Positions 1 to 64,000 of a DNA stretch of 64,000 bases are shown piece after piece. The notes below the pieces were generated by a model, which saw only the letters and a program-made list of their open reading frames with translations, had not been told where the DNA came from and searched no databases. This DNA comes from Macrostomum hystrix (lineage: Eukaryota; Animalia; Platyhelminthes), in NCBI GenBank assembly GCA_950097015.1, contig CATNEN010000005.1:5642001-5706000 (forward strand). Reading direction: 5' to 3'. The position numbers and the translations under genes are program-made. Positions within the stretch are counted from its first letter, which is position 1, and each line of letters begins with the position of its first letter.

Positions 1-1
1 A

Positions 2-841
2 CAAAAATTCACGCCCAGCCAAGACATAAGAATCTGGCTGACAGCTTTCGACCAAAGGTGCGACACGGAAGGAATCGATGAGGACCACCGAAAGCAAGAG
101 TTACTGGCCAATCTAGACCTATCAACTGCTTTCGCCGCCGTCCAAAGACTGAACCTACCGGAAGAACTCACTTATGACGAGTTTAAGGAAAGATTAATTG
201 AGAGATTTGGAAGACTGGGAAACTCCAGCGAATTCAGGGAAGAGTTCAGAGGTCGGATGCAAGGTCGTAATGAACCTACCGACGCGTTTGCCGACGTCCT
301 GATTGAACTCGCAACCCGAGCCTTTCCGAACATGAATGGTGAACAGAGAGAAGAGGAGGTAGTGGAGCAATTTATCAAGGGAGTCAGAATTCCAGCGGAC
401 ACCCGTGAAAAGCTGATATTTACCCAGCCCGCCAACCTCCAGGAAGCTCGTCGTATGTTGCGCAGGATCGAAGCAGCCTGGCATATGTCTCACAAGTCAA
501 GCGGTGTCCGAGCTGTTAAGAGTGAGGAGGATCGCCAGCTTGATAAATTTGATCTCATCATGAGAGAACAACAAATCGAGATTGAGAGACAAAAGCAGGT
601 TATTCAAGAGCTGAAACAGCGGATTGAAGAACAACAACAGTCACAGCCACAACCGCTGATGAGCCAGCAATTTCAGCCCAGATATCCTGGAAACTCACAG
701 TACCGACCCACGCAGGGACCGCATAACTATGCCAACAGCAGGGGCAGAGGTGGTGGTCAGCCTGGGCCAATGAGAGCTGGACATCAGTACAGTGTGAGCC
801 GTCCACCCCAGTCCCACCGGAACCTGGCCTCGGGAAACTGA
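2..841 (+). CDS. gag: Gag of E1 (N-terminus truncated by window edge)
   Basis: Frame is open from position 2 (QKFTPSQDIRIWLTAFDQRC...YDEFKERLIERFG...MQGRNE). Retrotransposon-Gag-like helical region with a Q/G/R-rich tail; TGA at 839-841. Confidence 0.85.
   Translation, partial: QKFTPSQDIRIWLTAFDQRCDTEGIDEDHRKQELLANLDLSTAFAAVQRLNLPEELTYDEFKERLIERFGRLGNSSEFREEFRGRMQGRNEPTDAFADVLIELATRAFPNMNGEQREEEVVEQFIKGVRIPADTREKLIFTQPANLQEARRMLRRIEAAWHMSHKSSGVRAVKSEEDRQLDKFDLIMREQQIEIERQKQVIQELKQRIEEQQQSQPQPLMSQQFQPRYPGNSQYRPTQGPHNYANSRGRGGGQPGPMRAGHQYSVSRPPQSHRNLASGN
832..838 (+). other. -1 ribosomal frameshift slippery heptamer G_GGA_AAC
   Basis: In-frame X_XXY_YYZ heptamer directly before the gag stop; the pol frame is -1 and is open through it. 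Confidence 0.8.
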
Positions 842-3800
842 GTGCCGAGGTGCGGATGAGGCCACGCCCCTCCAGTCAAGTCCCAGCGAACGTTCAGGCC
901 TCCCAGTTTCGAATTCCGTCCCAGTACAAGTTTTGCTATCCTCGCAAAACGGTACCTGTCTGGAAGGCATGTAAAAACAATGCGATCACACATCATGTGA
1001 TTCCAACATCACCAAATGCGTTTGCGTTACTAGCACCCAATGCGTCAGCACCCAATGCGTCAGCACCCAATGCGTCAGCACCCAATGCGTTAGCACCCAA
1101 TGCGTCAGCACCCAATGCGTCAGTACCCAATGCGTCAGCACCCAATGCGTCAGCACCCAATGCGTCAGCACCCAATGCGTCAGCACCCAATGCGTCAGCA
1201 CCCATTTCCTCAGCCCCCAATGCATGTGATTTTTCCAAAATTGAGAGAAAACCCTGCAAAGCAAAGATGGCGATAAAGAAATCTGCCCCCACAGCCAAAG
1301 TGGAGCTGACCAAGCTGAATGGCTATGAAGCAGTCATCGCTGGAAGTGTCAAGAACCAGTCAGTAGACTTCCTACTAGACACTGGAGCTAGGAACAACTT
1401 CCTTAGCAAATCGACATGGTCAAAAATCTTCAAACCAGACCAAATTCAAGAGACAAACAAGAGAGTGTCCACATTTGATGGTACTCAGGTACAACTAGAA
1501 GGAGAAGTCACAGCTAAAATGAGATTCGGCGACATCAAATTGGAAGTAGAATTCTTGCTTTGTCAGCATGATTGTGACGACATTTTAGGAATGGAGTTCT
1601 TTCTTAGTCACTGTGAAAGCATCCACCTTGCTAAGGGCATGTTGGTACTGAAGAGAGGTACCTGTGTTCCTATGAAGTACACTCGCCTGCCAGTTCGAGT
1701 TTGCCGGGTATATACCCAAGAGAGAGTTGTAATTCCGGCTAATTGTGCACTCAGAATTCCAGTGAAACTCGCCAGAAACAGTGAAGCCAACTATGGCACT
1801 CCTATGACCATCGAGACTATTGGAGATGGAGTGAGAACTAAAGAAGTAACTCTGGAAATGGCACCGACTCTGGTCACGATGCAAGAAGGAGTTGGAATCG
1901 TTGAGATCGTGAATCAACATGCAGTCGATGTCACCCTGTCGAAGTCAGCACTAGTAGGATTGGCGAAACCCATGAAAGTGCAAGAACTTACCTATTGGCA
2001 GCAGTCCATAGAGTCAGAAAGTCAACCTACCGGACGTGTGAATCAGACTCTGACAACAGAGGACGAGTGGATCAACGAAATAAACATCGGCCCTGAATTG
2101 GATGAAGAACAGCGGAAAGCTGTGATCGAATTAATAAAAGAACACAGAGAAGCATTTTCACAGGATGACTTGGACATGGGTTTGACTAATCTTGTTACCC
2201 ATGAGATTTTACTTAATGATAAGACGCCAGTAAGAATCCCAACTCGTCGGATTCCGCCTCATCTGCAAAAGCAAGTAGACGCGCAACTGGACGACATGTT
2301 AGCTAAAAACTTAATTAGGCCCTGTTATACGCCATATTCAACACCTTTAGTGATTGTACCAAAGAAGGATGGGACAATTAGAATCGTGAGTGACTTCCGA
2401 GTGCTCAATTCTCGAGTCAACTACGTGCCATACCCGTTGCCAAACATTCAGGAAACATTCTCACATCTAACAGGCAGTGAGTATTTCAGCAGCCTGGATC
2501 TAAACTCAGGATATTGGCAGGTGCCAATCAAAGAAGAACATAAATACATGACGGCATTTTCAACGCTAAATAGAGGACAATTTGAGTACGAAGTAATGGC
2601 GCAAGGGCTATCGAATGCCCCAGGGACATTTCAAAGATTAATGAATTTAGTACTATTAGGAATTCAACATAAGTTCGCTATGTCTTATATAGACGACATA
2701 ATAACCTATTCCAAACAGTTTGAAGAACACCTAGAACATCTGAAAGAAGTATTCAAAAGATTAATTACGGCAGGATTGAAACTGAGGGCAAAGAAGTGCA
2801 ACTTATTTCACCATGAGTTAAAGTACTTAGGGCACGTTATCGGAAGAGATGGCCTTCGTACTGATGAGGCCAAGATAGAAGCAATTAGAACATGGCCGAA
2901 GCCCAAAGATGTGAAAGAACTGCGTAGCTTTCTTGGTCTATGCAACTAATATTGCCGCTTTGTAAAGAATTACGCTGAAGCAGCTCATCCACTTTTCCAG
3001 CTGACCCGAAAAAGTGTCCAGCAATTCCAGTCTAAATGGAATGAAGTGCATGACCAAGCGTTTGAGTCTCTGAAACAACGAATGATGTCCACAGAAGTCC
3101 TAGCATACCCTGAATTTGTCGACGATGAAAAAGTAAGAATGATCTTAGACACTGATGCCAGCGATGGACGCATTGGAGCCTGCCTTGGCCAAATCCAATC
3201 AGACGGCATAGAAAGACCAATTGCTTATTTTAGTCGTGCGATGAAAGAGTCAGAGAAACGTTACCCCATTACCCGGAAAGAACTGTTAGCCCTTGTCGAT
3301 GCAATGAAGCACTTCAGGTTTTACCTGATTGGAAAACGATTCCTGGCCCGAACAGATCATAAAGCGATCCTTTGGCTATTGAAACAGACGGAAGCGACAG
3401 GGATTCTTGGTCGTTGGGTGGAGCGCCTAAGTGAATTCCAGTTTGATCTCGGCGCAAAACATTCCAACGCGGACAGTCTGTCCAGAAGACCAGCTGAAAC
3501 TGTGGAAGTAGGCCAAGAGGAGAATCAAGGAGAGACCCCAGCGACAACCTCAGTCGAAAAAGAGAACCCGGCCCTAGCTGTCAAGAGTGAAAGTGTGGAA
3601 CAGCCTAGCAAAGATGGAGAGACCCAGACTCCTCATCCCATTGCAAGGATCGAGTCAATTGTCTCCGGTGATGAAGGTGAAATGAGCGATCAGGAGGCCT
3701 CGAACGACTCATGTGTACTACAGCCGAGTCTGCCAAACGATCAATCAAATCACAAACCAGCCACACCCAACTCAGAGAATTTCAAATGTGAAGCCCTACT

Positions 3801-5635
3801 GACCGATTTCCTACCCGTTCCCCTAAAGCGAGAACAGATTCTGGAAGCCCAAGGAGCTGACCCAGTAATCTCTAAACTGATTGAGTGGAAGACTGAAGGT
3901 CTGACCCACGTCTCCATTCCACGTAATGTGTCCCCCGAGTTAAAGAAAATGAGTAAGAAATTCGACGCCATGAAGATTGACCGCGACATATTGCTCATCG
4001 AAGAAGATGAAAAATGGAAAGTAGTGTTGCCATCATCACTGGACAAACAAGTACTAAGCGATTTACACAGCAGCCCATTAGCTGGACATCTCGGAAGAGA
4101 TAAGACAACCCAGAGAGTCCGTGAAAGATTCTGGAGACCAGGCTTAAGTACTGCTGTCGAAAAGTACATTGCCGAATGCATTCCGTGTCTGGAAAGCAAA
4201 ACCAGCAACTACATCCAGGCACCGATTCAATATTTTCCCATCAGCGAGCCCTTCTATCGCTGCCATGTAGACATTATCGGTCCTTTGTCAAAAGAAAGTA
4301 AAAGAGAACATAAGTATGTACTGACTGTGGTAGACAGTACAACATGTTACCCCTTTGTTTTTCCGATCAGGAATCAGAAATCGGACACCGTAATCAAAAT
4401 ATTGCAAGAACGAATATTCTCCGAGTATGGCCAATGCCATTGGATACATACTGATAACGGAAAGACTTTTACCAGCAAACAATTCAAGGCATTCTGCAAC
4501 CTTTACAACTTGAAACACACATGCACCACGCCATATCATGCGCAATGGTCTTGTGGAAAGGTTTAATAAGCAGATCAAGTCCATTATTACTTGTTTGATC
4601 GAGAAAGATCACAGTAACTGGGATTTGATGATTCCTGCCGCCCTAGTTGCTGTCCGCACTAGTGTCAACAAAACAACTGGTTTTACACCCCACTTCCTGT
4701 TGTTTGGCAGAGAAGCTGTAATGCCGTTAGACAGCCAAATCAAAGAAGCAGTCGAACATGCCGATTATCCATCGTACATCGCCAAACATGCTGAAAGGTT
4801 AGTCGAAGCTCAGGAGATTGTGAAAAGAAAACTAGAGGGAGTAGTCAGCAAAAGGCAGATAGCAGCAGAAATTAACAAACCACCGAAAGAAGTTCCCATC
4901 GGATGCCTAGTGTTAATTAATAACCCACAACTGAACAGTGAAGAATCACACAAGTTTCATCGGAAGAAAAGATCCGCCTTTCGAGTGCTCAACAAGATTT
5001 CAGAGGTAGTTTTTCGAGTGCAGAAAGAAGAGAATGGAATTCGTAGTGGCAACGTAACGTTGGTCCACCGAGACAATTTAATGCCCATTCCTAATTCAAC
5101 CACAGATGTAACAAATAAGGGAAGCCAGGAGGGCTCCTCAGCCAGCAAGAAAGGACAGAAAATTAAGGGAAGCCACCCCAGAGCACAGAAACAAATAATT
5201 TGCATTGAATCGGAAGAGTCATCATCGGAGGATGAAATTAATTGGCATTGCGATATCCGCAGCGAAGCCACAGAAGAAATAAATGAAGAAACAGAGGAAT
5301 CCGCGATTGAAGAAGAATCTGAAGAGACGGACAATGAAGATGAGCTTATTAACGAAGAAGACATCAAAGTTGGAGCTGAAATAGAAGTAGGAGAAGAATT
5401 ATCTAGTGAAATTGAGCCGGCAGTAATTGCAGAGGCTGAGTCAGACAATGCCGAGATTGAAAGAGAGGGCGGAATAATCGATAAGGAGCCAGCACACACA
5501 GAACAAGAAAGAGAGGCCGCCCACCCCACTCAACGATATAATTTACGACAACAACCAAGGGGTACGGCACAGTGTGGTTGTCACCTAAAGAGGTTGTTGT
5601 CCACTCTCACCTTCTTAGGGAGCATTAAAATCTAA
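838..5635 (+). pseudogene. pol: Pol of E1 (protease, RT, RNase H, integrase) with a nonsense codon and a frameshift
   Basis: FLLDTGA protease; RIVSDFRVLN and YIDD RT; LDTDAS RNase H; HHCC zinc finger and HVDIIG...HTDNG...ERFN integrase. In-frame TAA at 2947-2949; frameshift near 4545. Confidence 0.93.
1033..1227 (+). repeat. 15-bp in-frame tandem repeat (APNAS)n upstream of the protease
   Basis: About 12 copies of gcacccaatgcgtca. Confidence 0.95.
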
Positions 5636-5642
5636 GCTAAAC

Positions 5643-5770
5643 AAAGAAAGAAGGGGTCTATGTACATAAGGCAGAGAAAGAGAAGGGGTTGTTGCGGCCA
5701 ATGGAAACCCAGTAGCTATTGAAAAGGAAGGAACTATTACGTAACCCCCCTCTTCAGAACTCTATATAAA
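5643..5770 (+). promoter_or_regulatory. Purine tract followed by TGTACA and a TATA box (3' LTR start or internal promoter)
   Basis: aaagaaagaagggg at 5643-5656, TGTACA at 5661, TATATAAA at 5763-5770. Confidence 0.5.
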
Positions 5771-8329
5771 CAGAGCCCCTGTGGCGTAAAGAAGTCAATT
5801 GTTTTCTCGTATTGAGAAATCTCAGCTTTCTAATGGTTGGGTCTTTTACAAGCCGATGACCGCCCTGGTGAAAGATGGGAGTGTGGAAAACGACGATGGA
5901 GTCGGAAGTCGATCGCGCTGCTGCCGCGAGTTGTCGCGGAGAGGGATGAGACGAAGGGAGGGATGAAGGGAGAGATGAAGGGAGAGATGAGGCGGTACAA
6001 AGGATGCAGGGAGTGGTCCTATTGGCCTCAGGCTGGCCAGTCCCACTCGTCCCATAGGCCACAGGCATGACTGCCGTGCCTACCCCTAGCAATGCTCGAA
6101 CCCGGCTAAAAGTCTAAGAAGAGGGTCGGACTGCCCGGAATCGGACAGGGCAGGGCTAACTAGTCTACTGCCGTCAGTAGCATGTAAGTAACTGACTCCT
6201 AAACTTGGTAGCGGTGGTCGAAACGGCCCAGGCTCTTGTCACAGAAATGCGGAAAGGCTATTGGCAAAGCGGAAAATGATCTCGGGTAGCGCCACCACCC
6301 AATGCGCCTACGTTGCCACCGCAGACATTTGGGAACTTGGGTCCCCGGAGTACACAGCTCCTAGTTTATCACGCAGATCTAGACAAGCCGAAAAATAGGG
6401 CATTCTGCAACTTCCGTTTTAGACTGAGGTGAGAGCCCCAGAATGGATCGAGACACGCCACAAAAGGGGATTCCTGAATTCGCGCTACAGGGGTCTAGAA
6501 AGGTGGTACTAAGAACTCGAATGAAAATCCATAGCCAGAATCCTACTCATGGAACATCAGGCACATTCCTTACATTAGATTGCAGCCTACACATTAGGTA
6601 ACTAACAAATCCGAATCTGTGTGAGATGAGGAAATCAGAGGCAGGAGAGATTAAGCAGAACACTGGCTGAGTGATTATGCAAGCGATGATTATTAGATCA
6701 CACCTCTCGCTCCCATGGCCGCGGTTGCGAGAGGCGGGGAATAGAAGGAGAATTCAATTGGCAAAGGAGTTTGACGCGCACACTGGAATCCGCCAGTGAG
6801 TGAGGAAAGCCGGCCAAGGAATTCCCCGCCCCTAGGCAGCAATGCACACGCTACATTCCGCATTTTACTCGCAAATCCCTTGCTCCTTATTACTCTCATG
6901 CGCGCCTACAGTTGTCTTCCTGCCGCAGCTTTCAGCTCGGCATCACCAGAGCCCACCCCCTAATGAGTTAGCCACTCATGATCGAGGGCTGTCTAGCAAT
7001 GAAATGAAAGCGAAGGAGAGACATAGTAAAAGGAATTAAGTTGTTGTAAAATTAAGCCCAATAAGTTAAATGATAGCGGTGATTAGAAAGTTTATTAGGC
7101 TAAACAAATCCCTAGTTTCCCTCCCACTAATTGCCGCCTAACCTAAAGTGTTAGTCCCTTAGGAGTAATAATTACGAAACCGCTGCGCGGGTTACTTATC
7201 TGAGTGCCGGCTGGCCGCGTGCTGCAGTCCCGTCGTTCTCGGGGAGAAAGGATGGGCAAAACAGCAAGGCAGAGAGAGGGTAAACTGAAGTGAGCTGGCA
7301 GGGGCCAACACACCAAAGGAGCTCTAAGGCTCAATTTAGCGCCCACCTAAAGAGGTGGCTTGCTTCTAATGGACGAGGAGCAGGCAATGAGCCTGTGAAC
7401 GCTTGTCTGAGCTTATAGCTCTGGGTCTAAGCCCTAAGTGCCCGAGCAACATTTTTACGTTGCCCATGGGTCTCCCGTACGTAACTACATCACCAATTTT
7501 CAACATGCATTTTAGTTCCCTTTTTACTTTACTAGTGATCGATAATACTGTGCTTTATAGGAAGTATATGCTAAACGAGAATTTCAGCATGTCTTAGTTA
7601 GCTTTTTGGGACCTAGAAAAAATAGGTTCCATAGAATACGAAACAGATTCGTATAAGAGAACGCGTACAAAAACCAAGACGAAAGAAAATTTAATTTATG
7701 GGATATTGCAAGAAAAATAATTAAAGAAATAAATAAAATAGTTTTGGAAATGTAATTAATAATATTGTGTATAGATTTTTGAATTACAAATTCAGATTTG
7801 TTTGTGTTGAAAAAATTTAAACCACTTTTCGTGCGTGTCTCGCTGTCTCAAAATTTTCCGCTTTCCGTTACACCTTTACCATCTGAATTAGAAATAATTA
7901 ATTCTAATAATTAGAATTATTACTTATTCTCAGCAACACTTGGTGGTGTAATTCAAATTGTAATAGCAAATAATAGTTACATAAGCTAGTAAAATCCGAA
8001 GCACTATTCTTTATGTTAAATCTGTTTTTCTTTACTAGTTTACATGCCATGACTACATTTTAGTATTTCTCCATACAATAGGCCTACAATGTCAATTTTT
8101 TATAATGTAATTTATCAATTGGGTAGTTAGTTAGTGTTAGTGATAACACTGATAATTGTAACTAGCTAGGTATAATAATAACTGATTTCACAGTTTGCAA
8201 TACAGTATAAATTTAAAGTGACTTTTATTGAGAACTAATTTTCTAATTTTCATAAACATCTTTAATTTGTCTCTTCAAGGCTTATACTTATAGAAAACCT
8301 AGTCACTGAACAATGCAGTCATTCAAACA

Positions 8330-10408
8330 GCAATCCAAAAGTTTGATGAAAATATGTGTTGTCACAAATTCTAGTAGCAGTGAAGATGACACAATTGATC
8401 AGCAAGACATCATCATGGCTGAATACCACAATCAAGAAGTTGAATGATGATCAAGAATCAAATTTACAACCTAGAGAGCAAGATCAGAGTGACAATGGGC
8501 CTATAAACTGGGAGCAAACAGTTAGAAATCTTGAAGAGAGTGACAATGATTCAGTAGGCCTAGCATCTAATATTGATTGTGAAGATGATTCAGATTCAGA
8601 AAGACTCAAGTGCTGATGATGACAGTTTTGAATAAGACCTTGATTTAGCTAATAGACTTCGAAGCGTTTTTATTGACCACAATGTTACTCATGCTGCAAT
8701 CAAAGATATGCTGAAAGTTTTAAAACCATATCACCCTATGCTGCCAACAGATCCTCGAACTTTGCTTCAGTGTAAAGGCAAATCAAATCTAGTTGATGTC
8801 CAACCAGGAAAATATCAACATTTTGGTGTTGAAAATGGTATTAGTGAAGTTTTTAAGTTAAAAGAACAAGATAATACTATTTTTAATTTGGATGAAATAC
8901 ACATAATACTTTGTGTCGATGGATTGCCAATTTTTAATAGTTCTGTCAGTGGTTTTTGGCCTATTGTTGCTGCATTATCTAATATTCCTTCATCTACATT
9001 TCTTGTTGGTCTATATTATGGAGAGAAAAAGCCCCAGAGTGCTGAAGAATTTCTTCGACCACTTATTGCTGAGTTGCAAGTCCTTGCTTCTGGCAAATGT
9101 TTTCTTGGGAAAAAACGCAAGGTTATTCTAGACTATGTCATATGTGACACTCCAGCTCGTAGATTTGTTAAATGTGTAAAGGCACATAGTGCATTCTTTG
9201 GCTGTGACCATTGTGAACAAAAAGGTACCACTGAATATGTTCAGACCCTGAACAAGGGAAGGGCAGTAGTTTTTCTTGAACTTGATGCTGCTATTCGAAC
9301 TGATAGTTCATTTCGTTTGAAGTTGCAACCAGAGCACCACGATGCAGCCTCACCTTTTGAGGATCTAGCTATAGATATGGTCAATGGCTTTCCTTGTGAT
9401 CCTATGCATTTACTTTATCGTGGCATTGGCCCTATGCTTTTAAAGCTTCTGAAATAAGGACCCAAGCCATTTAAAGTATCCCAAGGAATTATTAGTCAGA
9501 TAGACAGGTTGTTATTACACATTCGGCTTTATATCCCTAGTGACTTTTCTCGTAAGCCATCTCTTCTACAGCACTTAGGAATGTGGAAAGCTACTGTTGT
9601 CCGCCAGTTTTTTTGTACTTGGCCCCTTTCATTTTTAGCTCAACAGTAGAAAATCTAGAATTTCAAAGCCTATTGTTGTCATTTCATGTAATTGTAACTT
9701 TGCTTAACATTAAGGATCTTAGTGGTGAATATATTGCGTCAGCTTTGTCGCAGCTTCATAACAGGAGGCATCCAATTGTTTGGTTGTCAATTTGCTGTGT
9801 ACAATGTTCATTCATTGTTACACTTGGTTGAGGATGTTCTTGCCCACAATAATATAGATGAAGTCAGCTGCTTCCAGTTTGAAAATTTCATGCGCTTTGT
9901 GAAGCGGCTAGTGCGAACGCCAAATTTGCCACTTCAGCAAGCAGTTGCCAGAGTATTTGAACAAGGTCAATGTTTAGGTCAGTGCAAGCCAACCTCTTCA
10001 AAACTTGAACTCTCTAAGGAGCATAGCAGCAATGTGCTTCCTATAGATACAAATGTCAGTGATGTGTGCCAATTTAAGTGTTAGAACTTTGGCTTCACTT
10101 GCATCAGACTAGGGCGCCGTGATAGCAATATTAGCACTCAAAATGAAAATGTTCTCAAAGTATGCAACATTATAAAAGATGCTCATGGTATCTGGTTGGT
10201 TGCTCAACGGTTTACAGAAAAGCGCTCTTTTTACAACTGTGTGCTTAGCTCCTCTGACTTAGGAATACTTGGAGTGCGAAATCTGTCAAAAAAACTAACT
10301 AAGGTTAACTTGTCTAATGTATATGCCAAAGTAATGGCCATTCCACTGCATGAAACATTCAATGAATGGATGACCTGCCCACTAAGGCATACTGAAGGTC
10401 TATTTTAG
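8330..10408 (+). pseudogene. CMC/EnSpm-type transposase, disrupted
   Basis: LPTDPRTLL, LCVDGLP...FWPI, VICDTPAR..VK..H..FFGCDHC, DPMHLLY, YNVHSLLHL and FENF motifs. Split by stops and frameshifts at about 8616, 9457, 9600 and 10084. Confidence 0.85.
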
Positions 10409-10491
10409 GTGCAAGCATTCCTTGATGTACAAGTTAGATCTTTAAATTATTATCTTGCTTGCCCAGGCCCTTAGTATTTTATTTCAGTACA

Positions 10492-12568
10492 ATGAAGCGA
10501 TTTGCTCTTGCTGAGTTTGATGATGGCTCAGTTGTGTTGCCACTCACCTGGTTAGCTAATGATAAGCAAACTGCTTTTCTACCTAACAATTTTCATGATG
10601 CTCTAAATGCATCTTTCTTACGTCTTGTGAAAAAAAGTGCCGAAGTAGGCAAGGACTAGCCCTCATTTAATGTCTTAAAAATCCACTTGGAAAACGGTAT
10701 GTTAATGTTTAAAATATTGTATTTTTGTTACATTTTATGTTTTTTAAACTATCTAATGTGTCCAATACTTAATTTAGACGACTTAGAGTACCTGCTTTAC
10801 CGTCTGCGACGCTCCAAAGACTCTGGGACGTTTTCGGACACAGACACAAGTTCTAAGCGAAAGCGACGATCTGTTGAATATTTTATTGACTCCAACACTA
10901 CTAGCACTACACCTAAGCAAGCAAAAAAGTGTCCAACCTTTGTTTGTCCGTCTCCACCTACTGGTTGCTCACTTAAATCAGCTGCTGCATCGTCCTCACA
11001 TAAGGAGCAGACTGTTGGTGCTTCTGACCTCCCGCAAGCCTGTGCTACTAATTCTGCCTTTCAACAAGCTGGTGCTGCTTCTCCTGCTCGTCCGCAAGCT
11101 AGCTCTGCTTTTGCTCGTCCGCAAGCTGGTGCTGCTTCTCCTGCTCGTCCGCAAGCTGGTGCTGCTTCTCCTGCTCGTCCGCAAGCTGGTGCTGCTTCTC
11201 CTGCTCGTCCGCAAGCGAGCTCTGCTTCAGCTCGTCCGCAAGCTAGCTCTGCTTCAGCTCGTCCGCAAGCTAGCTCTGCTTCTGCTCGTCCGCAAGCTAG
11301 CTCTGCTTCAGCTCGTCCGCAAGCTAGCTCTGCTTCTGCTCGTCCGCAAGCTAGCTCTGCTTCAGCTCGTCCGCAAGCTAGCTCTGCTTCAGCTCGTCCG
11401 CAAGCTAGCTCTGCTTCAGCTCGTCCACTGGCTGGTGCTGCTTCTACTGCTCATTCACTAGCTGCCCTATCTGCTCGTCTGGAGCCAGCGGCATCTACTT
11501 CAACAGCTCCGTGTCATTGCAAGCATCTTGAAAGTAAGTCGTTCAGCATTTGTGTCACCACTGACCTTGTATTGCATTTTGATTATTTACAATTTCACTG
11601 ACTATTATATTACAGAATGGATAGGCCTCCTACTTGAGCATATACTCGAGCTCAAGACTCTAGTTGCAAGTGGAAGACAGCAAATCGACATCCCAGATTC
11701 TCTAACCATGTTGCCCGTCCGAACGCGCAGAGCTTTCGAGGCTTTCTCACAGTTGCTAGATGAAAAAGAAGACGTCCGTGCCGAATACGTAAGTTGATTG
11801 TAAGCAGCTAATTACGCTGCCGCCGATTTCTTTATGTACTTAATTAGGCCATTTATATTACCAGATCAAGATCGGAAAAATGTAATAAATATATAATTAT
11901 ACTATTTTTTTGTTTTAGATTCAATACTGCATTGCTAAGTCTGATATACCGAAGCTGACTGACGCAGTAGTTTCAATGCTGGAGTTCACAGCAAGGCCAG
12001 GCGTTCTAAAACATTTCAACATTCAGGGCCGTCGAGGCAAGGCTAGATTGCCCCAACCAACTGTGGAGTGCCTATCAAGTGAGTTTCTGTAGTGTTGAGG
12101 CAACTTTGAAGATATTATGCACTAAAAATATTGATACAATTATAACATTAATTTGCAGAGATTATCACTGAGAGAAAGCATTTTAAGCGTCAATTAGGAA
12201 CTACTACTCTGTCTGCATTTATCGGAGGAATATTGAAGCGGATGACAAAGAGGGCGGAGCGTCTAGGAGAGACAATAGATGACGATCGTGACAACGAGAC
12301 GAGAGAAGATGATGAGCGGGGCGACGATACCAACGATGAAGAGAAGATGGATGAGGAAGACGGCGGGAGCATGGAGCCGGGCGATGATCGCGACGAGGAA
12401 AAAGACCGCGGCAGCGTGGAGTCGGACTATGATGGCGACGAGGAAGAAGACCGCGGCAGCATGGAGCCGGACGATGATGGCGACGAGGAAGAAGACCGCG
12501 GCAGCGTGGAGCCGGACGATGATGGCGACGAGGGTAATGACGACGGCAGTAAGGAGGCCGGACAATAA
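10492..12568 (+). pseudogene. Second, intron-containing gene of the EnSpm element (TnpA/DUF4806-like accessory gene)
   Basis: ATG at 10492 (MKRFALAEFDDGSVVLPLTW...), in-frame TAG at 10657, several GT-AG introns, low-complexity middle and acidic tail. Family assignment is inferred from position and layout. Confidence 0.5.
11068..11445 (+). repeat. 30-bp and 27-bp coding tandem repeats (AGAASPARPQ / ASSASARPQ)
   Basis: Direct reading of the repeat units. Confidence 0.9.
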
Positions 12569-14322
12569 GTAACAGTGAATGACTGATTAGATGAGATATG
12601 TACACTCGGGATCAGTCGCTTGTGAGACTTTTGTACCAAAGAAGTATTTATATCTACCACCGTACAGGGTGTCCGCAACCTGGAAAATCTGGAAAAACCT
12701 GGAAACCCCCAAAACAGTAGAAAAAACTGGAAAAAGACCAATGTGGGAGTGGAAACCTGGAATTATCATTCGTCCTGGTAGCGGGTAGCTGGTGGCCGCA
12801 AGAACATATGCTCTCCAAGAATATTCTATCTTTTCCGATCATGTCCCCTTTTAGTTTTCGTCAATTGCTCATTGCTCATTGAAATCGTTTAATCTGAATT
12901 TTACCCAATTTCGCTATGGAAAAATATAAAGCTCGTAGTGTTGTAGCATGTGTGAATGAATGAATGAATTAATTAATTGCTTCTGATCTGAATTTGGGAG
13001 CTGCGTAGCTCCCGAGCGAGCTGGAAACACTAAATCAATAAACATTGTTGCGTACATTCAATTTATAAAGCTCCTTTAATTTTATAACACTTCTTCGCTG
13101 AAATGGAATTTTTACTTTAGATTCATATTTATTGGTATTGGCGGAAGCGGTAGCAAATAGGCATGGCTATTCGTATAAATAAAAGTAGCGTGCCTTTTTG
13201 GGATGGGGTTGATGATCAGATATTTTGCCTTATTTTAATTTGTTCTTTAAGTGCATTTAAAGGCGTACGTGTATTTGTATTGAATTGGTACGGGATTTAG
13301 TTGTGCGACACCTTAAAATTAGGCTGTTCGTGGAATTAGGATGGCGCGCTGCACTGCACGCATGGATTCCTGCATGTCGTGCAAAGACATTCACAATACG
13401 TAACAAAATTTCGTCATGGGAACGTTGGGGAGACGAACAGGAAAACGGACGTGAAACCAAATGAATTTCCTCCTGGATATGTATCATGGACGTAACCATA
13501 CGTAAAAATGTTGTTCGGGTGGATGTGGGAAAAGTGCCTTAGGTCCGGTGGGAGTCCGGTAAGGCAAGGTAAGGCTCCCGGAAAGGTTCCGGTAGGGAAA
13601 AAGGGTAGGTAAAAAGGTAGGAAGAAGGTTGTCCTAGGGGCAGCGCAGCGCGCTTTCTTAAATAGTCCTGCAGCACGCCAACCCCGACATCCATCAAAAT
13701 AACCCACATTCGCGCCAGCCTGTCATCAAGGAATCAAAGCGGCGAAGGCCACCCCGATTACCCAATGAACCAGCGGCGAGAAACGACAGATGCTCCCTCG
13801 CGAGCAGCCGCCGACAGTCGGCCAATAATTGTTACTCCGCCAGGACAATGGGAAGTGCAGGCGCCGACCTGCCTACAGTGACATTTACATGTATCTAAAG
13901 GAGGGAGGTCATAAAGTCGAGCTGGGCTCGAATACTGTAAAGAAGTGGGGACGTGAAGAATTTATGATCACTCATAATGCCCAAGTGATTCCCAATATCT
14001 GATCGCGGTTTGGAGGGGAATTATGACCTAAACTACTCATACAATAAAAGCTATGGCCGAGATCAGTCATTCCTACAGGGGTCTAGACAGATCCAGGGAA
14101 AAGGGATTCGACGGCTACTTAATTCACCGCCGCCCAAAACCCGGCCCTAAGATTTATGATCTTGTTTGTGGCCAGCTGCTAGGTGGGTCGCGATTATTGA
14201 TTGCTTAAAAATTTGAAAAATTATGCTGGCTCACATTCCCACTCGATTCCCGCAGCACACTCCACATCAGCTTCTAAATTCGTATTGAATTCTGAAGCAA
14301 CCAAGTCACTCTCGTACTGAGA

Positions 14323-15390
14323 ATGATTAGGACAGCATCGCAGGAGGACCTCGCTAAGCAGTTATTCTTAAGCAATAGCGAGAGTGAAGAAATGAACATC
14401 GAGGATCAGCTATTATTAAGCGATAGTGATCATGTCGCTAAAGATTGGGAGAAAGAAGCTGAAAATGAGGCACCCGAGAAGCAGCCAACTTGGCCTAAGT
14501 CTGTAGGTACGACGAGAAAACCAGCCAAGAAGGATGGGCCGGAGGTGCGTACTGCGCCTGCTGTGCCAACCGCCTTACAGAAGCCACAAATACTGCCCAC
14601 GGTCCTTCAAGTGGTAAAGGCGAACAACAACCTACCCACACAGAAGCCGGCAGTGATGCCACAGCAAGGAAGAAAAAGACTGGCATCCGTGGTGACGAAA
14701 CCAACGAAACCAACAGCTGACAAGCATAAATTACTACGCTTACAAGCGAACACCCCCGTAGTAATATCTGAAGAAGTGATAAAACGTCACCCTGAAGGCG
14801 CCAAGCCTAGCACGTTGTTAAGCCAGTCAATCTGGCGGGCACCACCAAAGGCAACTCGAAAATGGCAGAGACTGCAGCCATTAGAGTTACCACCACCAAC
14901 AAGAAAACCAGCACAGCCGGTGCCAACAGGCAAATCTGTTTCACCGCCTCGTGACCCGAGGAAGCCACCACAACAGGTTTGAAGACAAGAGATCAAGGCA
15001 AAATCATCACAAATACTGTCTAATAATATGGGTGAAGAGTATGGTGTGCTACTGCATACCTTAGAAGGCAACCAACAACAACAGTTAAAATGCCAGGTCG
15101 CACTACTAAAACAACATTATCTAAAGACTGGGCGGTACGAAGATAAACGGCCACCACCAAGACGAGAAGAAATTATGCCGGTTATCCATAAGTTAAAGCG
15201 CAACTTCTCACCAGAGCATGCTGTGGCCGCATGGCAGCGAGCCACCCAGTATGCGCTTCACTCGCTGGATTTGATCGCCAACGGCTACAACGTCACGAAA
15301 ATGCGTATTGAAGTCGCCTGGATCGGCCAGGAAGTCGGCTGGCCCTTTAAGGACCAGCTACCCAAGGAGTTCGCCTTGGACAAAGATTAA
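14323..15390 (+). CDS. E1 accessory ORF (~355 codons, one in-frame TGA at 14980-14982)
   Basis: The 14323 and 15028 ORFs are in the same frame and the gap between them is open after the single TGA. Pro/Lys-rich N-part, then a helical C-domain resembling the E2 and E3 accessory ORFs. Confidence 0.6.
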
Positions 15391-17941
15391 TATACTACAT
15401 ATCTTGGACTTTTGATAATTTCCATACTATATCTCTTATATACTTGCATACTTCCTTTTTTTCTTTGTGCCTATCCCTTGTGTATATAATATGCTCTTAT
15501 GCTTTTATGTTTCTTTTTATAATTTTTTCACTTCTTTTTAAAAATTATTGTAAAGGGAAGCCAGTTGAGGTAGTTAGAAGTTTATCGTTTTAGAATTCTA
15601 TTATTATTTTAAATTTTTTTGTGTAAACAAATATTGTCAATAAATTGTATTATGAAATGTATTTTATTAGTATAGTAAATGATTTTATTCTTTTGTAATA
15701 ATTAGTCTTCTTGTTTAAAAAGGAATTTAGTTGCGATATTTGTTTTAATTTTCTCCGCCACCCCAACCTTTTGGTATATATAGCAGCAGTTTTACGTCCT
15801 CGAAATATAACTTCCTTCACCGTTGGCTATAAAATTTATTCAAAAAAGTAAAAGAAGCCATTATAACTTAGTGTTATTTATTTAAAGGTTCTAGAACTGT
15901 ATTAGTTCTGGTAACGAGAAAGTATACGGTGATCATAGTGTTGAACTGTACTAGTTCTATACTATTATCTAGGGTATATCAACGTATTGTTGATCTAAAT
16001 AAAGACGTATTGTCTTTATTACTTAGGTTAAATCAACGTATTGTTGATCTAAATAAGACATATTGTCTTATTAGTTACAGGGTATATCAACGTATTGTTG
16101 TTATTGTTATTAAGAAAGAATTCTCACTCCTGATCGTGACTGCCGGGCAATTTCAATCCACAGCGTAAAGCCCCGGAAGACTGGAAATAGAATTTTAGGA
16201 AGTGCCTTACCGCTCGGGCACATTCAGCTACCATAGTAACACGTCATTCACGTGATACTAATAGACAAATATTAGAAACTAGGATAAATAAAACCGCACA
16301 GAGAACGGCTGCTACATGATAGTGTATTTAAACAAACAGACTTTCGAGTTGGAATAACTGTCGGAATATTCCAACAGGTAATGTAACACATTAACTGTCG
16401 GAATAAGTGTCGGAATATTCCGAGTTGGACTAAGTTTCTAAGCTCTAGGACAGATTAGTTAGGTACCCGGTAAAATGCGGAATCCGCAACGGAATCGGAA
16501 TGGAATAGTACGGTAAAACGCGGAATCCGCAGCGGAATGGTAAACTGCGGAACGAAGTGCGGATTCCGCACATTAAAGTAAAACGCGGAATGCGAAAATA
16601 AAAAAAGTAAAATGCGGAATGAAAACTAACTGAATTATACTTTTATTCATCACCTTATATTTAAAAAATCATCTGAAATTTATGTACATTTTTGCTGAAC
16701 AAATTGTTTTTCATTGTCACTATGACACTCAAATCAAATCTGTTGATCTTCCCTTAGCATGAAGATAGAGCTTTGGCAACTTATTTAAGGTAAATTCATA
16801 CTCTGGAAGCGAAAGTGCATACTACGTACAATTTTTATATTTAATGTATTTCAAAAGTGCCCGCTGACATGTGGCGAGAAGTCATCCTACATCCTATTGC
16901 TGTCAAAAAAAATCGTAGCATTAAATGTGCATTTCTTAAAAAAAATTCTATCCGAAACTTTAGGACAAGATAGATTTTAGCGAAGCTAAAATTACGATTT
17001 GCAAGACGCCTTTACGTTTTTAGTGTCAAGAAAGGCAATAAATAGTACAAGGAGCATGGAAAGTCAGATCAGTCAGATCAGTATGGAAGGTCAGTACCCT
17101 CTGGGAAAATCGCCGGCGAATCGCAAGCGAATCGTCAGCGAGACAGCGAAGTAGTGGCGACAATATTTTTTCTTCATTTCCCATATAGAACGTTTCAAAA
17201 AGCTGTGTTTGTCTGGAACTTTTCTTCCTGCAGCATAAAACATAGTTTTTCCACCTCGGTCGCATTGGCGAATCGTCAGCGGAACATTAGCGAAGTTTCG
17301 CCAGCGACTTTTCGCCAGCGACGGGACAGCGAATCACTGGCGAATAAGCGCTTGATTATTTATTATTGGGGCTCTATTTTGCTAGTAAATATAAGAAAAT
17401 GTATAAAATTATTTGATTTCTCACTTGCATAACAATCCCTTCATTCTATTCTATCGAATTTACCACTGCTTGGGGGTATGAATCAGATAAATAATATATA
17501 GTGACTTCTCTAGGCAATAGAAAGTTAGGTATAACGAGTGGAACTCCTCCACTGGAGGACAAACCCAAGAAATTCGACTCCCCGAATTGTAATGTTGATG
17601 CAGTGTTTGAATCGCGAAGTCAAGGCATAGTATGGAAATTATCAATCTGGGCATACGTTTATATTTATAGTTGCACATCGGGTTCCGGAGTAACTATTAC
17701 AAAAAAGGGCATTGTTTTTATCGCAACCTTTTTGTTAACTTTATTAATCTATGCCTGCAAATAGTGCTTACTTCTAAGGACACAAATCAATTGGCCGATC
17801 TTTTTGCTTGTTTAAATACTTATTTTTCAACATTGCCGACAGGAGCAATTCAAATGTGTTTGCGCTCGTTCCGTCGTAACTAGTAGAGTCTAGACAAAAT
17901 TTATATAATGAGACGCTTAAAATGTTTTCTCTATTTCTCTA

Positions 17942-19075
17942 GAGTTTGAGGACTTTTGTAAGCTGTATGGCATCCGTCATACGCACACGTGTCCCTATAA
18001 CCCGGCCAGTAATGGCCAGGTCGAAAACCTGAATCGCCAAATCAAGTCAGTGCTCACGTGCTTGTTGGAAAAGGATCACAAGGATTGGGACCTGATGCTG
18101 CCCGCGTGCTTAATCGCGTTGCGCACCAGTGTCCACCCTGTGACCGGGTACACGCCGTACTTCCTGGTCTTCGGACGGGAGTACCGGCTGCCCGTAGACA
18201 ACACGTTGACTGCGCTGGCTGAGTACGCAGACTTGCCAGATTATCTCCGACATTTCCAGGAGCGCATAGACCAGGCGGTCAATTGTGCCCGGGACAAGCT
18301 CGAGAGGTACCAGGTGCTGCGAGAAGAACACTACCAAGAAAGACCGCAGGCGAGACCACTCCGCCCAGGCCAGCTGGTCCTGCTTAACAACCCGGTGATC
18401 GAATCCGGCGAGATCAGCAAATTCCATCGGCCTAGACAATCGGTCTACGTAGTGCTCGAGTGTAAGGGCGAAACGGTGTACAAGATCAGGCGACACGGCA
18501 ACACCAGGAAGGCCAGGAAGCAGGTGCTGGTAGTCCACCGGCGCAACCTGCTCCCGGTACCGGCCTCAATATGCGACAGGACGGAAGAGGCGAGCCCGGC
18601 ACGGCGGAAGCTCGGAAGGCCACCCAAGGGCAGCCCTCCAGTAGCCGACGCGGCCGGTGAGCCTGCCGACAGCGACGACGACGACGACGACGAGATCGGC
18701 CTGTGGAGCGCTCGAAGGTGGCACCTGCGACCACGAGTTGTTTCCAGGTCGAATCCCCACGAACCGGCCGGTCCAGAGAGCTGCAACGGAGAAGAGGCGG
18801 GGGAGGCGTATGGTGATGTGGTTGTCCTGCCGTCGGACAGTCCGTTGCCCTCTCCAACCCCGTCCCCTATCCCATCCTCTGTGCACGGGGAAGTTGCAGA
18901 AAGTGTTAGGACCGAAGGTGTAGGTGAGGCTGCTCAGATAGGTGAAGCTAGGGATCAGGAGACGCAGCAGAGGCCGCAAAGAGTTAGGCGAGAGCCGGAA
19001 AGGCTGCAGGTCGATCCCAGGAGAAAATCCTACTTCATCAGAATGATGCGCCGCCTACCTAAAATGTTTCAGTGA
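17942..19075 (+). pseudogene. pol: 5'-truncated Ty3/Gypsy integrase (element E2)
   Basis: EFEDFCKLYGIRHTHTCPYNPASNGQVENLNRQIK...TGYTPYFLVFGRE...VHRRNLLP; colinear with the E1 integrase. Nothing upstream of about 17930. Confidence 0.88.
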
Positions 19076-19126
19076 TCTCCTGTCCGAATCCATCCGGAGA
19101 AGATTTCCTGAAAGAAATAATAAGAA

Positions 19127-19918
19127 ATGGAAAACAAAGAGAATCTAGGTCCGGAAGAGAGGATGCCGACACGCCCACGTCTAATGGGGCTAGTGAGGAA
19201 GATCGGTGATTCAACGGAGCAGGCAGTCAAGCGCCCTGCTGCAGCACCGCTTGGGCCAGCTGGCAAGAGGCGGCAGATAGCCGTGCAGGCGGTGCCGGAA
19301 ACCGCAGAAGCCGGTGTACAGGTTCGCCGACCTATTGTGAGCAGCAGCAGCAGTGGGTCCGACGAGGCCCAAGCAGACCCTGTGGAAAACGTGTGGGCTG
19401 CCTTGCAGGAGGGCATGCCCTCGGAGGACGAAGGCCTTTCGGATCCAGACTCCTCTGAGGAGCTGCCAGTCGTCGAGGGGCCGGCAGCACCACCGCCACT
19501 GCCATGGCAACCGCCCCAGACCTCTTCCTCCAGCGACAGCTTGGAAGAAGCGGGCGCGGGGGCCAGGCCGAGAAGACGGCGAGGCGGCGCCCAGCGACGC
19601 AGGCAGCGTCGGGCACAGTGGGGTCATCGGGCGCCGGACAGAGAGCGTGCCGTTGGCGAGTTGGCCCAGGCTTTGGCGAGAGCAGCCCAAGGAGCACGTG
19701 AAGATGGGTGGCCGGCCAACATCCAACAGGGTTTCATCAGCGAAGAAAGGGCCACCAGGAGGGAAATGGCCCACGAGGCAGCAACGCTGGCGGAGCGAAT
19801 CGTCGGCGGTCCAGCTGCGGCCCCACTGCTACTGGTGGCACGGTATGGACAGGCGGCGATCGAGCTCGTCGAAGCCGCGTGGTACCCTGAGGCCCTCATT
19901 AGGATGGCCAGGTTTTGA
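19127..19918 (+). CDS. E2 accessory ORF, 263 aa, unknown function
   Basis: Intact ORF 52 nt after the integrase stop, strong Kozak context (gaaATGG). Disordered N-part and helical C-domain with the shared motif. Confidence 0.7.
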   Translation: MENKENLGPEERMPTRPRLMGLVRKIGDSTEQAVKRPAAAPLGPAGKRRQIAVQAVPETAEAGVQVRRPIVSSSSSGSDEAQADPVENVWAALQEGMPSEDEGLSDPDSSEELPVVEGPAAPPPLPWQPPQTSSSSDSLEEAGAGARPRRRRGGAQRRRQRRAQWGHRAPDRERAVGELAQALARAAQGAREDGWPANIQQGFISEERATRREMAHEAATLAERIVGGPAAAPLLLVARYGQAAIELVEAAWYPEALIRMARF

Positions 19919-20274
19919 CAGGGCCGTTTAGGGCGATTAAGGGTGCTGTCCTCTTTTAATGTTGTTGAGTGATTGTTTTTCCTTTTTATCCAGTTTTCAT
20001 GTGCCATGCCCATTTATTTGCTAGTTCATAGCGTGGTGTGTTCCTTTTTGTTTGTTTTAGTGCGGATTGTGCATGTTTGTTCTGTTGGTGTTAGTTCCAT
20101 TTTTTCGGTGTGAATTTTGGTGCGCCACTAAAGATGGTCATTGTTTCATGTAGCTTCATCTTTATGCGCCATTACAGAAGAAAGAAATAAAAAGGAAGCG
20201 TTGCTTACCTGTTTTGGTTTAAGTGCGGCTGACGGCCAGCCGGTGTTGACCGTCATCCTTTAGCTGGAGGAGAA

Positions 20275-21627
20275 TGATGTGCTGTAGACTGCTGAGCAGC
20301 CTCCAGGCAATCTGTGAGTCAGGCTGTTCTAGGTCTGTGGGAGGGCTAGGGGTTGGTAGTTAGTGTTTCCCGTGCACTGTCACCTCCGCTCGCCACCCCC
20401 TCCGCTCTCTCTCTCTCTTTCCAGCTCTGTCTGCGCACTGAGTCACATTGCACACCATGGTGCAATCGCTTAAGTTCGGAAGAAGACTGGCAGAACAACG
20501 CTCAAATGCTCCTACTATAAGTAGAGCACAGTCCGACGAATCCTTGAGATGGTGTTGTTATCATGGTAGCACGATTTCTGTATGAATATGGCACTTTCTT
20601 GTCTCCAGTCTTCATGCGTTTTGCAACGTTTGCGTTTCACATCGATTGTGTTCTTTTGCAATCTTTGTATCTTGTCTGCTAACATTATTGTGAAGCAAGG
20701 CCGTGTGTTGCATTTAGAAGCATAGCACATCGCCAGGCTTCAGAAGCAGGGAATCTAAGTAGTAGAACATACTGCTAGAGCCTAAATAAAGACCGAGGAA
20801 ACTAGGTAATCTAGCCTGACTACCGGGTTGCTCCACTGCTACGAAGCATTCAGTGTTGAGGCCGGTAAACTCTCTCTCTCGGAATCTGGTTCCTGTCTTG
20901 GTTATTTGCCAATTGTGTGTGCCACGCTACCACAGGTACAACAAAATAAATTGGCTTAAGTCTTAATTGTGTGTTTGGCACAGAGATTACGTGAATTTGC
21001 TGCCGTCGTGATTGATTGCCGCCATTCCTGCCCTCAATATTTCAGAGTTCCCGTGCCGCCGCCGCCAGTGCGAGTGGAATTTGCTATTAGTAAGTTGCCG
21101 TAATCCAACTTTGCCTCTCATCCTGACTTAGCCACCAGTGAAATATTATTCGAACGAAATCACTGAATCCCTGCATTCACCCCCAGCCGCAGCTGCTTAA
21201 CTACCCACTTCTTCATAAAACAACCCATTCCATCTTCCACAGATATTGACGTGGCGCCCGGCCACCTTGTGCAGGCCGCGCGCGACATTGGAGAAAGCAT
21301 ACTATCGGGACCGATCGGCCCAATCGCTGCGGCCGGCCTCTTGGCCGTCGCAGGGACCCTGATGGCCGCCTGCCTCCGCCAGCGCCGTTGAAGGAAAAGA
21401 GAGGCCGAAAAGGACGGGCTCTGGGATTTTTTTTACAAAGACATTGACCCCAGAGCCACTGTATATAATCCCAATTTTTATTTCCCCTACCCTTCCTTTG
21501 CTTATTTTTTTTTTGATGCATGTTTTGCTTGCTTGTATATAAATTGTAAATAGACCACTAATTACTTACTAATTACCTTTACTATTAATAAATTACTCTT
21601 ATTCCGAACATGCTATGTGCCGTTACA
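20275..21627 (+). mobile_element. Putative 3' LTR of E2
   Basis: Purine run ggaggagaa (20266-20274) directly before TGATGTG, the same start as the E3 LTR. AATAAA at 21587; tentative end ...GTTACA at 21627. Confidence 0.5.
20984..21391 (+). CDS. Putative small spliced gene ending in a hydrophobic segment (exons 20984-21089, 21243-21391)
   Basis: gtaagt donor at 21090, ttccacag acceptor at 21242, frame preserved across the junction. Ends IAAAGLLAVAGTLMAACLRQRR*; AATAAA downstream. No start codon located. Confidence 0.35.
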
Positions 21628-22464
21628 TGATTTCTCTCGCTAGGCCTTCTTCCTTTAAAAGAACGATGCTAGAAAATTCTAAAGGACAACGCGTCATTCC
21701 AAATCTACCACTAAAATGTGCTTCCTCAATAATAGTAAGGTGAACATGGAACTAAATTGAAAAATCACAACAGAAAGGCTTGTTTAGGCGCCCGCAATCC
21801 AGTTGATCCATCTACGTAAACAACCCTGTCCTTTTCGCGGTGCCTCACAGTCACTTCTCACCTCCCTTAGAAAAAGGAGCCACCATTGAAATGCCCACTG
21901 CCTTCTAAACCAATAAGAAAACTCCTCTCAACCTGAGCTAAAAGCCTGCCAGTCCTTGTTCAATCACCCACCCCACTCCAAACTTAGAGTGCCCATCATA
22001 CCACCCCGCTCACTTTGGCGGGTTGGTATCCCTCCTAATATAGAAATCTGTCCCCAGATGAACCAACTCCCGGGCCTACCCGAAACAAAGCGATATAGAG
22101 GGTGCTGTTTAAAATGTGGTGCGGGTAATATTAAATGTTTGAGAAAAGAGGGGTGCACGCCCTAGACTGCTGCAGTTAGAAATTATCTCAAGCGAAAAGT
22201 TTACTAGGGGAATTTCACCCCACTATGTATGTTTTTGGGTTTTTGACTAAAATTGTAAGAGTTTTTAGAATAAGATTTTTGTGCCAAGACGGCTTTAAAT
22301 GAAAGAAAGGAAGGTATGCACAATAGGAAGAGAGCAAAAGGTGCATAGTGCGAATGATTAATAGAGGGAAAAAGGACGAGGGGAACGAAGGAACAATTCA
22401 GTGGGTAGGGCTTACCATGGATGCTTTTCGCGCATTATCGTGCCCTTACTCGGATCCTGGGCCC

Positions 22465-23049
22465 CTATTCCTCGCCTCCATTCTTGATGGGAGTACTCCC
22501 TACCAGGCTCTCACCATCATCTTCCCCTTCCATCTGCCTTACCATTTGGCCGAGCGTGCTGTCGCCTGGTGGCGTCTCCTCGATGGTTGATGCCTCTACC
22601 GCCCAGCTTCTCCATGGCGTGGAGGCTAGCCCGGAAGATTGCCTCCAGACGGCTTCGCCAACTAGCTCTCCCACCAGCTGGTGCTCGAGATCCCACCTGC
22701 CAGGTATCCGGGTAGCCTGTAGCCAGGACATGAGGGCTTCGGGCACTGCCATGCCCCAGTCTTCTGGCGGACAGTAATGCGGCCACCGGAGATTCCAAGG
22801 CAGGATCTCCTCGTCCTCACCTCTTGGCGGGCTCGGGTCCCGTTCCTCGACCCATGCCTGCGCCAACCACCGGGCTTCGGCTAGCCTGCATGCCAGGGCG
22901 AGATCGATTCCGGCCTGTGCCGCACGGCCCAACGCAGGGAGTAGCCACAGGCGGACCATAATCCAGGTACTCCTGCCGGCCAACTCTCGCCGATAGTCGG
23001 TGGCGACCGTCTCCAGCCACCAGGCCACAGTGATGCTCAGGCCAGCCAT
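22465..23049 (-). CDS. E3 accessory ORF3, 194 aa, Trp-rich, unknown function
   Basis: Intact, gacATGG context, first ATG after a strong splice acceptor; N-half carries the shared motif. Confidence 0.65.
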   Translation of the reverse strand: MAGLSITVAWWLETVATDYRRELAGRSTWIMVRLWLLPALGRAAQAGIDLALACRLAEARWLAQAWVEERDPSPPRGEDEEILPWNLRWPHYCPPEDWGMAVPEALMSWLQATRIPGRWDLEHQLVGELVGEAVWRQSSGLASTPWRSWAVEASTIEETPPGDSTLGQMVRQMEGEDDGESLVGSTPIKNGGEE

Positions 23050-23180
23050 GTCGACAATCCTTGTTAAAATGAACTGACTGCGTCCCTTCTAAACTTCCCG
23101 GCTCCTCCACTAACCTCCAGTCTAAATATCCCCAAGGGGGGGAGAGGGGGGGAAGGAAAGGGGAGGGGAGTTCCTCAGCC

Positions 23181-23726
23181 CTAAAAGGCAGGCTTCCGCC
23201 TGAGCGAGAAAGGGATGGATTGGCTGTAGATTATTAGATTTCGCGAGTCAAAATCGAGAATGGCGTGATGGTGAACCAACCAGGAGGCGCCTAGCAGGGG
23301 GGAGCAGTCGCCCTCGACCACAAGGAATAGAGTATCCAGTGCTTCGGCGCCAACCTGTAATTTGATCCTGACCTGCGCGAGTGCAACAATTGGTGTGCCA
23401 TTGTACGTAATTAGTGAAAATTGAGGGGGTTCGAATGGGAACTGTCGGATGATGGATGACATCGAGCCCGGAAGCACATTCACCATTGACCCAGTGTCGA
23501 TCAGGAGGTCAAGGGGTGCTCCGTCCAACTCCAAGGCGACCCACACCTCACTGAGCTTCTCAGAGCGGTTGGGGCGGGTGCGCACTCGGGTGGGGACTCG
23601 GCCGAGTGAATTCACTCGGGCTTTGATGGGGGAGGCATCAACGGGGGGGCCTCGATCGCCCGAGCTGCCTGAGGCGCCTCCGGATAATCGGGCTGCCTCC
23701 AGTCGGCGGCCCCACTCCCGTTTCCC
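23181..23726 (-). CDS. pro: E3 aspartic protease, reached by -1 frameshift
   Basis: LDLLIDTGSMVNV...PLLGASWL motifs; frame is -1 to gag and open through the heptamer at 23720-23726. Confidence 0.88.
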   Translation of the reverse strand, partial: GKREWGRRLEAARLSGGASGSSGDRGPPVDASPIKARVNSLGRVPTRVRTRPNRSEKLSEVWVALELDGAPLDLLIDTGSMVNVLPGSMSSIIRQFPFEPPQFSLITYNGTPIVALAQVRIKLQVGAEALDTLFLVVEGDCSPLLGASWLVHHHAILDFDSRNLIIYSQSIPFSLRRKPAF

Positions 23727-24685
23727 GCGGCATAGTTCCCACGGTACTTCTTCCGCGGCCCCATTGCTACCCTGGGGTACCACTGGTGCCCGGACAGGTG
23801 CGGATGAGGTGGGCGGGCCGGGGTTGGTTGTGATTCGCGCAGCTGCCGCGTGACTTCCGCGAGCTGCTGGGAAACTTTGGCCAGTTCCTGGGCCAAGTGC
23901 TGCTGCTCACGGCGGACGGCTTGAATCTCGCCGGGGGGTTCTTGCTCCTCGGCTAGCCCGGCCCTGACCTGGCGCACTCGGCGACGGGGGTCGCGCTCAG
24001 CGGCCATCTCGAATGCCTGGGTGGCGGCGCGCAGCTCAGCGGCAGCCGCCTCTACCGTGGCGAATTCTATCCGCATCATGGGCGCCAACACCTCCGGGGG
24101 GGCCGTGATACCTTCTAGGAAGGAGGCCAGGAGGGCTTGTTCAAAGGGTGGGCCGCGGCCATTGGGGTTGACCTGGGTGGCCACAGATCGCAGGCGGTCA
24201 GCGAACGAGGCGTATGACTCGCCTCTGTCCTGCTTAAGGTTGCGCCCGCTAAGGAGCCGGGCATAGGGTGTGCAGGCGCCGCTGAGGGCCTCGGTCAGGT
24301 CTTGCACAAACCGCGGGTAGGTCACTCGGCGCGGTAGGCTCATGGCCTGGGTCAAGGGTTCGCCCCCTAAGTGAGCCAGGAGGGTGAGGATTTTCTCCTC
24401 CTCCGTCTCAAGACCCTCGGCCTCGACCTTCAAATTAAACCTGCGCAGCCAGCGGGGAAAAGAGTCCTTCGCCGACTCGAACGGTTCTAAAGCAATTTTT
24501 ACTCGGTGGGTCCTAGCCCGTCGCGGCTCTAAACGCTCCATCAGGGAGGCTAAGCGCTCCACTGGGTCTGCCGGCTGGGCTGCCGCAGTTGCTGGGGGTT
24601 CGGCTCGCGCTGCCGCTGCAGCGCGGCCTCTCGGTGGGCGGGCACTGCCAACAACCTCCACCACCTCATCCTCCTGGTCAGACAT
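23612..24685 (-). CDS. gag: E3 Gag, 357 aa
   Basis: ATG at 24685 (MSDQEDEV...); FPRWLRRFNLKVEAEG...LKQDRGESYASFADRLR. Architecture parallels the E1 Gag. Confidence 0.85.
   Translation of the reverse strand: MSDQEDEVVEVVGSARPPRGRAAAAARAEPPATAAAQPADPVERLASLMERLEPRRARTHRVKIALEPFESAKDSFPRWLRRFNLKVEAEGLETEEEKILTLLAHLGGEPLTQAMSLPRRVTYPRFVQDLTEALSGACTPYARLLSGRNLKQDRGESYASFADRLRSVATQVNPNGRGPPFEQALLASFLEGITAPPEVLAPMMRIEFATVEAAAAELRAATQAFEMAAERDPRRRVRQVRAGLAEEQEPPGEIQAVRREQQHLAQELAKVSQQLAEVTRQLRESQPTPARPPHPHLSGHQWYPRVAMGPRKKYRGNYAAGNGSGAADWRQPDYPEAPQAARAIEAPPLMPPPSKPE
23680..23726 (-). other. -1 frameshift cassette: G_GGA_AAC, 7-nt spacer, H-type pseudoknot
   Basis: Stem 1 gggccgcc/ggcagccc (one mismatch); stem 2 ctgga/tccgg; short loops. 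Confidence 0.75.
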
Positions 24686-26017
24686 GTTGGCCACAGAGGG
24701 AATGAGGATTTTGCGAGTTAAGAGGGGGTTTGTCGCTAAAGCAACACTGGGGATGAGAAAAAGTGGGCTAAGCGGGGTGCTGCACACGGCAGTGGCCGCG
24801 GAGAATAAGCAATTGAAAAACCCGGCCCTAGCGAACAAAGACTGCGATGCAGCGGCCGACAAAGCGATAAATGAAAAACTGATAGGAGAGAGAAAGGGCC
24901 CGGGGCCCTGGCTAGCTCTACTTCCAGCCTTGGCTTCCGACAACTGCTTGCGCGCACTCGAACTTGGGACATAGGAATCTAGGTTTTAACTTAGCACTCA
25001 TTCAGCAACCCTATAGCGGACTGTTACACTACAGGTACGGCGGGGCCAGTACTACTGCAAGCTTGCGCCTGCAGCAGCCTATCGCCCTACCTTGGAAAGT
25101 ACACGACTTCAATAAGTTACTCAAGAAGGCTAATCCCCGATTCGCTCAGAGGGCCCTTCCCGGGGGGGTGGCCGGGGGCTTCGCCTCTGCGATTTACAAG
25201 GCTGGGAAGTCCAGGTATTTTACATCTGGAGCCTCGCTTCGGCTTAGGAGTCCGTAGGGCAAAAACCCGGTAACTGCGTTTAGACTACCCTTCAGAGAGC
25301 TTCTTAGAAAAGGTCGTGCCGACCGATTTCTAGCCCATCCCCAAGGTCGGCAGTTTCAGGGCGCCGGCACGGGCGTCCTTAGACTCCCTCAGGGTCCCGA
25401 CCCTTAACTATTCCGCCCCTAAGTTAGGCTTAGTCAAAGTTACGTGGCACCTTCAGAATCAGGAACATGAAAAACGGGCCTTGCGTGATGCCCAAGGAAA
25501 GGCTAACCCCCGATTCGCTCAGAGGGCCCTTCCTGGGGGGTGGCCAGGGGCTTCGCCTCTGCGATTTACAAGGCTGGGAAGTCCAGGTATTTCTCCTCTG
25601 GAGCCTCGCTTCGGCTTAGGGGTCCGTGGCTTAGAGCCCGGTTACTCCGTTTAGATTACCCTCGCCTAGAACAATCACGCAGGAAAACCCCGCAGACAGT
25701 CCCCGACTCCTGCAGTAGCCACATAACCCGAAGACACTCTAGCATGAAGTCCACTCACACAGCCTACTCATAGTAGAAAGTCACTAATCAGAATTTTTAG
25801 AAACTCTAACAAAGCCTTACATTAAAGTCCGAATCAAATTGAAACTGTTCAAAGAAAATTAATTGACAGTTACTCGGAACTGAAGTCCAGTCTCCAGAGA
25901 TAAGATTCCGGCATACGGATAATGAAATCTAGAAGGAGCCCTTACGGCTAGCTACTACAGAAATCTGCAGCGCTAAACTAACAATTGAAATTCAAGTTCG
26001 TTTCGCACCCTTTCTAG

Positions 26018-26037
26018 ATCCCACCTCGATGCCACCA
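26018..26037 (-). other. Primer-binding site resembling tRNA-Leu
   Basis: TGGTGGCATCGAGGTGGGAT, one nt after the LTR-terminal CA. It resembles the complement of the tRNA-Leu 3' end (TGGTGGCAGCGGTGGGATT) with about 2 extra nt. Confidence 0.6.
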
Positions 26038-26038
26038 T

Positions 26039-29000
26039 TGAAATAGCTGCGGGTTTGCAATCCGATGATCTGTCCTCGTGAAGGAAAGGAGTGTGGGAAT
26101 GGCGATAGAGTCGGAAGTCATACCGCAAAGGTTCGCGAGTTGCCGCGGAAAGAGGGATGAAGGGAGAGATGAAGGGAGAGACAGTGGATGCAAGGAGTGG
26201 TCCTCTCGGCCTCAGGCTGGCCAGTCCCACTCAACCCATAGGCCACAGACATGACTGCCGTGCCTACCCCAAGCAGTGCTCGAAACCGGCTAAAAGTCTA
26301 AATAGATGTCGGACTACCCGCAAGCGGATAGGACAGGGCTAGGTAGCCTACTGTCATCAGTAGCATGTTCGTAACTGACTCCTAAACTTGGTAGCAGTGG
26401 TCGACTCGGCCTAGGCTCTTGTCTTAGAAATGCGGAAAGGCTATCGGCAAAGCGGAAAATGATCTAGGGTAGCGCCACCACCCAATGCGCCTACGTTGCC
26501 ACCGCAGACATTTGGGAACTTGGGTCCCCGGAGCTCGCGGCTCCTAGTTTGTCACACAGATCTTAGACAAGCCGAAAAAAATAGAGCCTTCTGTAACTTC
26601 CGTTTTAGACTAGGGTGAAGACCCCAGAATGGATCGAGACACGCCTCACCAGGGGATTCCTGAATTTGCGCTACAGTGGTCTAGAAAGGTGGTACTCCGA
26701 ACCCGAAAGAGAAATCCATAGCCAGAATCCTACTCATGAAACATCAGACACATTCGGTACATTAGACTGCAGCCTACACATTAGATAACTAGCAATCCGG
26801 TCTGTGTGAGTTGAGGAAAACAGAGGCAGGAGAGGTTAAGCTGAACACTGGCTGAGTGATTATGCGAGCGTAAGATTAAAAGATCATCACCCCCCACTTC
26901 CCTGGCGGTGGAAGCGAGAGGGGGAACGGAAGGGAAACTCAATTGGCAGGGGAGCTTGACACGCATTCCCAGTTCCGCCAGGAAACGAGGAAAACCCGCC
27001 AGGGAATTCCCCACCCCTGGGCAGAAAGACAACACGTGCTACACTCCGCATTTTACTTGCAAATCCCTAGCTCCTTATTACTTTCATGCGCGCTCACAGT
27101 TATCCTCCTGCCGCAGCTTTCAGCTAGGCATCACCAGAGCCCATCCCCCTAATAAGTTAGCCACTCATGATCGAGGGCTGCCTAACGATAAAATAAAGAG
27201 AAAAGAATAGCATGATAAAAGGAATTAAGTTGTTATTAAATTGGCCTAATTATTAAAGATGGCAGTCGATTAATGAATGGTTTATTAGGCTACGACAATC
27301 CCGGCCCTTGCCCTTATTTCCCACTAGCTAAATAATAAATCCCTTAGGGATAGCAATAAAAGTCCGCTGCGCGGGTTACTTATCTGAATGCGCTGGTTGA
27401 CAGGCTGCAGGCCGTCGATCTCGCGGGGGAATGCAAATGAACGGGAGAAAAGGTGAGGAATTGCTGAGTACAGTTGGCAAGGGGCCAGACTGCAGGGAGC
27501 TCAAGGCTCAATTTGGAGCGCACCTAAAGAGGTGGCTTGCGCTTAAGGGCACTAGCAGGTAGTTGCCTGCTGCTATGATCTGGAGCCTTAGGCTCAGGGA
27601 CTAGGTGCTAGCCTAGAAGGGGGAGAGTCCACGGACCGAGTTCCGGGACCGGACAAGGGAAAAGGGTTGTAGGGGCGGGAGGAAGGTGCAAGGTTCGGGA
27701 AGCTTTTTTTCCTAGGGGCAGCGCAGCGCGCTTCCTTAAATAGTCCTGCAGCTCCGCCAACCTCGCATTCATCAAAATAACCCACATGCTCGCCAGCCTG
27801 TCAGCGAGGAATCGGGTCGGCATTATGCCACCCCAATTGCCCACTGAAGCGGCGGCGAGAATCGCCAGATGCCCCACTAGGAGCGTCTGCCGGCAGTCGG
27901 CCAATGATTGTGATCCCGCCGGGATATGGGAAGCGCAGGCGCCGACCTGCCTATAGTGTCGTTACATGTATCTAAAGGGGGAAAGGTCATAATCGAGCTT
28001 CGGCTCGGGTTACAGTAAAGAAGAGGGACATGAAGAATTAAAGCTCACTCTAAACGCATGAGTGATCCCGACAATCTGATTGCGGTTTGGAGGGGAATTA
28101 TAACCTAAACTAGTCCATACAGTATTTCTATGGCCGCGATCAGTCACTCCTACAGGGGACTAGACAGATCCGAGACAAAGGGAATCGGCGGCTACTTAAT
28201 TCACCTCCGCCCAGTGTCTGGCCCTAAGATTAATGATGGTGTTCTGCGGCCAGCTGCTATGTGGGTCGCGATTATTGACTTGCTAAAAATTGGAAAAATT
28301 AGGCTGGCTCACAACCCCACTCGATTCCGAAGTACACTCCACATCATACGCGCTATTGCTCTCATACGCGCTTACAATTGCCTTCCCGCCGCAGCTTTCA
28401 GCTCGGCTGTGCCAGAGCCCATTCCCCTAATAGATTAGCCGCTCATGGTAGAGGGCTGTCTAAGGTTAAAATAAAGGTGAAAAGGAGACATAATGAAAGA
28501 AATTAAATCGTTATAAAGTTAAGCCCGATAAGTTAAAAGTGCTTAGATTGGATAGTTTATTAGGCGAAACAATCTCTAGCTTCCCTCCCACTAAAATGCC
28601 GCCTAACTAATAGAAAGCCCCTTAGGAGCAATAATTGCAAACCGCTGCGCGGATTACTTATCTGGAGTCGCTTCGGCCGCGTGCTGCAATCCCGTTGTTC
28701 TCGGGGAAGAGGATGGGGTAAGATAGCAAAAGCCGGGAAGGGAAAGATGCTGCGAGTCGGCAAGGGGGCCAACACGCTTGGAGCTCAAGGCTCAATTTAG
28801 CAGCTCACCTAAAGAGGTGGCTCGCGCTCAGGGGGAATGGGGACAGGCAATGGGCCTGCGCTAGCTGTGGAGCTATGAGCTCTAGGGTCTATGCCCTAAA
28901 TGGGTCTGGGGGATAAGTCCTGGGTCCGGTGGGAGTCCGGCCCGGCAAAAGTAAATCCGGCAGGGGAGAAGGGGAAGAGCCGGTGGGAGAAAAGAGGTCC

Positions 29001-29636
29001 GGGTCCAAGAGGGAGCAGCGCCGCGCGCTTGCTTAAATAGGCTTTGCAGCACGCCAACCCCGACATCCATCAAAGCAACCCACATTCGCGCCAGCCTGTC
29101 ATCGAGGAATTGAAGCGGCGATTGCCGCCCCAATTGCCCAATGAACCGGCGGCGGGAAACGACAGATGTTCTGCGCGAACAGCCGTCGGCAGTCAGCCAG
29201 CGATTGTTACTCCGCCGGGACAATGGAAGCGCAGGCGCCAACCTGCCTACAGTGGTATTTGCATGTATCTAAAGGAAGGAGGTCATAAAGTGGAGCTGGG
29301 CTCGAATACTGTAAAGAAGCGGGGACATGAAGAATTTTACGATCACTCATAACGCGTGAGTGAGCCCCTATATCTGATCGCGGTTTGGAGGGGAAATATG
29401 ACCTAACTAGTTCATACAGTAACATTATGGCCGCGATCAGTCATTCCTACGGGGAGTCTAGACAACTCCGGAGAGAGAGGATTCGACAGCTACTTGCCGC
29501 CTCAAACCCGGCCCTAAGATTAATGATCTTGTTTTGTGGCCAGCTGCTATGTGGGTCGCAATTATTAGTTACTTAAAAATTCGAAAAATTATGCTGGCTC
29601 ACATTCCCACTCGATTCCCGCAGCACACTCCACATC
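26039..29636 (-). mobile_element. E3 5' LTR, 3.6 kb, with an internal ~1.29-kb duplication
   Basis: TGATGTGG...TTTCA on the minus strand. 28347-29636 repeats the adjacent ~27070-28346; homologous to the solo LTR. Confidence 0.75.
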
Positions 29637-30714
29637 ACGTGCACCAATCAAATTTGCAATGCGCTTTTTTATTAGTTATTTAGTTTTTTGTCTACGTTTA
29701 ACTAGTAATTACAGACTGCAGTCTTTTAGAGTTGGTGAGGGAACTGAAATTGAAGCCAAGCTGATTATGCTTGTGACTGATTAAAGCCTACGGCTGTTGT
29801 TCAACTGCTGGGCTGTTGTTTCGGGTCATAGTCACATAGAGGCTCTACCCGCACACCCGTAAAGCAGGTTGTTGTCGCCTGTAAACCCTCTTCGGAACTT
29901 AATCTCGTGGGCTTTGTCCACAGAAAAGTTAATGCATAGATTCAATCAAACAGTACATTTAGAAAATTAGCTGTTAATAGTTGGTCGCATCAAAAAGGAT
30001 GTCCAGGAAAGGGTTTTGCTTGTACGTTAGGTTCCCTTGTAGCACATTTTGGCACTTGGAAATAAGGCCAGGTCCATGCATAAGCACTTTTTAATATCAT
30101 GATATATTGTGATAAACTGGCGCGGAAGCCTAACGCAAGTGAGCATCATGGTAACACTTCCGAATGCATTTGCAAGATAGGCAAATGGAATATTTAAACA
30201 TTTCTTGCAAAGAAATTTATTTCTGTATTTTTAGCGTATACTTATTTCCGAAAACTGCACAATATGTTGTTAATATACATTCCGATGATAGAAACTTTAT
30301 TTGACACTACAAAAAATCAGCTTCTAAATAAATTATAAATTAAGCTATATATACATGTAGCTAGATAGCTATTTGTAGTCTTTAGTACATGTTGATGTTG
30401 ATGAATAAAAGTATAATTCAGTTAGTTTTCATTCCGCATTTTACTTTTTTTATTTTCGCATTCCGCGTTTTACTTTAATGTGCGGAATCCGCACTTCGTT
30501 CCGCAGTTTACCATTCCGCTGCGGATTCCGCGTTTTACCGTACTATTCCATTCCGATTCCGTTGCGGATTCCGCATTTTACCGGGTACCGATTAGTTAGC
30601 CCTACAACAACTTTGTTGGCATAATTAAGAGTTTAGTAAGAATTATAGAAAGAGCCCTAGGACAATTTTAAATATTAAAAAAATAACTCTGTAACAACTT
30701 TAGTGGCATTATTA

Positions 30715-31357
30715 GGGTAATGTATCATCAACCGAACAGTGTATCTTCAAAACCGAACAAGAATTTTGACTTCTTCCTTGGTCTTGTGCAAGACAGAAAC
30801 AAGCTATTGTGTTTCACAGAACAACTAATTTGAAAGTTGAAGAAATTATCTACAAGCTGAGGCATGATGTGCAATGAAGCATTAAGAGGAAAGAAAGATA
30901 TTGATGTTTCAGTAGAATTTTTTATTGCAAAAGCATACTTTTTAACAACATTTTTTCAGTATGTACTTTAGACTAAGATTGTATGTGGTTGCTTGCCAAT
31001 TAAATGACCATAAATGTAGTTATTTATAGAGCATGAAAAATGCTTTCAAATGACATAATTCATGATAGTTAACTCCTTAAAATAAGATTAAACCACTCAC
31101 TCAAATTTTAAAACCAAACATCAAATTCTCTGTTTGGTTTGAAGATACATGAAAATCATTGTTCGGTTTTAGAAAAAAAGCAGGAATAACTTTTTTTCTA
31201 TTTGATAAAATAGCAAAAGCAGATACTTTTTAGAAAGATGTAACTGTTTTCTATAACTTGGCTTTTGATTTATCATCATATCTTAAATAGAAAATCTGTA
31301 GCTTAGGTTTGAAGTTAAAAAAATACACATTCTTGTTTGGTTGATGATACATTACCC
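30715..31357. mobile_element. MITE with TA flanks (Tc1/mariner-like)
   Basis: TIR gggtaatgtatcatcaacc at both ends, flanked by TA. Confidence 0.75.
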
Positions 31358-33318
31358 TAGGATTAATAGTTTATTAAGAAGTTAGGCCTACAACAAGAAT
31401 GTCAATCTTTCTGTTATGCTGCTTAGTTTACATAAATTGATATCAGTAAAATTAGTATGTCTAGTAATATTATTCACAGTACATATAATATTAATGACAA
31501 CATTGTCATAAAGATTTTAACATAAAATAAAATAACAAGATATATTGAAATCATCATATTCATCATATTGGTTATACAAGACTTTCAGTTCTCCATAGAG
31601 ACAGGGTGATCCATAGTGATATATGGGCCATAGACAGAAAATATGCATACAGTTTTCAGCAATAAAACCTGAACTTACAATTCAACACTAGTAATGATGA
31701 GCAGAACCTCTCCTTTGTAGAAGATTGAGGGGCTAGAACTCCAATTATGCAAGTTTCATCAGTGGAATTCAATCAATCAATGCAATCAAGAGAAAACCAT
31801 GATCTTAAAATCAAGTGAACTAAAAATATTCTATTTGAGGACTATTATTCTTTATTTGTAAGCACATTCCTCTCTACAGTTTACACATAGTCAGATTCAG
31901 ATATATGAATTTTAATAATAATAAATTTGAACAGCCTGCGTCCCTTCCGCCAAAGTGTACATTGTTACTGATTAAGTTCAACTAACCCTCCTTAATATAC
32001 TCTCCTACATAAGTAGAAGACCACAGCATATTCCTGTAACGATGTTATTTTTATTTCGGCCTGTATAAATTCAGTTAAGGAATTTTGGTTATTTATTTTA
32101 TTTATTTGCTGTCTGTGTGTCGGCGTTATCTCGCAGATTTTTGTTACTTTATCTTTCGTAGAAAACTTTTTGAGAATTTATATATAATTTGAAAATTGAA
32201 ATGTCATTTTTGGATTTCAGAGTGCGCGTGGAGCTGGGAGTAGTAAAAGTAGTAAATCTAATTGTCGAACTAAAGACATTTCAAATAGCTACCTTGAATT
32301 TCAGACCAAGGGGCCGGGACCCTAGCTCTGCTGCCGACAAGCCGGTGACTTATAAGGATATTGCTGATTCGTATCTTCGTCTTGTGTTACTTCTGGAAAA
32401 CTCGTCTGCACACGAACTCTAGCTCGTCACATTCCTCTCTCCACAAGTCAGAGGTATGCAATTCAATATAAGGGGGTGAGTGGGTTACCGGCTAATGTCG
32501 CTGCCTCACTTTCGTATGGTCGCTGCTTCGTTCTTCCCTCCAAGTCACGATTATTTCGGGGCTTAGTTGGAGGTTTGTGAAGTTGACTTGCGGAGATGCA
32601 CCTTAATCTGTGCAACCAAAGGTAATTTAAAATTGCTTAACCCTGCCTTCTGCATGCCTGCTTGTTTGTGTTTGTGTTTGTGCGTTGAGCCGGGTGTGAG
32701 GCGTTGTATGGGTGTGGGGCGGGTGTGCTCCAATGTGTACTCTCGTCCCTACCCTTCAGGCATCTAAGTCCTCCCCTGGTTTAGTCTGCTATGTGCGTGT
32801 GCGGGCCTGGGGTGAGAGGCACTCCGGCTGCCGCTCCCTTCCCCGCTTGGCTTGCTGCTGCGTGTGAGGTTCCTGTGTCCAGGGGTCCAGATGGCGCGAT
32901 GGGCGACTCCCGCCTAGTTCGCCGGCCTGGGGCATGCCGTTTCTGTGTTTGTGCGTCAAGTGCCCCAGGCCCCCCTGCAAATAAGTAAAGTGAAATTCAA
33001 TAAATAAATTTTTATACCTTGCCTCTTCTCCTCTCCAACCAGTAAATACATATTTTTATTTGTAATAAATATCAGACCCCTCAATCTAGACTGACGACAT
33101 GCAACCATCCCCCAATACACTCCCGCAGTGGAAATCTGTTTAAACTTATTGATGGCATTTTTTATCTCCTTTGTGCAGTCTTGCCGATACATTGTACATT
33201 TAGTTGAAAACAGCTCAACAGTTGTCCAATTTTCTTCCACTATAGCATCCTTAAATTTCAGAATGAAAAAAAAAAATTATATCCTTCAAACTTCCAACAT
33301 TCACCACGGAACTGCAAA

Positions 33319-35249
33319 ATTTGACTGCTGCAATTTGACTTCCACCATTTGACTGCCAAATTTGACTGCCAGCCATTTGACTGCCACAATTTGACTGCGG
33401 GGTAATTTGACTGCCGAGCATTTGACCGCGGACAATTTGACTGCCACAATTTGACTGCCACAATTTGACTGCGGACAAATTTGACTGCCACAATTTGACT
33501 GCGGGGTAATTTGACTGCCGAGCATTTGACCGCGGACAATTTGACTGCCACAATTTGACTGCGGACAAATTTGACTGCCAGCCATTTGACTGCCACAATT
33601 TGACTGCGGACAAATTTGACTGCCAGCCATTTGACTGCCACAATTTGACTGCGGGGTAATTTGACTGCCGAGCATTTGACCGCGGACAATTTGACTGCCA
33701 CAATTTGACTGCCACAATTTGACTGCGGACAAATTTGACTGCCACAATTTGACTGCGGACAAATTTGACTGCCAAAATTTGACTGCGGACAAATTTGACT
33801 GCCAGCCATTTGACTGCCACAATTTGACTGCCACAATTTGACTGCGGACAAATTTGACTGCCAGCCATTTGACTGCCACAATTTGACTGCGGACAAATTT
33901 GACTGCCAGCCATTTGACTGCCACAATTTGACTGCGGACAAATTTGACTGCCAGCCATTTGACTGCCACAATTTGACTGCGGACAAATTTGACTGCCAGC
34001 CATTTGACTGCCACAATTTGACTGCGGACAAATTTGACTGCCAGCCATTTGACTGCCACAATTTGACTGCGGACAATTCCACACTTTTGGCTGCACGTTT
34101 ATTGACTGCCACTTCAATTGACAGTGGAAAAATTGCATTCGACTGCGGACAAGTACATGTATAGATTGATAGATTTTGCATGTACGCTCGCACATGTGTG
34201 TATAGTGTATACTAGCCGCCCTGAATATCAACGAATCTATATAATTTCAGCGTCACTCATGCATGATCCCGATCAATTTTTCCTGACCAAGTCTCCAGCC
34301 CCTTCGGCCATTGAGATATTTGGCAAAAACTGACTGAAGGTTGGTGTATGTCAGCAGTTTTTCGATTTTTTTTCTTCAGAAAAAAGAAAATATTGCAGAA
34401 AAATCGCTTTAATGGCTTTTAAAAGTTCTCTTCGCGTGTAAACAGCAGTGCCCCATTCTGCCATAGAGCCGACAGCTCAGTGGAGCAGGCTTACAAGCCA
34501 GCGCATTTGCCTCAATCTGTTTGAGTGTACACTCTAATCGGCATGGCAGTCACTGTGCTGCTACGCTCTCACCCAGCCCTTACCGAAACCAGGACAGTAT
34601 CCTGCACCTGTCCGTAAGACCCCCGCCAATAATTTCTAATTTCCCAAAAACATGTAAAACGCATTTCGTTTAGATGTTTAGTCGCAGAGCGGTTGAAACG
34701 AGGGTCACTTTAAACCCATTGCAAATTCCCATGGTTCCGTGAGGATAATTTCAATTGCAAACAATTGTCAACAGAGGATTTTCCTTCTCTCAGAGCTCGA
34801 AATTTCCTAGATAAAAATGACTATAACAAAGTGTGAGAGCAACCGTAAAACACTCATAATTGGTTGCTGAGGCACAATTTTTCAGTGACAAATTTATACT
34901 TATTTATCCGGAAAAAATAAATACCTATTGCGAAGCTTTCTGGTCGTGGAGATAGAATGTTATAATGAACGAATTTACCATTTATTCTGGTTCTGGAACT
35001 GGGGAATCAGATTGTGGCAGTCAAATTGCTGGCAGTCAAATTGCCCGCAGTCAAATGCTCGGCAGTCAAATTGCCCGCAGTCAAATGCTCGGCAGTCAAA
35101 TTGCCCGCAGTCAAATGCTCGGCAGTCAAATTGCCCGCAGTCAAATGCTCCGCAGTCAAATTGCCCGCAGTCAAATGCTCCGCAGTCAAATTGTCCGCAG
35201 TCAAATGCTCCGCAGTCAAATGGTGGAAGTCAAATGGCAGCAGTCAAAT
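33319..35249. repeat. Foldback-like element: inverted arrays of an ATTTGACTGC core
   Basis: Left array 33319-~34080 (degenerate to ~34150); right array ~35017-35249 in reverse. The outermost three units mirror each other. Confidence 0.8.
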
Positions 35250-36330
35250 GTCGGGCTCCCACTGCCCGACATTGCCCAGGCGTCGCAGTTATCTTGGTCG
35301 CATTTGAGGGGGAGCGTGCCTTGGCGGATGGCCCGAGCACAGGTGCGGCAGAGCGCCGGGTCCCCAGGTCGTCGCTCTGTGTCAGCGTTGGCAGGCGTCG
35401 GGCGATCCGCCCTTGTCCCTGCAGCCAGGTGATCTTGACAGCTGCTATTGCTAGGGGTTGTTGTATCCTGCAGGTGGCAGAAAATTTACAACAAAAAAAA
35501 TCGTTAGGGATAAGAGAGCAGACAGTTTTTTATTATACTTACATGTAGCAGCGATTAAACTGCTTCAGATGGTGTTTCTGGGAGCATTTTAACAAAAACA
35601 ATAACTTTTTTGGATTTAGACAAGGAACAAATCGAACAGATTTACATTTACACTGCACATTGACCCACACTGTACACTGACCCACACTGACCCACACTGC
35701 ACATTGACCCACGCTGACCCACACTGACCCACACGGGCCAATACTCGGGTGATCACTAGTGCCTGGGCAGCCATGTAATCGAGCCGCGCCGCGAGACGCA
35801 TTTTCATTGTTCTGCATCAGCTTGAGCAGCAGCAGAGTCTAGCTAGTTGGCGTCTTCGTTTAACTTTATTCAAGCACAGCTCACTAGATAATACAGGTAT
35901 ACGCACAAGCTTCAGCTAAAATATCGAGAATTTATTCCGATTTCTAATGGAAAAAACATTTCGAAAATCTGTTACACGATACGTAAGTTAATGTGAGTGT
36001 TTTTCTCCAAATAGTGCATCAAAATTGCATCAAGTAGTAATTTATGACAATTATTCATACAGTTAGGTTACCAAGGTGGCTTCCTTGCATGCTTAACACT
36101 TGGTGTAGGCGCTGATAAAAATATATTTAACTATTAGCAAGAAGCAATATTCACATTTTCGCATGACGTGGTTGAATCTTGTTTTTTAATTAGCAGTTGT
36201 GCTAATTAGCAGTTAGCAATTTGTGTCCTTTAGCAAGACACTTTGATTCTGCATTGCTTCAGTTCACCCAGCTGTAAAATGAGTACAATGGGGTAATTGA
36301 GGATGGGTGTGGCTGTCACGACCCAATATA

Positions 36331-36795
36331 TACCTCTCACTCTACCTCTAACACTCCTACTCTACCTCTAACACTCTCACTCTACCTCTAACACTCCTAC
36401 TCTACCTCTAACACTCCTACTCTACCTCTAACACTCTCACTCTACCTCTAACACTCCTACTCTACCTCTAACACTCTCACTCTACCTCTAACACTCCTAC
36501 TCTACCTCTAACACTCCTACTCTACCTCTAACACTCCTACTCTACCTCTAACACTCCTACTCTACCTCTAACACTCTCACTCTACCTCTAACACTCCTAC
36601 TCTACCTCTAACACTCCTACTCTACCTCTAACACTCTCACTCTACCTCTAACACTCTCACTCTACCTCTAACACCCTCACTCTACCTCTAACACTCTCAC
36701 TCTACCTCTAACACTCTCACTCTACCTCTAACACTCTCACTCTACCTCTAACACTCTCACTCTACCTGTAACACTCTCACTCTACCTCTAACCCT
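36331..36795 (+). repeat. 20-bp minisatellite tctacctctaacact(cctac/ctcac)
   Basis: About 23 copies in two variants. Confidence 0.95.
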
Positions 36796-37198
36796 CAATG
36801 AAAATGAAAAATTTTGTCAATAGTTCAGTTTGTGCATTTAGAAGCACATACTCTCGTATCAATAATTTATTATTCCAAAATTATGGCATTTGAATAACGT
36901 TTGATAACTGATTAAAATTATAGGAGATAAAAGCTAGCTATCTAAATGATGAAACGTGATATTTTGCACAAATGAGACTTCATTATATTTTTACAAACTG
37001 ATATATTTCTAACAACATGATAATATGACTACTCGTATTAGTAGTAAGCAAATCAGAGAAATATTTCTACGAACTTGGGTAAAGTCTTCGTATTTACAAT
37101 AGCAAAAACAATTGTGTGGACATTGTTTTCGTTGGGGAGTGTGGATTCTAGAGCCGGATTTGAGTTCAAATTTTTGGTCTAAGTGACGACTCCCCTCG

Positions 37199-39447
37199 CT
37201 ACACAATGCTGTAGTTTAACTCATCTTCGTCGTCGCTGCTATCCTCGAGATGATCATCGTCACGAAGACTGGCCTCTGAGCTGCTAGACGTTGGCCTTGA
37301 TGGTTTAGGCAGCGCATTAATTAACTTGGCCAGACAGCGTTCAATTCTAGCGAATGACGGCCTGTCTTCAGCCCCGAACTTCCAGCAGTCAAACAGCAGA
37401 GTCGAAAACTCGGCCGGACAGTCCAACGCAGGCGACAGTCGTTCTCCGTTTCTCAACCGATGCAGCAGCTCCTTGGCTGATGGAACTTGTGGCGTCGCGA
37501 AGGCACAGAATGGCAGGCAGCGACCGCGATCTAGCAGCTCCCAGCAGGTGATGCCGAAGCTCCAGGCATCGGAGCGACATGTGAATCGACCGTGTTGAAG
37601 AGCTTCCGGCGCGTACCACAGGTGAGTTGGCCTAGGATAACGCGAATGTTCGTGATTTTTTACCTTTACGAGTTTGGTAAAGTTCCGGGTTTGATAAAGT
37701 TCCGGGTTTGATAAAGTTCCGGTTTGATAAAGTTCCGGTTTGATAAAGTTCCGGGTTTGATAAAGTTCCGGGTTTGATAAGGTTCCGTGTTTGATAAAGT
37801 TCCGTGTTTGATAAGGCTCCGTGTTTGATAAAGTTCCGGGTTTGATAAAGTTCCGTGTTTGATAAAGTTCCGGGTTTGATAAGGTTCCCGGTTTGATAAA
37901 GTTCCGGGTTTATAAAATTCCAGCGTTTGTCTAAGTTTCATTTTTTGTTCAGCTTCAGAGATTCTTAACATTTTTTGGTTTTTTAATTCGGTAGTGTTGT
38001 GTAATGATCGATGCTGGCTAGCCGACGTGCAGTCTTTCTCTTTCTCTCTCAGTGCACCTGCCCCCCAGTCCCCCATTGACGCGTACAATGTACATTGCTC
38101 ACTGCACTTGACTAAACAATAATATATATATCGGCTCTCTGCCCATCGCTGGCTTTAAGCGTTTCGTAGCTCGCACACACTCGCCTGGACTTCTAACATA
38201 ACAGGTAGTGTCAAATTATCATTATGGATTACCTGCCATCACTCTTGCATCTGCCGTTTGTCAGGGTTTCGCTATTCCAGCAGCTGCTAGAGTCGCATAG
38301 CCCAAAGTCACCGCTGATTTTGGCCCGCCAAGTCGGAAACAGCAGCACATTGCGAGCTGACAGACAGCGGTGGGCGAGGCCCCGAGACTCCAGGTAGCGC
38401 ATGGCCTGCGACACCTGGTGAGACAGACTCAACAGCTGCTCCACCGGGCACTCCCTGTTGGTGTGGATATACATTTTTGGAATAATTGAGCTGGATCACA
38501 GCTGCAAGTTAAAAAATTATAAGCCTAAAGCTCTCCTTTATTGAATCATAATCTCCATTTCCAGATCCAAATTCTCATCCCAAATCTCAATCTTCATTCC
38601 AGATCCCAATCCTCATGCCAAATTTCAATCCTCATCCCAGATCCCAATCCTCATCCCAGATCCCAATCATCATCCCAGATCTCAATCATCATCCCAGATC
38701 CCAATCCTCATCCCAGATCCCAATCCTCATCCCAGATCCCAATCCTCATCGCAGATCCCAATCCTCATCCCAGATCCCAATTCTCATACTGGATCTCAAT
38801 CCTCATCTCATATCTCAATCCTCATCTCAGATATCAATCCTCATACTGGATCTCAATCCTCATCCAAAATCCCAATCTTAATTCCTAATCCCAATCTTAA
38901 TTCCTAATCCCAATCTTAATTCCTGATCCTAATCTTAACCCCTGATACCAATCTTAATTCCTGATCCCAATATTAATTCCTGATTCGAATCATAATTCCT
39001 GATCCGAATCTTAACCCCTGATCCCAATCTTAATTCCTGATCCCAATCTTAATTCCCGATCCCAATCTTAATTCCTGATCCGAATCTTAATTCCTGATCC
39101 GAATCTTAACCCCTGATACCAATCTTAATTCCTGATCCCAATATTAATTCCTGATCCGAATCTTAATTCCAGATCCCAATTTTCATCCTAAATTCCAATC
39201 TCATCTGCCAAATCCTTCAAAAGCACAGCTGCTACTCACGGATGCTCCCTGAGATATCGGTCGGCCGGTCCCAGGTTCGCGAGTTCCATCAGAAGCAGCA
39301 CCAGCCGGTTGTTCTGTTGTTCATTGCCACATTCGGTAGAGCCGAACAGTTTCAGCAGATGTGGATGCTGCAGACCTTCCACTGATCTCATTGCTGAGTC
39401 CGCGGCTGGTTTAGCAGATTGTGGCAGAACTCTCACAGCCATAGACA

Positions 39448-39491
<44 letters not shown>

Positions 39492-42400
39492 GACTCGGTC
39501 TCAACAGACAAGCATTCCGTCTCGACAGCGCCCCGCCAAACTACCCCAAATCGACCAGCTCCGAGCTGTTCAACAAGACGCAGCTGACGAATTTTGATGC
39601 CGCCTCGATCGTCAACAATGCCAACATCAACCGAGGTGAGCTTGTTGATCACGGCCGAGGCGGCATCTCCCGTGGCCGGCGTGTCATTGGCAATGTCGTC
39701 TAGACGGGTCCATCTCCTAGTGGCAACGTTTGCCTCGGAAGTCATGATCTCAGGAACCTTCATTGCCTGTTGCGTGTGAGTCCGGCGTTTCAAGACTTCG
39801 GCATTGACAGCACCATCTAGAATAGTCGAGTGCCGATTGGGCTTGCGTCGCTGAACAACTGGAGGAGGCGACTGTGAGAGTTCGAGCAGGGCCGGTTGCT
39901 GGCACGATTGCGTTTCCTTTCTCGCAGGTCGGAGTGGCGGGTCTGTTGTCTGTGTTATTGTGCCAGGGGTCGGGTTAGGGAAATTTCTACGAGCTGGTAA
40001 GACGAAATGCGTGCTGATTTAATCCTAAACTGGCGCTAAAAACTGGCGCCAAATTAATCCTAAACTGGCGCCAAATCAATGCTAAACTGGCGCCAAATCA
40101 ATCCTAAACTGGCGCCAAATCAATGCTAAACTGGCGCTTAAATCACGCGCCAAATTAATGCTAAACTAGCGCTTAAATCACGCGCCAAATTAATGCTAAA
40201 CTGGCGCTTAAATCACGCGCCAAATTAATGCTAAACTAGCGCTTAAATCACGCGCCAAATTAATGCTAAACTGGCGCTTAAATCACGCGCCAAATTAGTG
40301 CTAAACTAGCGCTTAAATCACGCGCCAAATTAATGCTAAACTGGCGCTTAAATCACGCACCAAATCAATGCTAAACTGGCGCCAAATTAATCCTAAACTG
40401 GCGCTTAAATCACGCGCCAAATCAATGCTAAACTGGCGCTTAAATCACGCGCCAAATCAATGCTAAACTGGCGCCAAATTAATCCTAAACTAGCGCTTAA
40501 ATCACGCGCCAAATCAATGCTAAACTGGCGCTTAAATCACGCGCCAAATCAATGCTAAACTGGCGCCAAATTAATCCTAAACTGGCGCTTAAATCACGCG
40601 CCAAATCAATGCTAAACTGGCGCTTAAATCACGCGCCAAATCAATGCTAAACTGGCGCCAAATCAATGCTAAACTGGCGCTTAAATCACGCGCCAAATCA
40701 ATGCTAAACTGGCGCTTAAATCACGCGCCAAATTAATGCTAAACTGGCGCTTAAATCACGCGCCAAATCAATGCTAAACTGGCGCTTAAATCACGCGCCA
40801 AATCAATGCTAAACTGGCGCTTAAATCACGCGCCAAATCAATGCTAAACTGGCGCTTAAATCACGCGCCAAATCAATGCTAAACTGGCGCTTAAATCACG
40901 CGCCAAATCAATGCTAAACTGGCGCTTAAATCACGCGCCAAATCAATGCTAAACTGGCGCTTAAATCACGCGCCAAATCAATGCTAAACTGGCGCTTAAA
41001 TCACGCGCCAAATCAATGCTAAACTGGCGCTTAAATCACGCGCTAAATCAATGCTAAACTGGCGCTTAAATCACGCGCCAAATCAATGCTAAACTGGCAG
41101 CAAAAACGTTTTTGAATGTCAGATTACATTTTTAAGGTAGTATTGCTAGATTTGCCCTCAACGCCAGAGAACTTTTCGTGCAACAAAAATACAGATACAC
41201 ATTTGCTGTTTTCTCTGTCTGCAATGACTTGATCTTTCCATAAAAAATTATGCTTTTTCCCTAAGCCCCACACGCAACCCCACATAGAAAAAAATTGTCT
41301 GGCTCCGACTACGGAGGAGCGATGACTCACTGGGTGGAGGGCACTAAACTGACTAATGCAAAGCGTATTAGTACAAGCCTCAGTGTGTTCAGTGTGTCCT
41401 AGCGTAAATACGAAATTTTATATGCCTTGAAGCAGGAAATTCTCTGTTGTTCATTTCGCTAATGCCTGTCTGTCTAATCCAAATGGTTAGAAAACTGAAA
41501 AAAGTTTTTAGGAAAAAACTAAAATATAACACTACGAAATAGAAGAAACTATGCTCTATCCACAGAATTAGCGACCTGTGTGGTCTCGATATAAAATCTG
41601 GATTATCTACTACAACTACAAAAACTACAAGCTTGTGCAATGCTTTTAAAGTTCATAGCTTGAATGCTTAGTCTGTCTGATAGGTTGGCGATATAAATTG
41701 TAAAGCATGAGTCATGCCGGGTATAGAGTGGAATGAAATGGAAATTATTCTGAAGTTAACGCTACATTTGTGACATAAACTTACTAATGTACAATAAATA
41801 TAGCCTACCTTTATGGTCCGATGCAAATAGAATAGTTGTTAGTACAATTACATTTTTTCTATAAGTGCGCAAGTTTCTTAATTGTAATGACTCACAATTT
41901 GTTACAATGAACTAAACTAACAATTTTGCACTGTTAAATTTAAGCGGTAGTGGCGGAATCCAATGTCGACGGACTGGACACTAAGCCTAACAATATCATT
42001 TTGTTGAAAAACTCGTCCCAGAAACTATGGAGAGAAATATTTGTTAGAGATTTCCCGGTAACTAGGGGATTAGTAATAATTTGGCTCGGTTTCTGGTTAA
42101 AGGATCAGTGATAAAATCAAGCGTAAAATATCCCACCCAATGATCCCAATTCAGGAAAGGCAGTTTCCTTCTTATTTTCTTCGAAGGATATGATGGATGG
42201 GACTTGTGTTCTATAGACTATTTTAGTGTGTCAAACATTTTGCCCTCAATATCTATAATACATATGCAGATGCATATAACTATTCTTGTCTAGTCATCTA
42301 TAGCTTATCTTGATGCCGTACAAAATATCCTAGATCAGGGGTGGGCAAACTCCGGCCCGCGGGCCAGATGCGGCCCTCGAAGCTCCCAAATCCGGCCCGA

Positions 42401-45400
42401 TGCCCCTTCTGACATCTACTGTGTCCTGTTTCATCTCTCTCGTGTCTAATATCTCCCGTGTCTCATCGCTCTCGTATCTAATCTCTTCCCTGTCTTATCT
42501 CTCCCGTGTCTAATCTCTCCCGTGTCTCATCGCTCTCGTATCTAATCTCTCCCGTGTCTAATCTCTCCCGTGTCTAATCTCTCCCGTGTCTAATCTCTCC
42601 CGTGTCTAATCTCTCCCGTGTCTAATCTCTCCCGTGTCTCATCTCTCTCGTGTCCCATCTTTCCTGTGTCTCATCTCTCCCGTGTCTCATCTCTCCCCTA
42701 TCTCATATTTATACAGTCAATGCGGCCCGCTGTCATCTTTTAGGCTCTCTCTTTTGCCCGCCAGCAAATAAGTTTGCCCACCCCTGTCCTAGATTATGCA
42801 ATCTGAAGTGTTTGAAGGGCTGAATTAAGGTTGCTTGTTCACATACTAATCTGAATATAAGCATTGCATGCGGTTGATAACTTGATAACTTGATAAACAC
42901 CGGCATTTTGTACAAAAGAACAATTTTGCTCTTAAAGCTTTTTACAAATGTTTAATTCAAATGTCAAAAACAGAAAATCAGGAACTGGAATGTGACACTT
43001 TAGTTTTATGGATGTGCAATTTGTTTTTAGTTTCCATTGAATTTAGATTCAGAAAAAGCAGGAATCTGGTTATGGGCTTGACTTTGGAACTTTGTAACAG
43101 GGATTGCGATACTAAGTTTTGTTGATGACATGAAAACTGAAATCTAGGAACTGAGGATGGTATAAGGTAAGAAATAAGGTAAGGTAAATCGGATTAGGGA
43201 TTCGGAAGAGGAAACAGAAATTAGTTAGATCGGATTAACGATTTGGATGGAAATTAGGATTAGTTGAATGGGATCAGGTATTTGGATTAGGAAACTGGAA
43301 TTAAATAAATGGGATCAGGGTTTCGGATTTGGAAACTCGGATTAGTTGAATGGGATCAGGGATTTGGATTAGGAAACTGGGATTACTTAAATGGGATCAG
43401 GGATTTGGATTTGGAAACTGGGATTAAATAAATGGGATCAGGGTTTCGGATTTGGAAACTGGGATTAGTTAAATGGGATCAGGGATTCGGATTAGGAAAC
43501 TGGGATTAGTTGAATGGAATCAGGGATTTGGATGAGGAAACTGGGATTAGTTGAATGGAATCAGGGATTTGGATGAGGAAACTGGGATTACTTAAATGGG
43601 ATCAGGGATTTGGATTTGGAAACTGGGATTAAATAAATGGGATCAGGGTTTCGGATTTGGAAACTGGGATTAGTTAAATGGGATCAGGAATTCGGATTAG
43701 GAAACTGGGATTAGTTGAATAGAATCAGGGATTTGGATGAGGAAACTGGGATTAGTTGAATGGGATCAGGGACTCGGATTGAGAAACTGGGATTACTGAG
43801 AAACTGAGATACCGTACGCAGGCAAAAACTCACACAGGTGTGTATATCTGAACTGACTTTCTGTGCATTGGAGGTTGGCCCTCAAGGGTGTAAATTGCAC
43901 GACAAGCCCCCAAGCCTTCTCTTGCGCCCCAAATGAATGTGGCCTCGCCGCGGAATCGAGCTCTGGGACCTTGGTGCGAGAGGCAAACGCGCTAGGCCGC
44001 TCTGCCACTCACACCCCCCTGGTTCCAAAGCATTTGCTGGGGTAGAAATTAAAGGTTTGGTATGGCGAACGACCCAGTCCATGGACTAAATAGCTGTACA
44101 CAGTTTTAAGATTAAGCGCCAGTCTGCAAGATCTAACATCTGACCCAAACAGACTAGGTGTATTTTCTATGAAAATATTGGCCTCTGAAATGTCTGTTCA
44201 GTCATCCTGAATAATCCCATGTATTTTTTTATAACAGATAATATATTGGATTGCATTCAACTATTTGCTAGGAGTAAAAACGAGGTTTTAATAAGGTTTA
44301 ACAAGGTTTAATAATATTGTATAATAATGTGTATGCAACTGCCACTTGAACGGATATTCTATATTCGCAAGATTAATTGTACCAAGGTCAAGTGCCTAGG
44401 AAGCTGCAGATGCTGTTTTGCACACATTGGGGTCACATAATGCGGGATTCTATGCTGCAATCTCTGGTCTCAGTTTATAGGGGGCAGAACTGCAATTATT
44501 GGAGATATCATATTTTACCTAGAATCAATTGCTAGCTACTGATTACGCATACAAATTTTTTTGTTGTTATGACAAAAGCAATTATAACAGTAGCTGCCTA
44601 TTCATTCAGATTTCATCAAATCATGCTGTTTTCATTTTTGTAGTTTGTTTATTTTGAGTAACCACGAAGGCTGCGTACGGCTGTTCAGTCCATGGACTGG
44701 GGGGACGCCACGCCCACCCTCAATAAATCCCAGCTGGTGCTGATACCCATTTAACAGCTGGGTGAACTGAAGCAATACAGATTTAAGTGTCTTTCTAGAG
44801 CCCGACCTTCAATCACGAGGAACAAACAATACCACAATGCAATCGAAAGCAATCGATACAAGCGCATAATTAAAAAAGAAAATGAACACGGACCATTGAG
44901 AAATTTGAAACAATTGACTAAAAATTGTGTTTCATTTATGCATTTTCAGTTTCGTTAGGTCATTTAATTCACTTCGGTGACCCAAATTTTCAATCATATT
45001 ACTGATCAAGTCTCAAAACATAACTTCGTGACTTTTTAATGACCTTTTTCAATGCCACCTTAAACTTGTCACACACTGAATCTAGGCAAATTTTAGACCA
45101 GGGGTTGGCAAACTCCGGCCCGCTGGCCAGATGCGCACTCGAAGCTCCTAAATCCGGCCCGTTGCCCCTTCCGACACCTACAGTATCCTGTTTCATTTTC
45201 CCCTGTCTCATCTATCCTCAGTCTCATCTATCCCGTGACTCATCTCTCCCGTGTCTCGACTCTCCCGTGTCTCATCTCTCCCGTGTCTCATCTCTCCCAT
45301 GTCTCAACTCTCCCGTGTCTCATCTCTCCCGTGTCTCATCTCTCCTCGTGTCTCAACTCTCCCGTGTCTCATCTCTCCTCGTGTCTCAACTCTCCCGTGT

Positions 45401-48330
45401 CTCGACTCTCCCTTGTCTCATCTCTCCCGTGTCTCATCTCTCCCTTGTCTCATCTCTCCCGTGACTCATCTCTCCAGTGTCTAATCTCTCCCATGTCTCA
45501 ACTCTCCCGTGTCTCATCTCTCCCGTGACTCATCTCTCCCGTGTCTCATCTCTCCCGTGTCTCATCTCTCCCGTGTCTTATCTCTCCCCTATTTCATATT
45601 TCTACAGTCAACGCGGCCCGCTGCCATCTTTTAGGTTCTCTCTTTGGCCCGCTAGCTAACAATTTTGCTGACTTCTATGTTAGACACAAGCTTCATTTAG
45701 TAGCTTCAATGCGGTATTAAAAATAAAGCAAAAATATTTCTTAGCTAGCCGATCGAAACTGAGTGACAACCTCAGAAACCTGACATCGCCGCTTCACCGC
45801 GCCGTCAAGAAAAGGAGCAGCGATGCTGAGAGAAATCGCAAATCAAGACTTTGCAACCTAAAACGGAAGTGCGAAAGAATGGTTTGAGAGACAGTTAAGA
45901 GTTTAAAGGGAAGGGTGAGAGACGGTGTGAGGCCTTTACTGTTAGAAGAATTGAGTAAAGAATAAGAGAAAAAAGAAAGAATACGGATTGGCAGATCCAA
46001 TTTTCTAGTCAGTGCATTTGTTAATTCAGTTTTTCGACTAGTTTTGACACAAAAGATATGGCGCCATAATCTGTCAAAACACTGCAAGTGTTTTCTATGG
46101 GTTGTACTCCTTGAATCTTTTTGTAAAACGCAGCGTGGAGACTAAAGTAGATTATTTTAGTGTCAAGTGTAAGGTCATACAAAACGACAAAGCCAGCTTT
46201 CTGAGGTTCAAGAAAGTTTCATAAAACTAGCATGAAACTAGCAAGTTTTGCCCCCTCCCTACGGGGAGCACATATGATTATCTTGAATTCCTTAAGGTTT
46301 CACAAGTTTGGGTTCTATTTTTCAGCCACAAAATAAGTAACTAAACAATACGCTTAAAATCAGAAAAGTTCCCATACCCACTCGAGGAGACGATTCCGCT
46401 GAGTCCTGAGCACACACAGATACCACAGATACCGTATGAACATCTGCATGACTTTCTCATCGTCAGGCAGTGTACACCTTAAGTGCGTGAATCGCACGAC
46501 AAGCCCCCAAGCTTTATCTCCGCGGTTGCGCAAAAAATGAATGTGGCCTAGCCACGGAATCGAACTCAGGGACCTCGGTGCGAGAGGCAAACGGCTCTGA
46601 CACCCACGCCCAGGTCCAGTGCGTAGGGAGGTTGTAGATCAGTAGTCAGAGCTTTTGAAATCTCAATGAGAAGTCAGGAGTTCGAATCTTTGCCGACGGA
46701 AAGCAAGTTTGTGTATTTAAGAGAGGCCCAGCTATAAAAATTGTACTAGCATCAGGATTAGGGAATGCAGAACTTTGGGTTAGTGCATACAGCCTTTAAA
46801 AACGATGTGCAATAGCTGCGGCTGTGCCACTGCCTTTAAATGAAGCATAACTGACGTACTGGCTTAGTGTATTTTTTATCTAATGCTATCGGTATATCTA
46901 GTAAGCAGTTTTTCCTTGCTTACTTGCAAAGTGAGGTTGTGACATTATAAACTCACCTCGACACCGCTGAGGAACGCCCAATCTGCGCTAGCCTTCGTTT
47001 TGATCTTCGGTGTCTCGCAAGCGACATCAGCGACTGCTGACGCGACGCTTGCCGGCACAGCACGGCGCAGACGACAGACCAGGCCGTCTCGACGCAGGTG
47101 ATAATGATCGATCAGTTCGATCAGTGAGGCAAAGCCGCGATCCGCGCCTTCAATAGCTAGCCAGTCGATCCTACGGCGCCAGGACACGATGCGGTAGTGC
47201 CAGGGCTCTCGACGCCAGCTAATAGTCAGAACATAATCTGGCGAAGCGGTTGGCGAAGCGTCCACAGAGCGGCAGCGAACTAGAAAATCCCCCGACGCGT
47301 GGCCTCCTAAAGCTAGGCGTTGCTCTGCGTCGCTTCGATTTTGACAGTCCTCGTGAAACCAAGGTCTAGCGCGATGCAGATTGCGCAGAATGCCACTGTC
47401 AATGTTTCTGACGCTGTCTTTAAGGCTTTTAGGCGATGGATAGGACGACGCCATGCTGAGCCTAGACAGCTCATCCGCTGTGACGCCTTGAGCAAGCGCT
47501 AGTGGCGAACTTCCAGCAGGTCTAGGACACGGCAGTCTAGCGTGTCTTGCCAGCGTTGGATGGCCGCGAAGTAGTTCTACAGGACCGGGATAGATTCCAG
47601 CACTGTCACCGTTGTCGCCTTCTAGACAATAGCCACCGTTTTGGTTTGGGTTGCGAACAATCTGTCGATGCGTTATGGCACCGCCACGATGCAAGATGCT
47701 TACGGCGAACTCGTCATCGGGACACGAGCGCAACAGGAAGACACCATCTGGCTTTTCGTAGTCATGCTCCTGGTAGCAGGATGTCGTAATTGTCATGAGA
47801 AGCCGCTCTTCAGCTAACTCTGGAGTTAAAAGACCGTGAAAGTAGGCCTGACTGGCCGGGTCGATGGGGTGCAGGCTGACGCAATCACTGCTTCTCTTGC
47901 TCGGAGACTCTAGCTTGGACAGGTGCTGACAACTGCGCCTAGAATGATGGTCCTGATTGTGATCGCCATGACAATGATGCTGGCGATGCTGCTCTTGACA
48001 ATGATGTCGAATAAGATGCTGGTTCACTTGGAAGCACGAGTTCCCATGCTGGCAGTGCTGCAGCATAGGCTGATGGCTATGTCGATTGTGTTGCTGCTGC
48101 ATCGCCAGCAGCACAGACGGCTGACTGCAGTGGTGTGTAAGTCGCTCCTGACGACAATCCTTCTGTTGATCTCTGCTAAGTTGGTCCTGAGACTTCAGAC
48201 GGCGCTGCTGAACGTAAGCGTTACCGGCCACAGTTCTAGCAGCCTTGTCGTGAAGATCAGCAACTTCTTCGCGAGCCACTGACATCGAACAGGGGTCGCA
48301 TTGTGCGCGATCATTACTGTTGAACTTCAT
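37199..48330 (-). CDS. Tandem-SH2 tyrosine kinase-like gene (Syk/ZAP-70 architecture), probable pseudokinase
   Basis: Exon ~48330-46957 has two SH2 domains (YFHG...FLLR; WFHE...GDFLVR...LIDHY). Kinase exons ~39993-39240, 38454-38233 and 37631-37199 join in phase: LGAGRFGVV, HRCLSARN, DFG, WYAPE, SDAWSFG, CW...RPSF. The join between SH2 and kinase exons is unresolved. Confidence 0.8.
37678..37915 (+). repeat. ~17-bp intronic minisatellite ttgataaagttccgggt
   Basis: Direct reading. Confidence 0.9.
38560..39180 (+). repeat. 19-bp intronic minisatellite, two subtypes (cccaatcctcatcccagat then cccaatcttaattcctgat)
   Basis: Direct reading. Confidence 0.9.
39449..39490 (-). repeat. (CAG)14 coding polyQ in the kinase N-lobe
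   Basis: 14 pure CTG units on the + strand. Confidence 0.95.
40020..41098 (+). repeat. 35-bp satellite with a 22-bp sub-variant
   Basis: aatcaatgctaaactggcgcttaaatcacgcgcca repeated. Confidence 0.95.
42336..42786. mobile_element. hAT-family MITE with internal minisatellite
   Basis: TIR CAGGGGTGGGCAAACT; exact 8-bp TSD tcctagat. Confidence 0.93.
43230..43795 (+). repeat. ~41-bp minisatellite
   Basis: gggatcagggatttggattaggaaactgggattagttgaat variants. Confidence 0.9.
43800..44019 (-). mobile_element. tRNA-derived SINE
   Basis: A-box TGGCAGAGCGG and B-box-like GCTCGATTCC; second copy near 46440-46611. Confidence 0.7.
45099..45677. mobile_element. hAT MITE, second and more decayed copy
   Basis: CAGGGGTTGGCAAACT start, degenerate right TIR, TSD ttttagac/tgttagac (7/8). 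Confidence 0.85.
46440..46611 (-). mobile_element. tRNA-derived SINE, second copy
   Basis: Shares cgacaagcccccaagc...atgaatgtggcct...ggaatcga...ggtgcgagaggcaaacg with the first copy. Confidence 0.65.
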
Positions 48331-49149
48331 GTTAACAAAGATTGCACAGAGATTCAAAGCAATTTAGACGACTCCGCATTTGGATTCCGTTGTAAATGTC
48401 GCGCATTTAACATCAGATGAACAAAGGTTTAGGACAGTTTGCTGACAAACGCGCCACCGTTTTTATATTATTAAAGACTATTTTTCAACAGACCAAAGAA
48501 GCTTACAAGAAGTTTGCCTACCCAACGCAATTTCGAATTTGGAAATGCCAGGCTAAAAAACACAAGCGGCGTGTGCAGACGGAGAGAATATTATTAACTG
48601 GCGCAATTTCGAAACAGGGCCCACACACAAGCAGGCAGTCTGCAGGATTGGCTTCACAAGCTGCGTGTGCAAGCCTGGTTTGAAACGCAGGTCGAATCGC
48701 GGTGGTGGGGAAGGGGGAGCTGCGCAGTGGAAAAAATTTTTATGGCTGGAGGTGGCCACGGTATTAAACTCCTCAGCTCCAACGCTAAACTGCTTCTCTA
48801 TCCATGCTTGAAGCCGCAGCAGCGACGCCATTGGCTGCAATCAAGGAAAGTAAAAATAGGCAGAGGGAGAGGGTAGGGGATAGGGGGGCAGAGCAGTAGA
48901 TTGTAAGTAAAAAATTGGGCCAACCATTCCACCAGTTTGACGATGCGGAGTAGCACGATTTCTGTTTTACTAGAAATTCAATGCCGATTTTTTAAAGCCA
49001 TATCTCACAGCTGATCAAATGGCGTTACCACAGTACCAGTACTGTGGTACGAGTACGACAACTGCTTCTGTCATTGAGAGCTTTTACTGTGAGCTAGATG
49101 CCAATCCATTTCGGCTTTGAGTGGGCGGACAGAGAGATGGGTAGATAGA

Positions 49150-49575
49150 TGAGAGATGGTAGACTTAGACGAGAGGGTAAAGAGGAGAGGGTAGACAGAC
49201 AGGAGAGGTTAGACAAGCAGGATAGGGTAAACAGGGAGGAGAGGGTAAACAGGGAGGAGAGGGTAGACAGGCAGGAGAGGGTAGACAGGGAGGAGAGGGT
49301 AGACAGGGAGGAGAGGGTAGACAGACAGGAGAGGGTAGACAGGGAGGAGAGGGTAGACAGGGAGGAGAGGGTAGACAGGCAGGAGAGGGTAGAAATGCAG
49401 GAGAGGGTAGACAGGGAGGAGAGGGTAGACAGGGAGGAGAGGGTAGACAGGGAGGATAGGGTAGACAGGGAGGAGAGGGTAGACATGCAGGAGAGGGTAG
49501 ACAGGGAGGAGAGGGTAGACAGGGAGGAGAGGGTAGACAGGGAGGAGAGGGTAGACAGGGCGGAGAGGGTAGAGA
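49150..49575 (+). repeat. 18-bp minisatellite gagagggtagacagggag
   Basis: Direct reading; it explains the four spurious ORFs here. Confidence 0.95.
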
Positions 49576-50126
49576 GGAGAGGAGTCGGAGGAGATACACA
49601 GGAGATTGCGTTTCGTGAGGACAGGAATTGAGTTTCGTTTAGATTCAAACAATATTGAAGACTTTAAAAACGAAATAATGAACCCAATTTATTAATTACA
49701 CATAAAAAGTTTTGGTAAAGGACAGAACAAGTGAACATTTTTTCTTTGCCTAAAGATATATTTAGTCTCAAAAGTATTTTCTGGAAAGCATTATTAAGTT
49801 ACTATTTACAGTAGAAACACTCGATTAGCGAAACACTATACAGATAGAATAAAAAATACTTTTTAACAATACTCTTTTCATACTACTCACGAGCGTCTAT
49901 GTAAGACGTAAGCAAGGTGTAATGGAAAAAAATACAAGGAACGACACAAATACTGGCTTTTACTAGTAAACTAAATGCATAAATACTAACAGCAGTTAAT
50001 TATTATTTCCCATAGCAACCATAAGGGACAATCTGGTCATCATTTACTATTTTATAGATAGACTATTTTGTCATTATTTCGAGCCTCAACAATCGGTCAT
50101 TGTTTTGCAGCTGAACCATAATTGAT

Positions 50127-52219
50127 TTAATCATTTTGTCTTTGCAGATACTCCTTACGAAAGTCGGACACAGCTGGATAAATTTGCTTCCTAGAAGCTT
50201 TAACATTGACCTGACAAAACAATCTAGTTGAAAATGTACCAGCCTGTGGCGGCTCCAATTCGGCAGGTTGCAAGTCCAACTGTGCTGGGCACCGGTCGCC
50301 AAGCAGGAAGTTGATCAGCTCATCAGTGAATGGCTGACAGTCAGGCCTGATGCAGATGATAGCCAAGTCTCGCTTTACATCATCATCGTCCGTTCCTGAC
50401 AGAATTTTCGTACCCAAGAGTAGCAGTACAGAGCAGTCGATTTCGATGGAATATTCTTCAACTGATGCGACTGCATCGGGTCGATTCAGAAACTCAGCGG
50501 CCGAGGTTACCAAGGACGCCAAACAGATGACTGAAAAATTGTTTATTCGTTTTGTATTAACTACTATAATATAAATTTCCAAATTCCACCTATTAATATA
50601 GTATTATGATTGAAACTTTAAGAAAGGTAAAGACTTCACATAACTGCATCCAGAGACATTGCAGAGCATGACGGAAGGAGGTCATTTGACCCCTACCCTT
50701 CAAACAACCGATCGACCTTGAAGAAAGGAAGAGAGGTCGTTTGACCCCTACCAAACAGACAACCGATATACTCTGAAGAAAGGAAGAGAGGTCGTTTGAC
50801 CCCCTACCCTTCAAATAACCGATCGACCTTGAAGAAAGGAAGAGAGGTCGTTTGACCCCCTACCCTTCAAATAACCGATCGACCTTGAAGAAAGGAAGGG
50901 AGGTCATTTGACCTCTACCATACAAACAACCGATAGACCATGAAGAAAGGAAGAGAGGTCATTTGACCCCTACCCTTCAAACAACCGATTGACCTTGAAG
51001 AAAGGAAGAGAGGTCATTTGACCTCTACCATACAAACAACTGATTGACCTTGAAGGTAGGAAGGGAGGTTGTATGACCCTACCCAAAGGGCACGAATAAT
51101 GTAGTCACTCACGAATGCGAGTATTTGAGTTTCCAATTTTCTTTGGATCTCGCCTCAGATGATCGATTCCAGAAAATTGCGACAGATTTCGTCGCGCAGC
51201 CAATAGGGTATTAAAGTCTTCCGATCTGGACGGATAACAATGGCCCAGGCTTTCTAATAGTTCAAGGGCTTCGACATCGACTGGAGTGGCTTTGCCAGCA
51301 GCAGGCAGCAGATTGATAGTGTCTAGAAGAATGGCGCCGCGAACTGCTCTGACTAAACCAGGCGTTGAACGCAATCGGTTGCCAATGAAGCTGTCTGGGT
51401 TGCTAGGCGACAGTAGACGCCTGGCTACTAGGCTACTGCAGGAACCAACTGGTTCGATTGTAACATCAACTTTAGGCTGCCATTCGCTCTCTTTTTTGTG
51501 GTGATCAATCACCTGAATGTTGGGTTAAGGGCATAGTTTCTTTAAATAATTGAATGTCCAACAGGAAGGGAATGTCTAACAGGAAAGAATGTCTAAAAGG
51601 AAGGGAATGTCTACGAGCCGTAACAGGAAGGGGATTCTAACAGGACAGGGATGTCTAACAGGACGAGAATATCTAACAGGAAGGGAATGTCTAACAGGAA
51701 CTAGAATGTGCAAAAAAAGAATGTCTAACAGGAAGGGAATGCCTAACTACAAGGTGTAATTTAAAACTTAACTTGTTGGTCAATCATTACCATAACAACA
51801 GCAGAGGCCAGAGCAGCATCCTTGCATTGAAGAACATTGTGATCGACTAAAACAAATCGAACCCTGCCATGGCGAGCTGCTTCGAACAGGGCACTATCTT
51901 GAATTTCATCGCGACACAAAATGAAACCTTCAGGAGTGCTGTCAGGCGGGTCAGTCAGCCAGTTGCCAAGGGCTAGTAATATATCTGGCCTAAGATGCAG
52001 CTCACTTTTAGGCACATTGAACAGAGGCACAGCTGGCGACATTTTTGGGTCATCATTCAGACAATAGGCTAGAGCTAGCGAGCACACAGCTGAATCTAAA
52101 TCGCAGGCCTCATTTCCCATCACAATGGTGACAATGGGAGTGGCATCACTGCTACTAGGCAATGCTGTCAAGGCTTGGACTAGAATTGTCCTAGCTTTGG
52201 AGAGATACTTTTGCAAAGC
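50127..52219 (-). CDS. PRUNE: Prune-family exopolyphosphatase (DHH/DHHA2); exons 52219-51791, 51512-51113, 50530-50127; first exon not located
   Basis: GNEACDLDS, LVDHN, IDHH, VGSCSSLV, ILLDT and SRKQIYP motifs; splice phases are consistent. Confidence 0.9.
50625..51075 (+). repeat. ~56-bp intronic minisatellite
   Basis: gaagaaaggaagagaggtcgtttgaccccctacccttcaaataaccgatcgacctt units. Confidence 0.9.
51558..51748 (+). repeat. 18-bp intronic minisatellite aacaggaagggaatgtct
   Basis: Direct reading. Confidence 0.85.
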
Positions 52220-53323
52220 CTGCAATGGTATTAAGTAAAGCCTCAAGATTGTGACAGTTCAGAGATGACATGTTAAACGAGATTAGATAGAAAATATAAA
52301 ACAAATAGACAGAACAATTTTTTAAAAATTGAAATAGGGCCTCCGATTATTCTTTGTTTCTTAGAATATTACCGCGAATTAATATGTTTGTTATAATGTA
52401 CTGTTTGTTTGATTAATTTTGTTAAAATGCACCGAATTTGTTTTTATGCACCGAAAGCACCAAAATATAAAAAGTTATAATGAAGTGAAGAAAGGAGTAA
52501 AAATTAGTATAAATACACGAGCGAAAGAAAGAGAAAAACTAACTCGGACAACCTCGGTTGGGAAAAGAGTTCAGATTGAGAAAGCTTGAATCTTGAAGTG
52601 TTCGTGTTGAAGTTATTTGAGAAAGAGAAATTGCGAAAGAGAAGTAAATGGAGTGAAGAAAAAGCTGTAAATCTAGATCCACTGGTAAAGTGCAAGGATG
52701 GACTGAAGGTTGAAATAAAAGAGTGATAAAGACTGATAAAGACGGATAAAGACAGATAAAGACTGATAAAGACGGATAAAGATTGATACAAGGTACTTAT
52801 AGAAATAATACAGTAAGGTTAGGCCTATAAGCAAAAATAAAATATAGAAGATAGATACCAGCCATATTGAAAGTATAATGCTACCATATTGAATTGAAAT
52901 AAGAAGTGCATAAAGCGAATAATTAAAGACATTCATAAGATTGACATAAAGTGTATAAAAAAGAGGCCTAGTACAAACTTTGGTAACAGCGGTAGGATAA
53001 AAGTAGCCCTACAACAACTTTGGAAGCATTCATTGGAATATTGACATATTACGAGTATAAGCCCTAGGACATAATTAGACAGAAAAGATAGGGCTTTGAT
53101 AGTTCAGAGATATTAGGAGAGGTAATTCAGAATCAAGATACGTTTAAATTATAGCATTTAAAAGACAGAAACATTTAATACAAAAAAAAGATACCTAACT
53201 GTATCTATATTTACATTGTCTTGTTTTTTATTATTTAAGACTTGGTTTTGTTTACAGACTTTTTAGTCTTTGAAAAATGTATAGTAAAAAAAGATAGTGT
53301 CAGTCCATGGAATGCACCATTAA

Positions 53324-53906
53324 CAGTAGAACTACCAAGGTGGGGGGGAATTCCCCCCTGACAATTTTTTTTGCTGCACCCGAACGGAACAATGCAAGCA
53401 CACGAAACTCAAGAACATGGGCCAACTTTTTGTTGCGCATCTTCTGAAACAAGAAACAAGTCGCCAGTTCTTCAGACCATCGAGCTATTCAATGTTTCTG
53501 GCTGAAGGTCTGGTTTTTCCCATAAGAGCTAGGCCCTAGTGTATTTCATATACCCCTGTACACAAATTTGCACTGCACCTCAGTGCGGCCTTGCCAGGCC
53601 TTCAAAATTTATCAGCATGTCACCCAAATGTGCTTGCATCATCTCCGACCTTTATCTTTCTTATCTAACTAGACATTCAAGAGCTAGGCTACAACAGGTA
53701 GAACTAGGCCACTATAAACACCTTGACATGAATTTCTCCAATTTCACTATCCAACTATTAGGCGCAGCTCAACCACAGGACCCTCGACTAGTCTGTCAAC
53801 CAATCAGTCACCCCCAAAGCATTCAGGCACTGGCAAAAACATTTTCAGGGGGGAATTCCCCCCTTGGTATAAAAACAGGCGGCAAAATGGCTTGGTAGTC
53901 CTACTG
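53324..53906. mobile_element. MITE flanked by TTAA (piggyBac-like), copy 1
   Basis: TIR cagtag(a/g)actaccaag with TTAA on both sides. Confidence 0.8.
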
Positions 53907-54379
53907 TTAAAGAGACTAATAAATAGTTATAATTTGCATATAAAAAGAGAGCAAAGTGTCATTTCTATGCTACTTATTTCCCTTAAATCAGTAGTGAAAA
54001 TGGACATAGAAGGCTAGAGTAAAATAATAAAATTTCTTTATAAAGCATGCAGGATATAGGTAATGGTATGAACTGAGGATGCTATTTAGGAGTATCAGTA
54101 TTGGCATTGCAAATTTGGCCTAGTTGAGGGATTTAGCCTTAGCGCCAAGGCAAATATAACATATAAGTATAAATTGAAAGAAAAAAGCCATGAGCAGCTT
54201 TATGCCTAGGCCCTATTAGGCCAAAATGATGTTTCCAAATTAAAAGAATGAAAATGGCACAATGATAAGAAATTATAGCACAGGCCTAGTACAACAGATA
54301 AGCCAATATATGTCTAATGTTAGGGGGCCTAGCTATTAATATACATTTTAACAATGTTTTTTAATGAAATTGAAATTTA

Positions 54380-55110
54380 GTTAGTCTAGGGCCAGCTCAG
54401 TCCTAGAAAAGTTAGTTCAATTTAGTCACCACTCGGGGTTTACTGAAGACTATAGTAGGCCTAAAGAAATAAAATTGATTGTCATATGCCACATTAAAAT
54501 CCTTCCATTACTTTATTTTAGTCAAAGTGAATTTTATTAAGTCATCATTGTGGTAGCTATAGGCATTCTCAGAGTTACAATTTCTATCATCTGTTGGTTC
54601 ATGAGCCATTCTGATTTCTTTTTGACAATGCTCGTGCCCACTTGAATCCACCAGCCATATAGGCAGAGCAAGAGGTCAAGCCTTTATCACCTTATTCTGT
54701 TTCTGAATATGACGGAGAGTGCCATCTCCTCGGTGAAAGCATCATATATGTGATCACTAAAACAAGTGGAGTTGCAGTGTTAGCTAGGCAACAGGGACGC
54801 TACCAACACACTTGGCATCACTCTACAAGAATACTGCGCCCACATTCTTGTACTAGATCACATAAACATCACATGGACACATAAACAAAGCTTTGTGTCT
54901 ATTTTGGTTTGTGTTGTTTTTGTTTAAGCTTCCATCTCACGGCTATAATGGCAAAAAATCACTTGGAGCTGATCAATTTCACTTCACTAAAAAGTGGATT
55001 TAGAGGAACTCGACCAAATCAATTTTGTTTCTTTACTATAGTCTACGGTAAACCCCGAATGCTGACTAAATCAAACTCACTTTTCTAGAACTGAGCTGGC
55101 CAAAGACGAA
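54380..55110 (+). mobile_element. Decayed Tc1/IS630-like element
   Basis: Imperfect ~100-bp inverted repeats (54380-54480 and 55015-55110). Internal remnants read FDNARAH and LSPYS...FLN..E. Ends are approximate. Confidence 0.55.
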
Positions 55111-56019
55111 ATAAGTGAAATTTATTCCCCAGTTGGATTGGCCCATAGACCAGATAAATTTATTTATTTGGCCGTTGAAATTTATCTGGCCGGGACAGAT
55201 AAACATTTATCTGGTCCGGTGACAATTATCTGGCTTCAACTGTGAAATAAATACATTATCACCCACTTGTTTGACTTATCTATGGCCGAAAACGTCTTCG
55301 GACATCGTTTCTTGATCACATAAACGAGTCCTCAGCCGTTCCCGGCCAAAATAAATAAACAAAGTGGGTGATAACTTATACTTATGCGCAAAAATATTGT
55401 TAAAATGTATAACACTAGCAATTCAGTAGTCCTTAGTTTAGATTAGTCAATATAATATTAGTTTAGATAAGAAAAAGTAAATATGAAAGTAATTTCTATG
55501 ACTATGCTGACAGTTGATGGAAAATAAGCAGTCACTAGGCATAGGTCTACTAGTTCTATTCTAACATAATAATTTGAACTTCGAATATAGCAATGTAATA
55601 CATAAGCATACTACTGCTATACTGTATTCTAGTTCGAAAATTATATAAAGTAAATGTCTGATACAATTTGGAGATGGTCCGAAATTTCGATTTCAATTTC
55701 GAGTTTCCGAAATTCGGAATTTTTTGCTAAAAAAAATCGGAAATTTCAATACATTTTTTACAGCTCTTGCATGTTTTATTGAACCTCGAGGAAAGGTGCC
55801 TCGAGGAAAGGATTCGCGAAAACCTTCGAACAGCAGCTAATGTTCTTGGACCACAAGAATCATCATCCAGAGCTGCATGACGTTCGGGAGGAAGCGGATT
55901 TGGACAAGGCACATAGGAAACGAGCTGCTGACAAGATGCATGTACAAACAGTATATGCACACGCTGCAATGCATGCAATTGGCTGATGTGCCAATTTTCA
56001 TGTGCAGAAATTTCTTGTA

Positions 56020-57780
56020 AAACGGTGGATCCCCACCCCGCGGTTGAGCATCTCGCGCTGCCGAATCAGGACCTCGCGACCGCAGGCCTACTGCCAGGTC
56101 CACTCGGAGATCTGGGCTGGTCCAGCGTGCGCCATAGTGAGAGACACACTCACTCGTCCCTCACCAGATGGATCATGTATATGATCAGTCAGAGCATGGT
56201 CACTGCCAGCCTGCTCCCCATGTTCAAACCAAAACCAAGAGGGCCCTCGCGATCCTCGCGCAGCTGCGACGGGCCGTTGGCACCACCTGGGGGCTCACCC
56301 CAAGCGCCTCTAGTGGATCTATACTGCAATGGTCAGGCCAGCTGTCTCGTAGGGCAGCTTGATCTGGGCCAGCGCCCTGCAGATGAGGACCTGCCTGGAG
56401 GCACTTAGGAGAACGCAAGGGCGCGCATGTCGCATGATCACGAGTGCCACACCGTCTGCTCCATACGACGGCCTCAATGCCTTCCTCGACGCTGCCCAGT
56501 TGGAAATTTTTGTCCGCAGGGAAGCCGCTAAAACAGCGCGTCGGCTCATTGACGCCGGCGTCCGCTTCGAGCCGCAAAGAGCCATGGCAAAGCGCAAGCT
56601 TCTGCCTCACGCCGACCTGTGCCTTAGAGACTTGAAAGATAGCGGCGGACTCCACGTCCACGCACTCAATCTCACCCAGCACTACAAAATCATGATCCCT
56701 TCGAAGGAAGATGCCAACGACCACTGGAACCACCAGGAGGTCCACTGCTATACGGACGGATCCCTTAAAGACGGCATTGCCGGCTTTGGGGTCTGCATCC
56801 TGATCAACGGCCGCATCATCGCCACGCACGCCCAACATACTGGGAGGCTTTCCACGGTCTTCCAGAATGAAATCCTTGCCATCAGCTCCTGTGCCGCAGA
56901 GCCAGGAACACGAGAGGAGAGACTATCGTCATCCACTCTGACAGCCAAGCGGCCTTAACAGCCCTTTGCCGCACTACCACGTGCTCCCGGACAGCCGGGC
57001 TGACTGTGCCCGGCAACTCAAACTCCTGGCTCGTAACAACACGGTCAGGCTGGGCTGATGACTGGGCTGAGTCCCTCCACAGGGACAGATGGGCGGGCAC
57101 CCAGAACTGTCGGCAATACCGTGCCCCAGTTCCGCGCCCGTCTCGCAGGCTTAGGAACATCCTTGAGCCAAAACCGGAAGGATATCCGCGCCCTCGCCAT
57201 GACCCTCACGGGCCACGGCTTCCTCGCAAGGCACTGTTTCCTTCGGGGCGACATTGAGAGGGAACTTTGAGAATGTGAAAATGTCGGGGCGACATTGAGA
57301 ACGTACCCCTTTGTGAGTACGACAACGAAGATGCTGAGCACTTTGTGTGCCACTGCCCTTTCTTTAAAAGAGACCGGCTACGCTACCTCGGGCCCAACCC
57401 GTCTATGGACGAGATTTGCCAGCCCGACAGCATTCCATGGCTCGTCCAGTTGCTCCGGGCAACAAGACGAGCCACGTTCTTCCCTACGGAAGACAACGCT
57501 GCAAGACCGGAGGACCGGCGGACCACCCTGACCGCCCCCGCGCCCTCGCCTGTCTGCGGGCCTACAGGGGTTAGCGGTATGGGCGATCCTCGCCTCCCGG
57601 TTGTGTCCATGGACCACCCTGCAGCTAAGTCAAGTAAGTCAAGACCCAGCAAAGGCCCAGCAAGACCCAGGAGAGGGCAGCAAATGGCAAACTGCAGACT
57701 GGAGGGCAAGACAGGACTAGGTCATGTTTGCGAGCTAAAACCAATACTAATCAAAAAAACGTTTTCAAATAAACCTATTC
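56020..57780 (+). mobile_element. 5'-truncated, decayed non-LTR retrotransposon with RNase H (I/R1/Loa-like)
   Basis: TTWGL..., WIYTAMVRP, YTDGS...STVFQNEILAI, HSDSQAAL, LTGHG and CPFC...EHFVCHC fragments across several frameshifts. Confidence 0.85.
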
Positions 57781-58475
57781 AGTACTAGGCCTTTTTGTAA
57801 AAAAAATCCGGTAGCTTTTTTTAACAGTTTAACGTTGAATAAAGCGCTGGCCTGCTTCACACCGCCTTTAAGATCAGCGACGAGCGGATCACAAACGCTT
57901 CGCACTCTATCGCCGCGCCGGCCTGGCCCGTCCAAGTGAACGGCTGCGACTTCGGCGACTCCAGCAGGCAGGCCATACCATCCGCGCCGAGTCCTACTGC
58001 CCGCAGCCGGTGCAGGAGGTGCTGCTGCTAACGCTGCAGGCACCGTACCGGCGCGGCCAGGCCCGAACTCGGCGTTTCGTCGACTGCCTGCCGGCCGATG
58101 CTGGCGCCCCGGACACTGCCGGCGGTGCGGCCTTTGTTCGCGCCCGGGCTCTGAAGCGTGCACTGTGACGCTGCCTTTTTTCCACCTGACAGCGTATTTT
58201 GTTGTTGTAGTTTTTGTTATTGAATAAAAAATTACGAGACTTATCGAGACGATTGCCTGAAAAAAATGGGCAGCTTAAATTTAGTCTAGAATTGTAAAAG
58301 CAATATATTGAGAAGTAAAATATGAGTCTTTATAAAAGACTACGATTTTTCAAGTATTTAAAAATTTCACCAAAACAAAAATCAAATTTACTATTAATAT
58401 CAAATATAAAAATTACTATCGAAATTTAAGAACACATTTCTATTCATTTATTCAATGTAACAATTTGCTTGTTAA

Positions 58476-59025
58476 CAGTAGGACTACCAAGCCATTTTGC
58501 TGCCCGTTTTTATACCAAGGGGGGGATTTTTCCATTGGGCATTGGGCAACACATTGGGCAACACTCAACTATGGACTAGAGGAGCATGTAAAGTAGTTGA
58601 GTGTTGCCCAATGTCGAGGCTTGATCAGCGAAAGTAGAGAAATTCGCTTTAGGGACTCCATAGTCGGCTGGTGCCACTTGTTGAAGGTCCAGCAGCTCCG
58701 TCTACATAAAGGTCGGTGACCGCCGAAGTCGGAGAAGATGCAAGCACATTCGGGTGACATGCTGATAAAGTTTGAAGGTCTGGAAAGGCCGCACTGAGGC
58801 GCAGTGCAAATTCGTGTATAGGGGTGTATGAAATACACTAGCTCTTATGGGAAAAATCGGACCTTCGGCCAGAAACATTGAATATCTCGACAATCTGAAG
58901 AGCTGGCGACTTGTTTCAGAAGATGCGCAGCAAAAAGTTGGCCCGTGTTCTTGCATTGTTCCGTTCGGTTGCAGCAAAAAAATTGTCAAGGGGGGGGGAA
59001 ATTCCCCCCCTTGGTAGTTCTACTG
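58476..59025. mobile_element. TTAA MITE, copy 2 (inverted relative to copy 1)
   Basis: Same TIRs, TTAA flanks and internal sequence. Confidence 0.8.
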
Positions 59026-60199
59026 TTAATTAGTTGTCATTCATCTGCTTACGTCTAAGGACATAAAAACGAAAAAAATTATTTTCGTAGAATCACGGCT
59101 GCAGGAAAATAAATCTTTCGAATTTTAGAAACAAGGATGGCCACTATTTTTAATATGTTTTTATAACTATTTTGTCTGTCTTTCCGTTCTTCCAAATCGT
59201 TTGAGTTCATTTTTTAGTTCAACCGACATAACACTTGCGCACTAAGCGAAATACTTAAAACTTCGTTTAGTGCGCACGTTTAGTTCGGTGAACAAGAAAC
59301 TTACGTAGGGTGTCCCAGAAATAGCGGGAAAAATCGTATTTCTTTTCTGTTTAGAATATTCAAGAAAAAATATTGACAAATTAAACGTTCCTTGATGCTA
59401 ATTGTCGACGGACCTATTAAACCCTATGGCTAAAAATTGAGAACATCGGTCCTAGACAGTTAATGTCCTATTGTTCCTATATTTTTATTTAGCAAAACAC
59501 CGTCTAGACTGCTATCTTTTCTTCTGCGAGTTACAGTTACACATGAACTAAATTAAATAACAGTCTATTTCACCTACTCAATCTTATATGCAGGATTCTA
59601 TTCTTTAAGTCTAGACATCTTCGCAAGGTTACCATAACAATCGCATATTGTTGTGTAGGTATTGTACTGACAACCCAGGCAATAGAAATTGTCATTGACT
59701 ATGTCGATCATAAGAATTAATGTACACAGCTCATTATATAAGCACGATGGCATCTACCTAGAAAGGACCTCCAAGGAAAGCTGCATCCAGAATATTCGAT
59801 ATTTCGGACGTTGCCGCTTTGAGTGACAGTGATTCCAAGCTACACATCGCTGGTTGCGTATACGCGTAAGATTTTCTGCTGAGTTTATACTCGTATAACG
59901 ATTAACATCTGACGACATTTGTATAGCTACCCCCCTAGCCACATAGGATTTGTTTAATCCGCTCATTCTTACGTATTGACTCGCTTCTAAACCGCCCACA
60001 GAGACATCGACTATAACATTCTTCCAATCCTTCAGGATGCCGAGCAAGATTACTATGAAGGCTGCTACTCTGTTCTGGTTAGTTGTTTATTGACGAGCTT
60101 AACTTGACCTACCTTCTTGCTTTGCTTTTGCTTTTTCGCACTTAACTTCGTGTTCCATTCTTCATAAATTTACTGTCGTGCTATGTATCTGCTAGCTAA

Positions 60200-60720
60200 A
60201 AGTAGGACTATCAAGCCATTCTGCCGCCCGTTTTATACCAATTTATACCCTGAGCATTTTTGGCATGCGTTGGGTGGGGACTGATTGGTTGACAGACTAG
60301 GCGAGGGTGTCCTGTGGTTGAGCAGCGCCGAATATTTAGGCTTGATCAGTGAAACAGGAGAAATTCGCGTCAGGGTGTGCATAATGGCCTAGTGCACCTG
60401 TTGCAGCCCTTAAACGTCCAGGAAATCAGTCTAGATAAAGGTAGGTGACCACCGAAGACGGAGATGATGCAGGCACATTCGGGTGCCATGCTGATAAGTT
60501 TTGAAGGCCTGGCAAGGCCGCACTAAGGTGCAGTGCCAACTCGTGTTAGGGGTGTATGAAATACACCAGCGCCTACGGGAAAAATCTGACGTTCGGCCAG
60601 AACCATTGAATATCTCGACAGTCTGAAGAGCTGGCAACTTGATTATTGCTTCAGAATATGCGGAAAAAATTGGGTTTCTTGAGTTTCTTGAATTTCCTTC
60701 TCCCCTTAGTAGTTCTACTG
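60200..60720. mobile_element. TTAA MITE, copy 3 (decayed left end)
   Basis: Internal homology to copies 1 and 2; right TIR followed by TTAA. Confidence 0.7.
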
Positions 60721-61269
60721 TTAATTGCCAGCTTTAACACCTCTACTGAGCTTATGAGATTAGGGATTTACATGCGATTGTATAACTATTGATCCTATCA
60801 AAGTTTTTGGCGACAGTTCGCTGACAGGGACCCAGTTTTCTAGACAACAAACTAATGTCCTTTGGAGATAAAGGCTAAAGTAGACGCATTGTGCGCGTAG
60901 AAGCTGATTTAATTGTCTCGAGGATGCTGGCTCGGACGGCTTTGAAAGTTAAGGGCGGAAAATGTTGATTCATATGGTGGACTGTCACGAAAATCGGTCA
61001 TTCGGTTTGGGAGGTATTGCTGTTAGGGACACAAATAGTTTCCACAGAGCTGGGATTCGAACTTCCGACCTCTCTGTACAAAACCACTGGGTTGCGAGTC
61101 CATTTATATCATTCTGATTATCGTCGGACGTGCATCAGTTATTTAGCTCAGCTCAGTCTAGCTCAGTTATTTACTAATGAAAAGTTTCTCTTCTTGATTT
61201 CGTGTTTGATTTGTTTCAATTTGAGAGTCGGATTGCATTGTTAGATAAATACATTCGCTTACCTTACAG

Positions 61270-64000
61270 GCTTCTGCTCCTGCAAGCAACCGGAGTCGTG
61301 CCACAAACTCAGTGCCAGAACGGTGGCACATTTGACCTGGTGTATCATGCATGCATCTGTACTGCATATTTCTATGGAGTAAACTGCGAGACAGCGTTTT
61401 CGAGCTCTGATCCGTGTGTGAACCCCAGCATCCGGGAGATTGTTGACTCATCTGGCTCTCACGGGCCCGGCAACACTCGGGACTGCGCAGTAACTGGCGG
61501 CTGCATCGACTTCTCTGCGCTGAAGGAGGACTGGTACCGCATAAGATCGCCAGCCGGCGACTCCCTGTCTACCTCATGCCTGGACTCACTGAACGGCTGC
61601 GGAAGCACCAAGCAATACATCATCACAAACATAGTTAGCGAGACAAACGCTAACATACGGTTGTATTCCGCTAGACTATCTAGAGCTGGTGAATTCGGAG
61701 CGCAGTGCTACAACCCGACAGAATCTCCAAACCTGGTTAGAATTCTGTCCTGTGGTTCATTTGAACTGTACTTCCTGTGGCCAACAATGGCACGCGACCA
61801 TCATTACTGCATCGGAAACAAAAAGCGATGCGCCGCAGGCCTAAATTCACTAGATGGCGGTGGATATGAGCCCTGCTACAATGCGTCTTTGTGCATTCCA
61901 ACAGTGAAGTCAGGAGCGGTGCAGGTGCCAGTTTTGCAGCAAATAAGAAATGATTTAAATAGTAGATACTACGAGAGCATTTTCAGCTGCTCCATCCAAG
62001 ACGCCTTCGAAACGAACTTCACTAAAGGCCTAAGGTACAGAGTAATGTTCCGACTGACGTATCACAACTCCACGAGAATCATCATTCCAGAGTGCACTGT
62101 GAACAACTTGACCCTATCAGCTGGGGGCCGAGCTACCGTGTCCTGTCATTACCAGAAGATTCTAATCCCGCATTCTAATATTTACGGCGGCACATTGGAC
62201 TGCGTGCTGCAGGCAAAATGCAACGCGGACACGTCCGACTACGTCTCCCAGGAGCTCACTTCTTTGCCTCATCGATTTGAATTCCTGTACAACTTCTTGG
62301 ATCCGACAACGCAAGCGGACACGTCCGTACTCATTCCATCGGGCCCAATTAAACTTTGCATCAACATCACAAAGGTACCGATCATCGGCTTAGTCACATT
62401 GCGGATAACCGCACGTCGAGAAGCTCTAGTTGCTAATGATAAACTTTCTCTGAAGATAGCACCACCATTAACCAACGAAACTGCAGTCGACAACGACTTT
62501 TGCGCAATAAAATTCCAGGGGATGAACGTTCACTACGGAAATGTTTGCTCGCTGATCACGTTGATCAATGACGACGAAGAGGGCTTGATTGTGAGAGGTC
62601 TTGACCCCAGTCAGATGGTTCCAATCGTTGAAGTCAACCTGAGCTACCGCTCCGATGACAGAAGTGGCGTGTATACGGCAAATGAGTGGGTCAAAACTCA
62701 ATCCAGACAGTTGACTGTTGATATTTCAAGCTTGTATGGCACCGACAGAAAAGACTACTTTCACGTTTATAGTGATCCGATATGCAAACCAGCACTTTCC
62801 GATCAAATGTATGTAGCAATTTTCTTTCACGAGGGATGCAGAGTTCTATCCTTGATGCGTCATAAAGTTCTGCCTTATGAAGTACAGGCCAAAGAGTGCA
62901 ACACACCTTCAGTGAATTTCCATTCGGTTATCACTCAAGTAGCGATCAGTTATGAGTATCACCTGATCCAAATATACAGCATTGACAGAAAATTCCACGT
63001 CATCGCAAGGCAACTGGAGAGGAGTGCGCTGCCGTACAAAGCCGGCTATATTCCATCAGGGGTTACTGTTGAGGAAGCATCGAATGGAGTACGGGTCAAG
63101 CTCGATCTATACGGCACCCTCATTTATATCTGGGGGTTTATTACAAATACTGAAAACAAAGCTCATTGTATTCATAACTTTATTCAAAGCAGGAAGTCAA
63201 TGATAGAAAACAAGTGTTTTTTTAACTTCAGTGTATCAATGAACGGCTACGACTCCTTGGATGTAATGATCATTCCTGGCCTTTACGACACCCGAAGCAG
63301 GGTCGACGGGCTGATGTACAGGTTTAATTTTACGGACTGGAAACCAGAAGACACTGTAACGATGGACAGCTCCAGAGACATGTTCTCATATAAGTTTGAG
63401 CCAGGCAGAGTCACTGAAAGCGTGCTAAAACCCACGAGTACTTTAAACTTTTGTCAGTGCTATGATGGTGAGCCACCTGAATCACTTGACACAACTAAAC
63501 GGTGCGTCATCAGGAGATCAGAACATTCACGGACGAAGCGCTTTGCCGAAGAGTCAACTCTGAGCAGACAGGTACGATCTGTTGCATCATTTAGTGGATT
63601 ACAAAACATAACCGCGGATGTAGCTGCACAGGAGTGCGACAAATACATTCAGTCCCAAGCGACCTCAAAGGCTAGGGTTGTGTCTGTGTGCTCCGTCGCA
63701 ACAGGAATCCACGGTGGCTTGGACTTTATGACCAAGTTTAAAACTGTTTGCGTCCAGTATGCCACGCAACTGAATTCAATGAACTATACGGAGTCGATTT
63801 TTAACTCGATTGCTGACCAGTGTATCACAAATCTCAAGTTCAATGTATCATACGTTAGGAGTAGCGGCAGTACTCTTCAGCAGATGGATGCGGAAATCTG
63901 CCCAAACAGCTGCTCTGGAAAGGGTGCCTGCATATCCGGAGCCTGCTGGTGCTACCAATACTACTCAGGGTCGGGATGCGAGGTGGCGCCAGTCTTGGTT
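61270..64000 (+). CDS. VWDE: VWDE-like secreted protein (EGF, Cys-rich D8C-like, VWD-like, EGF); large exon open to the window end
   Basis: I read 910 stop-free codons from 61271, after a cttacag acceptor. CQNGG..C.C...GVNCE; WYRI..CLDSLNGCG..HYC; CPNSCSGKGAC...C.C...GSGCE. Absent from the ORF track, probably because it has no stop in the window. Confidence 0.7.

Follow-up and report, generated by a model that had tools for sequence, protein, structure and literature searches.

The analyzed window comprises 64,000 nucleotides of the Macrostomum hystrix genome (contig CATNEN010000005.1, positions 5,642,001 to 5,706,000 of the forward strand). It contains sequences of three Ty3/Gypsy elements, each accompanied by an open reading frame (ORF) that had been singled out in an earlier note on this DNA: E1 in element A, and E2 and E3 in two further elements. 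The relevant features are listed below by their position in the window, together with the evidence behind each assignment.

1..5635, plus strand: element A, the element of E1, a Ty3/Gypsy gag-pol (Pfam domains, protein identity to Macrostomum lignano)
5835..14269, no strand assigned: nested insertion that separates ORF3 of element A from pol (window self-comparison)
14323..15390, plus strand: ORF3 of element A (homology to M. lignano ORF3, codon usage)
15391..16461, plus strand: AT-rich stretch, presumed 3' UTR and start of the 3' LTR of element A (analogy with the M. lignano element L005, composition)
16462..30589, no strand assigned: 14.1-kb terminal-inverted-repeat element (perfect terminal inverted repeats and target-site duplication)
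17921..19075, plus strand: E2 Ty3/Gypsy fragment, 5'-truncated and GC-rich (tblastn, HMMER, GC content)
19127..19918, plus strand: E2 ORF, 263 aa, intact (codon model, N-motif profile)
22465..23049, minus strand: E3 ORF, 194 aa from ATG (codon model)
23181..23906, minus strand: E3 protease open frame (Pfam gag-asp_proteas, E = 1.2e-4; profile of relatives, E = 1.7e-17)
23612..24685, minus strand: E3 gag, 357 aa from ATG (tblastn)
26054..29637, plus strand: copies B (26054–28346) and C (28354–29637, partial) of a 2.3-kb repeat (self-comparison)

Only in element A is the Ty3/Gypsy domain order of gag, aspartic protease, reverse transcriptase (RT), RNase H, and integrase complete, with Pfam matches to Retrotrans_gag, gag-asp_proteas, RVT_1, RT_RNaseH, Integrase_H2C2, and rve. 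Its gag is clipped by the window edge, and its pol is split twice, by one in-frame stop and one frameshift; the M. lignano relatives have a single pol ORF. At the protein level, element A is 59–70% identical to M. lignano P0001/L001. As E2 retains the integrase C-terminal region only, and E3 only gag and protease, both are fragments. Self-comparison of the window revealed no LTR pair for element A, E2, or E3 inside it, and since no 3' LTR can be defined here for any of them, it is the M. lignano relatives alone that place ORF3 inside an element. By analogy with L005, the AT-rich stretch downstream of ORF3 presumably represents the 3' UTR and the start of the 3' LTR of element A, and the 5' LTR lies beyond the window.

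Nested insertions now separate ORF3 of element A from pol by 8.7 kb. The insertion between them spans ~8.4 kb, is flanked by a near-identical 10–13-nt direct repeat, and consists of one copy of the 2.3-kb repeat family (5845–7440 and 13629–14269) that is split by a further insert of ~6.2 kb (~7441–13628). Every copy of this repeat in the window stops at the same base. The AT-rich stretch is broken into by the 14.1-kb element, which ends in perfect 191-nt terminal inverted repeats (16462–16652 and 30399–30589) and is bordered by a perfect 9-bp target-site duplication, GATTAGTTA (16453–16461 and 30590–30598). This element contains E2 and E3 as well as two copies of the 2.3-kb repeat. A reading of E2 and E3 as halves of one element gained no support, as no DNA or LTR similarity was found between them.

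The earlier note inferred homology of the three ORFs over a common motif of ~50 aa. Its translations of the three ORFs are exact, and the string matches it listed exist: RRE[LM]A-x8-R[IL]-x3-PA and R-x2-QA-x-I[DE]L are found in both E2 and E3, and [LI]DL and AW[IV] occur at equal spacing in E1 and E3. The DNA surrounding the three ORFs is, as described, otherwise dissimilar. The homology itself did not hold, with scores no better than those of shuffled sequences, an outcome that the note had named as refuting it. BLASTP resulted in E-values of 0.13 for E2/E3 and 1.8 for E1/E2, and the value of 0.002 for E1/E3 was obtained in a register that differs from the alignment given before. Shuffle tests of the motif segments yielded p-values of 0.21 and 0.89 (0.016 for hand-picked E2/E3 segments), and a whole-ORF test of E2/E3 yielded p = 0.40. 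Among 1975 pairs of arbitrary open frames from the window, each of at least 120 aa, scores as high as those of E2/E3, E1/E2, and E1/E3 were reached by 12%, 36%, and 6%, respectively, and E3 scored higher against an antisense frame of E2 than against the E2 ORF. A profile of the E1-type C-terminal domain (hhalign) gave a probability of 0.2% for E2, the C-terminus of which showed no relation to this domain, and of 0.4% for E3. Regarding the anchor residues of E1, neither RRE nor LDL is conserved in the M. lignano ORF3, and just the W of AWI is kept. Judged by these sequence comparisons, the 50-residue motif arose by chance in helix-prone sequence rich in Ala, Arg, and Leu, and the three ORFs are not demonstrably one family.

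E1 has a clear counterpart in M. lignano. ORF3 of element A comprises ~355 codons in a single frame with one in-frame stop, and is composed of an N-terminal motif, a Pro/Lys/Gln-rich low-complexity stretch, and a helical domain that makes up the C-terminal ~110 aa, ends in VGWP..LP, and includes the E1 segment (15160–15324). The M. lignano ORF3 has 291 aa and lies ~400 nt after pol inside the element, as defined by an LTR pair in L005 and by a tandem unit in L001; in L005, the polypurine tract and 3' LTR begin ~290 nt past ORF3. The C-terminal piece of the element A ORF3 (E1) matched this protein with E = 8e-5 (BLASTP), and the N-terminal piece matched it colinearly with E = 0.003. When the 1141 open frames of the window were searched with the M. 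lignano ORF3 as an independent query, E1 was the sole match (E = 5e-5); the score of the pair (z = 9.2) was reached in 0 of 5000 shuffles. E1 carries the ~110-aa C-terminal domain with the VGWP..LP end by which the E1-type family is recognized. Codon usage resembles that of the element A genes in the ORF3 frame only. Searches of Pfam and PDB sequences with ORF3 of element A returned no significant match, a length-limited word search with E1 was blank, and a single-sequence structure model of E1 had a mean pLDDT of 46. By homology, a Ty3/Gypsy family present in M. lignano as well has a genuine ORF3, of which E1 forms the C-terminal part, and E1 is the sole one of the three ORFs demonstrated to be a conserved extra retrotransposon gene. 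A match of the N-terminal 75 aa of the M. lignano ORF3 to positions 56185–56310 (E = 0.016) was judged spurious; an RNase H-like stretch near the same positions was an impression only, for which Pfam gave no support.

The M. lignano copies of ORF3 show an excess of synonymous differences, which for the E1 type is in keeping with the purifying selection that the earlier note had named as a test. Across four copies, two of which are tandem neighbors, nine codons are variable, with six synonymous and three non-synonymous in the ORF3 frame (p = 0.009), compared to synonymous to non-synonymous ratios of 1:9 and 0:10 in the other frames. Pairwise dN/dS is ~0.22. ORF3 has diverged fast, with 25–27% identity between copies whose pol is 59–70% identical. 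It is absent from the M. lignano gene annotation and has no recognizable domain, so that protein databases are blind to it. Look-ups of P0005 and P0081 were blank.

The E2 fragment contains an integrase C-terminal region with an acidic, Pro-rich tail and nothing else, and its start coincides with a sharp rise in GC content at ~17.9–18.0 kb. Its integrase is 42% identical to that of element A (tblastn). A HMMER search of 1.84 billion representatives returned 27383 matches, with M. lignano P0001 as the best (44%), and the element A family was the closest among all representatives. The E2 ORF and the integrase share one frame; 51 nt with two in-frame stops lie between the integrase stop and the start of the ORF, the ATG of which is in good context. 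The protein begins with an EN..P...PTRP.. motif, continues with a disordered middle rich in Ala, Pro, Ser, and Glu and a tract rich in Arg, and closes with a helical C-terminus, which includes the segment of the claimed motif (19757–19918). Its codon usage matches the genes of its element in its own frame only. No relatives were found by length-limited word search, exact look-up, or metagenome and viral scans, and neither Pfam nor PDB sequences gave a significant match; a single-sequence structure model reached a mean pLDDT of 54. In a search with an N-motif profile built from two sequences (the N-terminal piece of element A ORF3 and the M. lignano ORF3), E2 was the best non-self match (E = 0.012–0.05), a score equaled by shuffled databases in 1–4 of 40 trials. 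Pairwise comparison of E2 with ORF3 gave E-values of 0.08 and 0.24, and comparison of E2 with the M. lignano ORF3 gave p = 0.016–0.045 under local shuffles, with a score that is in good part compositional. The borderline N-terminal motif of 20 residues, which differs from the one described in the earlier note, is the sole hint of a link between E1 and E2 and makes E2 a possible divergent ORF3. E2 and ORF3 also have the same layout of motif, disordered basic or Pro-rich region, and helical C-terminus. From the EN..P...PT.P[KR]..G motif and this layout, we infer, at a borderline level, that the E2 ORF may be a fast-diverged positional homolog of ORF3.

E3 differs from both. Its gag is 26–27% identical to the gag proteins of element A and M. 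lignano, the frame of its protease is −1 relative to gag, and that of the E3 ORF, which starts 132 nt past the protease stop, is −1 relative to the protease. As the earlier note had stated, neither RT nor integrase follows the protease. The ORF consists of 7% Trp, shows coding-like codon usage in its own frame only, and holds the segment of the claimed motif (22849–22992) at its N-terminus. The EN..P...PT.P[KR]..G motif is absent. Searches of Pfam and PDB sequences, length-limited word search, exact look-up, and metagenome and viral scans returned no match, and comparison with integrase and protease–RT linker profiles revealed no relation; reading the ORF as the protease–RT linker of pol was rejected on the latter result. 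The proposal that E3 had kept the same gene despite its deletions was not sustained, as the ORF has no detectable relation to E1, E2, or the M. lignano ORF3. It is an orphan of coding-like character, placed downstream of the protease in a fragment that has only gag and protease. An extra ORF 3' of pol or protease, proposed for all three elements, is conserved for E1 and occupies the equivalent position with coding-like codons in E2; in E3, an ORF follows the protease with no detectable relation to the others.

A single homologous C-terminal domain of ~50 aa in all three ORFs, kept by E3 despite the loss of RT and integrase, would draw on the string matches, which are real, and on the coding-like character of all three ORFs. 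An ungapped alignment of 42 aa between E1 and E2 ends at the same E.AW spot, with equal spacing in M. lignano, and with ORF3 evolving as fast as described relative to pol, homology could escape detection. No test rose above chance, however; the E1-type profile missed both E2 and E3, the anchors of E1 are not conserved in the M. lignano homolog, and the motif is C-terminal in E2 and N-terminal in E3. We consider a common domain very unlikely. Alternatively, the motif in E2 and E3 could derive from the catalytic core of integrase, as a faint remnant, and the ORFs could be decayed pol, since hhalign of a pol profile chose integrase segments in or next to the motif in both ORFs. These matches had P = 0.18–0.26, the integrase profile ranked the E2 and E3 ORFs only 88th and 107th among the open frames of the window (E > 60), Pfam rve missed both, and the protease–RT linker profile missed E3. 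At the sensitivity available, the integrase match is refuted as noise, and decayed pol is scarcely credible as an origin of these ORFs.

The E2 and E3 ORFs might also not be genes, but open frames in GC-rich, stop-poor UTR or LTR parts of dead fragments. Both regions contain several overlapping open frames, relatives of either ORF were found nowhere in the searches, the E3 ORF consists of 7% Trp, and both fragments are truncated passengers within the terminal-inverted-repeat element. However, gene-like codon usage and position-specific composition are confined to the named frames, the overlapping alternative frames of the three ORFs having scored poorly in the codon model, and the E2 ATG stands in good context just past the pol stop. 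As the proven M. lignano ORF3 is itself missing from the gene annotation, little weight can be given to protein searches that return nothing. A non-coding nature of the two ORFs is unlikely. For E1, the question is whether the ORF belongs to element A or to flanking DNA, as part of another repeat past the LTR or as an exon of a host gene. It starts 54 nt past the common end of the 2.3-kb repeat and is far from pol (8.7 kb), and if the repeat were the 3' LTR of element A, E1 would be outside the element. This was rejected on the basis of the M. lignano loci, where the same ORF is internal to the element; moreover, copies of the 2.3-kb repeat elsewhere are accompanied by neither pol nor ORF3, and the copy here is flanked by a near-identical direct repeat, like an insertion. 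A location outside element A is highly improbable. The possibility that E1 is the N-terminus of gag in a second, tandem copy was likewise rejected, with no primer-binding-site-like TGG past the repeat end and no gag similarity.

Taken together, we regard as probable the reading in which the shared motif is due to chance, E1 belongs to a true ORF3, E2 is an inferred homolog of it, E3 has no detectable relatives, and ORF3 is a soluble, non-Env accessory protein. The claim that the ORFs are not Env-like is supported by maximum 19-residue Kyte-Doolittle values of 0.45–1.28 across all ORFs, with no membrane-like segment, and by the lack of any Env family among their Pfam matches at E ≤ 1. No known domain was recognized in any of the three ORFs by Pfam.

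Retroviral regulators of the Rev/Rex type, for which the genes lie 3' of pol, are accessory proteins that are small, soluble, and rich in Arg; the Arg-rich tract of E2 and the basic clusters of ORF3 resemble them by description only. The roles put forward in the earlier note, suppression of host defence or handling of particles or RNA, are conjectural. By analogy alone and tentatively, ORF3 could be translated from a subgenomic message and serve the RNA of its own element as an adaptor in the nucleus or in RNA handling, like CERV of Cer1 or retroviral Rev. The basic disordered region might contact RNA, and the helical domain and short N-terminal motif might contact partners. A broader proposal, that E1-type ORF3 and the E2 ORF are deeply diverged members of one unannotated accessory-gene family, without a known domain, across a whole Macrostomum Ty3/Gypsy clade, with the PT.P motif docking a host factor and the basic and helical parts handling RNA as an independent counterpart of CERV and Rev, is quite unlikely in this full form.

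Extra genes after pol are a route by which retrotransposons gain new abilities, including envelope proteins, RNA export factors, and enzymes, and few have been characterized in animals outside flies, nematodes, and rotifers. The window adds one post-pol gene without a recognizable domain that is conserved between its element A and M. lignano elements with pol 59–70% identical. Expression and localization of ORF3 are directly accessible in M. lignano, a transgenic-ready model with transcriptionally active LTR elements (PMC12801592). The negative result is of use as well: between GC-rich open frames of a repeat-dense window, short helix-prone motifs match by chance at a rate of about 10–30%.

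Among known systems, the Ty3/Gypsy element Cer1 of Caenorhabditis elegans encodes CERV, a protein of 517 aa that is translated from five spliced exons sharing gag sequence and has a Cys-rich region (PMC10309623). CERV has a role in exporting the genomic RNA of Cer1 (PMC10309623), which is borrowed here as the working model for ORF3. Both proteins are non-Env, lack homologs beyond a narrow host group, diverge fast, and have predicted helical and disordered parts, whereas ORF3 is shorter (290–355 aa) and has at most few Cys. Neither CERV nor any other named relative was returned by sequence or structure searches with these ORFs. Plant lineages with lineage-specific ORFs in a long interval between pol and LTR resemble ORF3 in layout only. 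Ty3/Gypsy-like LTR elements of bdelloid rotifers carry diverse, family-specific non-Env ORF3s after pol, some of which are common to different element lineages (PMC5408684). Most of these have recognizable domains (GDSL esterase, DEDDy exonuclease, membrane or coiled-coil), unlike the Macrostomum ORF3. One non-autonomous rotifer derivative retains ORF3 after most of pol was lost (PMC5408684), which is the scenario that had been proposed for E3.

The earlier note had credited E1, the extra ORF of the Ty3/Gypsy element A, and E2 and E3, the extra ORFs beside the Ty3/Gypsy fragments of the same names, with a common ~50-aa motif, and had taken this motif as the mark of an accessory protein family. 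The three open frames were listed as follows:

15028-15390, plus strand, E1 open frame
19127-19918, plus strand, E2 open frame
22465-23049, minus strand, E3 open frame

The peptides quoted for the motif are exact translations of their positions, the string patterns named for them are found in these peptides, and the three regions show no DNA similarity to one another, as had been described. The motif similarity itself was no better than chance. Pairwise BLASTP yielded E-values of 0.13 for E2/E3, 1.8 for E1/E2, and 0.002 for E1/E3, the last in a register other than that proposed. Shuffling of the hand-picked motif segments resulted in p-values of 0.21, 0.89, and 0.016, and comparison of the whole E2 ORF with the whole E3 ORF in a p-value of 0.40. 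As an empirical null, we paired every two non-overlapping window open frames with 120 aa or more and scored the 1975 pairs, revealing that 12% of them score as high as E2/E3, 36% as high as E1/E2, and 6% as high as E1/E3. Moreover, an antisense frame of E2 is a better alignment partner for E3 than the E2 ORF. By these sequence comparisons, similarity beyond chance is not seen among the three motifs, an outcome that the earlier note had itself named as speaking against homology. We also considered that the E2/E3 motif might represent an integrase core, since hhalign with a pol profile chose integrase-core segments within or beside it; P-values of 0.2 identified this as noise, and the integrase profile placed the E2 and E3 ORFs 88th and 107th.

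All three ORFs are probably real coding sequence, judging from codon usage. The known genes of the GC-rich fragments (integrase of E2, gag and protease of E3) served to train a codon model, in which the ORFs of E2 and E3 score like these genes in their own frame only, and other long open frames overlapping them score as non-coding sequence. With element A pol as the training set, both pieces of the E1 gene are likewise coding-like in their own frame only. Pfam and PDB searches returned no match for the ORFs, and structure prediction gave no confident fold. The ORFs lack membrane segments, in agreement with the claim that the proteins are not membrane-anchored.

The relationships of E1 became apparent from Macrostomum lignano. 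Element A (window 1-5635) carries gag, protease, RT, RNase H, and integrase of the Ty3/Gypsy type, with pol broken twice, by one frameshift and one in-frame stop. A whole-library search with the E2 integrase revealed 27383 matches, the best being the M. lignano protein P0001 (44% identity), and most of the named top matches were from this species, from which the window is probably of Macrostomum or a near relative; nothing pointed to a human contig. In tblastn, P0001 matched element A with 59% identity in protease-RT, 63% in RNase H-integrase, 67% in the integrase C-terminal region, and 70% in gag, which identifies it, at the sequence level, as a close relative of element A. Among the M. lignano loci, L005 contains a complete element bounded by two LTRs. 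In L001, LTRs and internal regions alternate in tandem (LTR-internal-LTR-internal), the units being 99.8% identical and the period 7898 nt. The M. lignano elements contain an extra gene (ORF3) of 291 aa, ~400 nt 3' of the pol stop and ~290 nt 5' of the polypurine tract and 3' LTR. A variant of 256 aa is found in one copy, and another copy is interrupted. In assembly GCA_002269645.1, none of the three loci, L001, L004, and L005, has a gene call for ORF3. Word searches with the E1, E2, and E3 ORFs were all blank because M. lignano ORF3 is unannotated in the assembly, and these blanks are therefore not to be taken as absence.

Used as an independent query against the 1141 window open frames with 30 aa or more, M. 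lignano ORF3 matched the E1 frame alone (E=5e-5). In BLASTP, the two share 27% identity over 89 aa (E=8e-5), with a score (z=9.2) reached by none of 5000 shuffles; they are colinear and both finish right after a common VGWP..LP. Immediately 5' of E1, and in frame with it, lies an open frame that a single in-frame stop separates from E1 and that shares a 20-residue motif with the N-terminus of M. lignano ORF3 (E=0.003); the pieces on either side of the stop were searched separately. Because both match M. lignano ORF3, E1 is the C-terminal piece of element A's own ORF3, of ~355 codons (14323-15390). Accordingly, the proposed extra ORF 3' of pol holds for E1, which is homologous to an internal ORF3 in M. 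lignano, and is not supported as a family of three elements, the motif being at chance level. Purifying selection among copies, one of the checks named in the earlier note, finds support for E1-type ORF3 as a synonymous excess: across four M. lignano copies, a small sample in which two are tandem neighbours, six of nine variable codons in the ORF3 frame are synonymous and three non-synonymous (neutral expectation, 24% synonymous; p=0.009). Synonymous to non-synonymous ratios were 1:9 and 0:10 in the other two frames, and summed pairwise dN/dS was ~0.22.

In element A, a repeat separates pol from ORF3, and repeats also lie around E2 and E3. These and other features of the window are:

5835-14269 (interrupted by a 6.2-kb insert), 26054-28346, and 28354-29637, three copies of a 2.3-kb repeat
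about 7441-13628, 6.2-kb insert nested in the 2.3-kb repeat
11084-11426, 27-nt tandem array in the 6.2-kb insert
12356-12563, 45-nt tandem array in the 6.2-kb insert, encoding acidic repeats
16462-30589, 14.1-kb segment bounded at 16462-16652 and 30399-30589 by perfect terminal inverted repeats of 191 nt
37202-48363, minus strand, host-gene exons with SH2 and tyrosine-kinase domains
50130-52258, minus strand, host-gene exons with DHH/DHHA2 domains
61181-64000, plus strand, host-gene open frame of 940 codons, with a match to teneurin-like EGF, continuing past the window end

The 2.3-kb repeat copies are 72-87% identical and share the terminus ...CCACATCA, with the same end base in all three; two are in partial tandem and the third separates pol from ORF3. 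If the repeat were an LTR of element A, E1 would lie outside the element; the M. lignano loci carry ORF3 inside the element, and we rejected this reading. The copy at 5835-14269 is instead a later insertion separating pol from ORF3, and a near-identical 10-13-nt direct repeat is found on both of its sides. The repeat may be a solo LTR or another kind of repeat. For the ORFs of the nested 6.2-kb insert (8636-9454 and 9722-10084), no Pfam family was found. The 14.1-kb segment has E2, E3, and two 2.3-kb repeat copies as cargo. Its inverted repeats contain many GCGGAAT sub-repeats, and a perfect 9-bp target-site duplication, GATTAGTTA, surrounds it (16453-16461, 30590-30598). The segment has the appearance of a DNA transposon that inserted recently, Mutator-like in repeat length and duplication size; no transposase was found.

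The E2 fragment (17921-19075) comprises only the integrase C-terminal part, 42% identical to the element A integrase and starting at a sharp GC jump; the E2 ORF begins 51 nt past its stop. A profile of the E1-type C-domain did not detect the E2 ORF (hhalign probability 0.2%). At the N-terminus, the E2 ORF shows a borderline match to a short motif of E1's N-piece and M. lignano ORF3, EN..P...PT.P[KR]..G...K, with pairwise E-values of 0.081 and 0.24. With a profile built from E1's N-piece and M. lignano ORF3, the E2 ORF was the best non-self match among 1141 frames (E=0.012-0.05), a score equalled in 1-4 of 40 shuffled-database trials. Full-length comparison with M. lignano ORF3 yielded p=0.016-0.045 (local-window shuffles), the score being largely compositional. 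Both are alike in predicted layout, i.e., the motif, a disordered region, and ~110 helical residues. That the E2 ORF is a diverged ORF3 we regard as about as likely as not, or slightly less likely.

E3 is a minus-strand fragment of gag and protease that is not followed by RT-like or integrase-like sequence, as had been noted; the further claim that it keeps the same accessory gene is not supported, as the E3 ORF showed no relation to ORF3, the integrase profile, or the protease-RT linker. The ORF is in the -1 frame relative to protease, contains 7% Trp, and stops ~65 nt short of the end of the GC-rich block. E3 remains an orphan, coding-like ORF within a truncated fragment. Just past the stop codons of E2 (19919-19945) and E3 (22405-22465, minus strand), a short GA.TAAGGG..C tract is followed by pyrimidine-rich sequence; the similarity is very short, and might reflect related families in which a polypurine tract and the beginning of an LTR lie at this point. 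In M. lignano locus L002 (NIVC01000504.1, 10052-15201), a plus-strand integrase fragment abuts a convergent minus-strand gag-protease-RT-RNase H element, the same odd arrangement as the E2 integrase (plus) facing E3 gag-protease (minus).

Regarding function, ORF3 could encode a soluble RNA-handling or adaptor protein, which would be translated from a subgenomic message. We propose this role with low confidence, by position, composition, and precedent, the precedents being CERV of Cer1 (PMC10309623) and the ORF3s of rotifers (PMC5408684).
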